Part shown: positions 1-64,000 of the stretch, piece after piece | Numbering within the stretch: position 1 is the first letter of the stretch | How the letters are laid out: each line of letters starts with the position of its first letter | Source of the DNA: Lytechinus pictus | Lineage: Eukaryota | Length of the DNA stretch: 64,000 nt | NCBI RefSeq assembly: GCF_037042905.1 | Contig: NC_087250.1 | Coordinates: 7,876,001 to 7,940,000, forward strand | Direction: 5' to 3' | The notes under the pieces: generated by a model | Databases searched by the model: none | What the model was told of the DNA's origin: nothing | Seen by the model: only the letters and a program-made list of their open reading frames with translations | Made by a program: the position numbers and the translations under genes

Positions 1-176
1 AAGGTAGATCAGTTCATGTCAAAAGAGAGAAAAGGGTCAATGGTTTATAAAAATGCAAAAACAAGGTAGATCAGTTCATGTCAAAAGAGAGAAAAGGGTC
101 AATGGTTTATAAAATGCAATAACAAGGTAGATCAGTTCATGTCAAAAGAGAGAAAAGGGTCAATGGTTTATAAAAC
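1..176. repeat. Tandem repeat, ~62-bp unit, about 3 copies (truncated by window edge)
   Basis: aaggtagatcagttcatgtcaaaagagagaaaagggtcaatggtttataaaa recurs at 1, 63 and 124. Confidence 0.95.
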
Positions 177-1301
177 CGCAAAACTTTCTTTTGAAGAGGT
201 AAAACATTTTTTTTCAAAGATTCGGGCAAGTGAAATAGATTTTGGGGCAAGTACATGTATATTCCAACTATTTAAAAATTTACTTGCCCGACAGGCAAGT
301 GCTTCTAAAAAGTTATTGAGCACCCAGGATACACCATGGGTGAACAATAGACTGATTCTGTAGGACATTCAAATATTTGATGCACCTTTCAACTATTAAA
401 ATCTTGAGGACTATTCACTTCACTTGTTTTGTTTAATCAGTGAGGCTCAGTGATTTGAATCCAGTTTGCATAAATTGAAAGCTGCTATGTCAGGCAACCC
501 TATCTACCCATGCTCAGATATCAATGTCGCTTTTCGTTGTCATTCAGATTTTTCAGGTTGGAACATTCATTATAAAACGCTCCAAGACATTAAATGTGGA
601 ATTCGATTGCAAATTGCTCGTTTAGTGCGGAAGTCTCGCTCAGTATGACAACACCATATAGACCTTTGCATTATTGCAATTACACAAGGTTCAGTAGCCC
701 ATATTCCAGGATCCCACAGTCACGGAATATCCTGGAAAAATGTGTGGTCATGGAAAGTCGGGGAATAAGAAAAATTTGTGAAAAGTCATGGAATTGCATT
801 AACCTCTTTGCTATGGCAGCTTTCCAGTTTGTCATGTCTCGTAACTTTCATACTCTGTGATCATACTCTGCTATTATAATTGGTGTTCATGATTTCCATT
901 TTTCCCAGTTTTGTGATATCCCAGATTCTACATAACTCCCGGGACATCACGGGAAGTCATGGAAAGCAGCAATTTATTCATGGAAAAGTCATTGAATTCT
1001 GTGTTCAAATTTATGTGGGAACCTCGATATTGAGAAGTCTGGTTTAACTTAGATGATGGTCAAAGTCTGTGCTATAATTATGGGAAAGCAAAAATATAAA
1101 GAGTTTATTTGCATTGTTTCTTATATTGATTTTGCTGTTTACCCATGCTTAATAATAATGAAGAAAACAATTTTAGTTATTACATAAAAACCCAAGTCAG
1201 AACAATGGCCTATGTGTTTCTAAGGGAGATCTAGAGATTGATAGAGATGTCAACAAGTGGACTAAGATGGTGTATCTTTATCTCTTCTGTTTTATATTTA
1301 G

Positions 1302-1386
1302 ATGGTGATTTCGGAGAACACACCTGAAGAAAGAACTGATATTGTCAAGTCATCGGCAAGCAGCGATGACTATCTGACGTCGAAAG
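1302..1386 (+). CDS. Internal coding exon of upstream gene (MVISENTPEERTDIVKSSASSDDYLTSK)
   Basis: Polypyrimidine tract + AG at 1300-1301, GT donor at 1387; open frame ends in phase 1 and joins the 3118 exon in frame. Confidence 0.75.
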
Positions 1387-1557
1387 GTATGCAATATGGA
1401 TTCTACATAGAGTAGTATACAGAGAATACACATCTAGGGCATTAGTAAGAATTATATGCATGAGGTACGTTTGGAACTGTTCTAACATGCCCAAGGCATA
1501 GCTGAGGGTATTTGGACTTTATCATAGGTAACAAGTGAAGGCAATTATTCTCTTTAA

Positions 1558-2149
1558 AGGTCAAGTCCACCCAAGAAAAATGTTGATTTGAATAAATAGA
1601 GAAAAATCAAACCAGCAAAACGCTGAAAATTTCATCAAAATCGGATGTAAAATAAGAAAGTTATGACACTTTAAAGTTTTGCTTATTTTTCCCAAAACAG
1701 TGATATGCACAACTCAAATGAGACATTCGATGATGTCCCTCACTCACTATTTCTTTTGTTTTTTATTGTTTGAATTATACAATATATCATTTTTTATAGA
1801 TTTGAGAATAAGGACCAACTTGACTGAATCATATAATATTTAACAATGCTCATTCCACATGTTCGGGGAGGAATTGATCGTTGTTTCACTTGACAATGAT
1901 GAGAAAAATAGAATATTCCCTATTTCGTATAATAAAATACAAAAGAAATAGTGAGGGGATGACGTCATCAGTTTCCTCATTTGCATACTAACCAGGATGT
2001 GCATATAAATGTTTTGTGAAATTAAGCAAAACTTTAAAATGTCATAACTTTCTTATTTTACATCCGATTTTGATGAAATTTTCAGTGTTATGCTTGTTGG
2101 ATTTTCTCCTTTTACGCAAATCAACTTTTTGTTGGGGTGGACTTGTCCT
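1558..2149. mobile_element. Non-autonomous TIR element with TTAA TSD (Kolobok-like MITE)
   Basis: TTAA|aggtcaagtccaccc ... gggtggacttgtcct|TTAA; further copies at 19957 and 36052. Confidence 0.85.
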
Positions 2150-3117
2150 TTAATATCTGAGCAAAATGAGGTGTTTGATAAGGTAGTGATGTAGATCCTG
2201 CTTATTAGATAAACCATCTCCTTATCAAAACTATGACTGGTCGATAGAATAAGCCATCAATGAGAGTGATCATAAAGTTAGCCTGTTAGCTAGGATAAAT
2301 CATAGAATGGGTACCATGCATTAGTATACAAATAATGAATGTTTATGAGTGCAATGGACAGAATACTTCATGAGGTGAAAGATGAAATGGATCATTATTT
2401 CCTCTTTCACTGAATGAAGTATTCTGTCTATTGCACGAATGAAAAAACATTCATTATTTGGTTTATATGAAACCTACTTTTTTTTTTTCATATGAAATTT
2501 ATGAATTTCGATGCAAAACATGCTCATGCAGTGCGAGTTCGGTCTGTTGATTGTTACGTCATTACAACATGCGCACTGCTGGTGCCTGCAGCTGCAGTCT
2601 CGGTGCGCCAGTGCAATGGACAAAATCGTATGGATCCAAAATTGCACGATGAATGGATCCAAAATTGCACGGTTGATGACGTCATTGCAAAATGGGCTGA
2701 ATAAACGATATCAAACAACCAATCAAATCACAAGGATCTATCTAGGTGTCATATAATAATTACCGATGCATGGCCAGCCATGCATCGGTAATTACTAATG
2801 CATTGTTGTAAACAAGTTAAGTTATCGCTAAAGAATTCCACCATTCTATAAAACAAATGATACACAGGTTTGTTCGTGCATTAGTAAGACTAGTGAGCGT
2901 GCGGTAAGCATGGAAACTAGTGTAGTTTGACAGTTCAATAGTTTCCTTTGTATGCTCACAAAACCTACCGATGCACTCTTATCTGTGCATTATTTGTATA
3001 CGGGTCATGTGATAGACTTCAGCCAATCATTAGGTTGGAATCCATATCACGTTTTCACCTATTTATTTTATATTTCCCTATCTTATGCCTGTTGTGTGTT
3101 TTTTTTTCCTCTTGCAG

Positions 3118-3326
3118 GTGGCAGTGCAAGCTCCCTGAAGGCAAAATGGGAGTCGGGCGAAGTTCATAACGCTGACGTGACAACCGAGAAGGCGGAGAGT
3201 AAACCGAAGCGTTTCTCTGCGTACTATGATGGGGATGAACAAACGAATGGTGTGGTGGAACACGAGAATGGAATCATGGAAGAGAGAGAGGAGGAGCAGG
3301 AAGAGGAGGAAGAAGATAGCAGCGTT
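3118..3326 (+). CDS. Penultimate coding exon (GSASSLKAKWESGEV...EEEEEDSSV); possibly LIMA1/EPLIN/Xin-like actin-binding protein
   Basis: cttgcag acceptor, gtaagt donor at 3327, phase-compatible with both neighbours; the SLKAKWE and ENTP..DIVKS motifs resemble invertebrate LIMA1/XIRP-like repeats (family call is inference). Confidence 0.75.
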
Positions 3327-3509
3327 GTAAGTTTGAATTGATTTGATTTATCAATTTAAAAGGTGCATCTACTAACTGCAACTCGCAGCAAGAATTACAC
3401 ACAGCTTACAGATGCATACACTAGTAAATATACGATGCACAGTGAAAAGTAACTATGTCCTGTAGGGAATACACTTACGTTGTTTCAGTGTGCATCTGGA
3501 AACATGGAA

Positions 3510-3905
3510 CTCAAAGTGGTCCTTATTTAGTCCCTTGTGGCACACCACGGTGTACTTAAACATAATGGTCCCATTGAAGTCCCTTGTGGCACACCAATGT
3601 ACTGATGCAGGGAACAATTTGGCTTTACAAATTTGAATAGCTTTTTTGGTCATAAGAGGAAAGCTCTCAACTAAGTAATGTACAGTCCTATGTAAAAATA
3701 TGCTATACAAAAGACTTTATGCATAGCAGTCTTTCAAAAATGTGGAGCAAAGTGGAATGCGATACCAGGAAAAAATGATTCTCTGCGAATGCAAAGTGGT
3801 CCCAATGAAATCCCTTGTGGCACACCAGAGTGTACCGATGTAAAATGGTCCTAATTTAGACCCTTGTGGCACACCCTTGTGGCATGCCAGAGTGTACTTA
3901 TGCAT
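3510..3905 (-). repeat. Degenerate repeat built from a LINE reverse-transcriptase GVPQG segment
   Basis: cccttgtggcacacc occurs 4 times plus a variant; minus-strand translations GVPQGSKLGP and GVPQGTSMGP. Confidence 0.55.
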
Positions 3906-4246
3906 AATTCCACTGCCCTTCTTCTTTTCTCACACAATTATTCAAAAGAAATTGTTAAGAACATAAATTCCAACTGTGGCAACGATCCCAGAATTTGTTA
4001 GAACAGAGTCAAATAAAAAGACCACCCAAATGTAGTTAGATAGCAGTAAAAAAGGATTTTGCTAGATAACATATAATTGTCGAAAAATTACCCCCCAAAG
4101 CAGGTAATTCATTTTAAAAGTTCCTTATTCTTGTATAGACCTTAATCAAACCTTCACCAATACTTTTCTTTCATTTTCTGATTTCATTGAAATGCCTCTC
4201 TAATCAGGATGAACTTCTCCTACATGTATAATGTGTCATGATACCA

Positions 4247-4698
4247 ATAAGCCAGTTCGTAGTTCCTTTCTGCGCATGATCAAAAGATTCTACGCATGAT
4301 CAGAGGAAGGTCATTTGTACTAAGTGACATGGTGGTTTAAAATCTAATGAGATAAGCACCAACTTTGATGTCTTGATTATTCATATATTGTTTTGAATTG
4401 TGGTTTTCATTTACATCCACAAAAACAACAATGCGTCCACGAACGACTGGTATTTCACAGTTTGCCAAGTACATTGTGCAACATGCTATGATATGCATTC
4501 AAAGTAGGAATGCAACAAATACCTTCATAAAGTGTTCATTGGTGTGCTATTCTAGTCACCTGGTTTATTCAATTACTTCACCCTGCTATGTAAGGCAAGC
4601 TTACGTAATATCTTGCTTTGAAATCTGCCTATCATAATGAAAGAAATGAAAGGTCATTTGACCAAAATTGTCCATGAAGTAACTACAAACTGGTCTAT
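4247..4698. mobile_element. MITE (~450 bp); inverted copy at 55011-55640
   Basis: Imperfect TIRs aataagccagttcgtagttc ... gtaactacaaactggtctatt; near-identical reverse-complement copy in VCPIP1 intron 11. Confidence 0.85.
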
Positions 4699-4780
4699 TC
4701 ATATATTTTTTTTTTTGGGGGGGGGATAAATCTTTCAAATTCAACAGTTTATTTTTCTATATATTCTTTTTTTTTCATAG

Positions 4781-4843
4781 GATGCTTCATGGGAAATCAA
4801 GGCAGCAAGGGCAGCAGCCATGGCCGATATAGAAGATGAGTGA
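4781..4843 (+). CDS. Terminal coding exon (DASWEIKAARAAAMADIEDE*)
   Basis: T-rich tract + catag acceptor, phase 0, TGA at 4841-4843, followed by AT-rich 3'UTR-like sequence. Confidence 0.75.
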   Translation, partial: DASWEIKAARAAAMADIEDE

Positions 4844-5630
4844 CCAATCAGAAGCTTCCATTTTTCAAATTAACCAATCACCATGCTTCATGAACTCATA
4901 TATAATACAAAACAAAAAGCAAAATGCTGAAAGTATAACAGTGCTATTGATATTAATAATAATTATTATAATTAATGATAAATGTACATTTTATATATTA
5001 ATGGAATATTTTTCACAAAGTTTAAACATTTGTTTAGCATGTTTGATGCAAAATTGCTTGTATACACCTAAATCCTGAATAATTAGATTGCTCAAATGAT
5101 ATTAGCTTTTGTATATTGAATATTATTATACAGACAATAAGATAGGTTATAGTGGGCTTTCATTGTGGGAGGTTGATTTGTATAACATTTTTTACCCAGT
5201 TACTCAAACATTTGATAAATACAACAAATCATTCTTATGTGTAGCCTATTAAGCTATGTTGGTATTTTTTCTAAGTTTTGTGTCTCGTCTTATAAAGAGT
5301 AGTGATTGATCCAATCAAACTCAACTGTATGGAAATCCATCATTGTCATAACTTCTCCTACAGGAAATTTGCACAAGGTTCTTTGTAATCAGAGTGAAGG
5401 CACACTGAATTGTGAAGACAACGATGCATTTTAGATGTTGAGGTTGCTGGCTTTCCATAGTTGTGGTCAATCGGATCAATCGCGACGCTTTGTAAGACGG
5501 GGCACAGATTGTCGGGTCTCTATCTGTGATGTTTTAATCTTCGCCATGTTTGTGAATTTGAGCATGTCACAGTCCTTTTGCTGTAATTTTGAAGTCACTT
5601 CATCATGTCGATTCTGAGACATTGGTGGAT

Positions 5631-5981
5631 GACAGGTGCCCATTCGATGAAAGCATCAGTATCTCCAGCTCTACACCATCATTATGGAAAGCCAAGCGGG
5701 ATGTCTCGGGTTCGGCTTAAATAAAGAAAATGCTAAATGTTGATTGGACAGAATGCAGACCCACTTACTTTGCAAGCGATAGACATTTGTCTGTTTACAG
5801 AAAAATTGACGACAGGTGCCCATTCGATGAAAGCATCAGTATCTCCAGCTCTACACCATCATTATGGAAAGCCAAGCGGGATGTCTCGGGGTCGGCTTAA
5901 ATACAGAAAATGCTAAATGTTGATTGGACAGAATGCAGACCCACTTACTTTGCAAGCGAAAGACATTTGTCTGTTTACAGA
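5631..5981. repeat. Near-perfect tandem duplication, 180-bp period
   Basis: gacaggtgcccattcgatgaaagc at 5631 and 5811. Confidence 0.95.
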
Positions 5982-7808
5982 CAATCAGGGCCTCCGAGAA
6001 CAACAGTATTCCAGTTACTGATGGAGCCAATCTACAAATATAAATGAATAAATAAATGAATGAATGTATGAATTAATTAATTAATTTTAAAATCAATCGA
6101 TCAGTAAATAGATAAGTAAATAAATAAATATTTGTAAAAATAAAAAGATAAATATATGTTTATATAAATTAATAAACTAATTAATAAAGAAATCTATGAC
6201 TAAATGAATAAATAAATTAATAAATAAATAAATAAAATAAAAAAATGAGAAAAAAATTATGATAAGATAAATAAATAAACTATTGCTCGTCTTGGCATTC
6301 CATAGAGAAGGTGACGAGTTGGAGTGTTGATTCTTTCACGTAACAGGCCTGATTTTTCTTAAAATCCTGTATACATGTATGAGTTGCTATGTTTCTCTCT
6401 TTGTCTAAGTTCTTAAAAATGCAAACACCACATTATTCCAGGGATCTGATCATTATGACCTCTAAATTGGCAATGTAATGAAAACAGTAATCACTGGCAA
6501 TTTTTTTAATGACATCTTTCTTTATTCATTTGTTAATTTTACTTGTGTTTTATCCATATTTGATTTCTTTTTAACTTCTGTATGTTATGGGGAAAACGGT
6601 ACGATTTCCCCCCTAATTTGAGGGGTGACATTAAATTTATCTCAACCATAGAGAGGGTTGCATAGTTGAGTAGATCAATGTCGACAAGGAAAGTTGTGAG
6701 ATCCGTTGGGCAATCAATTACGATGAAATGATCAACCAATCATTTTACTTAAATTCATTGCAGTAGCATCATATTGCCAGACCATGTTGGTAAACATCTG
6801 TACATTTGTTTATTTATGTATCTTTAGTTTTATCATTATGATTTAAATGTATGAGAAGAAATTGTTCGTGTATTTGTAAATTAAGCCAGATTCAATATAT
6901 TTGTAATGGATTTTTAAAAATTTGAATAAAAATTGCCACGATATGAAAGAAAATTATGAATGAAAATTTATTTTGCTACATAAGGTATTTGTAGAACTCT
7001 GTTTTTATTATTATTATGCAACTTGTTTATTTCGGTATATATATGTAGATGGATATAAAACGGGAGATTGCTCTGCAATGTTTGGAGTTTTTTGTTAATG
7101 AGGAAATAGAAATAAGAACAACATGTGATAATGAACAAATTCACATTTAGATTAATGTAGTGCATGCAGAATCTATGTTACAGATCATCAATTTAATAGG
7201 CAAGATGGCTTATGTATACTTATACTAGAAGAAGTTAAGAAAGGGGTTTATAAATTCTTAAAACTACATTTTGTGTTTGTTTTATATTGTTTGCATAACA
7301 TATGAAGCATTCCATCAAGACTCATTGTTCACGAGTCAGGTTTTTGTAGTATAGACCCATATATTGATTTAGATGTTAGGCAATAGGCATGGGTGACCCA
7401 GTATTGATAAATCCTGTGTCTTTATGTTGATATGGTAAATACAAGTTGCAGTATGACATTTGATGATTTTAACTATCATATGAATTTTGGGTTTCATGAT
7501 ATTTGCTCCAGCGACAATTGCTCCAATGGAAAATCTGCACGTTAAGCCAACCATAAATCCTAACCTCCAAAACAAAATAAACCCTAATCCTAATCTCTAC
7601 ATTATTCTGAACCTAAGACTCTATTACAATGCTAACTCTATCCCTAAGCCCTCTGAGATACTAAGACAGGAGCAAATGTCGCAGGAGCAAACTTCATGTC
7701 ACCAAATTTTTGTAATATAACCAGGTGTCTTTATACCGGAGGGGTTCTTTGTCCGGACAAGAGAGCAATTTCAAGAATTTGCAAGCAATAATTTTATAGC
7801 TCTGCTCA

Positions 7809-8197
7809 TTAAAAGTAATGTTGGACAATATTACAAAGCACGAACCTTTAAAATGATTTTTACTATCTGGTGATTGTATGTTAGGAAAACGCGGAGCAAA
7901 AGGTGATGTTTTTATGCGCTTAAGTGCCCAGACATCGCACCCCCAATCCTACTTAGCATCATAGTGGATCTGTATTCATAGCTGAAATGTTCTGCTTTCT
8001 TCATAATAATTAAAAGTAATGTCGGACAATATTACAAAGCACAAACCTTTACAATTATTTCTTACTATCTGATGATTATACAAGTACGTTAGAAAAGCTT
8101 GGAGCAAAAGGTGATGTTTTGATCTGCTTAAGTGCCCAGACATCGGACCCCCCATCCTACTTAGCGTCGTAGTGTATCTGTATTCATAGCTGAAATG
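7809..8197. repeat. Diverged tandem duplication, ~200-bp period
   Basis: ttaaaagtaatgtyggacaatattacaaagcac at 7809 and 8010; both units end tctgtattcatagctgaaatg. Confidence 0.9.
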
Positions 8198-8364
8198 ACA
8201 CATTTGGGTTCCACATTCTTTATATTAATGTTTTAATGCAGATTTAGTTTCTACTTGATCAGAGAATAGATAGTAAGGCTTTTAGATTCACTAAATCAGT
8301 AATAGAGGTTCTAGAGATTTTTTATACGACACATTTTATTCAATATTTTTGCCAGTACTAACAG

Positions 8365-8516
8365 GGCCACGTTGCATAAAATTTACTATTATGGTAACTT
8401 TGCCATCCAATGGTAACTACCATGGTAACAATGCTAAGCAGCCAATCAGAATCAAGGACTTCAGAGAAGTAACCATTGGATGGCAAAGTTAATAGCAACT
8501 TTTATGTACCAGGGGC
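8365..8516. mobile_element. Palindromic MITE flanked by CAG/CAG (Harbinger-like)
   Basis: aactttgccatccaatggt / accattggatggcaaagtt inverted arms; CWG trinucleotide on both sides. Confidence 0.6.
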
Positions 8517-9695
8517 CAGAAAGGGAGGGAGAGCAATTCGACACATTGATCCAAAATTCACGCAAAGTAATGAGAGCAATGGTGTCGCAAAGACTTTTTG
8601 TGCATGCACTTTTCATGACCATAGAGCATGATGGGAAATATCCGCACCCCGAATTTGGTGGGAATCGGTCCATGGGGGCCTAAGTTTACGTTTAATGAAG
8701 AACAACTTAGCCCCCACTGTAATCATATATAGATTGGCCGGATTTGGGGTCTATTCATCATTTTACTATACCTTACTTGCTGGAAGGCACACAGTGTCAT
8801 ACAGGATGGTCACAGTGTGGTCACATAGTGAACTATGTGAAAGTATTATTCACACTGTTAAAATGTTCATATTCATCAGTGTGAAGATATTTTCACGCTG
8901 TGAGCACCTCGACAGTGTGACTGTGAATATGTGTGTTCACAAAGTTGACTGTGATTATGTGATCCACACTGTTGAAATGCTCAAATTTCATCAGTGTGGA
9001 GATATTTTCACACTGTGAACACCCAGACAGTGTGACTGTTCACAGTGTGTTCACATGGTCGACTGTGAATGTGTGTGTTCACACTGTTAAAATGCTCAAA
9101 TTGAACAGTGTGAAGGTGATTTCACATTGTGTTCCACACTGTGGCTTACACTGTGGGATACACTGTTCTTTCCAAGAGAGCTAGCACATCATGAACCACT
9201 TTGTGTCAAATTTGGTGTGTGGAGGTTTTTCATCGTGCTCTACCAAAATATGGTCTTGAAAAGGCACAAAAGAGAAATTTATGATGTCATACTTTGGTGC
9301 GATGTGTATGGATTAACTTTAATCAATTGGCTAGATGAATCTGTAAGTTTGTATATAACAAGAGTGGATTAAACTCACCCATGAGTAGAAAAAAAAATGT
9401 TATATGACATCAAACAGTATGCACATCACATTCTTTGACATTGTAACACATGCAACCTTTTTTTTTAAATTCAATCATATATAAAATGGGGACGGGATCT
9501 TTCACAACTAGGTGTTTTCAGACATTGAAGATTTAAGCCATTTCTGTATGCTGTTTATTGCGGCTATATTTTTATGATATAATTGATGTGAAATTTTTAT
9601 CTATATTCTTTGAGAAATATTTGTTATGATGGAATATTTATAATGGTATCGGGTTTATACTAGGGGTGATCCAATCATTTTGTATGCCATATATT

Positions 9696-10167
9696 TGTGA
9701 CCTGCCACCCCCAAACCAACAATAAGTCGACCCAAACGAATACTGAGATTTTTATTGAGCTTGAAAATTCATTTCCTAAGCTTTAAAATGATATATATGT
9801 TAAAATTGGCCAACAATAACCATTACAAGTACTTGACTGAATGCAGAGGAAATTCAGCAAGAGCTTAAAAAAATAAGGAGAAAACAAGGTTTTGAGTTTG
9901 GGGTTCACTCAAGCATGAGATGTACATACTGTGTAATCTCAGTGAAACTTCCCATCAGTCCCCAAAAGTAGTGCCCAAGAAACTATTATATCTTATCTTT
10001 TATTCAATTTCATGACTTCGAATTTTTACAGTATGAAGAAGAAGAATTGCTCTTTCAGATAAGCTGTTTATTTTATTTTTGGTTTTTGGAGACTAAATTG
10101 CTACTTTGGTTTTTTACAGAGAACCTTACCTGGCGACTTATTGGTGGTTTTGGAGTGGTAGGTCACA
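9696..10167. mobile_element. TGTGAC-terminated MITE
   Basis: tgtgacctgccacccccaaacc ... ggttttggagtggtaggtcaca inverted termini. Confidence 0.75.
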
Positions 10168-10532
10168 TTTGGAAGCTTTGTCTATCCATCTCATTTCTTC
10201 TGTTAAAAATTTGAGATGTTATGTAAAGATCCTTTCACTCTCTTTCACTTTATCTTTTTGACCTGTGAGAAAAAAAATGTTACATTGTCACAAAAGCCAA
10301 TAGAAAAGAAAAAATGCATAAAAATATACTGTATTCTTGAATTGATGAAAATACTTTGTGTATTTTTGCATCACATATGATAATATGATATGACTTTTTG
10401 TTATTTTAAAGCTTGGTAATTCAATGACTAAATAAATTGCGCTTTCTTCTTTAATAAAAAGGAATGTCGTGTTGTGTTTGAATATAGTTTCGGGATTGGT
10501 CTTGCCAAACAGTTACAGGAACAATGAAAAGA

Positions 10533-10800
10533 GATGATGGTGGTGGTGATGGTGATGATGATAATGATGATTGTGGTGGTGATGATGATTATGATGATGG
10601 TGATGATGGTGGTGGTGGTGATGATGATGATTATGATGGTGATGGTGATGATATTAGTGATGATGGTGATGGCTGTGATGATGATGATGGTGATGATGAT
10701 GATATAATGATATGATGATGATGATGTTGGTGGTGGTGATGGTGTTGATGATGATGATATGATGTGATGGTGGTGATGATGATCATCATGATGGTGATGT
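10533..10800. repeat. (GAT/GGT)n microsatellite
   Basis: Direct reading. Confidence 0.95.
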
Positions 10801-10879
10801 CGTACTTACATATTATAAAGTTTAGTTGAATATGACTCATTAAGTTTATGCGTCATCGATAAATATGAGAGTTCAATGG

Positions 10880-11432
10880 CTGGACAGATGGATGAATAGA
10901 TAATAAGAAGATTGGGATTGGATGGATGAATAAATTGAAGGATCGATGGATGAATTAGCAAATAGTTGTTTGATGAATGACTGAATGAATGGATGGCTAA
11001 TGAAAAATGGATGGATGGTTGAATATATGGAATGATGAACGGATGAATGAATGAAAGAATGAATGAATTATGAATGAATGGATGGATGGATGGATGATAG
11101 AATGAACGAAATTATGAATAAATGAATTATGAATGAATGAATTATGAATGAATGAATGAATGATAGATAGAATGAATGAATGAATGATAGAATGAATGAT
11201 AGAATGAATGAATGATAGAATGAATGAAAGAACGAATAAATGAATGAATGAATGATAGAATGAATGAATGAATGAATGAACGAATGAATAAATGAATGAA
11301 TGATAGAACAAATGAATGAGTGAATGAATCAATCAATGAATGAGTGAGTGAATGAATGATAAAATGAATTAATGAATGATAGAATGAATGATAGAATGAA
11401 TGAACGAATGAATGATAGAATGAATGAATGAT
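10880..11432. repeat. (GAAT/GGAT)n microsatellite
   Basis: Direct reading. Confidence 0.95.
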
Positions 11433-12491
11433 GACTAAGTGGATTTAAAGGGTAGAGGAGTCAAATAAATGGATGACATGTATAATAAATGAATTAACAA
11501 AAATGAAAATATTGACTAATGGAATTTATGAGTTAGAGAGAACATCAGCAAACAGAGTATAGTTATACCCTTTTTCCTTTCTCCCTGAAAAAAAAAATGT
11601 ATTATACAAAAGATCAATACTTCTCTCCAGATCTAGAGTTAGATTTCAAATGAAAATCTTATAGACTGAAACTAACCTTAAAACATTCGGCTTCATGGTC
11701 AAAATAGACACAGCTTGCCCTTTTTCTTAGCTGCATGTTTAAATTATTGGTATTATATTGACTAAAGAGAAATATTCTGATCCAGGGGCGAATTCAAGAT
11801 GGGGGGTTGTTCTATGACAAGCCATGGGACACAGGTCACCACCATAAGAAGCATTTGATTTTTTTAAGTCATTAAATGGGGAGGGGCACGAAATGTGGGG
11901 TTTTGCCACCCCCCTCCCTATTCCGCGCATGGTAATATACTGCCTGATTTTGATCGTATTGGTGGTAAGTAAACTAGCTAAGGTTTGAGTACTGAATAGA
12001 GAATATCCATCGACAACAGGTGGTGATCTGAAATATGAATTTAACTGCGCTGTTCTGGATATGCCTATTGTCATTATAGCACGTTTTATCCATTCATAAA
12101 GAAAGTGTTCACACTGCCCGCCTGATGAAAAATCTTACTCCGTGTGTCACACATGCACCATTCTACAAGTGTTCAATCTGGGTGATAGAAACATTGTCCG
12201 TGTGAACAATTCTATTCGAATATCGATTCGCATTTTTTGTTCTTTTTTGTGTGAAACGAAAGCCCTTCTAGTATGTAAATGATCTCAACATGTGTCTAAT
12301 TCTGTGTTGTTTCAGTATGAAGATTTCTTTTCATACTTGTATCTTGAACACCTTATGAGGAATAAGGATCAAAGTGACAATATTTCATCGAGAAGATTAG
12401 GATTATTCGCAGTAGAGGGCATATATTCCTTTGTAAAGACTAGACTGTGTCCACTTTGATTTGGAGGAGATCTGTTCAAGGTGTTATCACG

Positions 12492-14480
12492 ATGGCATTT
12501 TTAAACCGCTCCACTCGGAAGACCCTGGCCAAAGCTATCAGTGTAGGAATAGCCATCGCTCTCGTCATCATCCTAATAGAAACACTTGAAAGCCGCCAGG
12601 AGACTTTTTCGAGTGTCCAAGGTCCTGGAGGAATGAAAGGGGACTTCTTGCATGCAATGACCTGGATACAAGCTCCAAATAAATTACGAGTTGACAAAGC
12701 GAAGAGTTTCAGCTACAGGGGAAGGCACTGGAAGTACCTGTCGGAAGCTCTTGTAGATCTGCTGGGCTTTTCTAGTAAATGCCAGGAAGTTGGTCCTGAT
12801 GACAGGAAAGATGTTCGTCGTTCTGTGAGCGTGGTAATCATTCTACATTCTTCCCCATCTCAGAGGGCACTCAGAGGTAAAATACGGGAGACATGGGCGA
12901 ACCCTGAGGAACGCCAGAAACTCGGTGTCCTTGTGCAGTTTGTCATGGGTGGACCAGAAAGTCAGAGCGAAGAAAAGCTGCTCCAAGAAGAGTCGGATGC
13001 CCATGGGGATATCTTGGTTGGGAATTTCACCGATACTGTCCGAGCAACGACCTTGAAATCTCTGCTGGGGCTTCGATGGACTTTTGCGTTTTGTTCTCGA
13101 ATCAAGTACATCATCGAGGCAAGAGACAATACCTTCATATGGCTGGAAAAACTGCCGAAGGTTCTGCAGATCTTCAAAAGGGAAAAACATCCTCAATTTA
13201 TTCTCGGGGCTCGATCGAACACCTCCAGGGTGGACCATAACTCCCCGAGTGAATTCTACGTCGGAAGTGCCGTTTTAAATCGAGAATACTACCCACCTTA
13301 CTGCTCTTTGCAAGCTGGCATTGTCATTCCTTTTGATCTGGCTATGAGCTATTACAAATACACTTGGTCAACGCCGTCACTGGTTCCATTTGCCGACGCC
13401 TTGATAGGTCTGACTGCAGAAGAGTATGGCTGGGAAGTCAGACAGAGCAACGCTTTCTCTCTTAAACATATTGAACCCAACGACGCTTGTCCAATAAGTT
13501 CACACTTCACCGCAATCTCTCCCAGCTTTTACCATATCCCCAAAATATGGGAAGAACTGAAAGACAAGACGTTCATGAAGGAATGTGAGGACCCCGACAT
13601 GGACATCATCTACGCTGGAAAATCAGCAAACAATGCCAAGTATTTTGAAACGGTGTTGACAACTGTGAAGCAAAGTTCTGACGTCACTTGCACTGATCCG
13701 GATGTGTTCATGCTGGTTCTCATCGCATCCCATCCAGCCCGCAAGACCTCCAGAGATGCCATCCGACAAACCTGGGCCAACAAGGGATTCTTGAGTTCTC
13801 TCTCAAGGAAGGTCAAAGTGTTGTTTCTCATCGGACAACCCTACCCACCCGATCCTGCACTGAGATTATCTCTAGACGAGGAGCACGGGCAGGACGGCGA
13901 TCTCCTGGAAGGGAATTTCTTGGATACCTTCAAGAACCTGACCTTAAAACATATGTTTGGTTTAACCTGGACAGCTAAACACTGCAACAATGCAAAATAC
14001 TTCCTCAAGGGTGATGACGACGTATTCGCCAACCTCAGAAACATCTTGCACCTTCTGCAGGAAATGAACAGCCATGGCAAAGGTCTTCAAGAACTCTACC
14101 TCGGAGACGGCGGAAGGGAATACCGCAACAAAAATCAGGATAAGAAGTACCATGTAGCGTCTGAGGAATACAATGGCAGGGTCTTCCCTCAGTATTGCGT
14201 TGGCGGGGGCTACATCCTCTCCATAGACCTTATAGATCGTCTTCTCAAGGAGTCGCTGCGGACACCGTTGGTGTCCTCAAGGGATGATGTATTCGTTGGT
14301 ATCCTCCTGAGGAGATTAGATGTGCCTTTGATTTACAATGATGGCTTTCACTACAGAATGGGTCCGACCGATACATGTTCCCTCAGGAACAAAGAATTCA
14401 TGGTGATGCATGTCCACGATGACGTCGAGAAACTAGTGAAGATTTGGTTAAACTTCGTTAATCCAAACGCAGTTTGCTGA
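12492..14480 (+). CDS. Beta-1,3-galactosyltransferase/GlcNAc-transferase family (GT31) protein with two tandem Galactosyl_T domains; single coding exon, 662 aa
   Basis: First ATG at 12492; N-terminal TM segment ISVGIAIALVIILI; motifs R.AIRQTW, EE...GDLL.GNF.DTF.NLTLK, LKGDDDVF, FPQYCVGGGY, DDVFVG in domain 2 and parallel motifs in domain 1; candidate acceptor at 12313-12315 suggests a 5'UTR intron. Confidence 0.93.
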   Translation: MAFLNRSTRKTLAKAISVGIAIALVIILIETLESRQETFSSVQGPGGMKGDFLHAMTWIQAPNKLRVDKAKSFSYRGRHWKYLSEALVDLLGFSSKCQEVGPDDRKDVRRSVSVVIILHSSPSQRALRGKIRETWANPEERQKLGVLVQFVMGGPESQSEEKLLQEESDAHGDILVGNFTDTVRATTLKSLLGLRWTFAFCSRIKYIIEARDNTFIWLEKLPKVLQIFKREKHPQFILGARSNTSRVDHNSPSEFYVGSAVLNREYYPPYCSLQAGIVIPFDLAMSYYKYTWSTPSLVPFADALIGLTAEEYGWEVRQSNAFSLKHIEPNDACPISSHFTAISPSFYHIPKIWEELKDKTFMKECEDPDMDIIYAGKSANNAKYFETVLTTVKQSSDVTCTDPDVFMLVLIASHPARKTSRDAIRQTWANKGFLSSLSRKVKVLFLIGQPYPPDPALRLSLDEEHGQDGDLLEGNFLDTFKNLTLKHMFGLTWTAKHCNNAKYFLKGDDDVFANLRNILHLLQEMNSHGKGLQELYLGDGGREYRNKNQDKKYHVASEEYNGRVFPQYCVGGGYILSIDLIDRLLKESLRTPLVSSRDDVFVGILLRRLDVPLIYNDGFHYRMGPTDTCSLRNKEFMVMHVHDDVEKLVKIWLNFVNPNAVC

Positions 14481-14579
14481 TCTCTATAAACTGCAATGAC
14501 TTTTTTTTAAATTAAAATCTAGACTCGAATAGAATTTTTGTTAATTCTAATGCGGTCAAGAATTCTCAAAACTGCAATA

Positions 14580-15052
14580 ATAATAAACTAGATTTGGTTG
14601 TATTTTGTTAATCCAACCGCAGTCTGTAATTATGAGAAAAAAATCAAGACTTTCGTTACACTTAGTTAATCCCAAATGCTGTCTGCTAATCCCTAGACTG
14701 CAATAATAAAATAAATCTACATTTAGTTGAATTTTGATATTCCCAATGTTAGTCTATTAATCTCGATCCAATTAAAAACAATATTTGAATTTCATATATC
14801 TTAATGTGTTCTGCTTATGTCTAAACTACAATTTATATATTTAAAAAATCCCTCTAGATTTGGTTGAATTTCGTTAATCCAAGTGCATTTTGCTACTTCT
14901 AGGCTTGCAATAGTAATCCTCTAAATTTGGATGAATTTCGTGAATAATGTTGGAATTTAGTCTTTTGATTTCTAACTCCAATGCTAAAAAAGATCTCAGG
15001 AATTGTTTGAACTTCGTTAATCTTATTGCAATTTGCTAAGTCTCTATACATG
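14580..15052 (+). repeat. Degenerate repeats copying the last ~40 nt of the GT31 CDS
   Basis: CDS end agatttggttaaacttcgttaatccaaacgcagtttgctga echoed at ~14590, 14660, 14720, 14856, 14924 and 15000. Confidence 0.75.
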
Positions 15053-15091
15053 ATCAACCCCTTCTTAAACACATATTCTAAACTTACTACA

Positions 15092-15360
15092 GATAGCGTT
15101 GTGGCCCAGTGGATTAGTCTTCGGACTTTGAAACAGAGGGTCGTGGGTTCGAATCCCAGCCATGGCGTAATTTCTTTCAACAAGAAACTGATCCACAGTG
15201 TGCTGCACTCAACCCAGGTGAGGTAAATGGGTACCGGTAGGAAGTAATTCCTTAAAAAGCTGTGTGCGCTATGAACGCTTAGCTTAGCCGGGTAATATAG
15301 GAGCGCCTTGAGCACCTAACAAGGTGGATATGTGCGCAATATAAATACCCTATATTATAA
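15092..15360 (+). mobile_element. tRNA-derived SINE
   Basis: A-box tggcccagtgg, B-box ggttcgaatcc, shared body gtgctgcactcracccaggtgaggt, short TAT tail. Confidence 0.85.
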
Positions 15361-15943
15361 TTGTAATGTCCAGGCTTCTATTCGAACCTATATTCCATGG
15401 CAAACTAATGGTAAGTTTTGATTTGAATGTCAAATTTGACGGGGGAACTTTATGGCAGGCATAGTGATTTTTCTCACTGGCTTTTTTTTGTTTTGTTATA
15501 GGCTACAGAAATCCTTCAGGTATTTGGCTCATAGCTCATAACCATTAGTACCAGTCTCCGAAACTATATTAATTTTGTCTTTGAGAGAAATTATGTAAAA
15601 ATTTATGTTCATTCTATCAACATTCACATTAATTCTTTATAGCTCAAACATCCGAACTTTTCGCATTTACTACGGAGACACTCTACAACGCACAAAATTC
15701 CTTTGAATATACAAGTCAAATCACAACGGAGAGCTGAAAGGCTTTTGTCGAAAGTTGATGGACCGGAACAGCATCGGAATCTCGACTCTGGACAACGACA
15801 TATTTGCAATTGTTCGTCCGGTGCAAATCTTCGGATGATCTACTGTCCAGGCCAGTCCACCAATTACTCTCGACAAAAGCCTCTATGAGCTCTCCATTGT
15901 GATTTTAATTGCATTTTCAAGGGAATCGATGCATTGTAATTAG

Positions 15944-16455
15944 ACCCGGGGGCCACTTCCATTGACGAGTGGATACCATGCGCGACCATGTGGTCTCGGA
16001 AAGCACCCTAAACACGTAATTTCCATGTTCTGAAAATGCACCCCTTAACAAGTATTGGCGTGTGATAAAACCCTATACCCTTACCAAGTATCGGAAACAA
16101 AACGATACTCTTGGCAAGTATTCCCTGAATAGAACCCCTAAACAGGTACAGCAATATTTTAATTGTTGTGTCACGGACGTCGGTCGTCGGTTTTACCTTT
16201 GCCTAAGGTTGGGTTTAGTACAGCCCCACCTCCACTTGGGGCAACAATTTAGTCTTTTTGTACCGTCGCAAATTCGACCCTAAACGCGTAGCTACCTAGT
16301 GAAAATAGACACCCTTTTTTCATTATTTTAGTGCTCTGTTTTTGACACCCTTATTACGTTACGTACGTAACGTGCCCTATATTGAAAAAGACATACTTTT
16401 TACGTTTTTGGGGTCGCTCATGGTATCCACTCGTCAATGCAAGTGGCCCCCGGGG
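15944..16455. mobile_element. MITE family with (CCC)GGGG...CCCC(GGG) ends, copy 1 of 3
   Basis: TIR cacttccattgacgagtggataccatgcgcgacc ... atggtatccactcgtcaatg. Confidence 0.85.
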
Positions 16456-16525
16456 TTGTAGATAATGCTTGTCATAGTGTCTTTTCATGACGACTGTGGT
16501 TATGATAAACCAATGAAAACCATAC

Positions 16526-16766
16526 ACTGCAAAAACACCGGTGTTGATTTAACTCCAGCCCGGAATCTATATAGGTCCACACCAGAGAAGTGTTAAACAA
16601 CACCAGTTTGGTTTTGGTCTAACACCAGATAGGTGTTTATACAACACCAATAGGTATTAAAACGGCATGGGTTTGATTCCAAACTGGTGTGTTTCAATAC
16701 TTCTCTGGTGTGGACATACATAGATTCCGGGCTGGTGTTAAATCAACACCGGAGTTTTTGCAATGT
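16526..16766. mobile_element. CACT-terminated palindromic MITE (EnSpm/CACTA-like)
   Basis: ta|cactgcaaaaacaccggtgttgattta ... taaatcaacaccggagtttttgcaatg|ta. Confidence 0.75.
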
Positions 16767-17137
16767 ATCCTGTCAATAACCACATTTTGTCATGGTTAAA
16801 ATAACATCCTAACATCCATGGTAGATTGAAATTATGACCTTTGTCGTGTAAGGTTTATTTTGATTATTTGACATATTTGGTGTTCCATTTAGCATGCAGT
16901 GCGAATTGCTTTCTTTGAGGTGGAAACGTAAATTGTTTTGCAACCTAAGGACCTTGATTATGTGTAATAACATAAATAAATGACCGTCATAATTATGTTG
17001 AAACAAGATGTATTTCTCGGATTGGCTTTTCTCAATACTCACTCGTCACGAAAAGGCAAATAGACAACGTGGGTAGTGGACGAACTGATGGTAGACCAAA
17101 TGATAGTAGACAAGTTGGTAATTGGACCGATTGGCAT

Positions 17138-17406
17138 TAATCTTCGGACTTTGAAACATAGGGTCGTGGGTTCAAATCCCAGCCATGGCGTAATTTCCTT
17201 CGGCAAGAAATTTATCCACATTGTGCTGCACTCGACCCAGGTGAGGTAAATGGGTACCTGGCAGGAATTTATTCTTTGAAATGCCAACGCGCTGTAAACG
17301 GCTGCGAGGCTAAAGCCAGGGTAATAATATCCAATTAAGCGCATAGGGACGCATTTGGCAGTGATATGCGCTATATAAGCATGTTGGTATTATTATTATT
17401 ATTATT
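17138..17406 (+). mobile_element. tRNA-derived SINE, 5'-truncated
   Basis: Same body as the 15092 copy; (TAT)n tail. Confidence 0.85.
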
Positions 17407-19063
17407 AAACCAATTGAAAATAAACCCTAACCCCTATAGCATTCTCTTGGAAGTTTACCCAATTAAGCTACTCCCTTTCACCCTTCATGACGAAAAAAAA
17501 ACATGTTTAGAACTTTATACAACGCAGTTTACTATATGACCTTACAGTAGTTATTCAAAATCTTAAACAACCATGCTAAATTTGTTAAGTATTAAGGGTT
17601 CAAGGCTCAACTTTGTTGTTTAAATATTTATTCACTTGTTTAAACTGTTTAAACAACTGTAAGTTTCATAGTAAACAACGTTGTATAAGATTGGATGTTA
17701 CCCAAAATAATATTGGATAATCATCCTCCAGGATTACCGGAGGGGCGGAAATCTCTCCCAAAAGGTAGGGGGGGGGGGGACAAGGGCTGGAAAATTTGAC
17801 AAGCAAAAAAAAAAATAGGGTTGCCACCCCAAATTTAAGGTCATTTCGACGAAAATAAATTTGATAAGCAAAAAAAAAGGTTATCATCCCCAAAGCAAGG
17901 TGATCTCGTCCTAAAATACATGTTTTAATACGATTTTGAATCATGTATTTCTTACCATCATAAAAGACCACAAACAGACAAATAGTAGGGGGGAATTTGA
18001 TATTGTGTCCCCCCTACTATTTTGAGTAGGGGGGACACGTCCCTGTCCCCCCCTGGGATTTCCGCCCATGGATCATTACCGGACGCACTTTTTTCTTAGG
18101 AACTTTTCCGGACAACTATCCGACACAACTTTCCCCAAGCTATTTCAGGTAAACAAGGTGACTCACAACATACTAAATCTGAACTTTTTTTGTATTTGTG
18201 TTGCAGCGTTTTAAAGAGGAAGTTCACTCTGACAAAAAAATAATTTTAAAAAATAGCTGATACATTTTAATAAACAATATTGGAGAAGGTTTGAGAAAAA
18301 TCCATCAAAGGTTTATTAAAAAGTTATTAGAATTTCAAATATGTGATTTTTGACGTCATGTGCGAGCGGCATTCCGACATAGCGAATGGTAAAAAAATAA
18401 ATGAATTGTCATTTTCTTAGAAAATTGAAAACGGTTTTTAACTGTACCTTTTTATATCAATAGACAACGATTTCACACCCGATCATGAAGAGAAAATAAA
18501 AATAAGTCATCAGGAACCATTAAAATAATGAAATTCATGCATTTTATATGTATACATCACATAATTATGGGGCAGCTGCTCGTTTATGCATGACGCCACA
18601 AATCCAAAACTTAAAATTATAATAATGGATTTTCCTCAAACTTTCACCAATATTTTTTAAATCATTTTTTCTGCTATTTTACAACAAACTTTTCTTCAGG
18701 ATGAACTTTCCCTTTGTGCTAACAACTCCGTCAATTATAACCATGATGGAGGTTTTTAGATCTGTGCAAAATCATTCACATGCACATTGTAACCGGAAGA
18801 GCCGGTGGTGAGGACTTATGGGACGGGAAATATAAAGAGTGCAGTTGCTTCGGATAATGCATTAGCTCCTTCCGAAATATTTGTTAATGTTGCGAATTTC
18901 TTCGTAGGTGAATTTGGTGATTTATGTTTTGAATCACATAGACATTGCTCTATTTCAGTTGAAATTGTTTATACGAAAGATCGTTGCCGAGCGAAAATAT
19001 ATAGTCAATTCCAAAGATATAACGTTTCGAGTGAAAAAAAGCAAATAACGGTCGAATGGGAAT

Positions 19064-19641
19064 CCCGGGGGGGGGCACTTCCATTGACGAGTGGATACCA
19101 TGCGCGACCCTGGGGTCTCGAAAAGCACCCTAAACACGTATTTTCCATATTCTGAAAATGCACCCCTTAACAAGTATTGGTGTGTGAAACCCTACCCTTA
19201 ACCATGTTAACAAGTATTGGAAACTAAACAATACTCTTGGCAAGTATTCCCTGAATTGACCCCCTAAACAAGTACAACGATATTTTCATTGTTATGTCAC
19301 TGTCGTCGGTTTTACCTTTACCTCTTGGGTTTAGTACAGCCCCACCTCCCACACCTCGCGCAAATCATACTCTAAACACGTAGTGTTGACTCTTTGGGCA
19401 AAAAGTACATCCTTTATAAACATTTTAGTCTTGATTTTGTACACCCTCACAAATTTGACCCTAAACACGTAGCTTTCCTAGCGAAAATAGATACCCTTTT
19501 TCATTATTTTAGTGTTTTTGACACCCTTATTACGTTACGTACGTAACGTGCCCTATTTTAAAAAAGACATCCTTCCTTTTTACGTGTTTTTTGGTCGCGC
19601 ATGGTATCCACTCGTCAATGTAAGTGCCCCCTCCCCCCGGG
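19064..19641. mobile_element. MITE, CCCGG-ended family, copy 2
   Basis: Same TIRs and interior as the 15944 copy. Confidence 0.85.
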
Positions 19642-19956
19642 ATGGGAATATGACAGAAGAAATTCGATTGTTCGAAACCCGTTATGGCGGAGGGGGGGGG
19701 GTAGTCTGCTCAGCGATCCCTTCTCTCGAGTTGAGGGGTCCGAATGCAAATCCTACAATAAACTGTGTACTGAGTGCCTTTTCGCTCACTCTGAATTGAC
19801 CCAGCAAGTTTTATGTGCGCTAGTCTTTGTGGGGAAAACACACTTCTTGATAAAAGTTTCTATCAGGGTCTGTGCCTTCAAACTAGGGCGGGGGCGGCAC
19901 TCCATTTTGGAAAGGGTAGGGCTGTGTGACCCCAACATCCAACACCATACCCTTAA

Positions 19957-20544
19957 AGATCAAGTCCACCCCAGAAAAATGTTGTTTTGAATAAATAGAG
20001 AAAATCAATCTAGCATAACGCTGAAAATTTCATCAAAATCTGATGTAAAATAAGGAAGTTTTAAAATTTCGCTCATTTTTCACAAAACAGTGATATGCAC
20101 AACTCAATGACATGCAAATGAGACAGACGATGATGTCCTTCACTCGCTATTTTTTTTTTTTTATTGTTTGACTTATACAATATTTAATTTTTTACAGATT
20201 TGACAATAAGGACCGACTTGACTGAACTAAATAGTATTTAATGCTAATTCCACATGTTCAGGGATGAAGTATAATCGTTGTTTCTCTTGGCAATGAGGAG
20301 AAAATTATAATATTTCATATTTCATAATAAAATACAAAAGAAATAGTGAGTGGTCAGAGTGGATGACGTCATCAGTCTCCTCATTTGCATACCGACCAGG
20401 ATATGCATATAACTGTTTTATGAAATCAAGGGAAACTTTAATATGTCACTAACTTTCCTATTTTACATTTGATTTCAATGTAATTTTTAGTGTAATGCTT
20501 GTTGGAATTTTCTCTTTTTATTCAAATCGACTTTTTGTTGGGGT
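19957..20544. mobile_element. Kolobok-like TTAA MITE copy (right end eroded)
   Basis: Collinear with 1558-2149. Confidence 0.8.
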
Positions 20545-21266
20545 CACATAAAAGAAAGGTGAAGAGTAAAATTTCTGAGGAATACTAGAATCGTGAGACT
20601 TGATGTCAGCTGTAGATTTCTTTTTTTTTTTAAATGCATGTTATTGAAGAAAGGGAGAAATTGGTGTATTTTGAACTTGGTTATTCCTTATCTACCATAA
20701 AATTATGTAGGTTCTATACAACAGCCAAAAAAAAAATAGTAGTCATCGTAGTAGTAGTAAAACAATCGAAAGTTATGAATGAAATTCTTTGGAAGGAAGA
20801 AGAACATTTCCGGTCATGCCGGTGAGAGTTTTCCAAGTGATATTGACGTTGGTCAAACGTCACACTATTTGTGAGTCAGATTACTCAGGATTAGGATTAT
20901 CCCTAACAGGGAAGCCTTGTGACACTGGTGTACATCCCGGATCCCGGGGATGGTGATGGATATATCACCCCCCCCCACACACACACACACACACACAGGC
21001 AATTATTACAGATGTTATACTGGTAAACTGCCGATTCGTCTTCTGCCAAGTCGTCCACTCATGACATTGCCTATACTTTCATTAAGTCTAATGTCATCTC
21101 ATCCTTCAACATTTCGTCTAACAGCCATTTGGTCCAATAATCACTTCTTCTAATCACCAGTTAGTCTATGACCATTTCGTCTCATAACCAGTTGGTCTAA
21201 TACCCATTTTCTTTTCATTCATCTCATCCAATTAACACTTGATCCAATATATGGACGAAACGGGTG

Positions 21267-21590
21267 CACTGTTAGAAAAACATAAGATTTTACAGAAGAA
21301 AAATTAAAAAAACAGATTTTACAGAAAGAAGTAACCAAATCAATCTGTAAATTGTTAAAACAGGAAAGATTTCATACAATTTTTTATAGAATTTTACAGA
21401 ACAGGTCTGTTTTAAAAAGGGTGAAAACAGTTTTATTACAATAAATTTGTAAGGTTACATACACCAAATATCTATTTTCTGTAATTTTACACAAATGCAT
21501 GTAATATTACTCAGTGCAGTAAGATTACAGGTGTTCTCGAGACTCTGCTGCAGGAATTTTTTTTTTATAAGTAGAAATTTTCTAACAGTG
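21267..21590. mobile_element. CACTG-terminated MITE
   Basis: cactgttagaaaa ... ttttctaacagtg. Confidence 0.7.
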
Positions 21591-22337
21591 TAACTGGTTA
21601 TTATATACGAAAATGGTGAGTGGACGAAATATGGCCATTAGACCATGCGGACAGAGGCGTCGATCCTGGGGGGGGGGGGGCAGGGGGGGGCGATCGCCCC
21701 ACCAATGAAAATATTGGGGGGGGGGGGCAAACATATCGTTTTGCCCCCCAATAATTCCGGATGTGCAAAAATAAAATAAGATTGTAATGTTCAGCAAGCG
21801 AGATTGAGATACACAAATCGTGCTCAAAATGTCCGCTTTCCAGATTGGAATATACAAAATTTTAACTCGCGCTTTGCGCTCGCATCATTTCTATAGCAAA
21901 AAGCCATACTTTTCATGATTAAATAGGTGAGTATAATGTCCTGTTTTAAGTTCTAAACCTCCAAAGAACTACCGCTTCGATTTTCAATAATATACATCTT
22001 GTTTTTATCAAACGGCCATTAAACTGTCATTTTTTCAGATCGAAATATCAAAATTTTCAGCTCACGCTTCGCGCTCGCATCTATTGTTCTTTTAGATACC
22101 AATCTTAATCATTGGTACTAAAAATGCTTACAATATATCAAGCTTTCAGGTCAGAATATAAAGAAATTTCAGCTCGCTCTAGGCACTCGCATTATCTGTT
22201 TAGTAAGATATGTATCCTCCTCATGGGTCACTACAAACAGTCCTGCTTTTCCTGTTTTAAGGTCAGTATACTAAAAAATTTCAGCTCGCGCTTCGCGCTC
22301 GCATTATTTTGTTGGTGAGATACGTGTCTGTAGGGAG

Positions 22338-22368
<31 letters not shown>

Positions 22369-22375
<7 letters not shown>

Positions 22376-25300
22376 TGACCTGTCGAAATCAGACAGAATT
22401 CGCTCGATACCGTATTGAGAAAATGAGTAAAATGTTAAAAATCTTCAAAAATGTCGAATTTTTTTTTTCCATTTTAGGGATGTTTATATTTCAAGTATAC
22501 TCTGTCAAAAAATCAATCGAAAATGATAACGGGAAAGTGTCGAAAAAGCTGTTTTTCTGCGAGTGTTTTTTTTTCGGTCAGTTCGAACTTTTCTGACACT
22601 CCGCTCGTTCAGCAAGCTCAAATCTTCGCGCTGTACTAAGCTCCGCCCCTAGCAACGTACGCTATTGTTGATTGGCTGGCTATTCATAGTGGGATTTAGC
22701 TGAAATCGATGAGCTCGCTGAAGCCATTTAAACTCGCGTTTTAATCAGACATTGTCATTCCGCTCGTGCTTACATAACAACACAATACAGCTTTCGATCG
22801 CGTCATCATTACTCTCAGTATCAATCAAGTGTTTTATTACGACTTTGCCGAAATCAGTTCTTACGTTCGATTCTTTGAAAAGCGATGCTTTTGATCTATC
22901 TTTTTGAAGCGCGGGCGGGGAGGTTGTAATACAACTGGGAAGGGCGGGGGCGGGGGCGGGGGCGGGGGCGGGGGCGTGGGCGATGAGCTCGATCATTGGG
23001 TCTCAATAAAAGCCAAGGACAAAACGTATTCAAAACACGGTTTGTAAGTGAGGATTAATTTCATTGAATTACAAAGGATATGCTGAGTTGAGAAAATCTT
23101 TTATTTAATCTTAGGCCCATTATCAGGATTTTTTCATTAAGCGGTAAACTTGAGATGGCATTTTCAAAAGAATGTTTCTCAAATTCTTTAAAATATTGAT
23201 CGTCAGTGAATGCGTGTTGATTTATAAAGTTCAACAGAACGAAAGAGATCAAATCTATCATTTTCCCCTCACTATGTTGGTTCACTGTGTATTCCCATGT
23301 CTTTTTTTGCATGGTTCTCTCCGTTGGCCATTGTCATAGGTATTTATTTCACATGGAATTCATTATAACTATTGTTATCCGAGGGGTCTATGATCCAGCT
23401 TCTAAGTGGACCTCTCCATTTCTAGCGAAATATTATTAATTCACCATAGTTTTTTTTTTATTGCAATGAGTTTTTATCAATTTTGGTTTCACATTTATAA
23501 ATGTAACTGAAAATATATAAATATAACTGAAAGGTAGATTGCATGTATTCTACTTTGCATTATTGTCATGATACTTCTATGAAATTTGTATTTTTTGGGA
23601 AATGAGAAAAAAAATAAAAACTGAACTGAACTAAAACTGTAGCGGGAATAATCATAATCACTTATTCAAGATAGGGAAAGCGGGATCTGGAAATGTATAC
23701 TGTTTACCGTACACTTTGTGAACTGATAGGATTAGAATCATATCAAACCCTTTATGATTCAAACCTCTCGCCGTCAAATTTTCTCATGTCGTTTGAAGAA
23801 ACAATAGCATTAGCGAAATGTTAACAAAGATACCAACAAATCCAATAGAGAGATGAAACAAGAAAAAATATTGATTGCTTAATCAATCACAATCACCCGA
23901 CGATAATCGTGATTCAGGGTAACTACAATGATAATAATAGTATAATACTAACGAAGATAATAATAATGATAATACAAAATTTTGCTATTAGATTTGTACT
24001 TGAAATTTCCATCTGTTTATGTTCAGGATTTGTATTTTTCATTATGTTTGTATTTTGTTTTGTTTCATGTTATACAGGGCCCCCAAGTACAACAGTATTT
24101 GACTACTGATGGGGTTACCCTGTATAAATAATACCAAATAACTAAATAAATAAATAAATAAAATAACAATTATAATTACAGGGATGATGGTGATGATAAT
24201 CGTCAAAATGATAATTATGATAATTAAAAGAAAATCAATAATTAAATATAAAAATCAAATTGAGCTTGTACTGCCTTTTCCGTATCTCAACAGTTATGGC
24301 TATCAAAATAAAATAATTCTAATCAATAGGAATCATAAACTACTAGGCTTAATCTTAGTGTTTTCTTGCTATAGGCCTATAGCTATAGGCATAATAACGT
24401 TCTCTGATGGGTGAGAAGAAACATGGCATTAATACTGAATCTTGGTTGTGGTTTAACGTTATTGTGATAGAAAATAATAATAAAAAACAAAACAAGCATG
24501 TTCGAGTTAGCATCTGTGTCTGGCTTTGGTAGGCCTATTCATGACGAAATGCTAACAACGCAATCATTACAAAAATAAATAAAAAAAAACTGTTACGATT
24601 CCTATTTTTTTACTTTTGATGGTGCAAGCATATATAGGCCTTTACGTAGAAAAAAAAGACAGATTTGATAATGAACAATGAAGATAGTCCAGGGTGTAGC
24701 GATGGGGGTGGGGATGCTCCCGGCCTGCGCCAGGTGCAAAGTTTTTGTAAAATACTTCAAAAGGCTTAGGTTCTTTTCTTCTTCTAATTATAAAAGCTAG
24801 ATTAGGGTAAAGAAAGGAAGCATCCCCCTCGCCTTCCCGCCCGCGCTTCAAATAGATCAAAGGCATCGCTTTTAGTGTTCTCAAAAGCATGTTTTTAAGA
24901 AAAGTTTACAAAGAGGATGCGAATTCTAAAGGCGTAGGTGTGGCGATAATGGCACTGGGCCGGGCGGGGGCGTGGGCGATGGATAATGAGCTCGCGTATA
25001 ATCGCGAAATAAGAGCCAAGGGCAAAACGTATTCAAAACACGGTTTTGAGGATTAATTTCCTTAGAATTACAAAGGATACTATCAAGGAGACAATGATAA
25101 CAGGTACTTTCTCTATCATAGGCCATGATCAGAATCTTTTCATTATTTAAAACATTTTTTTTCCCGGAGATGGCATTTTCAAAAGAATTAAAGATTTTCA
25201 AATTTTTAGAAAATATTGATAGTCCGATCCGTGAACGTGTGCTAATCTATTAGTTTAAAAGAATAAATAAAGAAACTAAATCGAACGTCAAAGTTTGCGC

Positions 25301-26973
25301 TATCCAAGTGAAGCCCCTTTCACAATAGTGAATTATGTAAGAAAAAGAAAGAAATTGATGGCCTAATTCATCACCATCAATAATCATGATAATTGAAAAA
25401 AATAACATGGAAATAACAATGACAGTAATACTAACGATAATAACAGTAATCATAGATATAAAATAAAAATGATAATGATGATAGGCCTGTAATGGTAAAA
25501 ATGTTGATTATGAATGATGATTTTTCTAAAAATAATAGGAGCTTGATCTATTATCCGTATCTCAATAGTACTGGCTATTAAAATGAAATAATGACTAATA
25601 AGCTTAATCTTAATTTGTCATAGGCATGATAGCGTTCTTTGATGGTTGATAAAAAACATGGCATCAATACTGAATCTTGCTTGTGGTTTAATAAAAAAGT
25701 TATGATATAAAATTATAATAAAAAACAAACAATTATGTTCGAGTTAGCATCTGTGTCTGGCTTAAGTAGGCCTTCATGACGAAATACAAACAACACAATC
25801 AGAAACCAATCTGTCCAGATTCCTATTATTACTTTTGATGGTGCAAGCATAGGCCTTTACGTAGAAAAAAGACAGATTTGATAATGAACAATGAACGCGA
25901 AATAACCAAGGACAAGACGTATTAAAAAAACTGTCGTATGTGACGATTAATTAATTTCATTGAAATTATCAAGGATATGCAGAATTAAGAAAGTTTCTTT
26001 TAATCATGATTACGATTTTTTTATCAGCGTTTTTAACATTTTCAAAAGAAAGATTTTCAAATCCTTAAAAGCGGGGTCTATGAGTTGGGGGATGTTAGAC
26101 TTCTTGCATGATTTTAAGAAACACATCTGTGAAAATATCCTTCATGGAATTAATGGAAGAAAAATAAAGCGGAATAAAAACAAAGACGGCGTGTGCCTCT
26201 GTGTGTTGGTTTTTACGGTGGTATAAACACAGTTCGCTTTACTCATTTTACCCCGGCATTTTACGTTTTAAACTCTTCTCATAAAGGTGATGAAAGTTCT
26301 TAAGATGCCACGAAATTGATAATAACTTCAAAAAAGAAGGAAGAGATGAAGGAGAAGAAAAATGAGGAGATTAAACTCCCGGATTAGACTCATGGTAGTA
26401 TAGGGCCGATACAGGCGCTGGTATAGACTCAAAAATGTTTAGTCCGCATTCAACATGGACGCCACGCACAATCGCGCCTGAAAGCACGATGTGACAATAG
26501 ACAGAGAACAATACCAGACACGGCAAAAGGCACGCAAAATGCCTCACGGTCCAATAAAATAGCTTGTGTTTCTCTCTAAAAAAAACGTATAATTAATGGT
26601 TGAAACGATTACAAAAACTTATTTTCTTTGAGGAGAGATCTCAAGGATTCAGGAAAACCCAATTTTATTGTAAATCATTGACAGTTGCTAAGCACTTTCA
26701 TTCAATGAAAGGATGACTTTCCGCGTGAAACATGTGAAAAAGGCTCCGAGAAGTCTGAAAGCGGGCGAAACTTCAGAAGCGATTTTCTCGTAAAAATACT
26801 TTTTATAAACTCTCGTACCTGGGACATTTAAAGACTATTTTCTCAGCAAATACTATGTCCCTTAGCATGTGCTATATACCAAATTAAAGCTTGAGAAATG
26901 GAGAATCATAATCTTAGAAAAAATTATGTTTCAAAAAATCGAATTCTGTCTGCTTTTGACAGGACGTGTCACA
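22369..26973. mobile_element. 4.6-kb TGTGAC...GTCACA TIR element inserted in a (TA)n tract; no transposase ORF seen
   Basis: tgtgacttgacctgtcgaaatcagacagaattcg vs cgaattctgtctgcttttgacaggacgtgtcaca; TA repeats on both sides; internal direct duplications. Confidence 0.8.
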
Positions 26974-27079
26974 TATATATATTGTAAAGAAATGGATGAA
27001 GAGAACAATGGTAGGCGTAGCTTAAATCAAGGTTCCCCAGAGCTATCTACCCTTTGGAAAAATTGGTGATGCCGAAAAA

Positions 27080-27151
27080 TGTCTCTGCCGGGAATCGAAC
27101 CTGGGCCCCCAGCTTTGAACGCCGGTGCCTTAACCACTAGACCACAGAGAC
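27080..27151 (-). tRNA. tRNA-like gene or pseudogene, anticodon TCA, in left arm
   Basis: GTCTCTG/CAGAGAC acceptor stem, GTCT/AGGC D-stem, CCGGC-GTTCAAA-GCTGG anticodon arm, T-arm with one mismatch, followed by T5. Confidence 0.55.
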
Positions 27152-27249
27152 GGGTTAGTGGCTAGGGCGACCCCGATCCGATTGACCGTCAGATAGACAA
27201 ATTTTCGACACTATACCAATTATAATTTCCTTTGTCGGGTGAAGGTCAA

Positions 27250-27680
27250 GGTCAATTTTCACTTTCTTTTCTAGGTAGCAATTTCTGGAATAAAGTACCA
27301 GTCGAAATCAAATTGAAGAAATCAAGAAAAAGTTTTAGGAATTCTCTAAAAAGTTATTTGTCTTCATAAATTCACGCCATCAACGTGTAAGTCTACAGTA
27401 AATAATTAATACAATTAAGATACTTCAAAAAATGTTGATGATAACCCATTACAAGGAATATATTGTAATTTAGATTTTTGTTTTGTTTTGTTTTTCCTTC
27501 TTAAATGTGCATTTTGTAATATTTGTAGGGCCAGGCTCGATTAGCACTTGTGCTATTTTCTGGTCCCATTTACCATTGTATTTTTATACATGTGTAACTG
27601 TTATGCAATTTGTTTTATAACCTGTAAACATGTGAATATTGTTGGTAAATAAATAAATCAAATCAAATCAAATCAAATCA
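27250..27680 (+). mobile_element. 3' end of a LINE (CR1/L2-like) inserted in the foldback spacer
   Basis: FWNKVPVEIK...RKSFRNSLKSYL* coding tail, AT-rich UTR, aataaa then (aaatc)n tail; aagg on both sides. Confidence 0.6.
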
Positions 27681-27733
27681 AGGTGGGTTTCGAACAATGA
27701 CAATCGGATCGGGGTCGCCCTAGCCACTAACCC

Positions 27734-27805
27734 GTCTCTGTGGTCTAGTGGTTAAGGCACCGGCGTTCAAAGCTGGGGGCCCGGGTTCGATTCCCGTCAG
27801 AGACA
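27734..27805 (+). tRNA. tRNA-like gene or pseudogene, anticodon TCA, in right arm
   Basis: 72-nt cloverleaf, A-box tggtctagtgg, B-box ggttcgattcc, followed by T6. Confidence 0.55.
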
Positions 27806-27950
27806 TTTTTTCGGCATCACCAATTTTTCCAAAGGGTAGATAGCTCTGGGGAACCTTGATTTAAGCTACGCCTACCATTGTTCTCTTCATCCATTTCTTT
27901 ACAATATTTAAATAAAATAGTTGCCAAAGCTGTTGTACATGTATAACTTT

Positions 27951-27984
<34 letters not shown>

Positions 27985-28320
27985 GACATATATATATATA
28001 TGCCTATGTGTGTGTGTGGGTGGGTGGGTGTTTTTTGTGATCGAGCCCTTTGGAACGCTGATTCATGATTTTGCCCCCCCAATCTGAAAAATGGATCGAC
28101 GCCCCTGCATGCGGATAGTTGATGATGGTAGACGTAGACCAAATGATAGTAGACGAGTTGGTCATTGGACGACTTGGTATTAGACCAATTGGAAATAAAC
28201 CCTTGTATTCGCTGCATCACGAGAGTATGATAATAATCAATACATTTTTTAATTGTTTGATTCCAATGATTTTGAAATATGTGGTTATCACTTTGATCAT
28301 AAACCGATGAAAGGGTATCA

Positions 28321-28700
28321 GGACAACTACCCCCTGGACAATCACCCCCCGGACAACTACCCCCCGGACAATTACCCCCCTAGGACAATTACCCCCCGGA
28401 CAATTACCCCCCGGACAATTACCCCCTGAGGACAACTACCCCCCGAGGACAATTACCCCCCGGACAATTACCCCCCGGACAACTACCCCCCGGACAACTA
28501 CCCCCCGGACAATTACCCCCCGGACAACTACCCCCCGGACAATTACCCCCCGGACAACTACCCCCCCGGACAATTACCCCCCGGACAATTACCCCCGGAC
28601 AACTACCCCCCGGACAACTACCCCCCGGACAATTACCCCCCGGACAACTACCCCCCGGACAACTACCCCCCGGACAACTACCCCCCGGACAATTACCCCC
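28321..28700. repeat. 15-bp minisatellite GGACAA(C/T)TACCCCCC, left arm
   Basis: About 25 tandem units. Confidence 0.95.
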
Positions 28701-30967
28701 TATATAGACAAAGGGAGTGCACAGAGTCATACGTCGGCCGTACGTTTGACGTAAGAAGTACTCAAGGCATTCTCGAGTATCTTGGAATCAAACGTACGCC
28801 GTAGGAAAGCTGTAAAATTGAGCTCCATCCATAGGCGGATCCAGGGGGGGGCGAGGGGCCCGCCCCCCCCCCCCCTATCGGCAGAGCAAAACAAATGAAG
28901 AAAAAAGGGGGGAAAGAAAGAAAAAAGAAAAAGAAGGGGAAAGAAAGGAGGAAAAATAAGAGTTAAAATAAGAGTTAAAATAAGAGGGAGACGAGTGAAA
29001 AAAAAAAAGGTCAGGGGATGACTTGGAAAATGATAAAAAAATATATTTCATGTCACTATATTAATTTTTTCGCTCGCGCTTCGGGCTCGCATAGCCTGTT
29101 CGATGAGATACACATCTTGCTAAATAGGCTGATATGTAGCTTAAAATGTCAAGTTTTGAAGTCGATTTTACAAAGCATATTTCAGCTCGGACAATATTCA
29201 TAATTTTGTTTGATTTACAAACTGATTTTTAAGTGCTCTGTTAAATGTCCGTTTTATGGTGTGAATATAACTTGCAGCTTGCGCTATGCGCTCGCATTAT
29301 TTGATTTGCCAAATTATATAACAAACTACTTAAAACCCCCCTTTTATGACAGTTTACCAAAAATTTCGTCTTACGATTTGCGCTCGCATTTTTGTTTAAA
29401 ATATATCAACTCACATATCCTATTCATGATTACAAAAGTGCTTAAAATATCCAGTTTTCAGGCCTCAGTGTCAACACATTTTACTCACTCATTTAGGCTT
29501 ATTACATTAATAAATATGATAATAAAATTTTCATGAATTCTTAATGACTAAATTGTCCCTTTTCAGAAAAAAATATCGACAATATCACAGTTTCATATGT
29601 TTCATATCGCGCTCAGGAAGAGGAATAAGAAAGTTGTCATCATTTTCATATGATGACAAAATGTCCTTAGACCTAGAATGTCCAGGTCCTAGGTCAAAAT
29701 AATAATGAAGATATCAGCTCGCGCTTCACACTCGCATCATTTATTAAGTGCTTTCCACATCCACTTCACAATTTCCATTCACAATGCTTTAGATAGTGCT
29801 CAAATTCACAATTTTCATACCGGAATATCAAGTATTTTCCGCTCGCGCTTCGCGCTCGCATTGCTTTTTCGATGAGATTAATATCATGCTCAATATAGGC
29901 TGATATGGAGCTTAAAATATCAAGTTTCGAAGTCAATATACAAAACATATTTCATCTCGGATATCGAGCTTTCATTATTGTTTTAATTTACAAATTGATT
30001 TTTCAAGTGCTCTGTAAAATGTCCGTTTTATGGTCTAAATATTAATATTTTCAGCTCACGGTGCTCGGTCGCATTATTTGATTTGCATGGGCCTACTTCT
30101 TTATAAATTCTTACAAACCGTCCTTAAAATGCACCTTAAACGAATTGTATACTATCATGATTGCCAATTTGTATAGAAAAAACACTGTATTTGATTATGT
30201 CATATTGTTTACAATTTAGTAAATTTGGTACTTAATTTCCTTCTTTAATGTTTAATTGCTTTCACCCAAGAATAATACACACAAACACACCTTGTAATTT
30301 ACAAGGTGTTCTTGTGTGTATTATCTTTGCATAAAGTTTTTTAGCTAACTGTATTAAGTTATAAAGCCACATCTTAATCTGGAATGTGCACCAATTGTTT
30401 CATAATTCTTAGCTTCTTGTTAGTTGAACTGTTAAAAAAACAGATTTATAGGTCTACTTGACAGTGTTAGTGTTCATAGTTGCGTTATCGACTTTCAATT
30501 TTTCTACCTATTAAGGTGTTTTTTTTACGTTTTATCTATTTGCCTGATTTCTTACCTGAAATTAAACCCAAAATAAATATTTAAAAAAATCAGATCAGTT
30601 GGAATCAGGGATATTCAGCATATGTGATTATTATGACTAATCGTGTTCAATTGTTCTATGAAAACTTAGAATGAGGGCCAGTTTACAAATTTTCTGATGT
30701 ATATATGCATAGCCAAACGGGAGGTTTCGGGTGCAAGCCCCCCCCCCCATTTTTCATGATGCAGAAGGCGCCGCTAAACAAAAACAAAAAAGGAAAAAAG
30801 AAGAAAGTGAGAAAACAGGAGAAAGAGCAATATAAAAGAGAAAGAAAAAGTTATTAAAGTAAGATAAAGTAGAAAATATTTCGGAAACCTGTGCCACCAA
30901 CCAAAACTTACAATGGGTCCCGCCTTATTCTAACATTGATGCTGGATAGAAGGGGGGATTTTCTGAA

Positions 30968-31358
30968 GGTAATTGTCTGGGGGTAATTGTCCGGGGGGGT
31001 AGTTGTCCAGGGGGTAATTTTCCGGGGGGTAAATGTCCGGGGGGTAATTTTCCGGGGGGTAATTGTCCGGGGGGTAGTTGTCCGGGGGGTAGTTGTCCGG
31101 GGGGTAATTGTCCGGGGGGTAGTTGTCCGGGGGGTAATTGTCCGGGGGGTAGTTGTCCGGGGGTAATTGTCCGGGGGGTAATTGTCCGGGGGGTAGTTGT
31201 CCGGGGGGTAATTGTCCGGGGGGTAATTGTCCTCGGGGGGTAGTTGTCCTCGGGGGGTAATTGTCCGGGGGGTAATTGTCCGGGGGGTAATTGTCCTCGG
31301 GGGGTAATTGTCCGGGGGGTAGTTGTCCGGGGGGTGATTGTCCAGGGGGTAGTTGTCC
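30968..31358. repeat. 15-bp minisatellite GGGGGGTA(A/G)TTGTCC, right arm
   Basis: Reverse complement of the 28321-28700 array. Confidence 0.95.
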
Positions 31359-32313
31359 TAGAACCCGATGAAAGCCCTCTTTACTACGGGTTGAGAGGGG
31401 GAGGGGGTCATAGTAGAAGTTATTCTGCTGTGAAAACCCTTCAGTCGAGTTAAGTGGTCTAAATACGAAGAATACAATGACTTGTGCATATAACGAGGGC
31501 CCTCAATCTCATATAATTATGCTAGTCTTGTGTGAAGACCTACTTGTTAATCAAAGTTCCGATCGGGCTTTGTGCCTGCAGCTAGAGGAATAGGTAAAAG
31601 CGACAGTGTGACTGTTTACAGCGTGTTCACAAGGGGGACTATGTGAGTATGCGATTCACACCGTTTAAACATAGAGCTATTTCTGTAATAGCTCTATGGT
31701 TTAAATGCTGAAATTTAACAGCGTGAAGGTGATTTCACATTGTGTTCCACACTGTGAACACACTGTGGAACACTGGCTTCTTTCCAGTAGGGATTATTCC
31801 CGATAATCAACATAACATCAGTTTTTCTCATTCTCATGTCACTTCTAACCAGTGAGTAAATGAGTTTTCATTAAATAGATATAAGGATTGCTCAAACTTT
31901 CGTTCTGGAATAGCAGCTTTATATTTCGTTTCATTTTTCTTCACGATTTTCATTTCGTTGATTGATAAGCAAGTGAACCTTAATTTCCTCAGTAATATAT
32001 GAATTTTATTTCAAACGACTGAAACAACTTTTTCAAAGCTATAGCTCACTACACTCGCTCGCCGCTAGCTTTCAGTCTTTGACACTTACACCCCGTGAAA
32101 GACATTTCTGGATACCATTCAGTCTTCAAACCACTGAAAATTTGCTCGCTCGCACAGTCATATGCATGGTCAACCCATCTGTAAATCAATAATCTCTTTC
32201 ACAAGAAAACCATTACAACAGCCATCGACAAAAAAAAATCGCATCATGTTTTTTAACTTTCATTACAAAACGTGATAGATGGTAATATTGACACGTTTTA
32301 TTTACCCCCATAT

Positions 32314-32887
32314 AGGGGGGGGGGGCACTTCCATTGACGAGTACGTGGATACCATGCGCGACCATGGGGTCTCGAAAAGCACCCTAAACACGTATTTTCC
32401 ATATTCTGAAAATGTACCCCTTAACAAGTTTTAGCGTCTGAAACCCTACCCTTAACAAGTATTGGAAACATAATGATACTCTTGGCAAGTATTCCCTGAA
32501 ATGAACCCCTAAACAAGTATAGCGATATTTTATTGTTATGTCACGGGTCCGTACGTCGGTCGTCGGCTTTACCTTTACACATCATTTGGTTTAGTACGGC
32601 CCCACCTTCCACACCTCGCGCAAATCGGACTCTAAACGCGTAGTGTTGGGGCAAAAAGGACATCCTTTATAAAACATTTCAATTTGTTTTAAATTTGACC
32701 CTAAACACGTAGCTTTCCTAGCGAAATAGATATCCTTTTTTGATTATTTTTTGTTTTTGACACCCTTATCACGTTACGTATTATAACGTACGTAACGTGC
32801 CCTATCTTGAAAAAGACATCCTTTTTACGTGTTTTTTTGGTCGCGCATGCTATCCACTCGTCAATGTAAGTGCCCCCCCCCCCCGGG
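32314..32887. mobile_element. MITE, CCCGG-ended family, copy 3
   Basis: Same TIRs and interior as the 15944 and 19064 copies. Confidence 0.85.
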
Positions 32888-34093
32888 CCCTTGACGCGGG
32901 GAAGCCCCCGAAATTTTGAACTTTCACGAAAGTGTCAATACATTGCTATATCATTCCCCACTACTCGGAACGGATTACGCCACTCTCTGCATAATACCAC
33001 AAAAGGAAAGAGCATATACACGAACGCATGTGGAATGATCTACTTACGGAACAGCCAAATAAAACGGTCAGACAAAATTCCTAGAGAAATGCGCGCTCTG
33101 TTTCGTATACACGTACCACTTTCGGCTGGTACAGCCGAGAAAGCTTTTAACCAATCAAATACAGTAGGGATAAGTCAATAGCCAATAATATTTAGAGGGG
33201 CGTATACTTCAGAATACTTTCTAAGAATATTATTATCAGAGATCCCAAACTCATTATCATTATCAATTGATTGGGTCTATGGGATAAAATTATTGTAAAT
33301 TTAGCTAAAATTTTATTCTAAGCCAGTACTGTAATTCAACAGACATACTACTCGTCAGAGATACTGCACACAGGTATAACGAGTTGATCGTCTTCATCAA
33401 AATACTATATTCAGCTCTCGGTGAATACAACAAGTTGTTGTTAATGACAACCTGAGTGTCTGGCTCTTCTTGGGATTCCACATTTGCAAAATTAGAATCG
33501 TTATATTACGGAAGTAAAACCAACGAGAAATTGTGAGTACATAATATTATTTTAATATCACATATTTTTTTATTGTAAAAAAAAACGGATTTTGATTTTA
33601 TTATGTAGGCTTGCAGGATATATTATCATTCTGAGTGTTAATAGGTGAATATTGTGATGGTGCCAAGAATATTGTATTAGTATCATGCAAAGATGATTTA
33701 TTATTTACTATAGGACAAGTTGATGAAGGTGGTGAAATATATACTTTTGGAAAATAATAACTACATTCTTTTTTAAACAGATATGTTTAACATGCCAAGA
33801 GAATTTAACCTGATATATGTCTATAAATGTTTGGTTTTTTTAACAAATCACTAGAAAAGGGTATAACTAATAGGCCTATAATTTATCTATGTATATTTGA
33901 CTTGACAGGGTGTTTACATGGTGTAGGTTTTAGTGATCTGTGGTAGTGGCGGTGGTCACGGTGGTGGTTGTGGCTGTTGTAGTGGTAGTGTGGTGCTGAT
34001 TCTTTTGTTTTTTTTTCAACCTGATTGTTGTTATATAGCAATTAATCTTGAATGCTTAAAAGCAACAAATTATGTTGAGGACCAAAGGCTTAC

Positions 34094-34331
34094 ACTGTAA
34101 AAACTGTGGTGTTAAAACTGACACCAGTTGGTGTTAAGAGAGGACCACACCCTGAGGTATTGAAATTACACCCTAGAGATTGGACATAACACCATAGAGT
34201 GTAAATGTAACAACCAAAGGTGTTGTAATAACACCTATAGGTGTTAAACTAACACTGTAAATTTAACACCAGTGTAAAATAACCGATGTGGTCCTCTATG
34301 TACACCGGTTAACACCGTAGTTTTTGCTGTG
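34094..34331. mobile_element. CACT-terminated MITE with acacc/ggtgt internal repeats
   Basis: ta|cactgtaaaaactgtggtgttaa ... ttaacaccgtagtttttgctgtg|ta. Confidence 0.7.
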
Positions 34332-34874
34332 TAAGGTCCTCTCCGAGGGACCTGGGCACCGTCTTACCAAGAGTTACGATAGATCCAGTCAATCTCGACT
34401 GTATGGTAATCCATACCATAATTTTTTTTTCTACAGGAAAATGCTCATAATCTCCTTACTAAATAAAAAAGAATCACATCCCTTTTGAGAGGCACAATTA
34501 AGATTTTTAATGTAAAAATGCCTTTAAAACAGAAGCGTGCCCCCTTTTGAAAGTGAAGACCTTTGAAATAACAAAAGTTATATGCACATCCTGGTCCATC
34601 TATGCAAATGAAGGGAACTGATGACGTCACTCACTCACTAATTCTTGTGTATTTTATTATCTGAAATATGAAATATACCAATTTTCTCTTCATTGTCCTG
34701 TGAAACAAAATTTTATTTTTGCCTGAACATGTGGTATTATACTCTTGGTTTTCATGGTTCCGTCAAATCTGTAAAAAATGAAATATTGGATAATTCAAAC
34801 AATAAAAAAAGAAAAAGAAATGGTGAGTGAGGTACATCGTTGACTCTTTCATTTGCAGTGTAACCCAATGCCGT

Positions 34875-35296
34875 ATACATTCGTAATTCCGAAGCTTCGT
34901 TATTCCGAAGGTTCGTTAATCCGAAAGCGAAATAAGGTTCGTTGTTCCGAAGGTTCGTTTATCCGAAAACGAAATGAGGTTCGTTGTTCATTTCGTTTTC
35001 GGACTAACGAACCTTCGGAATTACGAGCCTCATTTCGTTTTCGAATTAACGAACCTTCGGAATTACAAACCTCCATTCGTTTTCGGACTAATGAACCTTC
35101 GGAACTACGACTCTCATTTCCTGTTCGGATTAACGAACCTTCCGCATTACGCCACAAATGTTCGGATTAACGAACCCTTTTTCGTTTTCGGATTAACGAA
35201 CATCGAGGTATCGGCAATTTACGTGTTTCGGAATTACGAACCTTCGGAATAAAGAACCTTCGGAATTATGAACCTTCGGAATTACGAAGTGTAACC
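34875..35296. repeat. Inverted array of ttccgaaggttcgtt/aacgaaccttcggaa units inserted in a Kolobok-like MITE
   Basis: Units switch orientation near 34985; flanks at 34560-34857 and 35300-35450 match the TTAA MITE family. Confidence 0.8.
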
Positions 35297-36051
35297 ACTG
35301 AATGCATATAAAATTGTGAAAAATCAGCGAAACTTAAAAATGCCGTGGCTTTCTTCCGATTTCGTTGAAATGTCAGCGTTATGCTTGTTTGATTTTATCT
35401 ATTCTTTCATATCAACACCATTATCTGGGGTGCATGGACTTGACCTTTAGATAGACGGGACGGAATCATTGGTCTCGGTCTATCCAGAAACAGGGGCTAT
35501 AACGGCAGACGATATAGTCATTGTCAAGAAACTCAAGGAAGAAATATGAGCATCAATTAAAGAAGAAGTATAGTAAAGCATTATTGCATTGCATACATTT
35601 TTTAAAGCGGAAGTGAACTGTGTGTGGTCTCTCATTGGCTGTGTGTTATAAATACATAGTCTTAAAATATACGTTTTCAGATATCTTAAGACTACAGATA
35701 ATAAATTGACCTAATTGTACTTGTATCGAGAAACTAAAATGTTTTGAGAGGAAAAGTAACTGTTTTGCTACTTTGTAACTTAACTATTGCGGTATAAAAT
35801 GTATTGTGTAGTTAATTACATGTTATCATTCAAGTGGGTCTATATTACTAGACTACACTAGCATTATGGGTCAGGAAACTGGCCAGGTATGAGTAGTTGA
35901 GGACTTGAGATGGCGCCATTGGTTCGTATCTGCTTTAATATCGTCATATGTTGATGGTTTGCCAATACTATGTTATTATTATTGATCGTAAATAACTTTG
36001 ATAAAGGTTTCTTGAAACTCCTATTTGTGCGAATTAATTGTAGTCTGTTAA

Positions 36052-36721
36052 CGGTCAAGTCCACCCCAGAAAAATGTTGATTTGAATAATTAAAATAGAA
36101 AAAAAAAATCAAACTAGCATAACGCAGAAAATTTCAGCAAAATCGGATGTAAAATAAGAAAGTTATGACATTTTAAAGTTTTCCTTATTTTTCTCAAAAC
36201 AGTGATATGCACAACAGAGTGACATGCAAACATAGAGATACATACACATAACGCGTAATCTATGCATGCAAATGAGACAGTCGATCATGTCCCTCACTCA
36301 CTATTTCTTTTGTTTTTATTCTTTGAATTATACAATATTTTTTTTTACAGATTTGACAATAAGGACCAACTTGACTATATAAAAAAATAGTAAAACATTA
36401 TAGTACTGAATAATGATAAGTCCACATGTTCAGGAAGGAGTTGATTATTGTTTCACTTGACAATGAAGAGAAAATGAGGATTTTTTTTCTATATCTCATC
36501 CAATAAAATACAAAAGAAATAGTAAGTGGATGACGTCATCAGTCTCCTCATTTGCATACCGACCAGGATGTGCGTATAACTGTTTTGTGACATTAAGTGA
36601 CATTTTAAAATGTCATAACTTTCTTATTTTACATCCGATTTTGATGAAACTTTCAGGGTTAAGCTTGTTGGATCTTTCTCTTTTTATTCATATCAACTTT
36701 TTGTTGGGATGGACTTGTCCT
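36052..36721. mobile_element. Kolobok-like TTAA MITE copy
   Basis: TTAA|cggtcaagtccacccc ... ggatggacttgtcct|TTAA. Confidence 0.85.
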
Positions 36722-38695
36722 TTAAACAAGCTCACAAGAGTTTGCGGGGTGGACCAAAAACTGTATTGATAATTTCCACTTTAGGTAGCTTCGATTCCGA
36801 CCCAAAAACCCACAAAACGTCATAATTTTCCTCTATCTTATATGTGATGTCAATGAAACTTCAAAAATCCCCCAAACGTTATTCCTATCGTAATATTTTG
36901 TAATGATTCGGTAAATAGGAGTGAATTGCGAAATTGGCATTAACTTGAAACTTCACGAGGTTTTCGCCAAGCTCATTTCGTGTCCCATAGATTTTCTCAG
37001 AATTAACAGTATAGACTTTATTTCCTTACTTTTGCATTTTTTTTCTTCATTTGAATAAGTTTTGGCCTGTTTGAAAATATTAAAATGAGTAGTTCTAGCT
37101 GTATTTTCTTGAAATAGTGAGTAGGCCCTAAATGATTTTAGGATCTTGCTATCAAAATGAATTGTTTATTGTTGTTTCTTTACGAAAATATTCCTTGAAC
37201 AACCATGAAATCCCCTTTCTTATCTGTTTATCGCCGTGTTCTTCTTATCAAATCTTTTCCTTTCTTGTCTTGTCCTTCGATCTTCTTTCTTTCTCTCTTT
37301 CTTTCTTATTTTTTTTTTCTTTCTTTCTTTTCTAAATATGCGCAAATCATCATTCATGCCAGAGACCTCCCCGTGTGATTTCAGTTCTCCTCTTTTTTTT
37401 TTCTTTCCTAATTATCACGTACGCAAGGGGGAACCACACCAGCTCTTGGTGGACCCCTCATTTCTATAATGTCCTTTATTTCATACTGCTTTTCTTTAAA
37501 ATCATAATGTCAATCCTTAAATTTGTATATGATTTATATTACTTTGTATTGAATTGAACAGTTTGTCTCTACATACAAGTCAGTGTTGACGCTCTCTACG
37601 TTCGGAATTCGTTGCATTTAAATTACGGTACAGGTACTCAGCTCAGATTTTTTTTTGTAAACATTGCACAATACAATTGGCCTCGGGGAATATTTATAAC
37701 GTAATAAATAAGAGGCTGAATTCTATGAGATAATTTTAATTTACACGCTCACTGTACGAGTGCAAGTTTCCAGAATGGACTGAAAACAAGGTCTGAAACA
37801 AGGTAAGAATAATCTTGATAATCCTATTGATTTCTAAATTCGAGTTTTGGGCCTCAATTTTTATCGGAAACTAAAGTTACTCGTTCAAATGAAAGAACGC
37901 GCGCCCGCACTGTGGAAAAGAGTTGGAAGCTTTTACCATCACCAGCGCATGCAATTTTTATGCACGCAAGTTAAATACGGTCATCACGATTCCGTGGCAC
38001 GGCAATTTGGATTGCACATGAACAAGAACGACACAAGACTCCATATGGTGCGATGTCCATACAACACAAAAAAGAGAGATAAAAACTTCAAATATTTGCC
38101 CAACATTTTCTTAACATTATTACAACTTAGAGTTAGACTACAATAAAAAAATAAGAGAGGAGGAAATAAGAAAAGTAACTAGTAAGACTAAGACTAGACT
38201 CTAGAGGAACTTCAGGCAGTATGGACTATGGTCAGTTCCCCCATGTCTGCGCGGTCTCCCAAGTCTGCGCACCCGCGTATCTGCGCGATTCTAGTAAAAG
38301 AAGATACGCAACGAGCACGAACTTTACACATGCAATACATAGACAGGTATTCATAAAAAAATCCGACTCAAAATGGTGAAAAAATAATGAATTCAGGGCA
38401 TTTCATGTGACGCCCTCAAAATACAGCCTTTCTCATCAAAATCTCCGAATCGTGTGCAAAGTGAATGAGTGCGCAGACATGGGGTACCATTTTTTTTTTC
38501 AATCTGAAAATGACTGCCCAAGGTTTTTTCAAGAAAATCCTATATTCTCTTTCATTTTTTAATGAGAAATTTGGTATACTTACTCTCAATAATATAAGGA
38601 ACATTATTATCCAAAAGATTTTGTGAAATAAGAAGAAATTCATGTTAAATCTTAACTCAAATTGTTAGGTGCGCAGACTTAGGGCCCACCATCAT

Positions 38696-39141
38696 ACTAG
38701 AGGCGCATGGCCAATATGGGAGACTCTCTCCAATAGGGGAGACAATCTCCCACATTGGGAACTTGCTTTGCATAAGGACAAAAGAAACAACACCAACAAA
38801 AGCATGATTTTTTCCACCCAAAATTTTGTCTCACTGAGGTCAGAAGCCCATTTGTTTTGTGTGTGATTTACAACAAAAATCCTTATCAAAACAAAGGTAG
38901 ACGGTGAATTTTTAAAGTAGACGGTGAAAAGGGGTAATTTTTCATGAGGAATCTGCTTATCACATTTTTATTTGCCGCCAAGGTAATCCTTTTGCAGAAA
39001 ATGTAAACAAAGGAAATTGGTCTCCAAAACTGGAGACTGTCTCTGAAATTGGATACCCAAATTTCTTACAAAAGTCTCTGATATTGGAGATAATCTCCCA
39101 CATTGGAGACAGTCTCCAATATTGGCCGTGCGCCTCTACTG
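38696..39141. mobile_element. MITE with tagaggcgca(t/c)ggccaatat TIRs (Tc1/pogo-like)
   Basis: tagaggcgcatggccaatat ... atattggccgtgcgcctcta; adjacent to another TIR element at ~38227-38694. Confidence 0.7.
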
Positions 39142-39439
39142 TCAGGAAGGAAATAAAATGAAGGAAGGAAAGAGAGAAAGGAATAAGTTAAGGAAGAAAA
39201 AAACACAGGAAAGAGAAAGAAGCTGGCAAAAGAAGGAAAAAGAGAATGAGAAATGAATTAAAAAAAATGAAAGAAAAAGAGGAGTTCTCAGAGAAAGAGA
39301 GAGAAAAAATGTATGAAAAGGAGCAAAAAATGAAAATAAAAATAGATCTAAACTAACTTTAGACCAAAGCCAAGGCAAAGAAAAATGAAAGAAATAAACC
39401 ACAACGACAAATCGTCTATAGACTGTGTACAAAAGATTG

Positions 39440-40060
39440 ATCGTCTACGCACAGCGATTCGGAGACCGCTGATTGGACAATCGCGCAGATCACGTCATGA
39501 CTACGTGGTCGCCAAAATAATTCCTCCGGACTGCGTGCGGAAGTATCGATAGCGATAACCGGTCACGTTGTGTCCGCGGGAAATGGTCTTGGTTCGTGAT
39601 TGGATCGCTCCAGTATCGATCGAAAATTATCGAGACTCAGCAATTTCATGCATATTCACGCGACGCTCCGAAACCCGGAAATCAATTGACTTTGTACACG
39701 TTGCGATAGACTCTACAAACTCCAACGAACACGGTACCATATCGACGCTAATTCGTAAGATTTTGACCGAAAAGCAAGAAGTAATTGAAATTCACTTACC
39801 TGTGTGGTATCGGTGAGAAAATAGATCCTCCAAGAGTACCTTTCATAATTCATATAAATTATGGGAAAGTGAAATTCTAGGTCGATTTAGGTACAAGGTG
39901 ATAGAGAATTGCACACATGTTTTGGTGGAATACTGTGTGGGGAAATGGAAGGCTTGCAGTGCGCATGCTTACTATATTTTCATTCATAAATTGGCTCTCG
40001 GCATGCAGTGGCTGGATGACGTCATGTAATAAGCAAAATGTACACGCCCGCTAGTGTTGA
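39440..40060. promoter_or_regulatory. CpG-rich putative promoter / first-exon region of VCPIP1
   Basis: Reverse CCAAT (39472), CRE-like cacgtca (39491), ETS cggaagt (39538), NRF1-like tgcgcatgc (39960), full CRE tgacgtca (40017); candidate donors at 39781 and 39813; acceptor ttttcag at 41518 precedes the ATG exon. Confidence 0.5.
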
Positions 40061-41565
40061 ACTCACCGCTATCCGTTCTATACAATTTGCCACTGTACAG
40101 TAATGTTTGCATACACTATATGCAAGTAGATAGCAAGAATATCGTCAAAAGTAGGTACTGGAAGTAAATAATGAATAATGAAAAAAAGCCTCATGTCATT
40201 TGAAAAAATTTCGGACGCAAATCCGATACCTTCTCATGGCCAGTAATATATTCTTTATTAGCATTATTGTCAAAAACATTGCTCAAAACTTACCATTACA
40301 TTTCCTAAATAGTGAAAAATAAGGCTGAAATGCTCCATAAAATGTGTCTGGAAATGCATACCAGTATTTAGGCCCATCATCATCATCATCCGTTAAAGTA
40401 CAGTCCATCAGGTTGGTGTATCATCGTACTTGTAGAATTGTGCAGGAGTATCCCCAGGCCATAGGCTATACTGTGTGAGCTAGTGGCTGAAAATTGGCAT
40501 TTTTAAGTCTTTATGCTTACCTAGACTGTTTGAGCCTCTGTGAGCTGCCATGGAAACATGTCACATTGATAGATAATCAACTTGGCTACCAGAAAATGTG
40601 AAGATGTTGCTACATTTTACTACATTGTGCTCTCAAAATATAGAATGAAAATTTGAGGCAAATCCACCCATTGACTTTTTGGACACATGTCTACAGCACA
40701 AATCTGGTGCCATTGCCCACCCTTCCTAGAGTGCATTTAAATAGATTGATTGTATTGTGGAGGGGCCGGTATAAAGAAACAGTCATACACTCATATATAA
40801 TGTATCGGTAAAAGGTCCTACCTTAATATCACTCTTATATTGCCAGGCACAGCTCACTCGTATGCTATAGGTCCGCTCCGTCCGGGGGTTGAGTGGAGAA
40901 TTGCTTCTTGGATTATGTGTGTAGTATACATGTGTGCTGCGTTTGTGTACTGTGTGCAAAGTCTGTGTATTCCAGCCGGTGGGTCAGGTGACTCACGTAT
41001 GGAGTGGTCGTGTGTAGTCTGCTATCTATGTCGTCTGCTTAAACTACTACTTGGAAATCAACCCCCCTAACACCATAGCTGAGTCTAATTGAACAATGGT
41101 TATTTTGTCACAATTTTCTATTTACTGTTTGATTAAAATGCTAATTTTTCGCTTTTTCGCTATCTTAACATTTTTGCTAGACTAGGGTGCAAACATACTT
41201 AAAACTGATGGCAAGAGGCTGAACATGTTAATTTATTTCACATTTCATAATGTAGCAAAGTGACAAATGAATAGCGAATTTGAATAATTTGATTTCGGAT
41301 TCTGGTGACGTGGGTTAGATTCTCACTTGGTGCGCTAGTGCCCTTTGGTATTGGGCCTAGGCATTAATCCACATTACCAGGTCCCTAGGAGAGGACCTTA
41401 AGCTGTCGGTACTCTGGTTGCTTGAGCTAACTTAAGCATTCATGCTTTCATAGCAATCAAGGTGAAAAATCACCACCAATCACCCTCAAAATGATGACCA
41501 TTTTGTTGTTATTTTCAGGTTTGCACAAATTCTTAAGGATCTAGGACCTGATCTCCAAGGTTAGG

Positions 41566-42409
41566 ATGAAGAAACACGAGCGTCACTGCTTTCTTTCTGG
41601 TGTCTGCCCAGATGAACACTGCCAATCCAAACTGTACTTCCCATCATATGATCGCACCGTAGAGTGTACCAGCTGCGGACAAATACATGAATGCCGTTCC
41701 TTACGATCCGTTGCGGAAGTCACCGACCCAGATGTTGTTCTCCACAACATGGTGCGGAACCTTCTGATGGGCAACTTCGCGCCGAAGAAGACAACCGATT
41801 CCATCAAGGTCCTGGGTCTGTCCAACTACCACTGCAAGCTTCTGAGCCCTCTGCTGACGAACTTTGGCATGGACAAACAAGGCAAGGCCCAGCCGTTGGA
41901 GAGCTTGACGCAGAGCAACGTCTTCAACTGTTCCAACCTGGGCGGCCGTGCCTTTCTGATCCAACCGGAGCACATTGACATCATGGGGTACGGGCGGGAC
42001 CAGACCGGAAGCGCTCACTACCTTTGCAACACTTTGGAACAGATCAAACAAGTCAACGGAGACGAGGAAGTCCTGATACCGATACATGCCGATGGGGATG
42101 GACATTGTCTCGTCCACGGTATCTCCAGGGCTCTCGTTGGTCGTGAACTCTTCTGGCACGCCTTGAGAACAAACCTCAAGAATCACTTTGAAGAGAACTT
42201 GGACCGTTACAAGAACATGTTCAAGGATTTTGTGGATAATAGCGAATGGCCCCAGATTATAGCTGAGAGTGACCCAGACTATCTACCGGGGCCCAATGAG
42301 GCCATGGGGCTCCAGAATATTCATATCTTTGGTCTTGCTAACATCCTTCGAAGACCTATCGTCCTTCTTGACTCGCTCAGTGGACTAGAAAGCTTTGGTG
42401 ATTATTCAG
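41566..42409 (+). CDS. VCPIP1: VCPIP1 coding exon 1 (Cys-rich N-terminus and OTU catalytic Cys)
   Basis: ATG at 41566; donor cag|gtaatt, phase 1. Confidence 0.95.
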
Positions 42410-45400
42410 GTAATTGGTTTATCCTATATTTTTCTTCTTTTTGATCCTTGATTGTTGAATAGGTTGATTCTTAGTACTTCGCACAGCACCATATAATAAA
42501 ACTGGTCTTGGGATTTGAATTTTTTTGGTAAACATTATGTATTTGAGCTAAGGAAGGCAATCTAAACTATGCTTACAACACCGACACCAGCTATAACACC
42601 TAACTTGAAACCACTCAATGTAAGGTGTTTGTTTTCATAGCAATCTGAATTATACCTCCAACACCAATACCATCTCTAACACCAAACTTGATATCACTCA
42701 ATGTAAGGTGTTTTACTAACACCAGCACTAATACCAGACTTGTTATCACTGAGCATTTGTTGTTTGCTTTTATTCTGCTGTAGGAGTGTTTCTCCCTGTC
42801 TTAGATGCACTTGCTGAATACAGTGGAAGGATAATGTAAGGTGTTTGTTTTCATACCAGTGTATGAGTGTTTCTCCCTTGTTAAATACACCTGTAAAAGG
42901 ATAGTGACCTCGGTGTAAGGTGTGTTATTATCCGGTGTAGGAGTGTTTCTTTCTGTCTTAAATACACCTGGTGAATACAGCGTAAAGTATGATACATGTA
43001 CATGTAAACTCAATTTAAGGTGTTTGCTTTTATCCGGTGTAGGAGTATTTCTCCCTGTGTTAAATACACCGGCTGAATGCAGTGGAAAGGACGGTAAACT
43101 CAACAAACCTCTTTGTGTCGCTTGGAGCAGCTCTGGAAGAAACCACTTCATAGCCCTTGTAGGGGTCAAAGGTAAGTACAGGACCATGTTAAATAAAGCT
43201 AAGCGATTGATCCTAGAGATCATTTCTACGACTGATCAATTCAATACAATTCAATTCATTTATTTTTTCCATTAAAAAACATCAAAATATGTACAGTTGA
43301 AATACACATACTTATATACAAAAAAATAGATCAAATACATAAGCATAGCAAATTAATATTGTAAGTAAGAGAAATAAATGGAAAATGGAACACCTGTAGA
43401 AAGCTTTTTTTTAAAAGCTGGTCATTGGCAGGAGTCCAAAAGTTAACAAAATACAAATATAATAATAATATTAGATGGCACATGTATTTGAATTCAACGT
43501 CTTGCCCCCCTGTCCCAAACCCCTTTCCCATCTCTCTCTCTGGTAGAATTTTAAAATTAATATAGGCTAAAATTTGAATTGAAATGAAATTAATATGTCA
43601 AATAACAAATAAACTTTAAATTTTTTTTTGAAAGTACACATACACAATAGTCAATGTAAATCGATAATACAAATCAACCACCTGATCAATCGCTAAGTGT
43701 ACTTATTAGGCCCAGTAATGCCAACCTCTGAAACCCTAGCAATGAAATAAAAAGAGAAAATTAAGAAAAAAGTGTAACACTGAAAATTTCATCAAAATCA
43801 GAGGTAAGAAAAGAAAGTTGTGACATTTTAGATTTAAGCTTGATTTCACAAAACAGTTAAATGCACATTCTTCTCTGTCTGCAAATGAGGGAATTGATGA
43901 TGTTACCCACTCACTCTTTCTTCATTGCAAGTTTCTATTTAATCTAAATTATGATATGAAACTGGGGAAAAGCCATTAATGTGACATGTTGATATATCAG
44001 GCAAGGTTGTTTGAGCATGTTCTGAGTCTCTTGTTGCTTCACATCACCAACTTCGAATTCCGTTGCTAAAAATCAAGCTAAATATTAGGACGCACTTAAA
44101 TTATAAGTTGCAGTTCACAACTCAATGCAATACTCCAACTCCCTCATTCCTGCACGATACTTGACCTTTCCCCTTTGATTCCCATCAGGTCGTCCGTTGC
44201 CACGGTTACCAAGGTGGATGCTCTCGAAAGCCTGGGGGACGTCGCAAGAAGAGGTCAATAGATACATTGAGTTTGATGGCGATGGCATGTGCACCGTAGG
44301 GGGAGACAGGGCACTTACCGTAAGTGTTTAGTCATAACGACCAACTTTAAAATCTCTTCGAGCGTTTCACAATACATTTGTTGCAGTTCAAATAAATTTA
44401 GCTCTGTCCCTTTTATCGTTTACCTCTATTACACGGGCATTGCAGGTCTTAAATATGCAATATGAAAATAAAATCAAAATCCATATTTTATTGTTCGAAA
44501 TAGAAATATTTCGAAAATTAATTTTTTCCATGTTATCCTGGGCCCGGCAGCCAATGCACAGGGCCAGATCGACGTAGCTCTATCCCTTTATTCGTTGAAC
44601 GTAAAACAGGGTAGCAGCAGCTCCCATCTTTTAACATCTTTTGGTCTGATGTGGCTGGGGCATGAACTCTAACTCTCTCGGTTTTGAGACGGATGCTCTA
44701 CAAACTGAGCTAACACACCAGTTCTCATGATGTTTGAGAATAATAAAAATAATAACGTTTTATTTACCCAGGGTAGCCACTTCAGTTAGGACACTGCTCT
44801 ACCAGCGGGCCCTGCATAACATAAGATGTTATTATTACCCTTCTCCAATCTAAATGCTGAGCGCCTAGCAAGAAGGCAGAAGGTCCCATTTGTATAAGTC
44901 TTTGGTATGACTCGGCCGAGGATCGAACCCACAACCTCCCGTTCATGAGGCGGACGCTCTACCACTGAGCCACCTTAGTGGGTCAACATTTTTGTGCTGA
45001 AGTGATTATTGGATCCATGTTGAATTTAAATGTGGCGCGTTTTTCTAGTTTTTGGCATGTCGCAAATAATCCCCCCAACATGATGGAATGAACAGAACAT
45101 GAAAGAGCACTTCTGATTGGTTCCTGGTCCGTGTTCTGAACAAAATGCACATGTATCACTGCTCTTGATTGGCCGGCACCATTCAGAGATAGATTACTAA
45201 CCTTTGTTCTACAGAGCGCAAGTGGCTACTCCAAAGCCTGCTCTGTCATCACAGCTGCCAAGGATCTTATCCTATTTATTCGGATTTTTAAGGGGGGATT
45301 AACACTAAATAGAATTTTTCCTGTAGAAGGATTGTTGAAATTTGTAAGAATGATGTTTGGTATGTTTTTTAAGATTTTAGGCTTGAAAATAGGGTAGGAA

Positions 45401-48400
45401 ATAAAGGATAGGATTTTTTTTTCACAATTGAGGTTGGCAACACTGTGTTATGTTTTGATTTGATTTTTTTTCATATGTAGGAGAATTATGTACAGCGTCT
45501 AGTTACCGCAATGGAAGATCAGTTCCAAGACAAACATGGTGTCCATCCGTCATTAGTGTCTGATGTCTACAACTTTATCTCTAAGAGAACAGGTATGAAT
45601 AAAATAAATAATAAAATTTGGTTTTATCAGGAGCTGCTTTGTAGCATATCAGGGGTCGCGCTTATTTTTTTTCCCCCAACTAGCCTGTCTGGCTTGCCCG
45701 CCAGAAGTTATTTTGTCGAATTTTTCATTAATTCACAATATCACATGCAACACTGAAGTAACAGTTTGACTAGTTACACGGGCTAGCAACTTAAATTCTT
45801 AGTTTGCCTGCTGTGATTTTTACTGGCCATTGGCTAGCGGGCTAGTGTTATTTCAAACTCTGTATATACTTTTGCAGTTTGTTGTTAGGCATCTAGTTGC
45901 TCCCAAGATGTGCCCATGGAAACTGCTATTGCCTTCCAGTCAGGATATTGCAAGTTATTGACCAAGTGTGTAGTTGGAGCTGCTCCTCACCCTGGGTCCC
46001 GTAACACAAAGGTTAGCAATTAATCGTAAGCTTGATTGTTACGATTGATTGTACATTGTAGTCAATCGTAGAAAAATGTTCTACGATCATTGCTAAGCTT
46101 TGTGTTACGGGCCCCAGATCACAAGGAGAAGGAGGAGAACTCTACCTGGTGGGTGTTTCATGAAAGGATTTTATCCGATAGTTACCATAGTAACAGTACC
46201 TCTCAGCCAATCAACATCAGAGAAAGATGTCAGATCTGACAACTTGTTGGATGAAAATGTTGATGAAACACTCCCCAGATGGCTATGAAGCAGATCGTCA
46301 TGCCTCATCTAATCTGCAGTGTCTCAGGTGCCTTATCCTCAAGGCTACAATAGCTCATCCTCTGGTCTGAAGGAAGGCGGAGAACTCAACCTGATGGCTA
46401 TGAAGCAGATCGTCATGCCTCATCTAATCTGCAGTGTCTCAGGTACCTTATCCTCAAGGCTACAATAGCTCATCCTCTGGTCTGAAGGAAGGCGGAGAAC
46501 TCAACCTGATGGCTATGAAGCAGATCGTCATGCCTCATCTAATCTGCAGTGTCTCAGGTACCTTATCCTCAAGGCTACAATAGCTCATCCTCTGGTCTGA
46601 AGGAAGGCGGAGAACTCAACCTGATGGCTATGAAGCAGATCGTCATGCCTCATCTAATCTGCAGTGTCTCAGGTACCTTATCCTCAAGGCTACAATAGCT
46701 CATCCTCTGGTCTGAAGGAAGGCGGAGAACTCTACCTGATGGCTTAACAAACCAATGTTTCTGGGACCATTGTTGTTGAGTTAATTTTCTTTTGATATTC
46801 TTGATGTACAGGTATTGGTGGTATTCACCAGAATGTGATCATTGAGCATACCAGAGCATCGGTTCAGGATCATCAATTATACAGATGCCTCATCTGTTCT
46901 GCAGTGTCCCAGGTACCCTATCCTCAAGGCTACAGTGGCACACCCTCTGGTCTCAAGGAAGGAGGAGAACTCTACCTATTGGCTAAACAAACCAATGGCA
47001 CTTTACAAGAAGGACGGGTCTATGACTTCCCTACACAAGGTAATAATTATGTTAATCCTTAATTATAGGTGGTTAGTATTTTTTTTGGTCAAAGGCCCAT
47101 TGCTTTAAAAAGTTGCTATTTAGTAAGTTTGTCATGCTCAATAGCCTATCAGCATCAAGGATTTGGAATTTCTTTGCATAGTCTCATGAATAATTATAAA
47201 TCTTACCAAAGGTTTTGTGTTTTCATAAATGCAAATTCCTTATTCTTTGGTGTTCAGGACATCATATTCTGTGTACTTCAGTATTATTGACAAAACATAT
47301 ATGTTAAAGCAATAATTATGGAAGTAGTAAAGTCTAAGAAAAAACATGTAAGTTTCCATTATATGGATACTGTGGTATTCAGATAAAACTTGTTGAAGGC
47401 ATTCTCAACATGGCAAGCAAGTTTGATTGGCAGATTTTCCACTGATGCAAGGTTTTGTTTATTGGAGTTTGCTTTCATTTTCCATAATTTTTCATGATTC
47501 TTCCCAGATTCTGAGAAATGTTTTAGTCTTCAGTATTGCAGAAAATCAGGGATTTTACCTGTTACATGGTCAATAAAATGTCAAATAGCAAATTGATGTG
47601 TTTTTTTTTTCTTTTCTTGTTTGTCAACAGACATCCAGTGTACCTACGATGCATCCTCAGATGAACTCATTCCGGACCATACCTTCAATCAGGATGCCAC
47701 GTGCCCATGGTGTAAAGGGTTAGTGTTAAATGAATGTCAAGGCAGGGTTCAAATGTCACAAGTTCAAAGGAATTCAAAGGTCGCACATTGAGTTTCAAGG
47801 CCTAATTGATAAAAAAGGTTGAGTTTCAAGTTATCATCTTCCGTGAAAGAACAGTCTACCAGGTTGGTGTTTCATCTTACTTGTAGAACTGTGCAAGAGT
47901 ATGTGCAGTGCTGTGGAAGATCTATTCTACTGCGGTTAAAAAGAATCAGCGCAGTCTTGGCGCAGTTAGATTTTCTGCACCTCATCCTTGAAGCTGGCTA
48001 CTGAAATGCAATTAACTGTAGTGGCAGGGAGAATATTCCAGTGTAATGGCATCAGGAATAAAGGTTTTCTGGTAACAGTGCAAGCATGTGGGACGTGTAA
48101 CCTCATCTGATGACCACGAAGCGAGGTGAACGTAGCAGCCTGGTTGAAGTACTGTACCGTTGGTACATCAACAATTGTATTTACCAAGCGATAAACTATC
48201 ACCACCTTGAACTAGGCTCTTCTCTCTTTAAGGGTGGGCCACTGTAGCTGTCGTAGCATATCGGGTTAATTGGGTTTAATGGTTATTGGGTCACAGAGAT
48301 CATTGAGACTCAAAATTCGTTGGGTTTCAAGGGCCATATATGGTCTCGTCATTGTGTCTCAAAGGTCGTTATGTTTCAAAGGTCGTTGAGTTGCAATGGT

Positions 48401-51400
48401 TGCAAAGCTTTTTTTTGGTTCTTTTTGTTAATTGCTACATATTTTGTTATATTTGTTCTTCATCTGAAAAACAGAAATTACAAGGCTAAATCTATTGGTA
48501 TCGGAGTGCCCCAGGGCTGTGTTCTGTCTTCTATGTTATTTACATATTACACTTATAATTGTATATTGCAGCAAAACCAGTTTTCAGGATTTTTTTTTTA
48601 TTTCAGGCCCTGATAACTTCCAATAACAGACCTTTTCAGGATTAATATTGCACATAACATATAGGGCCTTGACGTGGTCTGGTCCGAGTAAGATAAGGCT
48701 TAGATATTGATCACACGGTTGATTCTATGATTTATTGCAATGATTTTTTTTGTATGATTCAGCTTAAGATCAGCCCCATGATCAATTACTAAGTTACTTG
48801 AACAAAAGAACTCAATATGTATGTGTAAATAGTGTATCTTCTGAAATAAGACATAACACCTATGGTGTTCCTCAGGGATCAGTATTAGGTCCCTTATTAT
48901 TTTTGTTATTCATGAAAACCATTAGGGTCTTGCCTTCTTTTCACGCCCAGTCAGTGAGTAAAACACATGCAAGGCAATGGCTTCAGCCTCTAAGATGGCG
49001 GGACGATGACGTCAATGCACAAGGTCTACAATGTCGATGTTTCTATTGTATTTTCTAGCAAGCAGCTTCGCCGGGTGAAAACCGATGGCAGTATTGTCTA
49101 CATGAACGGCGATAGGACCAGTGCTGCGTCAAGTTCTACGACTTGTAACTGCGGCCATAAACATTTCTGGGATGGCGTGGAGTATGATAACCCTCCTAAA
49201 ATGTAAGTTTATTTCTTCATTTTCACGTGTAGTGAGAATTGTTTTAAAAACATTTCAAATTTCATTTAATGCTTTATGACATTGATTTTAAATGCATTTT
49301 GTAACAAAACATTTGTTGTTGGGTCAACCCTGCCTGTAATCGTTTTTTAATTCCATTTTAAGAACATCCCCCAAAATAAGTGGATTTGAATAAGAGGTTA
49401 TCAGCAATAACCTATCAACGATAAGGGAGCTAAGGAATTACTGATAAAATTATCTTACATTTGTGTGGGTGCATGAACATTTTCGTTTCAATATTCAACA
49501 AAAATTAAGATGAAAATAGATAGATTTTAGGAGCTTTTTAAATGCTTCAAATAAAAGTAAACAAGTAAACAAGTAACAAGTAAACAAGTAAAAGATTGAC
49601 AATTCTATAAATATCAGAACCTCTTTTTCTAACCCCCAAGATTCAAATTTCCTCTTGCTTGGAAGGGAGTGACTATCATAGCAAAGACAAAATATACATA
49701 TTGTCCTTGACCCTTTGTATGTTTGTCTTTTTTATAATATGTCTGAGATTCAAAGTTCCTCTTGTTTGGAAGGGAACTACTATCAAAGAGGACTTATACA
49801 TTTTGTCCATGCTCCTTTTTCTTAGTTTCTCTCTTTTTTGTCCATCTCTTAAATTCAAAGTTCCTCCCATTTGGAAGGGAATTACTATCAAAGAGGACTC
49901 ATGCATATTGTCTTTGCTCCTTTTCATGTATGCGTTTTTTTTTTTTTTCATCTTTCGTAGATTCAAAGTTCCTCTTGTTTGGAAGGGAAAGACGATAGAG
50001 GAGGAGGTCGTTTGGTTCCAGAACGAGCCGGATCCGTTCATGAACAGCAATGCATTCAAACTTGCAGAGTCTCTGGTCAATAAACATTATCCGGGAGAAT
50101 TCGGTAACGAACAACTCGTCCAGAAGGTGGTCGAATCCATACTACACAATGTAAGAAAAATTAACTTGTATGTATGGCACGGTGACACGACATTTGCTCC
50201 GGCGACAATTGCTCTGGGCTTTATTTCGTCTAAGATAGGGTTAGGGTTGCAATAGGGTTTTTTGTTAGGTTTAGGGTGGGGTACAAGTGTTAGTCCAGGG
50301 ATGAAGTTGGTCATTCCATTTGTGTGCGGAATTAACAGTGGAGCAATTGTCGCCAGAGCAAATGCCATGGGAACCGTACTTCACACCACAGAAATGGCTT
50401 TATGAAACTTGCTCTGGCGACAAATGCTCTATTGGAAAATCTGCACGTTAAGCCAAACACAAGCTCTAACCTCCAGAACTAAATAAACCCCAATTCTTAT
50501 CTTTACATTATTCTGAACAAAAAACTCTTTCACAATCCTAATATAATCCTAAGCGTCGTGGTGTAGCGGTTCTGACTGTCGCCTTGTAATCAGAGGGTCA
50601 TGTGTTCGAATCCCACCATGGCCTAGCGTCCTTTGGCAAGGCGTTAATCCACACTTTGCCGCTCTCCACCCAGGTGTTAAATGGGTACCCGGTAGGATGT
50701 GAAAGCCTATATGTAGTATGCCTAGCAATTGAGTCTTGGAACTCTTGTTGGAATGCTCCCCAGGGAGTGGAGAAGGTGCATACATTGTATGCGGGCATGC
50801 AAGGATCCGATGACCGGGGTTATAATATGTCTGTAAAGCGCTTATAGACGTCGAAGACCTGAGCATATGTCGCAGGAGCAAATGTCACGTCACCCGCAGT
50901 AATACTGTATGTCAATAAACGTTTCCATGGGGAACTTAGTAATGAACAATTCGTACAGAAGCTGGTAAAAGCAATACTACACAACGTACGAAAATTTAAC
51001 TTGAACGTACTTCACACATCAGAAATTTGTTATCGACACATAAATACCAGTTGGAACTAGGGCTGTTATCGATAATGTCTTTATCGATAGTCTCGTTGAT
51101 AATCGCTTGTTTTTGCCACTTAGCGATATCGATAACCTTTCTCTCTTTGTCGATAATACCCACTATTATGTAGGGGCACAGTGATTTTCCGCGATTTCAA
51201 GGAATTCACGGAAACGGCCCTTTGAAAGTGGCTTTTCGAACAGAAAATCACGAAAAAAACGTATTTTTCATCAAACTGCACAGAACAGCAACAGAAATTA
51301 CTCCAAAATCTCAACAAAATAACTAGCCACAAAACACAATCTCACCCCCACTTCGCTATTATTATAGCTAGTGTGTGACATCGCTATAATGCATAAAAAA

Positions 51401-53222
51401 TGTGTATTGATTATGTTCTTTTGTCGATAGTTATCGATATGGTTCAGATATTTTTAGCATGATTTCGACAGAGAATTTTCTCAACGATAACAGCCCTAGT
51501 TGGAACAGAATTGTTTATGGTGACTGAAATTTTTTTCCTCATTGAAGCCGGTACCAAATGATATGTCTGATTATGTAATAAATGCTCAAATGAAATCATT
51601 CTCAAGTTTCTCAAAAGCACTGTATTACCAATAAGAGAGCTGATTGCACCTGACGTCACAAAACCAAAACTTAAAAAAACTGTATCTGTGTTAATGTTAA
51701 GTTGATTTTAGCCAAATTTTCACTGCTATGTTATATTTTTCTGCTTTTATTAAAACCAACTTCCCAAGGGGGTTAACTTCCCATTTTAGGTCTGACGTTT
51801 CCGAGCGCACAGCATCCGTCTTAGAATTTTTAAGCAGAATCTATAAAAATGCCTGGGTTGCTTGACCAGATATTCTATGTGTATCATATAACTATGCCTT
51901 ATCTTTTTTTTTTGCTGAGAAATGAGCAAGATAAGCATGATTTTCAAAAAATGCCCGGTATTTTTCCACGCAATATTAATACACTGTCCCACATATGCCT
52001 TTTTGTGCTAGTTATCATCAGAATATCAGTTTTCAGCTAAGATTTCATATTTCATGAAGGTAAGCTGATGTCAATGTATTAGATCTATATCTATGATAAT
52101 ATGGTGTTAATTGACCTTGATTTTAAAGGCTTTTTCATGAAATAATTGTTTGCTGCAACTAATTTCTTTTACCTTTAACTCAAAATTGATTCCCCACAGA
52201 CTGCAAGCAGGGAGGCAGCCTACCAACCACCCTCACTGTCTGATATGCCTCGCCCGAGTACATCATCAACGGTAAAACCAGAGGAAGCTTCAAGTAGCTC
52301 TACTGAAAAGCCAGGTAACAATACTTCACTATAGAGTAGTACGGTTTTAAAGGAAACCAAATCCCAAGAAGAGAATCAATCTTATTATTGATAATAATAA
52401 TAGCTGGATTTATAAAGAGCGTTTTGCCTGAGGATACAAAGCGCTGCTATTGTTACCCCTGCTTTAGCTTGAGCTACCATCAACGGCGCTCAGTGCATGC
52501 AAGGAATTACTCCTGCGGGTACCCATTCACCTCACCTGGGTCGAGTGCAGCACAGTGTGGATAAATTTCTTGCTGAAGGAAAACACGCCGTGGCTGGGAT
52601 TCGAACCCACTACCCTCTGTTTCAAAGGCGAGAGTCAGAACCACTAGACCACGACGCACCCACAATATTAGAAAGAGTAAAATGAGAGGAACAATTTAAA
52701 ACAAGTTTCATCAAAATCGGTTTTGAAATAAGCAAGTTATGGACGTTTAGAAAGTCTTTGATTTGCTTTCTTTGTGGATTCTCATATTGGCAAACATCCT
52801 TCAGAATGACAGATATTGTGGTCAACTCTCCATTTGTTTTGTACACAATTTTTCAGATTTTCCCCTTTATCTTTCAAATTGCATCTTGCCTCCTTCTGAG
52901 CATAACATATATGTCATGGGAAAACATCATTTACATGGTGGTAATGATGATAATCATTGATATGAGGCTCTTACGTAACATTCCTCCCAACAGAAGGTGT
53001 GGAGAGTTTACCAATCGAAGGGAGAGACTCGCCGAGGAAGCAATTGGGGATGAAAAACAAGGAAGCATCTGTTGCAAGCTCTTCATCCATGAATTCACCA
53101 TCTAAGATTATCCTCTCCGGTGGGGTAAGTTCAATCCATTCATATTTTACTTTCATTAGTAGTAGTTTTAATAATAATATGATGATGATGATGATGATGA
53201 TGATAATAATAATAATAATTCA

Positions 53223-53259
<37 letters not shown>

Positions 53260-53270
53260 GATGATGATGA

Positions 53271-53346
<76 letters not shown>

Positions 53347-53383
53347 GCTACTACTGCTACTACTGCTACTACTGCTACTACTG

Positions 53384-53429
<46 letters not shown>

Positions 53430-56400
53430 TACTACTACTTTTGCTACTACTACTTTTGCTACTGCTACTACTACTGCTACTGCTACTGCTACTACTACTA
53501 CTGTTACTACTACTACTACTTTTTTTTCAAATTTCTCAAATTTCACCCAGGGTAGCCACTTCAGTATCTTGAAACTGATGATTTCCATTTGTATAGATGC
53601 CTTCTTATTTTATTATTATCATAAATATTATTATAATCGTTATTATTAATACATTATTATTACTATTTTTATCATTATTATTATCTGTATGTATAATGAT
53701 ATTATTGTTTTTATTATACATCATCGTTTTGGTGCAGAAATGCCCTATATGCAATGCACTTAATTTTTTTCTTGTGTGCCTGTGAAGCTTGAAGGTGAGG
53801 TGTTAAGGGCGTTCTTGCACCGACACAACATTATTGATATTATTATGATGATGGTTATTATGATTGCTTGGCATCATTTCCATTATTTCTTTATTATTTT
53901 TTTTTTGCAGTCAAAATCACTGCATAAGGAGGAACTGACGATGAGTGAAACGGAGAGAGCTCTCAGAAAGAAGATAGCGAAGAACGCTCCTCAAAATCAA
54001 CAAAAGAAATCCTTAGAACAGTTGGATCGATCCAACCAGTCGTCATCTTCGTCAGGGGTCGGGGAGATGAAGTTTGTTGCCATGGAGACCGTGTCGTCAA
54101 GGACAATAGAGCCCCCGAGTGATATACGGATCAAGCTTAGCTCCTCTGACGGGAAACACGTAAGTCATAGATGATGTATGATATTTGTATTCTGCTTTTT
54201 ATATAGCCCTTGATGCATTGCAAAGACGTCTCTGTACACAGAAACATTATTACAAAGGTTATTGGATCCTGGCTTGGCCGGATACAATGTATGCACTTTC
54301 TCCACCCCTTGAGGAGCAGTTCAAGAGTTTTCATATTCAATTTCTATGAATACTACAAAGGCATTCGTATCTGATTGGATTAAACACCTGGTGGCCGTTT
54401 CATAAAGCTGTTCGTAAGTTAAGAGCGACTTTAAGAACGACTGGTGAACCTTTTTTAGGCGCTTAATCATCGCCAATGAATATACCATTTACCACAAGAA
54501 AGGTTTACCAGTCGTTCTTAAAGTCGCTCGTAACTTACGAACAGCTTTATGAAACACACACTTGGGGGTCGTTTCATAAAGCTGTTCGTAAGTTAAGAGC
54601 AACTTTAAGAACGACTGGTGATCCTTTCTTGCGCGCAAAATCATCGCCAATCATGCAATGGTGTGTACCATTTACTACAAGAAAGGATCACCAGTCGTTC
54701 TTTAAGTCGCTCTTAACTTACGAACAGCTTTATGAAACACCCGCCTGGTTAGAAAGTGACAAAGTGTGCATTGATGCATTACCAAGGGACACTACATGTA
54801 TGCCGTGGTTGAATTAAATTTTCAATATTCGGCTACATTATTAATATTCTCCTTTTCTAAATACACTGGTCTTTGATGCATCAGTTACTTATTCTCAGCT
54901 TCAGACCCTGATCAAATATAAGTATCAATATTCAGCTACTATCTTATTCTACTTTTCAGACTACATATCTCTTGGATGTGTCAACTAGTTATTGTTAGCT
55001 CCGGACCCTTATAGACCAGTTCGTAGTTACTCATGGACAATTTTCGGTCAAATGACCTTTCATTTCTTTCATTATGATAGGCAGATTTCAAAGCAAAATA
55101 TTACGTAAGCTTGCCTTACATAGCAGGATGAAGAAATTGAATAGACCAGGTGGGTGTTTCATAAAGCTGTTCGTAAGATAAGAACGACTTTAAGAACGAC
55201 CGGTGATCCTTTATGTTGGTAAATGGTATACACCATAGGCGATGGTTTAGCGCGTACGAAAGGATCACCAGTCGTTCTTAAAGTCGCTCTTAACTCACGA
55301 ACAGCTTTATGAAACGGCCTCCTGGTGACTAGAATAGCACACCAATGAACACTTTATGAAGGTATTTGTTGCATTCCTACTTTGAATGCATATCATAGCA
55401 TGTTGCACAATGTACTTGGCAAACTGTGAAATACCAGTCGTTCGTGGACGCGTTGTTTTTTTTTGTGGATGTAAATGAAAACCACAATTCAAAAGAATAT
55501 ATGAATAATCAAGACATCAAAGTTGGTGCTTATCTCATTAGATTTTAAACCACCATGTCACTTTAGTACAAATGACCTTCCTCTGATCATGCGTTGAATC
55601 TTTTGATCATGCGCAGAAAGGAACTACGAACTGGCTTATTGAATTCAAATGTCAATATTCAACTACTTTCATATTCTGCCTTTCAGACTACACTGGTCCT
55701 GGCTGCATCAACTACTTATTCTCAGCTCCAGACCCTCATAGAATCTAAGTTGCACATTGCTTCAGCCAAGCAGAGGATCAAGTATGGCTTTCCCCCGAAA
55801 GAGCTTAGGGCGCCCCCTAGTGGTGAGGAAGGTAGTTCGCTGCCATTGAGGAATGGAGATAAAGTAACCGTTGAAGTCATACAGGATATTAGTAGAGGTA
55901 TTGTTAAACTTTTCATACGTTCAAATTCTTTTGTTTTATTTACTATTTTCTTTGAACTAGGGTTGGCATAGCAATGACATTTTGTTCTAGAATATATATT
56001 AAACCAATTTTGTTTTAAAGATTATTAAAAACGTTCTAAAGGTAAAAGAAAGTAGTTGCAGCAAACAATTATTTCCTGAGAAAGTCTTGTAAATCAAGAT
56101 GAATGTAACCATATTATCATATATCTAGAAGTGGTATATAAATAAAAACTTATCTTTGTGAAATCATAAAAACTTAGCTCAAAACCGATAGTGCTGTTGA
56201 TCACAAACACAGAAAAGCAGTGTGGGACAGTGTATTGATATTGCTTGGAAAAGTACCTGACTTTTGATGGAATTTCATGCTTATTATAGCTCATTTCTCA
56301 GCAATTACGCATTTTCTTCCAGAGCTATTTGGCACATAATTTTTATTAATAATAATATATACAAACACTTTGATGGCAATTTAATTGGATTCTGTTCAAA

Positions 56401-59400
56401 CTCATTTTGACATTATTCCCACAACTGGTATTTATCTTTAAACCAGAATGAGGGGGCATGGGTTAGTTAAAAAAAAAAACATGATAAGCTTGTGACCATT
56501 TGATATAGGCATTATGATAATGGAATATCACAGAAAATGACGAATAAAAATTGACCTTAATCATTTTGTGACTTTCTTATCATTTAGCTGATCCCCATTA
56601 CATGGCATCTGGAATAGCAGCTACCAAGCAAAAGAGGATCAGCGAACAAGGATTAAATCAAGGTGCTATTCTGAAAGAATTTCAGAAAGACATCAACAAG
56701 ATGCATGAGAGTGATGGTAAGCATCCATTTATCAATGGAAAAAAAGAATCATACTGAATGACAGGAATGCTATCAAAATAAGGAGTTCAGTTTATAAATA
56801 GAGTTGAATGACAGGAATGCAATCAAAATGAGGAGATCAGTTTATGAATAGAGACAGGAATGCAATCAAAATTATGAGTCCCGTTCATGAGTAGAGTTGA
56901 ATGACAGGAATGCAATCAAATTATGAGTCAAGTTTATGAGTATAGTTTAATGACAGGAATGCAATCAAAATTATGAGTCCCGTTTATGAATAGAGTTGAA
57001 TGACAGGAATGCTATCAAAATTATGACTCCAGTTTGTGAGTAGAGTTGAATGAACGGAATGCAATCAAAATTATGAGTCCATTTGAGAGATAGTGACGGT
57101 AAGCATCAGTTTATCCCTAGGGCCCTGATTCTGAAGTCAGGTTCAACCTAGACCACGGTCTAACCCTGTACTAAAATTATGGGGAGCCAAAATTTCAAAA
57201 ATTAAGTTTACATTGTATATTTCTTATGTTTAGGATTTGAGTCGAATGAAATTAATTGAATTGACAGTTTGAATCTTGTTTAATAAAAGGAATGCAATGT
57301 AAAATATGACTCGAGTTGAATGAAAAGATTATAATTTGTAATAGTCTGAGTCGAGTTGAATGAAAGAAATTCAATTGAAAATATGTAACTTGAAGCCTTG
57401 GCCTGCTACATGTATATGTTGAGTTGAATGAAATAGATGCAATTGAAAATATGAGTTGAGTTGCATGAAAGAAATTCAGTTGAAGATATGAGTTGAGTTG
57501 CATAAAAAGATATTCATTTGGAGATATAAGTTGAGTTGAAGGAAAGAAATGCAGTTGAAGATATGAGTTGAGTTGCATGACATGAAAATAGTTGAATTGA
57601 AGGAATTCAATTGAAAATATGCATTGAGTTGAGTGAAAAGAATTCCAATGAAATTTTGACTCGAGTTGAAATAGGGAAATAGGATTTGAGTTGAATGAAA
57701 TTAATTGAATTGATAGTTTGAATCTTATTTAATAAAAGGAATGCAATGTAAAATACGACTCGAGTTGAATGAAAGGAATTCAATCAAAAATATGTGACTT
57801 GAAGCCTTGGCCTGCTATATGTTGAGTTGAATGAAAGAGATGCAGTTGAAAATATGAGTCCAGTCTTATGATCAGAGTTGAATGAAATGAATTCAATTCT
57901 GAATATGGGTGGAGATGAATGAAAGGAATACACGTGAAATAGGAGTTGAGTTTAATGAAAGGAATGTAAAGTGAAAATAGGAGTCAAGTTGAATGAAATG
58001 AATTCAATTCGAAATATGTAATTTTTAAAATGGAAGGAATGCAATTGAGTGAGTGGAGTTGAATGAAAGGAATGCAATAATATCTACATGTATTTACACC
58101 CCTACAGAAAGCAATCTAGAGGTCCAACTGACTTCCCATACCCTGATGGCTGCATTGAATGGATTGGACCTGTGGAACTATTCAAAGAGGAAGCCTGAAC
58201 TATTCTCAAGAGGGGGGTTATTTTACAACATTGTTGAGAGGGACCTAGGTCTTGAAGATGGCAAACATTGCATGCTGCCCTCTATACCCAAGAAGGTAAT
58301 ATATTTATTGTTTTAAAAGAGTTACAGTTTTCTCCTTTTGAAGACCCTTTTGCAACTGGTTTCTAATTATACTGAATGAGCCGTTTCACTTGAGTTAATT
58401 ATCACACACTTTAAATTTGCAATACAAGGAAAATAACAAAATCACTGTTTTAAAATGAAAATTGGTAACTTTTTTTGTAAATTTATTATTTATCATTAGT
58501 TTTGAAATATCAATATTTCATTTTTTGGAAAAAGTATAAAAATGAATAGAAAATTAATGAGTTATTTAATTGGATTGATTTATGATTCATTATTGCTCTT
58601 GGAAGGCCACATGATGTCCAAGTTATTTACTTGTTAGTACTAAGTGTAACTGGTTTTCTCTGCATGTTAAAGTTCGAATCTGCGTCTATTTTGACACCAT
58701 AAGATATAGTAAATAGTACGATTAGATCAATCAATAGCTTTTTGTGGGCGTGTCATGGTCTAGTGGTTCTGACCCTCTGCTTTCAAACGGGATTTTGGGT
58801 TTGAATCCTGGCCATGGCGTGTTTTCCTTCAGCAAGAAATTTATCCATATTGTGTTGCACTCAACCCAGGTGAGGTGAATGGGTCCCAGCAGGATTAATT
58901 TCTTGAAATGCGCTGAGCGCAGATGATGGTAGCTCGCGCTAAAGCCTGGGTAATAATAGCAAGCGCTTTTTATCCTCAGGCAAAAAGCGCTATATAAATC
59001 CAGCTATTATTATATTATTATTCTAACATGTATTTCTTTCTATCTTGTGTTGGACAGAGATTCCGTTTCTCCCAACCCAATGATCGTCTGGAGCTCTGTC
59101 TAGAACCCCTAGGTCACTTCCCCGTCTCATCTGAGGTGGACGACCTTGAGAAGTTCAAGGACGTGGCCTTGGGTCAGAGGTCGTTGGAGATGAGCGAGAG
59201 TGAGGTCGACCTTGAGGCTTCGTCCAGTGGGTACGTTGCATTTGCTGGGAGGGGTCATTCGTTGAGCGTTGATGGAGGGGCTACAGTAGCTGATGGAGCT
59301 ACAGCTTCAAGGAAATATCCCAAGTTTGGTGGGGACTGTGAAGGCGATGGAAAGCAGGGTTTAGAGATGGCCATGGACCAAGTGCAATACGAGGAGAGTC

Positions 59401-59990
59401 ACATTCCAAGCCGATCGGAACACCCCTATGGTGGAATGGATGAGTCCATTCTGAAGCAGGGGCAGTGTGTTGAAATGGAGCATTCCAAAGAAGGTGCAGG
59501 CATTCAGAGGGGAGAAGGTGAGGGGATGACTGAAGGAGGGAAAGGAGAAAGGGAAATTCCTATGGATGTTGAGGATGAGGCGGTCGAAACGAGTAAGCCT
59601 ACACCAATGGAGGTGGACGCCTCTGATCAACCCATGCCAGAACCTTTCAACCAATCACAGACAGCTTCTCTGGTGGCTGAGCTACGGAGGTCTACGACGG
59701 AACCCGTGATTGGTGCAATATCGCAAGAGGCGGCAATAAACAGGACAGCCTCTGAACCCAGTTCGCAGCTCCCTCCCAACATCACCGCTGAGCTACCTGC
59801 CAGTAGCTCCTCTCAGGGAGCAACGAATACAAACCCATCTCAAGGAGACATCAATCTATCGGACTCTGTGATTGGTTCTGAGGGGAAAGACAATAGAGAG
59901 ATAGCCAATGAGGATTGTTCTTATGTTTCCAGGAGACTAGGTCCTGGCTACACAGTGCTTGTAAAGAGAGAAGATGAAGACAAATCATAA
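41566..59990 (+). CDS. VCPIP1: Deubiquitinating protein VCIP135 (OTU + UBX-like), whole spliced CDS, 15 coding exons, 3822 nt, 1273 aa
   Basis: Signature motifs DGDGHCLVH.SRALVGRELFWHALR, AWSSSGRNH, CGHKHFWDG.EYDN, KH.PGEFG.E.LVQKVV, LHKEEL.MS, QRIKYGFPPKEL, DGKHC, DRLELC; all 14 introns GT-AG and phase-consistent. Confidence 0.95.
43043..43171 (+). CDS. VCPIP1: VCPIP1 coding exon 2 (OTU His: WSSSGRNHF)
   Basis: gtgtag| ... aaag|gtaagt, phase 1 to 1. Confidence 0.9.
44189..44319 (+). CDS. VCPIP1: VCPIP1 coding exon 3 (RPLPRLPRWMLSKAWG...VGGDRALT)
   Basis: catcag| ... acc|gtaagt, phase 1 to 0. Confidence 0.9.
45481..45592 (+). CDS. VCPIP1: VCPIP1 coding exon 4 (ENYVQRLVTAME...KHGVHPSLVSDV)
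   Basis: atgtag| ... acag|gtatga, phase 0 to 1. Confidence 0.9.
46279..46757 (+). repeat. 115-bp tandem repeat x4 derived from VCPIP1 exon 5
   Basis: atggct at 46279, 46394, 46509, 46624, 46739; unit aligns to 46885-46998. Confidence 0.92.
46812..47039 (+). CDS. VCPIP1: VCPIP1 coding exon 5 (LYRCLICSAV)
   Basis: tacag| ... caag|gtaata, phase 1 to 1. Confidence 0.9.
47631..47718 (+). CDS. VCPIP1: VCPIP1 coding exon 6 (CTYDASSDELIPD...CPWCK)
   Basis: caacag| ... aagg|gttagt, phase 1 to 2. Confidence 0.85.
47966..48205 (-). mobile_element. LINE ORF2 C-terminal fragment (CR1/L2-like)
   Basis: RGH...WNILPATTVN..SVASFK motif typical of non-LTR ORF2 ends. Confidence 0.6.
48795..48912 (+). mobile_element. 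LINE reverse-transcriptase fragment
   Basis: LNKRTQYVCVN...YGVPQGSVLGPLLFLLF; second fragment GVPQGCVLSSMLFTYYT at ~48490-48555. Confidence 0.75.
49059..49202 (+). CDS. VCPIP1: VCPIP1 coding exon 7 (DGSIVYMNGDRT...CGHKHFWDG)
   Basis: ttctag| ... aat|gtaagt, phase 2 to 2. Confidence 0.9.
49961..50150 (+). CDS. VCPIP1: VCPIP1 coding exon 8 (WFQNE...KHYPGEFG)
   Basis: cgtag| ... aat|gtaaga, phase 2 to 0. Confidence 0.9.
50552..50846 (+). mobile_element. tRNA-derived SINE nested in a MITE (50397-50895)
   Basis: A-box tggtgtagcgg, B-box gttcgaatcc; host MITE family also at ~7487-7703 and ~50180-50376. Confidence 0.75.
51058..51498. mobile_element. hAT-like MITE
   Basis: TIR tagggctgttatcg / cgataacagcccta; perfect 8-bp TSD gttggaac. 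Confidence 0.9.
52200..52314 (+). CDS. VCPIP1: VCPIP1 coding exon 9 (Ser/Pro-rich linker)
   Basis: cacag| ... ccag|gtaaca, phase 0 to 1, open frame. Confidence 0.75.
52388..52662 (-). mobile_element. tRNA-derived SINE
   Basis: Reverse complement of the 60033 copy. Confidence 0.85.
52994..53124 (+). CDS. VCPIP1: VCPIP1 coding exon 10 (SPSKIILSG)
   Basis: aacag| ... ggg|gtaagt, phase 1 to 0. Confidence 0.85.
53170..53520. repeat. Compound (GAT)n/(AAT)n/(ACT)n microsatellite
   Basis: Direct reading. Confidence 0.95.
53911..54159 (+). CDS. VCPIP1: VCPIP1 coding exon 11 (LHKEELTMSETER...IRIKLSSSDGKH)
   Basis: ttgcag| ... cac|gtaagt, phase 0 to 0. Confidence 0.9.
54391..54744. mobile_element. 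Two adjacent palindromic Harbinger-like MITEs
   Basis: gtttcataaagctgttcgtaagttaagagc ... cttacgaacagctttatgaaac twice; CTG at both outer flanks; third copy at 55150-55321. Confidence 0.8.
55011..55640. mobile_element. Inverted copy of the 4247-4698 MITE carrying a nested palindromic MITE (55150-55321)
   Basis: Direct alignment to the empty copy. Confidence 0.85.
55687..55897 (+). CDS. VCPIP1: VCPIP1 coding exon 12 (UBX-like, QRIKYGFPPKEL)
   Basis: tttcag| ... agag|gtattg, phase 0 to 1. Confidence 0.9.
56588..56716 (+). CDS. VCPIP1: VCPIP1 coding exon 13
   Basis: tttag| ... gatg|gtaagc, phase 1 to 1, open frame. Confidence 0.75.
56755..58078. repeat. Degenerate gagttgaatga(a/c)aggaatgcaat satellite filling VCPIP1 intron 13
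   Basis: ~48-bp units at 56755-57080, shorter units and a ~450-bp duplication (57240 vs 57690) downstream. Confidence 0.85.
58108..58295 (+). CDS. VCPIP1: VCPIP1 coding exon 14 (DLW...LFSRGGLFY...DGKHC)
   Basis: tacag| ... aag|gtaata, phase 1 to 0. Confidence 0.9.
58746..59022 (+). mobile_element. tRNA-derived SINE
   Basis: Same family as the 60033 copy; TAT tail abuts the exon 15 acceptor region. Confidence 0.85.
59058..59990 (+). CDS. VCPIP1: VCPIP1 terminal coding exon 15 (DRLELC, AFAGRGHSL, disordered tail)
   Basis: gacag| phase 0; TAA at 59988-59990. Confidence 0.9.
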   Translation, partial: RFRFSQPNDRLELCLEPLGHFPVSSEVDDLEKFKDVALGQRSLEMSESEVDLEASSSGYVAFAGRGHSLSVDGGATVADGATASRKYPKFGGDCEGDGKQGLEMAMDQVQYEESHIPSRSEHPYGGMDESILKQGQCVEMEHSKEGAGIQRGEGEGMTEGGKGEREIPMDVEDEAVETSKPTPMEVDASDQPMPEPFNQSQTASLVAELRRSTTEPVIGAISQEAAINRTASEPSSQLPPNITAELPASSSSQGATNTNPSQGDINLSDSVIGSEGKDNREIANEDCSYVSRRLGPGYTVLVKREDEDKS

Positions 59991-60032
59991 TGTAGAGAGA
60001 AATGATACATACTTTTATTTAATCCCTGTATT

Positions 60033-60328
60033 TGGGTGCGTCGTGGTCTAGTGGTTCTGATTCTCGCCTTTCAAACAGAGGGTCTTGAGTTTGAATCCTA
60101 GCCATGGCATGTTTCCCTTCAGCAAGAAATTTATCCACACTGTGCTGCACTCGACCCAGGTGAGGTGAATCGGTACCCGGCAGGATTGATTCCTTGCATG
60201 CACTGAGCGCCGGTGATGGTAGCTCGAGCTAAAGCCAGGGTAATAATAGCGAGTACTTAGTATCCTCAGGCAAAAAGCGATATATAAATACAGCTGTTAT
60301 TATTATTGTTATTATTATTATGTTATTA
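60033..60328 (+). mobile_element. tRNA-derived SINE in VCPIP1 3'UTR
   Basis: tggtctagtgg A-box, family body, (TAT)n tail. Confidence 0.85.
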
Positions 60329-61560
60329 TGATTCTGAACTCTGGTTTGATTTCAAATCTTAAGTTGTAGTTTAACTGTGGACAGCCAAATGCATCAACAA
60401 TCAGTAGCAGTACAGATTCATCGCGTCAGCAACTTTGGCGCTCAATTTATTCACGACTGTCTGGGAATAATAACTGAAATAGTTTTCTTCATCATTCAAG
60501 CATGGGGGTCGAACACAGAATACATAAGAAACAAACATTGTAAATTAAATTTTGACACTCTTGGCTTACCATAATTTGAGCACAGAGTTTGATAAAAGTT
60601 TAAATTGAACTGGACTTCAGAAAAATAGCCTATAGGTTCCGCTGCATATATTGTGAGTCGAGCAAACAAATATTAATTCCCTAGAAGATATATCCTTTTA
60701 CTGTGCGGATATAGCCGGATTTGATTCAGTGGTTTTGGGGGGCCTTTCATTGTGCACAAATAATATGGTTCCTAAAGGCCCTGTGACATCGCTCGCATCC
60801 ATCCGGCTTTTTGCGACTAGTCTTTGCTTTCAGTTGGTAGGCATGTAATATAAACATCATTACAGGCACATGACCTTGTAGACAGGCTACATGTAGGTCC
60901 ACCTTTATACATCATATAGCTAATGGTGATACCCATAATTGGAACAAATTTAGATTATCGATAGTAGAATACTGCGAACAATGATACTAATAATTCAATA
61001 ATTTTCAAATGAATTTAATGCATTTTTTTTGGCTAGATATTTTTTGTTACCTTGTCATGGTTGGTACATGCTGTGGATGGGTAAGTGTTTTCCAAGTTAT
61101 GCTTATATTTGGCCAAAAAAATAGCTCAACGATATTTAATCATAATGAGCCGTATATTTTTTAATAATCTATTTTATTTGAGAGTTCATTCCTATAATCC
61201 CCTTTCATGAACACATGATTTGTAGTGTAATGTTTGAACGAAATTGAATGAAAATCTTAAACACATAGGAGTAATGCCAAAAATTTGTTTACAAATTATA
61301 TTTTCCTCCTATTAAAGCCTCTTTATTTACCACACTAATTATGTTACCAAGGAACAAAACAAGTACTTTCTGCTTAAAAAACATTTTAGTTTCTCTGTAT
61401 GAATTAAATTCTAGGCTAATTCATTTTCTGTACATTATGGATGTTTATTTCAAATATTTTTTTAAACTAGACATATATATAACAAACGGGCAACGAAAGA
61501 CCGCACAAAGCATTGGTCAGTTCCCTCCATCTTTAAAAGGCTGCAGGGTTAAAGCACTGG

Positions 61561-61787
61561 CACTGACGGATCGGGGGGGGGGGGGAGGGGATGGGTTGGG
61601 CAAAGCCAGCCCGTGCCCCCCCCTTTGAGAGGCCCAATTAAATTTTACAATGTTAAAATGCTGTTAAAACAGAAATGTGCCCCCCCCTTTTGAAAGTGAA
61701 GACCTTGAGACATTTTTTTTGCTTGTCAGTTTTTCCTCTGGAAAATGTGTCCCCCCCCCCTTGTGGAAAATCCTGGATCCGTCCCTG
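61561..61787. mobile_element. hAT-like MITE
   Basis: cactgacggatc / gatccgtccctg termini; 8-bp TSD agcactgg/agcacagg (1 mismatch). Confidence 0.7.
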
Positions 61788-62153
61788 AGCACAGGTTAAT
61801 AATATTCAAGTCCTATTGAAGCGCAAAAATGTGTTATATTATAATATGATATTTGCTATACAAGGGTTCACAGGAACTGTCTTGTTATTATTATTCACCT
61901 TTTTTTGTTGCTTTTGTGCAATATTTGATGATTGAAATGGTTTTAACTCCTATGTATTTATATACTATGTTCAGTTATTTCCCCCACTTATTTAAAGTTG
62001 TATGTATTTTCATTCAGAAAGATCATATTTTTTTGTATGCATTTAGTTTTAATCTTGGACCATAATTTGATTTGTTTATCTTCCTTTGTGAAACACAAGT
62101 GCTGAGATGTTAAAGGAAAAAGTAATTTTGTCACCCTCATAAGTGCTAAGAAT

Positions 62154-62283
62154 GGGGTGGGGTAGGGTGTGTTTGGGCTGGGGTGGTGGGGGTGTTTTGG
62201 GGTGGGGTGTTGGGGGCTTTGGGGTGGGGTGGTGGGGAGTCTTTTGGGGTGGCGGGGGACTTTTTGGGGTGGGGAAGGTGGGT
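62154..62283. repeat. G-rich (GGGGT-like) low-complexity tract
   Basis: Many G3-G5 runs. Confidence 0.9.
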
Positions 62284-62315
62284 CAAATTTGATTGTAGCA
62301 ATGTTGTCTTACCTG

Positions 62316-62451
62316 GGGCCCATTGCAGAAAGAGTTGCAATCAACCGCAACTCTAAAAGTCACGCGCGCATTTGGGACTTGCGATTGATTTTTTGACTTG
62401 CGATTGATTTTTTGACTTGCGTTTAAATGCAACTCTGTCTGCAACAAGCCC
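62316..62451. mobile_element. Harbinger-like MITE
   Basis: ctg|gggcccattgcagaaagagttgca ... tgcaactctgtctgcaacaagccc|cag. Confidence 0.65.
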
Positions 62452-63037
62452 CAGATTGCAATTTAATATATATTGCAATTCACCAGGGTTGCGGTTGATC
62501 CGATCAATCGCAACTATGGAAAGCCAGCAAAGTCAACATATAAAATGCATGTTCCAGAAAATATCTAGATATGAATGTATATCTATAAATTCATTGATTT
62601 CTAGACAATTTGGTGTGTTCTCCTTTGTTTACGTGGGAGATTTTGCAAATTTCCTGCAGAAAAAATTATGACCCTTATGGATTTCCATAGAGTTACGATT
62701 GATTGGATCAATAATAACTCAAAAAGACGGGGCCCAGAATTTGACAATGTAATTCTATTATGGAATATTTAAGTGTGGGCCTTGGCTTTGCATATTCTCC
62801 TCCTATTTTGATTACATATTCCTATGTTTTTATTTTGGGAGCATTTCAAGAAAGAAATAGTTACTGAGTGTTTGTTATAAGCTACTGAAATCCTTGCATC
62901 TGATTGGCTCAGAGCAAATTTGTCAGTGTAAATCCCTCTCTGAGGCATTTCATGGAACACCTGTACGTGTATATGCAAGCCGCCGAGGAGTCAAGGACCA
63001 AGCCAATTATTGTGGAGAAAAACATGCATGCTTACTA

Positions 63038-63203
63038 CACTTTAAAAAATGAAGTGCTAATTTAGCACTTACAGTGCTTGTATAGTGACTGCACTACGAT
63101 TGCTGAGTTTCTAGTTCAAATTTAAATTAGAAAATCAGCACTCGTAGTGCAGTCACTATACAAGCACTTTAAGTGCTAATTTTGCACTTCACTTTTTACA
63201 GTG
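63038..63203. mobile_element. CACT-terminated palindromic MITE
   Basis: cactttaaaaaatgaagtgc ... gcacttcactttttacagtg; near-perfect hairpin over its whole length. Confidence 0.8.
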
Positions 63204-64000
63204 TACATGTACGATATTCACCTTTATTTCATGATGCTAGATTTAAAGAATTTGTTCTGCAACAAATAACTTGAAATATTAAGTCTGTAAGTCGTCGTTT
63301 CGATGCGAGAACGCCCCAGCGTAACACCACGCTTTCGTGCATCGCATGTGCGGAAAAAAGCCCTTGGCAGCACGCATATAAAGGGCATTGCATAATGGCG
63401 TTTCTGCACCGATGGGGTGCGCAAAAATGTTTTGCCAAGGGTGTTCTTGCATCGACACGACAAAGTTATGTTTATTTCTTTGTTTAATGAATTTGGTCGT
63501 GAAGGCCTATGTACTGTCACCATGTATTGAGGTAAGGTGATATATTTGTATAGTTTGAGAGTGTTAACAGCTTTAATGAATGATATGAAATATAGAAACA
63601 TATACATCGATATGCCTGATTTGTATTTTTTTGTTTTGTTATAGCTAGTGGAATTTAGTGGCATAAGCCTGTATTCTGAAATCTAGTTTAAGTTAATCCA
63701 TGGTCTAAATTTTGGCTAAAACCATGGAAAGCTGAAATATCAAAATTTGTTTACATTATGGCCTATATTCTCAAGATGATTCAAAATTGTACCATTGAAC
63801 AGAACCATGGATTGTACAAATTTCTCATATTATCCCGCTTCCCTTTAGCGCCCTTTGTCAAAGTGTAGCACGGGTCCGTTTTGGGTGGGGGAGGATCTTT
63901 TACTTTACAATAACAACAGCGCAGCGGAAGGATTTGAAACAAAGAATCCCCACCCTGTCCGTCTACGGAGGTAGAACTTAAATATAACTATATGGTTGTA

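Follow-up and report, generated by a model that had tools for sequence, protein, structure and literature searches.

The window, as we call the whole stretch of 64,000 nucleotides analyzed here, contains a pair of inverted arms of about 200 nt, each of which carries a complete tRNA-gene-like module with the anticodon TCA directly followed by a run of Ts, and both arms belong to a high-copy repeat family of this sea urchin genome. We regard it as probable, with a sizeable residue of doubt, that this locus is a foldback or MITE-like element which is non-autonomous and propagates at the DNA level and that its tRNA modules are relics of the Pol III type. Selfish DNA is the most likely nature of the repeat, in preference to a functional suppressor of stop codons. 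The features of the locus are compiled in Table 1.

Arms, ends, and loop of the locus

Near-perfect inverted arms of ~202 bp had been claimed in a preliminary description of this DNA, and repeat search, global alignment, and folding as single-stranded DNA all bear out this claim. Aligned globally, 26983-27184 and 27701-27903 are reverse complements that differ by two substitutions and one indel in a T run over 203 columns, and the repeat search recovered the inverted pairs 27075-27184/27701-27810 (110 nt, 98%) and 26973-27079/27807-27913 (107 nt, 98%). Folding of 26983-27903 as single-stranded DNA yielded -313 kcal/mol versus -92 ± 6 kcal/mol for 20 shuffled sequences; given the resulting z-score of -36, the inverted structure is not due to chance. 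With these 202- and 203-nt arms, the locus possesses the terminal inverted repeats that characterize MITEs.

Table 1. Features of the foldback locus (positions refer to the window)
Feature	Position	Strand	Remarks
(AT)5 flank	26973..26982	.	Abuts the left end; other copies align across these 10 bases
Left-arm tail, 92 nt	26983..27074	-	Outer edge ...CTTTACA; second T5 inside; summed depth 2-6x10^5
T5, Pol III terminator-like	27075..27079	-	Follows the left module immediately
Left tRNA-like module, 72 nt, TCA	27080..27151	-	A.C T-stem mismatch, private change at 27102
a', degenerate partial inverted copy of the unit	27152..27246	+	Shuffle-tested alignment, folding, contig depth
Secondary insertion, 438 bp, 28% G+C	27247..27684	+	Bounded by AAGGT; low depth; (AAATC)n-type tail
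Continuation of the family sequence, GGGTTTCGAACAATGACAA	27685..27703	+	Follows 27246 in other copies; loose-end consensus
Right-arm leader a''	27701..27733	+	33/33 identical to the reverse complement of 27152-27184
Right tRNA-like module, 72 nt, TCA (27767-27769)	27734..27805	+	C.T T-stem mismatch, private change at 27797
T6	27806..27811	+	Directly after the right tRNA-like module
Right-arm tail	27812..27903	+	Ends ...CTTTACA
Repeated sequence right of the arm, then (CA)n(TA)n microsatellite	27904..27956	+	Found behind the tail in a minority of copies

The family to which the arms belong was assessed through short de Bruijn contigs from four runs (X1, X6, X14, and X8), in which repeats may be mis-joined and whose summed depth does not equal copy number. 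Between 23 and 43% of the words sampled from 1501 bases around the locus were common to 19 runs, and 6% were shared with one more; the matching runs stem mostly from one organism and from several studies. The depth of the X1 contigs rose from 499-748 in the left flank to 193,567-590,729 over 26955-27260 and 265,479-626,547 over 27720-27923, and the X6 contigs gave a corresponding picture (200-343 in the left flank, 1.5-6.4x10^5 in the arms). In X14, the left flank was not covered at all (depth 0) and the arms were covered 24,250-152,881 times; the nature of this run as RNA is guessed, and its arm cover is uninformative on Pol III products. From 72 to 115 distinct X1 contigs cover single arm positions. 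Even so, the great abundance of the arm family in the source organism is clear. In a second organism, represented by X8, the family seems to be rarer or to have diverged further: there, depths were 45-448 in the arms and 17-61 in the flank, and most contigs were less than 95% alike. A depth at the 10^5 level, compared with 10^2-10^3 beside the arms, also matches the short, non-coding, high-copy character of MITEs, and no family-matching open reading frame was found within the element. BLASTN detected no further copy of the element within the 64-kb window, and exact-pattern scans of viral, metagenome, and prokaryote genome contigs did not detect any there.

Outer ends of the form TGT...ACA with ATAT on either side are both present as claimed in the preliminary description. 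Since (AT)5 makes up the left flank and contigs reveal an identical AT-repeat flank at other copies, ATAT is not demonstrable as a target-site duplication; the (AT)5 itself either belongs to the end of the element or is a preferred AT-repeat target. The loose ends of 39 X1 contigs before 26973 continue as AT repeats and mutually disagree (agreement 0.62), which points to many different flanks at this left outer edge. On the right-hand side, the bin 27924-27974 retains a depth of 76,317 in X1 (~15% of the arm depth), and the loose ends behind 27917 (15 X1 and seven X6 contigs) are similar to the sequence of the window itself. We also considered the right flank (27904-28060) as an extra copy of the unit and rejected this idea, as the alignment scores amounted to only 17-32 and were driven by TA/TG repeats.

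The high-copy sequence does not end with the left arm, as high depth runs past the arm's inner edge at 27184 to ~27246-27260. The 33 nt located upstream of each tRNA-like module (27152-27184 on the left) are the beginning of an inverted copy of the unit that is both degenerate and partial and that we designate a'. On the plus strand, the alignment of a' with the right-hand unit starts at the variable loop, spans the T arm, the acceptor strand, and the T run, and reaches into the first ~25 nt of the tail; a' contains a D-loop remnant, the T arm, the 3' strand of the acceptor, the T run, and the start of the tail. The local alignment score of 54 compares with 23.3 ± 4.3 (maximum 40) for 300 shuffles, and a score of 50 was obtained against 19.9 ± 3.7 (maximum 35) for 500 shuffles. 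Owing to the complementarity between the leader and the body of the tRNA, the two together fold strongly (-49 kcal/mol, z -4.0). The high-copy block is a decayed palindrome that consists of a full unit and its degenerate, partly deleted inverted counterpart a'. On their inner sides, the arms end unequally: the left unit extends to 27246 and beyond, and the right one stops at 27701.

The segment following a' has a different history. Its depth in X1 is ~200-680, with increases up to 1,364-3,444 toward the 3' end; the motif AAGGT is present at 27242-27246 and again at 27680-27684, and an (AAATC)n-type run is located at the end. In total, 39 X1 and 25 X6 contigs exit from the window's sequence at 27246, and the first 19 letters of the consensus of these loose ends are those of the window at 27685-27703, their sole match in the window, with no mismatches. 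The 438 bp in between are a later insertion that looks like the 3' part of a non-LTR retroposon. The 516 bp separating the arms can consequently not be viewed as cargo, as 438 bp of them are made up by this secondary insertion. Freed from it, the element measures ~483 bp, 405 bp of which are arm, and the loop comprises ~78 nt. Behind the 19-mer, the majority linker of the family (…GCCGCCATGCC) differs from the right-arm leader of the window.

The tRNA-like modules and the family majority

A search of both arms with ARAGORN, as the preliminary description had recommended for a tRNA finder, returned one module with the anticodon tca in each arm, for which the program's label 'SeC' derives from the anticodon alone. 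Both modules matched the Rfam tRNA family (RF00005) with 55.4 and 53.3 bits at a gathering score of 29, and they are the only two tRNA matches in the 64 kb (ARAGORN; Rfam at E <= 0.01). According to the pair table, the acceptor, D, and anticodon pairs are all standard in both modules, and each copy contains a single non-standard pair in the T stem, a different one on the left than on the right. ARAGORN, Rfam, and the pair table hence agree with the earlier claim of a 72-nt cloverleaf with one distinct T-stem mismatch per copy, and inspection of the sequence likewise confirmed that T5 and T6 are positioned right behind the discriminator A, that the modules point outward, and that position 32 is occupied by a G.

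The positions involved in tertiary contacts are standard (U8, A14, G18G19, U33, A37, the T-loop GTTCGAT, and the discriminator A). Internal Pol III promoters possess A-box and B-box consensus motifs, and the modules contain an intact A-box-like sequence (TGGTCTAGTGG) and an intact B-box-like sequence (GGTTCGATTCC), with a match to the Rfam consensus. Judged from these motifs, binding of TFIIIC and Pol III by the modules is plausible. We take their D and T arms to resemble metazoan sequences of the tRNA-Glu type. The assignment of a cloverleaf is based on ARAGORN, Infernal, and the pair table; thermodynamic folding did not serve as a basis for it, as the bare 72-mers do not return the cloverleaf and their z-scores (-1.5 and -1.6) are unexceptional. 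Additional Rfam matches near the locus, of miRNA-like and Plastid-ycf2 type, were below the gathering score, corresponded to TA/CA repeats or to the antisense strand of the tRNA, and were discarded.

The contigs permit a comparison of the two window copies with the bulk of the family. At 27102, the T of the window is replaced by C in 185,793 of a summed depth of 189,823 (72 contigs, X1), and at 27797, the T is replaced by G in 514,780 of 515,660 (93 contigs, X1); each of these two bases accounts for more than 97% of the depth in X1, X6, and X14. The preliminary description had derived a 'consensus' tRNA from just the two window copies, and this consensus turns out to be the family majority, in which both T-stem pairs are restored. 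Since the majority carries the pair-restoring base at 27102 and at 27797, the two T-stem mismatches are private mutations of the arms concerned. Among the 40 differences listed (98 further ones exist), no variant of the anticodon (27116-27118 and 27767-27769) was found, and the anticodon loop is, as far as these listed differences show, retained in the family majority. Besides the one private change in each arm, the listed differences do not include any departure of the arms from the family majority. TCA would simply be the founder state of the family.

One foldback element or two insertions

The preliminary description had interpreted the locus as a DNA element with tRNA cassettes in its inverted arms. 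This interpretation is partly supported, namely by the inverted arms themselves and by the recurrence of joints between such arms in other copies. The joints come from those listed (15 of 109), and each of them is represented by a single contig with a depth of 22-159. One X6 contig proceeds from 27244 through 32 other letters to the right tRNA at 27737, and another one joins 27186 straight to the right-arm leader, so that a near-perfect palindrome results. Furthermore, X1 and X6 share a short form that is made up of the termini only (27011>27879; ~29 plus ~25 nt). Among the contigs listed, which are few, at least three different centres occur, and such heterogeneity of the centre is a property of FB-type elements. 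These data support the conclusion that the joining of inverted arms recurs in the family, as it would in a foldback family; the decayed palindrome of the high-copy block points in the same direction. An empty-site joint was not found among the 15 of 109 joints listed. The sole locus of the family in the 64 kb is a dimer, and this would be unlikely if the copies of the family were mostly solo and randomly placed.

We propose the following structure for this foldback element. The unit comprises the tRNA-gene-like module, whose internal Pol III boxes are intact, whose cloverleaf is complete, and which is directly followed by a T5-6 run, and a tail of ~92 nt that ends in ACA; upstream of the module, the unit is present once more as a partial inverted copy that has decayed. 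Two such units are arranged head to head, with the tRNA modules directed outward and the tails serving as termini. The family, which is non-coding, was probably amplified recently, and the 438-bp retroposon-like insertion entered the loop at a later time. Conserved sequence is located both upstream of the tRNA and beyond the T run, so that no Pol III transcript can contain the whole unit, and we infer from this that the family spreads at the level of DNA. Most likely, the two identical outer ends would be acted upon by a transposase provided in trans; among the open reading frames of the window, no transposase or integrase domain was found. The tRNA modules would be relics or hitch-hikers of tRNA or SINE origin and may still bind TFIIIC and Pol III. 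The anatomy, the high copy number, the restored T-stem pairs of the majority, the insertion, and the recurring joints are established by the data; how the element transposes, which enzyme it uses, and any Pol III activity belong to the proposed scheme.

The foldback reading is opposed by the unequal inner ends of the arms, the mismatch between the majority linker and the right-arm leader, and the ~15% of depth that persists past 27917. The left and the right unit look like a full unit beside a truncated one. A rival explanation is that the arms are not the terminal inverted repeats of one transposon and that two separate insertions of one non-palindromic unit came to lie head to head; we consider it unlikely, even though it is the most serious competitor of the foldback reading. 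One unit would then be full-length (26973-27246, followed by 27685-27703) and the other truncated upstream (27701-27913); the two may perhaps have landed side by side through a preference of the family for its own sequence or for AT repeats. The unequal inner boundaries fit this scenario, as does the finding that the left unit follows the family consensus across the insertion until the right arm begins, and the AT-rich ends could be tails of the units and not a shared target-site duplication. An identity of 98% between the arms is equally expected of two young, independent copies; since each arm, except for its one private change, matches the family majority among the differences listed, the similarity of the arms does not discriminate between the two explanations. 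What speaks against two insertions is that the family occurs just once in 64 kb, as a pair whose arms are ~80 bp apart when the insertion is subtracted, and that other contigs join inverted arms with other loops, among them a tight palindrome and terminal-only forms, the latter present in two studies. Moreover, the conservation upstream of the tRNA and the terminator placed before the tail leave no obvious route for retroposition with 5'-truncation.

Known element classes, function, and genomic surroundings

SINEs of the SINE2 type, including a family present in the window, are like the foldback element in possessing a tRNA-like module with A- and B-box-like motifs. This genuine tRNA-derived SINE family is represented in the window by six copies with a 5' tRNA head, T4 only, a body, and a simple-repeat tail. 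When the module of the foldback element was aligned with the SINE head, significant scores of 40-46 versus ~17 ± 3.3 for shuffles were found for four of five copies; the truncated fifth head reached 27, with a shuffle maximum of 29. The head forms the 5' end of the window SINE and is associated with T4, whereas in the foldback element repeat sequence precedes the tRNA and T5/T6 follow it. Both arms share 33 nt upstream of the module, so that the tRNA does not constitute a 5' head, and T5/T6 behind the discriminator provide just that Pol III terminator which is missing between the head and the body of a SINE. With 95 nt of conserved repeat upstream of the left tRNA (27152-27246) and a terminator before the tail, the locus was rejected as a canonical tRNA-SINE. 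A common origin of the foldback tail and the SINE body was dismissed as well (scores of 17-25 versus ~20 ± 3.6 for shuffles), and an apparent extension of the alignment past the tRNA was not significant on its own. The initial view that the arms are part of a dispersed repeat and represent neither a SINE nor a tRNA-Sec gene is upheld by the upstream repeat, the T5/T6 runs, the module length of 72 nt, and the high contig depth.

With MITEs and foldback elements, the locus has in common that it is short and non-coding, that its inverted arms are long, that it is present in high copies with AT-rich flanks, and that its centre is variable. It differs from these elements by the complete tRNA-gene-like module with its terminator and by arms that are free of tandem sub-repeats. 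Such tandem sub-repeats are characteristic of the arms of FB-type elements; our repeat search did not reveal any family of direct repeats, and hence no FB-type tandem sub-repeats, inside the arms. A full-text literature search found no description of tRNA modules in the arms of MITEs or foldback elements; in Repbase or Dfam, which catalogue the repeats of sea urchins, the family may already be listed under a name. The locus is best filed as a variant of two known kinds, the MITE/foldback elements and the elements with a small-RNA-gene module in the terminal repeat, in which the tRNA-in-arm architecture is unusual.

Ginger elements possess TGT...ACA termini, 4-bp target-site duplications, and an integrase-type transposase. 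The TGT...ACA termini of the locus are alike, but its ATAT flank sits in an AT repeat, and no integrase-like partner of the Ginger type was detected among the open reading frames of the window. Dada elements target tRNA and snRNA genes and split the host tRNA gene at the insertion site. They resemble the locus in that tRNA sequence is found at the borders of a DNA element; the locus differs by containing one complete, inverted tRNA module per arm as a part of the repeat itself.

The nearest printed analogue, as judged from the available part of its description, is the TRIMp3 group, which comprises Helenus, Ajax, and Cassandra and carries tRNA- or 5S-derived modules in both LTRs (Kojima, 2024; PMC10886601). 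According to the same part of this paper, the direct LTRs of TRIMp3 elements flank a PBS and a PPT, and the elements retrotranspose; their high copy numbers inflate tRNA predictions, including those of 'suppressor' tRNAs, and the modules are regarded as probably not coding for any functional tRNA or RNA (PMC10886601). Helenus is described there as an LTR retroelement that is non-autonomous, contains a tRNA-like Pol III promoter within its LTR, and makes 4-bp target-site duplications in animals (PMC10886601). As far as this account goes, TRIMp3 elements and the foldback element are alike in their small-RNA-derived, Pol III-type module in both terminal repeats and in being short and non-autonomous; they differ in the direct orientation of the LTRs, compared with the inverted arms and the DNA-level spread that we argue for here. 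It is very improbable that the arms represent solo LTRs, or pieces of a TRIM of the Helenus kind, that came to lie inverted by chance or by rearrangement. A tRNA-like sequence in a terminal repeat with a ...CA end, as described for Helenus in the available text, would fit this idea; yet the repeats are inverted and not direct, the high-copy block is itself palindromic, and inspection by eye revealed no TGG-type primer-binding site after ...ACA in either arm. In addition, Echinodermata are not among the six animal phyla given for Helenus in the available part of the paper (PMC10886601).

With respect to function, the roles as suppressors, insulators, or small-RNA sources that had been suggested in the preliminary description are unsupported so far. 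There is a rather slim chance that thousands of Pol III-competent UCA modules are scattered through the genome, that a fraction of them would give rise to tRNA-like small RNAs or to low UGA read-through, and that they might form TFIIIC-bound boundaries. If this were true, the family would be an inverted-repeat (class II) counterpart of TRIMp3 and would represent a new route for the multiplication of tRNA genes. If the architecture holds genome-wide, foldback DNA elements would, besides SINEs and LTR-type TRIMs, multiply complete tRNA modules together with a terminator by the thousands. Such copies would then inflate 'suppressor' and 'SeC' tRNA calls in the annotation of echinoderm genomes and would matter for maps of Pol III and TFIIIC sites in a major group of developmental models. 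The nested palindromes would likewise provide a readable record of the growth and decay of arms and would ease the study of foldback-driven genome instability.

We attach hardly any probability to the view that the modules are working tRNA genes, either for an opal (UGA) suppressor or for a selenocysteine tRNA, that were duplicated in inverted orientation. The full cloverleaf, the standard tertiary positions, the Rfam scores of 53-55 bits, the T5/T6 runs directly behind the modules, and the perfect T stem of the family majority would be in keeping with such genes. Selenocysteine tRNAs are ~90 nt in length and have a long variable arm and extended acceptor and T helices; a tRNA-Sec gene was rejected on these grounds, as the modules comprise 72 nt with 7/5 acceptor/T stems and a variable loop of 4 nt. 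Against a suppressor tRNA stand the non-canonical G32, the T-stem mismatch in both window copies, and a repeat depth that exceeds that of the surroundings hundreds-fold. So many active UGA suppressors would be harmful to the cell, and uniformity within a young repeat family is no evidence of selection. A canonical anticodon loop (Y32, U33, R37) in an intact cloverleaf is not present in either window copy, with a G at position 32 and one T-stem mismatch in each. G32, the mismatch in each local copy, and the fact that the modules belong to a huge, young repeat family make a decoding role unlikely. That a single tRNA pseudogene locus was merely duplicated on the spot in inverted orientation, or was doubled by an assembly artefact, is just as difficult to believe: palindromes can arise from replication errors or from errors in long-read assembly, but the arm is found at very high depth in at least three studies of one organism and also in a second organism, each arm carries its private substitution, and the loop contains a separate insertion.

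The locus lies in repeat-rich DNA between a single-exon open reading frame for a double galactosyltransferase (12444-14480) and a VCPIP1 gene. A neighboring foldback structure (28320-28700/30968-31361) has arms that are made up of 15-bp units. The host is an echinoid, as judged from the exon at 41545-42444, which encodes VCIP135_N and OTU domains and shares 95% identity with a VCPIP1-like sea urchin protein; its next protein matches are from other echinoderms.

Foldback and palindromic repeat families

Each arm of the large foldback consists of a 15-bp unit (GGACAACTACCCCCY) repeated in tandem. The two arms are 96% complementary to each other across 381-383 nt and flank a spacer of about 2.3 kb. 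This arrangement resembles that of the classical sea urchin TU/foldback elements, which possess 15-bp repeats in their outer domains. Individual copies of the ~600-680-bp repeat family match each other with 75-83% identity in direct and with 68-70% identity in inverted orientation. Since the copies match one another in either orientation, the family itself is palindromic and represents a second foldback/MITE-like family in the window.

Repeats and open frames in the 64-kb window
Feature	Position	Remarks
Large foldback, 15-bp-unit arms	28320-28700 and 30968-31361	inverted arms
~600-680-bp repeat family	1553-2153, 19953-20544, 36048-36726; also 34573-34857, 43746-43922	
SINE copies	15096-15260, 17136-17329, 50553-50700, 52391-52667 (minus strand), 58742-59022, 60029-60313	
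Further very high-copy repeat	28026-28200	just right of the main foldback locus
Inverted repeat pair	4245-4698 and 55011-55641	50 kb apart
Near-perfect hairpin	63058-63183	~125 nt
Open frame	12444-14480	678 aa, uninterrupted; two Galactosyl_T stretches, E 4.6e-59
ORF fragment	48257-48613	weak reverse-transcriptase match (RVT_1), E 0.0079, under curated cut-off

A tRNA-derived SINE family and high-copy repeats

Six copies of a ~280-bp tRNA-derived SINE family are present in the window. Its members begin with a tRNA-like head at the 5' end, followed by only T4, and terminate in a TTA/ATT-type repeat; their T arm appears as 'GFEPTT' in ORF translations. The Rfam tRNA model did not match any of the six copies at E 0.01.

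In the sequencing run X1, the further very high-copy repeat reached a contig depth of 26,000-276,000, a summed value that is not a copy number. It ends abruptly at position 28107, and a second repeat starts at about 28134, where 136 X1 contigs have a common upstream consensus.

Distant inverted repeats, a hairpin and open frames

The members of the distant inverted repeat pair are 98% (321 nt) and 95% (143 nt) identical. The right-hand member falls within the VCPIP1 gene region and adjoins nested inverted repeats (54385-54749/55145-55327); hairpin-like Rfam matches at 54524-54602 were sub-threshold. When compared with a plant miRNA model of Rfam, the near-perfect hairpin scored 59.7 and 57 bits on the two strands, both short of the model's gathering score (90); the hairpin probably represents a palindromic repeat of small size.

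The ORF fragment is likely a decayed non-LTR retroelement, and the uninterrupted frame looks like a single-exon beta-1,3-galactosyltransferase with tandem domains.

What the first reader, a model, noticed from the sequence alone, without database searches (positions are those of the whole stretch)
26983..27903. Foldback transposon whose inverted arms each carry a tRNA cloverleaf with a UCA (opal-reading) anticodon and a Pol III terminator
Seen: two ~202-bp arms (26983-27184, 27701-27903) are near-perfect reverse complements with TGT...ACA ends and ATAT on both sides. Each arm holds a 72-nt sequence folding as GTCTCTG-TG-GTCT(AGTGGTTA)AGGC-A-CCGGC(GTTCAAA)GCTGG-GGGC-CCGGG(TTCGATT)CCCGG-CAGAGAC-A (consensus of the two copies), followed directly by T5/T6. 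Each copy has a different single T-stem mismatch, and both point outward. Established: SINE heads usually lose the acceptor stem and read on into a body, and tRNA-Sec has a long variable arm; this sequence does neither. TGT ends with a 4-bp TSD are typical of Ginger-type elements. Inference: a DNA element carrying Pol III tRNA-like cassettes in its TIRs, which could act as TFIIIC insulators, small-RNA sources or UGA suppressors. G at position 32 is non-canonical, which argues against efficient decoding.
Basis: partly seen in the sequence, partly recalled or inferred. Interest (0 to 1): 0.8.

Follow-up and report, generated by a model that had tools for sequence, protein, structure and literature searches.

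The report
Inverted tRNA-bearing repeats in a microsatellite
Two head-to-head copies of an abundant 403-base repeat that carries a tRNA look-alike sit inside a TA microsatellite; the arrangement is a recurrent by-product of how this repeat spreads, not a discrete foldback transposon or a working stop-codon suppressor.

Summary
The sequence facts hold. There are two ~200-bp arms that are 98% complementary. Each carries a 72-nt cloverleaf (Rfam tRNA 55 and 53 bits, anticodon TCA) followed by T5 or T6, and both tRNAs point outward. The transposon reading does not hold.

- **Not an element of its own.** The arms are two truncated copies of a 403-bp monomer family. An exact 40-mer from the tRNA part occurs 1,630 times in this 811-Mb animal genome, mostly in short tandem arrays.
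- **No real termini.** Homology runs past the "TGT" end. The "ATAT" flanks are a (TA)n microsatellite on the left and family sequence on the right.
- **The loop is mostly foreign.** 434 of its 516 bp are a nested, unrelated high-copy retroposon.
- **Family architecture.** Arrays lie inside (TA)n. One end is constant, with a (CA)n(TA)n tail. The other end is variable.
- **Pairs recur.** 14 of 15 loci with both strands show the window's outward-pointing geometry, usually one arm with the long end and one starting at an internal AATATT site.
- **The monomer is itself an old foldback.**

Best mechanism (about 45%): retroposition into (TA)n with twin priming. DNA-templated break repair, a rolling-circle element and a Helenus-type TRIM are rivals.

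The tRNA part shows no compensatory changes and little extra conservation. It is probably a relic Pol III head, not an opal suppressor.

The parts
21899..22360 (+). 'Y' half of the host repeat (Y-(TA)n(TG)n-X) whose internal microsatellite received the insertions
   Evidence: 83% identical to the Y part of an empty paralogue (L067 1-490). The same Y lies beside the family in L054, L056 and L059.
22370..26972 (.). Context: unrelated ~4.6-kb non-coding element with terminal inverted repeats, also lodged in the (TA)n
   Evidence: Inverted arms 22360-22402 and 26940-26982, 43 nt including the (TA) flank, 88% complementary. No ORF of 120 aa or more.
26967..26982 (.).
   Evidence: Nine of nine short-end arms at other loci start the same way, as (TA)n followed by TATTGT(GT)GAAAG.
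26983..27246 (-). Left arm, part 1: family monomer positions q56-q314, antisense on the + strand. It starts at the family's 'short end'.
   Evidence: BLAST to the family consensus: 26973-27246 matches sense positions 90-361 at 95%.
27080..27151 (-). tRNA-like cloverleaf, anticodon TCA, followed by T5 (27075-27079 on the + strand)
   Evidence: ARAGORN; Rfam tRNA 55.4 bits.
27247..27680 (+). Nested insertion of an unrelated dispersed repeat with an (AAATC)n tail. AAGGT stands on both sides.
   Evidence: 171 candidate places in the genome; 40 scored gave 41 matches, most spanning positions 1 to about 420-434 at 79-98%. Other family copies join q314 directly to q310-333.
27681..27703 (-). Left arm, part 2 (q310-q333), ending at the junction with the right arm
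   Evidence: The junction overlap is CAA.
27701..27955 (+). Right arm: family monomer sense positions 152-403, truncated at its inner (5') end and complete to the family's 'long end'
   Evidence: 95% to the consensus. At 27701, contigs from other copies continue with the family leader (loose ends).
27734..27805 (+). tRNA-like cloverleaf, anticodon TCA, followed by T6 (27806-27811)
   Evidence: ARAGORN; Rfam tRNA 53.3 bits. The T at 27797 is a private change.
27956..28015 (.). Compound (CA)n(TA)n...(TG)n microsatellite: the family's tail plus the host repeat's own microsatellite
28016..28118 (+). 'X' end of the host repeat
   Evidence: 2,285 candidate places; 39 of the 40 scored matches cover only about the first 90-101 bases of the query. 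Empty paralogues L067 and L068 read Y-(TA)n(TG)n-X.

Best explanation
**What is shown.** The window holds one locus of a high-copy family whose unit is a 403-bp monomer. In tRNA-sense order the monomer is a 184-nt leader, a 72-nt tRNA-like cloverleaf with anticodon UCA, a T6 run, and a ~140-nt trailer ending ...CTTCACACA.

Copies lie inside (TA)n microsatellites as arrays of 1.1 to about 44 monomers. The 3' (trailer) end is constant and runs into (CA)n(TA)n. The 5' end is cut at variable places and abuts (TA)n.

Here two such copies lie 5'-to-5', with their tails outward, inside the (TA)n of another repeat (Y-(TA)n-X). The right arm has the full tail. The left arm starts at an internal AATATT site 50 nt from the tail. 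A foreign 434-bp retroposon later landed in the left arm.

**What is inferred, at about 45%.** The family spreads through RNA by target-primed reverse transcription at nicked (TA)n. Because (TA)n is its own complement, the second nicked strand can also prime, on the AAUAUU site of the same RNA (twin priming). That gives an inverted, 5'-joined pair. The monomer itself is a fossil of such an event.

**The tRNA-like part.** It is most likely the relic Pol III head of the ancestral element. It is not a decoding suppressor tRNA.
For: **Family size and unit**
- The monomer query gave 1,540 first-look candidates; the 40 scored gave 185 matches, with a period of about 403.
- The exact 40-mer running from the anticodon arm to the T-loop occurs 1,028 + 602 times; the reversed control occurs 0 times.

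**Ends of the arrays**
- All 15 solo arrays examined start at q1 behind a (TA)n or (TA)n(TG)n run.
- 12 of those 15 end at a variable monomer position followed at once, or after a few stray bases, by (TA)n.
- 10 of 14 independent variable ends fall in the trailer just 3' of the tRNA (q39-137; binomial p = 3e-4).

**Filled versus empty paralogues**
- L067 and L068 read Y-(TA)n(TG)n-X.
- L054, L056 and L059 carry the family in that microsatellite between Y and X. The window does too, but there the 4.6-kb TIR element also lies between Y and the family. L062 and L066 carry it beside X; Y was not seen in what I hold of them.
- In all six the sense strand points toward X (p = 0.03).

**Recurrent pairs**
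- 14 of 15 held loci with both strands have the tRNAs pointing outward. A conservative count of 12 of 13 gives p = 0.003.
- Among the first 100 places of the exact 40-mer, 6 of 6 opposite-strand neighbours within 1.5 kb point outward.
- 9 of 9 short-end arms begin (TA)n followed by TATTGT(GT)GAAAG, and 8 of those 9 are partnered by a long-end arm.
- In 11 of 12 junctions the ambiguous or overlapping stretch is 2-8 nt; in one it is 32 nt.
- Arms are 100% identical at C2:60606602 (402 nt) and at C9 (308 nt), and over 147 nt in L066.

**The monomer is an old foldback**
- Leader positions s26-175 align to the reverse complement of s223-354 with a score of 52. Three hundred shuffles gave 23 +/- 4, with a maximum of 37.
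- The monomer RNA folds as a rod at -143.5 kcal/mol, z = -7.8.

**The tRNA part**
- Divergence from consensus is 2.0% in the tRNA against 2.8-4.6% in the flanking segments; the 40 bp just beside it are at 1.9-2.1%.
- All 24 variant sequences carry one-sided changes; none is compensatory.

**Literature and RNA libraries**
- LINE and SINE tails are often microsatellite-like, (AT)n included, and pair with the target (passages of PMC6007223).
- Contigs in one RNA-labelled library bridge the tRNA 5' border and the T6 run. This shows presence in the library only.
Against: - No reverse-transcriptase partner with the same tail was found.
- TSDs cannot be read inside (TA)n.
- T-runs (T6 after the tRNA, T4 at the monomer border) would stop Pol III, so a multi-monomer RNA needs read-through or Pol II.
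- The tRNA sits in the middle of the present monomer, not at its 5' end.
- L038/L040 and L056 share the same 'variable' end (q105) at unrelated sites. That also fits copying of a whole (TA)n-to-(TA)n DNA segment.
- The window's two arms (98.1% identical) are no closer to each other than to copies elsewhere: the background mean is 98.0%, and 64% of comparisons reach the arms' value. A single event is therefore not shown for this locus.
- The loci studied are the best-scoring hits of one query, not a random sample.
Confidence: 0.55

Rival explanations
1. DNA-level spread. Breaks in fragile (TA)n tracts are repaired by copying from another (TA)n-flanked locus, by synthesis-dependent annealing, break-induced replication, template switching or re-insertion of excised circles. 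Both (TA)n ends can anneal to the donor's TA-rich sites, which gives constant starts, variable stops and inverted pairs.
For: - The anatomy is the same as in the best explanation.
- Both outer ends sit at TA-rich microhomologies: GTATAC at the monomer border and AATATT at q50.
- The same q105 end recurs at unrelated sites, L038/L040 and L056.
- Short fold-back pieces of 15-51 bp lie at array ends in L055, L062 and L006.
- Dispersed short satellite-like arrays with abrupt junctions are described in molluscs (passages of PMC5139131).
Against: A double-stranded donor should often give long/long pairs or whole-segment copies. Instead, 8 of 9 short-end arms pair with a long-end arm, as if one single-stranded template were used. 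The clustering of stops just 3' of the tRNA fits a polymerase stalling on a folded single strand.
Confidence: 0.25
2. A non-autonomous rolling-circle element (Helitron, or a Helentron/HINE-like element). Such elements have a conserved 3' end, variable 5' ends, no TSD, insertion at A/T sites and tandem multimers from read-through.
For: - The end pattern is constant 3' and variable 5', and arrays are flanked by TA.
- A near-palindrome, GTTGTACATGTATAAC, lies about 12 nt before the 3' end (read from the consensus).
- The family sits between a repeat block, a microsatellite and a ~100-bp conserved flank (X) in 6 loci. This recalls the left flank-microsatellite-tandem repeats-right flank layout of oyster HINEs (passages of PMC7492417) and of DTC84 (abstract of PMC3879986).
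Against: - There is no 5' TC or 3' CTRR.
- No conserved right flank follows the arrays. Among the 36 held family loci, five have X and the other 31 do not; L066 was fetched through X.
- No subterminal inverted repeats were found.
- HINEs insert at TT, not TA.
- Inverted 5'-joined pairs are not a known rolling-circle product (recalled).
Confidence: 0.1
3. A Helenus-type TRIM: a tiny LTR retrotransposon whose TG...CA LTRs carry a tRNA-like Pol III unit and which makes 4-bp TSDs in animals. On this reading the monomer is LTR plus internal part, and the arrays are (LTR-internal)n.
For: - Helenus LTRs read TGT - short leader - tRNA-like - T-run - ...ACA. Full elements in bivalves are 353-421 bp with 4-bp TSDs, and tRNA-Sup calls in fungi all come from Helenus (PMC10886601: abstract, first part of section 3, supplement part 1 and searches).
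- The window's left arm is bounded by TGT...ACA.
- A CA|TGGCGGCTTGTC motif in the monomer resembles an LTR end followed by a PBS (read from the consensus).
Against: - Array ends never coincide with TG...CA boundaries.
- The sequence next to ...CTTTACA is ATATTTAAAT, which is not a TGG-type PBS. No polypurine tract abuts the next TGT.
- Array lengths are n + 0.1 to 0.9 monomers, not a fixed LTR remainder.
- The motifs GTTCAAAGCTGG, TGGTCTAGTGGTTA and GTCTCTGTGG are absent from the Helenus consensus file. Its lines wrap at 70 letters, so a motif that crosses a line end would be missed.
Confidence: 0.04
4. One reading: a discrete foldback DNA transposon, Ginger-like, with TGT/ACA TIR ends and a 4-bp ATAT TSD, whose TIRs carry the tRNA cassettes.
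For: The literal ends and flanks are in the sequence. Inverted pairs recur in the family.
Against: - Homology passes both supposed ends.
- Inner junctions differ at every locus.
- Most copies are solo or tandem.
- The loop is a foreign insertion.
- The two outer ends are unequal, one long and one short.
Confidence: 0.03
5. The cloverleaves are working genes: an expressed, charged opal-suppressor tRNA family.
For: - The cloverleaf is perfect in 36 of 68 monomers.
- The T-loop reads GGTTCGATTCC, and the D-arm and T-arm residues look canonical (my reading).
- A T-run terminator follows.
- There are about 1,630 exact copies of the core.
Against: - G at position 32 is non-canonical, and it is ancestral to the family: it is present even in copies that are only 77-79% identical.
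- There are no compensatory changes and no marked extra conservation.
- More than a thousand active suppressor genes should be harmful (inference).
- The long galactosyltransferase ORF 13 kb upstream ends in TGA.
- Suppressor-type predictions inside mobile elements are judged non-functional in PMC10886601.
Confidence: 0.03

Closest known systems
tRNA-derived SINEs mobilised by LINEs with microsatellite-like 3' tails
   Same: A tRNA-like unit with Pol III boxes, a non-coding body and a microsatellite tail that matches the target. The 3' end is intact and 5' ends are truncated. PMC6007223 (passages) lists (AT)n among such tails and discusses tail-target pairing.
   Different: - The tRNA lies in the middle of the present unit and is followed at once by T6.
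- The unit is tandemly repeated.
- Insertions sit inside long (TA)n tracts.
- No partner LINE was identified.
Twin priming (5' inversion) of LINE-1 insertions
   Same: Two copies of one template joined 5'-to-5' with a few bases of overlap. One is primed at the tail and the other at an internal site.
   Different: - Here it is frequent: 14 of 15 loci that hold both strands.
- It uses one fixed internal site (AATATT).
- I attribute it to the self-complementary (TA)n target.
- The process is recalled from the literature and was not tested here.
Helenus (TRIMp3) non-autonomous LTR retrotransposons, PMC10886601
   Same: A tRNA-like Pol III unit plus a T-run inside a TGT...ACA-bounded repeat. Helenus is abundant in pteriomorph bivalves, and its suppressor-type tRNA predictions come from the element.
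   Different: No LTR-PBS-PPT-LTR anatomy. Array ends are not at TG/CA. TSDs are unreadable. There is no sequence match to the published consensus file by three motifs.
Tandem-repeat-carrying MITEs and HINEs of bivalves (pearl, DTC84, Cg_HINE)
   Same: Short satellite-like arrays dispersed through the genome and linked to a microsatellite at one array end. In 6 loci the family lies between a repeat block and a conserved ~100-bp flank.
   Different: No conserved right flank, subterminal inverted repeats or 3' palindrome module at most loci. The target is TA, not TT. The monomer is 403 bp and carries a tRNA-like gene.
Foldback (FB-type) transposons
   Same: Long inverted arms built of tandem repeats, with variable middles.
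   Different: The outer ends are unequal and lie in a microsatellite. Most family members are not inverted. No shared terminal sequence defines an element. The comparison is from recall.
tRNA-Sec and natural opal suppressors
   Same: Anticodon UCA.
   Different: 72 nt with a 4-nt variable loop and a 7/5 acceptor/T-stem. There is no long variable arm. G32.

Membership tests
Foldback / Ginger-type DNA transposon | Terminal inverted repeats whose outer ends are the ends of homology in all copies | tested here: not met
   Homology continues about 50 bp past TGT in the right arm and in L002, L003, L006 and L011. The outer ends of pairs are unequal.
Foldback / Ginger-type DNA transposon | Target-site duplication of fixed length | tested here: not met
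   The left 'ATAT' is part of an (AT)n run. The right 'ATAT' is conserved family sequence.
Foldback / Ginger-type DNA transposon | Autonomous partner with integrase or transposase | not tested
   No protein search was run for a partner. There is no ORF of 120 aa or more in 22370-28118.
tRNA-derived SINE (LINE-dependent) | tRNA-related region with A and B boxes | tested here: met
   Rfam tRNA 53-61 bits. The T-loop reads GGTTCGATTCC. The box consensus is recalled.
tRNA-derived SINE (LINE-dependent) | tRNA head at the 5' end of the unit | tested here: not met
   A 184-nt leader precedes the tRNA in the present monomer. That leader is a decayed inverted copy of the tRNA 3' half plus trailer, so the ancestral unit may have started at the tRNA.
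tRNA-derived SINE (LINE-dependent) | Constant 3' end with tail, and 5' truncation | tested here: met
   15 of 15 solo arrays have the constant end. Variable ends fall at 12 different positions among 14 independent arrays.
tRNA-derived SINE (LINE-dependent) | Partner LINE sharing the 3' tail; TSDs | not testable with these tools
TSDs are hidden inside (TA)n.
Helenus TRIM (PMC10886601) | Two TG...CA LTRs flanking a PBS and a PPT | tested here: not met
   There is no TGG-type PBS next to ...CTTTACA and no purine tract before TGTCATTG (consensus). Array ends are not at LTR borders.
Helenus TRIM (PMC10886601) | 4-bp TSD in animals | tested here: inconclusive
   The flanks are (TA)n at 12 of 15 variable ends and at 15 of 15 constant ends.
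Helentron-derived HINE | 5' and 3' subterminal inverted repeats, a 3' palindrome module, a microsatellite in the left flank, insertion at TT | tested here: not met
   No conserved flank follows the arrays. X is present at only five of the 36 held family loci; L066 was fetched through X. The targets are TA. The features are taken from passages of PMC7492417. I did not search X itself for subterminal inverted repeats.
Self-cleaving retrozyme or hammerhead satellite | Hammerhead ribozyme in each monomer | tested here: not met
   An Rfam E-value scan of two monomers found only tRNA and low-complexity matches.
tRNA-Sec | About 90 nt, long variable arm, 9/4 or 8/5 acceptor/T helices | tested here: not met
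   72 nt with a 4-nt variable loop. It aligns end to end with the general tRNA model.
Functional suppressor tRNA | Purifying selection on the stems (compensatory changes); expression and charging | tested here: not met
   None of the 24 variants is compensatory. Divergence is 2.0% against 1.9-2.1% in the adjoining 40 bp. Expression and charging are not testable here.

The most novel reading that the evidence does not exclude
A microsatellite-homing, tRNA-headed retroposon for which fold-backs are a built-in product. Because its (TA)n target is self-complementary, both nicked strands prime on one RNA, at the tail and at an internal AAUAUU. One such fold-back then became the 403-bp higher-order unit that now amplifies in tandem. 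As a side effect the genome carries more than 1,000 intact Pol III tRNA-like units with a UCA anticodon. These could bind TFIIIC or Pol III or yield small RNAs, even if they do not decode.
Probability: 0.4. Interest if true: 0.6.

Novelty: new variant of a known kind. Interest (0 to 1): 0.4.

Why it matters
- **tRNA annotation.** About 1,600 'suppressor/SeC' tRNA calls in this genome are repeat-borne. They should be masked before tRNA gene sets or genetic-code inferences are made.
- **A testable mechanism.** A palindromic microsatellite target may turn ordinary insertion into systematic fold-back formation, and a fold-back can seed a new tandem repeat. This bears on how dispersed satellite-like arrays and microsatellite-associated repeat families arise in marine invertebrate genomes. 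It also explains why (TA)n tracts here act as insertion nests: this one holds at least three different elements.
- **Possible chromatin effect.** If the units bind TFIIIC or Pol III, they would form a large, young set of potential boundary sites.

Tried and rejected
- **Parent tRNA not identified.** A search with the 73-nt tRNA found only family copies (9 of 9). The 18 best-scoring tRNA places that I fetched, out of 49 listed, were 17 tRNA-Lys and one with no ARAGORN call. The four Lys genes compared with the cloverleaf matched at only 42-48 of 75-76 aligned columns.
- **Are the window's arms each other's closest relatives?** Inconclusive. They are 98.1% identical against a background of 98.0%.
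- **Hammerhead or other RNA families in the monomer:** none.
- **TRIM models in both orientations:** rejected on termini. These included an 80-bp LTR model with a PBS-like TGGTAGGCG; only 1 of 14 independent array ends falls at q80.
- **Sequencing runs.** The stretch's words are held by 20 of 24 listed runs from 11 studies, under three coded organism labels plus 'marine metagenome'.
- **Contigs laid from four runs.**
  - One RNA-labelled run (X19) has 3 contigs. Presence in an RNA library does not show transcription.
  - Cover is lacking at 27640-27694. The apparent drop in depth left of 27732 is at least partly clipping of leader variants (see the loose ends).
  - The very high summed depth in X17, and its 6 contigs that run into poly(A) after 27917, stay unexplained.
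- **First searches undercounted.** The arm gave 12 candidates because very common words are skipped.
- **Earlier notes of this scan:** none found.
- **Literature.**
  - No held paper combines 'tRNA-like', 'satellite DNA' and 'bivalve'. I do not know that the organism is a bivalve.
  - I did not see the supplements of PMC7492417, PMC3879986 or PMC6007223; they may hold element sequences relevant to X/Y.
- **Organism:** not determined.
Full report
**1. The observation**

The region reads as described.
- The repeat finder gives two blocks of inverted repeat: 27075-27184 with 27701-27810 (110 nt, 98%) and 26973-27079 with 27807-27913 (107 nt, 98%). They are split only by a one-base difference in the T-run.
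- ARAGORN calls tRNAs with anticodon tca at 27080-27151 (-) and 27734-27805 (+).
- Rfam's tRNA model scores 55.4 and 53.3 bits against a gathering score of 29. Each copy has one non-pairing T-stem position, and the positions differ between copies.
- T5 and T6 follow directly, and both tRNAs point outward.

**2. It is a family member, not an element of its own**

The window lies in an 811-Mb, 368-contig genome. Nearby are a galactosyltransferase ORF and a VCIP135/OTU exon, so this is an animal.

The first search with one arm found only 12 places, because very common words are skipped. Those places already showed three things:
- Other copies are solo or tandem rather than inverted.
- Homology runs beyond both supposed ends. 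The sequence ...CAACAGCTTTGGCAACTCTTTTATTTAAATAT precedes TGT in the right arm and in L002, L003, L006 and L011. ...AGCCGCCATGCCTCAGCTGGATCAAAGC follows the inner ...CAATGACA in L002, L003, L006 and L008.
- The unit is about 403 bp and is repeated in tandem.

A query with a full unit gave 1,540 first-look candidates. The 40 that were scored gave 185 matches, including an array of about 21 units on C4. An exact 40-mer from the anticodon arm to the T-loop occurs 1,028 + 602 times, and the reversed control occurs 0 times. One array of about 44 units lies on C2.

**3. The loop**

Window 27247-27680 is a different repeat. It has 171 candidates; the 40 scored gave 41 matches, most covering positions 1 to about 420-434 at 79-98%. 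It ends in (AAATC)n and AAGGT stands on both sides. Other family copies join the two flanks directly. Before this insertion the arms were only 82 bp apart, and those 82 bp are simply the continuation of the left copy.

**4. Anatomy of the family**

I call the antisense consensus coordinates q1-403 and the tRNA-sense coordinates s1-403.

Solo arrays (15 examined):
- All 15 begin at q1 behind (TA)n or (TA)n(TG)n.
- 12 of the 15 end at a variable position followed at once, or after a few stray bases, by (TA)n.
- In tRNA-sense terms, the 3' end (...CTTCACACA, then TTTA(TA)n or (CA)n(TA)n) is constant and the 5' end is truncated.
- 10 of 14 independent 5' ends lie in the 99 positions just 3' of the tRNA (p = 3e-4).

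**5. Filled and empty sites**

The ~100 bp to the right of the window's microsatellite (28016-28118, 'X') is itself a repeat with 2,285 candidates.

| Locus | State | What the microsatellite holds |
|---|---|---|
| L067, L068 | empty | Y-(TA)n(TG)n-X, nothing inserted |
| L054 | filled | an inverted pair, between Y and X |
| L056 | filled | a 2.24-unit array, between Y and X |
| L059 | filled | a 1.2-unit array, between Y and X |
| L062, L066 | filled | the family beside X; Y was not seen in what I hold |
| Window | filled | the pair, with Y (21899-22360) separated from it by a 4.6-kb element with inverted ends (22370-26972) that also sits in the (TA)n |

In all six filled loci the sense strand points toward X (p = 0.03). 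The events may not be fully independent.

**6. Inverted pairs are a regular product**
- Of the 15 held loci with hits on both strands, 14 have the window's geometry and one is the reverse. A conservative count of 12 of 13 gives p = 0.003.
- Among the first 100 listed places of the exact 40-mer, 6 of 6 opposite-strand neighbours within 1.5 kb point outward.
- The pairs are asymmetric. Nine arms start at a 'short end', (TA)n followed by TATTGT(GT)GAAAG, that is, at the internal AATATT about 50 nt from the tail. Eight of those nine face an arm with the full tail. The window is one of them.
- Inner junctions differ at every locus. In 11 of 12 the ambiguous or overlapping stretch is 2-8 nt; in one it is 32 nt.
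- Some pairs are very young: 100% identity over 402 nt, 308 nt and 147 nt.
- The window's arms (98.1%) are no closer to each other than to other copies, so their joint origin is inferred from the pattern and is not shown.

**7. The monomer is an old fold-back**
- Its RNA folds into a rod (-143.5 kcal/mol, z = -7.8).
- The leader (s26-175) aligns to the reverse complement of s223-354, which is the tRNA 3' half, the T-run and the trailer. The score is 52 against 23 +/- 4 for 300 shuffles, with a maximum of 37.
- The old inverted arm starts at the same short end, and the full tRNA begins 9 nt after its inner end.
- This suggests a primordial unit of tRNA, body and tail (about 220 nt). That unit once formed a pair and was then amplified as a 403-bp unit. 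This step is inference.

**8. Mechanism**

A constant tailed 3' end, 5' truncation, 5'-joined inversions and microhomology junctions together are the signature of target-primed reverse transcription with twin priming (recalled). Microsatellite tails that pair with the target, (AT)n among them, are documented (passages of PMC6007223). A self-complementary (TA)n target would let both nicked strands prime, and the long/short asymmetry fits two primers on one single-stranded template.

Several points count against this:
- No partner LINE was found.
- TSDs are unreadable.
- T-runs should stop Pol III.
- The same q105 end recurs at unrelated sites.

DNA-templated repair at fragile (TA)n reproduces most of the anatomy and remains a serious rival. 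Rolling-circle, Helenus TRIM and foldback-transposon readings fail specific membership tests.

**9. The tRNA-like part**
- The consensus is a perfect cloverleaf, present in 36 of 68 monomers. TCA is kept in 67 of 68.
- G32 is ancestral to the family.
- All 24 variant sequences carry one-sided changes.
- Divergence from consensus is 2.0% in the tRNA, against 1.9-2.1% in the adjoining 40 bp and 2.8-4.6% elsewhere.
- There is therefore no sign of selection on the fold beyond the youth of the copies.
- Contigs of one RNA-labelled library bridge the tRNA 5' border and the T6 run. If these are RNA, they are read-through rather than a processed tRNA.

**10. Verdict**

The discrete-transposon and suppressor ideas are not supported. 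What remains interesting is a (TA)n-homing, tandemly amplifying, tRNA-bearing repeat that makes fold-backs systematically.

Noticed in passing
window 27247-27680: Nested copy of a separate high-copy dispersed repeat (171 or more candidate places), about 430 bp, with an (AAATC)n tail and AAGGT on both sides. It has no tRNA head.
   Followed up: partly
window 21899-22360 and 28016-28118; L067, L068: A composite repeat, Y-(TA)n(TG)n-X. Y is about 490 bp with internal sub-repeats of about 110-120 bp. X is about 100 bp with 2,285 candidate places. Its internal microsatellite acts as an insertion nest.
   Followed up: partly
window 22370-26972: A ~4.6-kb element with 33-bp terminal inverted repeats (GTGACTTGACC... 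and its complement), flanked by (TA)n on both sides. It has no ORF of 120 aa or more and contains internal repeats.
   Followed up: partly
window 28321 to about 28760: A minisatellite of 15-bp units (GGACAAYTACCCCCC)n.
   Followed up: no
G000 C4:9,700,000-9,736,000 (L071-L083): A dense cluster of dozens of tRNA-Lys (TTT, one CTT) genes spaced about 0.5-1.4 kb apart. The first-look count of tRNA-like candidates in the genome is about 73,000.
   Followed up: partly
window 52570-52652: A weak tRNA-like remnant, 67% identical to the family's tRNA region.
   Followed up: no
window 27917 (run X17): Six contigs of a run of unknown type continue with poly(A) right after ...TTTAAATAAAA. The summed contig depth in that run (up to about 300,000) is far above what the genomic copy number predicts. 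Unexplained.
   Followed up: no
L059 (G000 C15:31212516-31215996), between the family tail and X: A run of 24 T (sense strand) followed by AACTT lies inside the microsatellite next to the family's tail. It may be a tiny separate insertion.
   Followed up: no
window 12447-14480 and 41566-42444: An intronless 677-aa galactosyltransferase ORF (Pfam Galactosyl_T, 200 bits) and a VCIP135 N-terminal/OTU exon flank the intergenic region that holds the finding.
   Followed up: no

What the first reader, a model, noticed from the sequence alone, without database searches (positions are those of the whole stretch)
42560..57115. Recurrent 'exon-boundary echoes': degenerate copies of exon edges in introns along VCPIP1
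Seen: six sites have local decayed copies of exon sequence, five of them including the splice junction: before exon 2, before exon 5, before exon 8, after exon 8, before exon 12 and after exon 13. Tandem units are roughly 75-115 bp. The exon copy stays intact while the intronic copies drift. The same pattern occurs at the GT31 stop codon. Inference: either frequent short tandem duplication that is only recognisable (and tolerated) where anchored on an exon edge, or a process biased to junctions. Either way it supplies decoy or alternative splice sites and could be a route to intron growth.
Basis: partly seen in the sequence, partly recalled or inferred. Interest (0 to 1): 0.72.

Follow-up and report, generated by a model that had tools for sequence, protein, structure and literature searches.

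The report
Exon-edge tandem copies in urchin VCPIP1
Short stretches that straddle the edges of several coding exons of a sea-urchin gene have been copied head to tail into the neighbouring introns; this is a known, tolerated kind of minisatellite, unusual here only because so many sit in one gene.

Summary
In this 15-exon sea-urchin VCPIP1 gene, decayed copies of exon-edge sequence lie in the adjoining introns. Four sets clearly span a splice junction: exon 2, 8 and 12 acceptors and the exon 8 donor. One is short but significant (exon 13 donor). One is a copy of exon-internal sequence (exon 5). The end of the GT31 coding sequence is echoed in the same way.

The copies are local and are not a dispersed repeat. 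Where they now lie 700-800 bp from their source, mobile elements have inserted in between.

A junction-biased process is not supported. Across 138 junctions chosen blind to repeats elsewhere in this genome, only 1 carries such a copy. Ordinary non-junction points carry one at a copy-weighted rate of 1.45%. Arrays with similar unit sizes are about as dense in introns elsewhere as in the window's intergenic DNA.

VCPIP1, at 4 of 28, is an outlier (P 0.0007 to 0.16 depending on the control). It was picked for this pattern, so the excess is unproven.

The scan noted the same pattern before, in a kinase gene 625 kb away (e1-7787412). I re-found it at 3 of 12 exon edges there.

Closest known: human minisatellites whose end monomer spans an exon-intron boundary (F7, 6-16, CBS, LMNB2, PDGF). 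Verdict: a new member of a known kind, of modest interest.

The parts
41566..59990 (+). VCPIP1 coding region, 15 exons: 41566-42409, 43043-43171, 44189-44319, 45481-45592, 46812-47039, 47631-47718, 49059-49202, 49961-50150, 52200-52314, 52994-53124, 53911-54159, 55687-55897, 56588-56716, 58108-58295, 59058-59990
   Evidence: tblastn with P0001 and a splice-site-guided model. A transcript contig of run X1 joins exons 5, 8, 11, 12 and 15 at these borders (table 8).
42761..43102 (+). Intron 1 / exon 2 array. Three decayed copies (42761-42828, 42833-42891, 42904-42994) of a roughly 82-bp unit made of 22 nt of intron, the 3' splice site and about 60 nt of exon 2. The authentic unit is about 43021-43102.
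   Evidence: (D9, D14)
42557..42713 (+). 83-bp x 1.9 array further up intron 1. It shares only the unit-joint motif with the exon 2 array. Its body has weak matches on three other contigs.
46275..46757 (+). 115-bp x 4.1 array in intron 4, 99% alike internally. It copies exon-5-internal sequence and carries no junction.
   Evidence: (D2, D5)
46885..46997 (+). Source stretch inside exon 5 of the intron 4 array (100/113 identical to 46645-46757). An older scrap lies at 46112-46152.
49639..50005 (+). Intron 7 / exon 8 array. Copies at 49639-49676, 49716-49792 and 49834-49897, plus the authentic unit that ends 45 nt into exon 8. Periods are 107, 105 and 108 bp.
   Evidence: (D8, D11)
50076..50174 (+). 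Source unit at the exon 8 donor: 75 nt of exon and 24 nt of intron.
50911..51009 (+). Decayed copy of the exon 8 donor unit (77/99). It is separated from its source by repeat DNA that includes a young 303-bp SINE-like element at 50551-50853.
   Evidence: depth, table 2
54809..55015 (+). Two head-to-tail copies (54809-54923, 54925-55015) of the exon 12 acceptor unit.
55016..55634 (+). Composite mobile element that fills exactly the gap between the copies and the authentic exon 12 unit.
   Evidence: Full-length (1-619) matches at 81-89% on other contigs.
55635..55750 (+). Authentic exon 12 acceptor unit: about 50 nt of intron and 64 nt of exon.
56707..57115 (+). Exon 13 donor 27-mer (56707-56733), a 50-bp satellite (56755-57084) and the 27-mer's copy (57089-57115, 23/27).
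   Evidence: (D20)
14427..15048 (+). End of the GT31 (Galactosyl_T) coding sequence, with its stop at 14478-14480, and at least four decayed downstream copies (14590-14626, 14634-14748, 14856-14894, 15000-15048).

Best explanation
These are ordinary minisatellite-type tandem duplications with units of about 80-115 bp. They probably arose by replication slippage or unequal exchange (inferred). By chance, each duplicated segment straddled the edge of a coding exon.

The copy that stays joined to the rest of the exon remains under purifying selection and is still the one spliced. The other copies became intron DNA and decay neutrally. Later events blurred the picture. One sub-unit was re-amplified (115 bp x 4 at 99%), and mobile elements inserted between copies at the exon 8 donor and exon 12 acceptor.

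The results are longer introns partly made of former exon sequence, and a set of mostly silent pseudo splice sites. No junction-specific machinery is needed. Edge-anchored arrays stay recognisable longer because one copy cannot drift. Arrays wholly inside exons are removed by selection.
For: SHOWN:
- The copies are head to tail, or were. The 619-bp gap at exon 12 is exactly one mobile element with full-length copies elsewhere. The exon 8 donor gap holds a young 303-bp repeat.
- The arrays are local. Searches of the own genome with four of the arrays found only the locus itself and the exon copy, apart from three weak hits to the 83-bp unit.
- Arrays of the same unit sizes are common away from exons: 35 families in 200 kb of other genes (0.175 per kb) and 11 in 45.5 kb of the window outside the gene.
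- Blind junction test. The junctions came from exon-sized Pfam matches (myosin head and kinase). Junction-spanning copies were found at 0 of 101 and 1 of 37, so 1 of 138. Control points scored 41 of 1260 raw and 1.45% copy-weighted.
- The same pattern occurs where there is no splice site, at the GT31 stop codon and with exon-5-internal sequence.
- The neighbouring gene (P0121) has no array on any exon edge in 16 kb.
- Decoy AG is kept in 5 of 8 copies. Neutral decay at 15-25% divergence predicts 4.5-5.8.
- A transcript contig joins the authentic sites at exons 5, 8, 11, 12 and 15 with exact exon spacing (table 8).

KNOWN ELSEWHERE: minisatellites whose end monomer spans an exon-intron boundary are described in human F7, 6-16, CBS, LMNB2 and PDGF (PMC1557585, passages read), and in genes within human segmental duplications (PMC2812944, passages read).
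Against: VCPIP1 has 4 of 28 junctions with spanning copies, against 1 of 138 in the blind sample (Fisher P 0.003). Against control points the excess depends on the yardstick: P 0.0007 with the genome-sample rate, 0.016 with the window's own copy-weighted rate, and 0.13-0.16 if exon-anchored copies stay detectable twice as long or if raw rates are used.

A kinase gene 625 kb upstream shows the same thing at 3 of 12 exon edges. Two such genes among few windows is more than a uniform rate of about 1% per junction predicts (P for 4 or more of 28 is 4e-5 to 7e-4). Both genes were picked because of the pattern, and I do not know how the windows were chosen.

The exon 5 array is not a simple tandem product. 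Its nearest copy lies 240 bp from the source, and the 127 bp between them is not duplicated.

Junctions in the blind sample were predicted from Pfam match ends and consensus signals, not from transcripts.
Confidence: 0.7

Rival explanations
1. A gene- or locus-specific process makes duplications preferentially at the edges of coding sequence in certain genes. Candidates are transcription- or splicing-coupled breaks repaired by template switching, or local recombination hot spots.
For: The events cluster: 4 of 28 junctions in VCPIP1, the GT31 stop codon in the same window, and 3 of 12 edges in a kinase gene 625 kb away. The blind sample gives 1 of 138. Repeat families away from junctions in VCPIP1 are at background density, so the surplus is made of edge arrays.
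Against: Both genes were selected for the pattern. The adjacent gene has none on its exon edges. Acceptors, donors, a stop codon and exon-internal sequence are all affected, so no single splicing signal is the target. The junction's position within the unit varies, with an intron share of about 0.24-0.56.
Confidence: 0.15
2. The intronic copies are kept by selection as working alternative or decoy splice sites, for example regulated in-frame insertions or splicing decoys.
For: Use of two decoy acceptors would add in-frame sequence without a stop: start 42941 adds 102 nt and start 49748 adds 213 nt. The frame stays open for 117 codons upstream of exon 8.
Against: AG retention of 5 in 8 matches neutral decay. 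The open frame is expected from pyrimidine-rich 3' intron sequence, which holds few stop codons (inference). The five other retained decoys give frameshifts or early stops. The assembled transcript uses only authentic sites at exons 8 and 12.
Confidence: 0.06
3. The copies are carried by a mobile element that captured exon fragments, or they are assembly artefacts.
For: Mobile elements lie next to or between several copies. The 83-bp unit at 42557-42713 has weak matches on three other contigs. The copy number of the 99%-identical 115-bp array could be mis-assembled.
Against: Exon-derived units match nowhere else in the 812-Mb assembly. The copies are 12-27% diverged from their source, which read mis-joining cannot produce. 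Independent contigs from two runs cover parts of the intron 1 array (table 8).
Confidence: 0.03

Closest known systems
Human minisatellites whose first monomer spans an exon-intron boundary: F7 intron 7 (37 bp), 6-16 (IFI6) intron 2, CBS intron 13, LMNB2 (100-bp monomer), PDGF intron 4 (81-bp monomer). Taken from PMC1557585, abstract and introduction passages read.
   Same: The arrays are head to tail and the end monomer contains the authentic splice site plus some exon. Pseudo-sites are reiterated in the intron, and the authentic site is the one normally used. Monomers of 81-100 bp in LMNB2 and PDGF match the unit size here.
   Different: The human cases listed there are all donor-side, young, near-identical polymorphic VNTRs, one per gene. 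Here three of the five junction cases are acceptor-side, so the working copy is the last one. The copies are old and decayed (12-27% diverged). Several sit in one gene. Polymorphism was not examined.
Internal tandem repeats at exon-intron boundaries of human genes in segmental duplications (De Grassi and Ciccarelli 2009, PMC2812944, passages read)
   Same: Minisatellite-size units overlap exon-intron boundaries and lengthen introns.
   Different: That study concerns recently duplicated paralogues, and variable repeats that create new introns or alternative transcripts. Here the gene is a conserved single-copy gene with pre-existing introns, and no alternative transcript is shown.
[quoted passage not shown]
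   Same: A short tandem duplication touching exon sequence turns former exon sequence into intron.
   Different: Here the duplicated unit already contains intron sequence and an existing splice site. An existing intron grows, and no new intron is made.
Earlier finding of this scan, e1-7787412: a kinase gene 625 kb upstream in the same genome
   Same: The pattern is the same. I re-found junction-spanning arrays at three donors of that gene.
   Different: The cases I confirmed there are donor-side, with units of 55-205 bp.

Membership tests
Minisatellite with an end monomer spanning an exon-intron boundary (F7 / 6-16 / CBS / LMNB2 / PDGF type) | Head-to-tail repeats with a unit of tens to about 100 bp | tested here: met
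   Periods are 81-102 bp (exon 2), 105-108 bp (exon 8 acceptor) and 103-115 bp (exon 12). The exon 12 array becomes strictly tandem once the 619-bp mobile element is removed.
Minisatellite with an end monomer spanning an exon-intron boundary (F7 / 6-16 / CBS / LMNB2 / PDGF type) | The end monomer holds the authentic splice site and part of the exon | tested here: met
   Met at 4 of 28 junctions by a uniform test that required at least 12 nt on both sides. A fifth case, the exon 13 donor, rests on a 27-nt match. It is not met for the exon 5 array.
Minisatellite with an end monomer spanning an exon-intron boundary (F7 / 6-16 / CBS / LMNB2 / PDGF type) | The splice signal is reiterated as pseudo-sites in the intron | tested here: met
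   AG is kept in 5 of 8 acceptor copies and GT in 2 of 2 donor copies.
Minisatellite with an end monomer spanning an exon-intron boundary (F7 / 6-16 / CBS / LMNB2 / PDGF type) | The authentic site, not the pseudo-sites, is used in mRNA | tested here: inconclusive
   One assembled transcript contig (run X1) uses the authentic sites at the exon 8 acceptor and donor and the exon 12 acceptor. The exon 2 acceptor is not covered. The raw-read joint table was swamped by repeats, so minor use cannot be excluded.
Minisatellite with an end monomer spanning an exon-intron boundary (F7 / 6-16 / CBS / LMNB2 / PDGF type) | Copy-number polymorphism (VNTR) | not tested
   No population or long-read data were examined.
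[quoted passage not shown] | A new intron is created between the duplicated proto-splice sites of a purely exonic segment | tested here: not met
   The duplicated units contain 22-60 nt of intron sequence upstream of the AG, or 24 nt downstream of the GT. The introns therefore existed before the duplications.
Tandem exon duplication / mutually exclusive exons | A whole exon with both splice sites is duplicated and stays coding | tested here: not met
   Only 45-75 nt of one exon end is copied. tblastn finds only short partial matches in the copies.

The most novel reading that the evidence does not exclude
Edge-anchored duplications are not spread evenly. In a subset of genes or chromosome neighbourhoods of this sea urchin, a local process repeatedly duplicates about 100-bp segments at the borders of coding sequence. 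The process might be coupled to transcription, splicing or recombination. It would make exon-derived DNA a regular source of intron growth and of new splice sites.
Probability: 0.12. Interest if true: 0.6.

Novelty: new member of a known kind. Interest (0 to 1): 0.3.

Why it matters
The locus gives a clean, datable picture of one way introns grow. Former exon sequence, copied with its splice site, now makes up 42-77% of three introns of a conserved housekeeping gene.

Three arrays are acceptor-side, so a near-identical pseudo 3' splice site lies upstream of the working one. For exon 2 it lies 102 nt upstream and use of it would stay in frame. I found no description of acceptor-side cases in the papers I searched. 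They would be a natural test bed for 3' splice-site choice.

If the clustering in a few genes proved real genome-wide, it would point to a local duplication process tied to coding-sequence borders. On present evidence that is not shown.

Tried and rejected
1. RNA evidence for decoy use. Read laying on the whole gene with two raw RNA runs, one contig run that proved RNA-like and one DNA contig run. Gene depth was only about 1-10 reads. The joint table was filled by repeat-derived joints (1830 rows not shown), so no splice joints of VCPIP1 were listed. Only the contig pieces in table 8 were usable. The look-up of sequencing runs listed no holder on record as RNA among the indexed runs.
2. Orthologous introns. 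No echinoderm genome other than the window's own is held. The relative's DNA contigs (run X6) stop aligning at 49938 and 55635, which are the upstream ends of the authentic exon 8 and exon 12 units. At 88% likeness this cannot tell absence of the arrays from divergence.
3. A larger blind sample. Only 25 of the 64 exon-sized kinase matches that I listed could be fetched.
4. A regional hot spot. The window's control points carry copies more often than the genome sample (29 of 380 against 41 of 1260, P 0.0007). By family count the difference is not significant (0.24 against 0.175 per kb, P 0.18). The adjacent gene has no edge arrays. This reading is neither established nor excluded.
5. A simple tandem origin of the exon 5 array. 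Rejected: the 127 bp between the last copy and its source has no counterpart upstream, with local scores at shuffle level.
6. Literature. Gao and Lynch 2009 (PMC2791625) is not held. Searches for acceptor-side boundary minisatellites and for sea-urchin intron minisatellites gave nothing specific in their listings.
Full report
WHAT THE WINDOW IS

The window is sea-urchin DNA. The large open frame at 41545-42444 matches VCPIP1 (VCIP135) deubiquitinases. The best match is a Lytechinus variegatus protein at 95% identity. A neighbouring gene's product is listed as a Lytechinus pictus protein on a contig whose length equals that of the window's own contig.

I mapped the L. variegatus protein onto the window and refined the borders at GT/AG sites. 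This gave 15 coding exons between 41566 and 59990. They encode 1273 residues, and 1208 of 1279 aligned positions are identical. A transcript contig in run X1 joins exons 5, 8, 11, 12 and 15 at these borders. Its spacing fits exons 6-7, 9-10 and 13-14 (table 8).

THE OBSERVATION

All six sites are real. Coordinates, identities and shuffle scores are listed in the observation check. In outline:
- Exon 2 acceptor: three copies of a roughly 82-bp unit that spans the 3' splice site.
- Exon 8 acceptor: three copies, at periods of 107, 105 and 108 bp.
- Exon 12 acceptor: two head-to-tail copies.
- Exon 8 donor: a single copy.
- Exon 13 donor: only a 27-nt match, but no shuffle reached its score.
- Exon 5: the 115-bp x 4.1 array copies sequence from inside the exon and carries no junction.

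The end of the GT31 coding sequence, with its stop codon, is repeated at least four times downstream.

WHY TWO SITES ARE NOT TANDEM NOW

The 619 bp between the exon 12 copies and the authentic unit (55016-55634) match other contigs over their full length at 81-89%. The gap is therefore exactly one composite mobile element, and the array was once strictly head to tail.

The 736-bp gap at the exon 8 donor holds a 303-bp element with many 98%-identical copies elsewhere. It also holds other high-depth repeat DNA (table 2).

LOCAL OR DISPERSED

Searches of the 812-Mb assembly with the exon 8, exon 12, exon 5 and exon 2 arrays returned only the locus itself and the exon copy. The exception is three weak matches to the 83-bp unit at 42557-42713, which shares only its joint motif with the exon 2 array.

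The copies are too diverged to be assembly artefacts. Two independent contigs cover parts of the intron 1 array, one of them from a relative about 5% divergent, so at least that copy probably predates their split.

IS IT MORE THAN CHANCE, AND IS IT TIED TO JUNCTIONS

I built a uniform test. A 140-nt query centred on a point must have a same-strand local copy within 1.3 kb. The copy must score at least 28, must not be low-complexity, and must cover at least 12 nt on both sides of the point. In VCPIP1 this finds 4 of 28 junctions.

For a sample chosen blind to repeats I used exon-sized matches of two Pfam domains in the window's own genome: kinase with 132 matches and myosin head with 69. I fetched 15 myosin regions chosen for holding at least two matches. 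I also fetched 25 kinase exons taken in E-value order among those I listed as having no internal stop and an open frame of at most 200 aa. Thirty-nine further listed kinase matches could not be fetched.

Junctions were predicted from match ends and splice consensus. Four of 105 predicted junctions in the first batch were dropped for lying within 200 nt of a locus end. The result was 0 of 101, then 1 of 37, so 1 of 138 with a 95% upper bound of 4.0%.

Control points every 100 bp in the same twenty 10-kb loci, at least 150 nt from known exon ends, scored 41 of 1260 (3.3%). A random present-day point is counted once per array copy, so the fair comparison weights each hit by the reciprocal of its copy number. 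That gives 1.45%. Junctions in general are thus not enriched. One was seen where about 2.0 are expected (P of one or fewer is 0.40).

Repeat families with offsets of 40-1200 bp number 35 in that 200 kb (0.175 per kb). There are 11 in the 45.5 kb of the window outside the gene (0.24 per kb) and 7 in the gene itself (0.38 per kb).

HOW UNUSUAL VCPIP1 IS

- Against the blind sample, Fisher P is 0.003.
- Against control-point rates, P is 0.0007 with the genome sample.
- It is 0.016 with the window's own copy-weighted rate of 3.5%.
- It is 0.13-0.16 if anchored copies stay detectable twice as long, or if raw rates are used.

The gene was flagged because of this pattern, so these values overstate the case.

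I fetched that gene and found junction-spanning arrays at three donors out of 12 exon edges tested. The gene directly upstream of VCPIP1's neighbours, P0121, has four local repeat families in 16 kb and none touches an exon edge. So a few genes look hot. Whether that is a real heavy tail or selection by the first-stage reader cannot be settled here.

MECHANISM

The most likely account is ordinary minisatellite birth by short tandem duplication, followed by neutral decay of the copies that are cut off from the exon. Several points fit:
- Arrays of the same unit sizes occur genome-wide.
- The pattern appears at acceptors, donors, a stop codon and with exon-internal sequence.
- The junction's position within the unit varies.
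- Retention of the decoy AG (5 of 8) matches neutral decay.

The duplication mechanism itself, slippage or unequal exchange, is inferred and not shown. The exon 5 case needs an extra step, because the 127 bp between the last copy and its source is not duplicated.

CONSEQUENCES

Array DNA makes up 77%, 43% and 42% of introns 1, 4 and 7.

Of seven retained decoy sites, five would give a frameshift or an early stop. Two would add in-frame sequence without a stop: 102 nt from 42941 and 213 nt from 49748. The open frame upstream of exon 8 is plausibly a by-product of pyrimidine-rich sequence. No use of any decoy is shown.

COMPARISON WITH WHAT IS KNOWN

Minisatellites whose end monomer spans an exon-intron boundary are described for human F7, 6-16, CBS, LMNB2 and PDGF, with monomers of 37 to 100 bp and mostly silent pseudo-sites (PMC1557585, passages read). 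Tandem repeats at exon-intron boundaries that lengthen or create introns are described for human genes in segmental duplications (PMC2812944, passages read).

The tandem-duplication route to new introns (PMC3443670 section 8; PMC2891723 passages) is related, but it is not what happened here, because the units already contain intron sequence.

This locus differs from the human cases in three ways: several decayed arrays sit in one conserved gene, three are on the acceptor side, and one is at a stop codon.

VERDICT

The ordinary reading is favoured and the junction-bias reading is not supported. The clustering in this gene is suggestive but unproven.

Noticed in passing
window 43033-43071: The exon 2 acceptor lies inside a perfect 8-bp inverted repeat (CCGGTGTA ... 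TACACCGG) with a 23-nt spacer. Such a hairpin-prone stretch might favour slippage. Read directly from the sequence.
   Followed up: no
window 50551-50853: A 303-bp SINE-like element sits in intron 8. At least 39 copies at 97-98% identity lie on many contigs (8679 first-look candidates, 40 scored), so the family looks very young and active.
   Followed up: partly
window 58733-59022 and 60021-60313: An 84%-identical direct repeat brackets the whole last coding exon of VCPIP1. It ends 36 bp before the acceptor and restarts 31 bp after the stop codon. Read depth there is very high, so these are probably two copies of a common mobile element.
   Followed up: no
window 28321-28700 and 30968-31358: Two arrays of about 25 copies of a 15-mer (GGACAATTACCCCCC and its reverse complement) lie in inverted orientation about 2.3 kb apart. 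They look like the arms of a large inverted-repeat element.
   Followed up: no
window 49611-50255: The reading frame of exon 8 stays open for 117 codons upstream through the intron 7 array. The two units nearest the exon are 105 and 108 bp, both multiples of three.
   Followed up: partly
window 1290-1388, about 3117-3326, 4781-4843; locus L044 7241-7987 and 8732-9052: These are the exons of a repeat-rich gene whose product is named 'neurofilament heavy polypeptide-like' in a public source (P0121). The weak Pfam GEMIN8 hit on 2931-3338 (E 0.002, below the cut-off) is probably spurious.
   Followed up: partly
window 53223-53520: A (TAC)n microsatellite of about 99 repeats in intron 10 is flanked by other trinucleotide runs.
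   Followed up: no
locus L026, gene-sense 1184-1467: This is the single junction-spanning copy in the blind sample. The acceptor of a kinase exon on contig C2 is duplicated about 145 bp upstream (115/145 identical).
   Followed up: no
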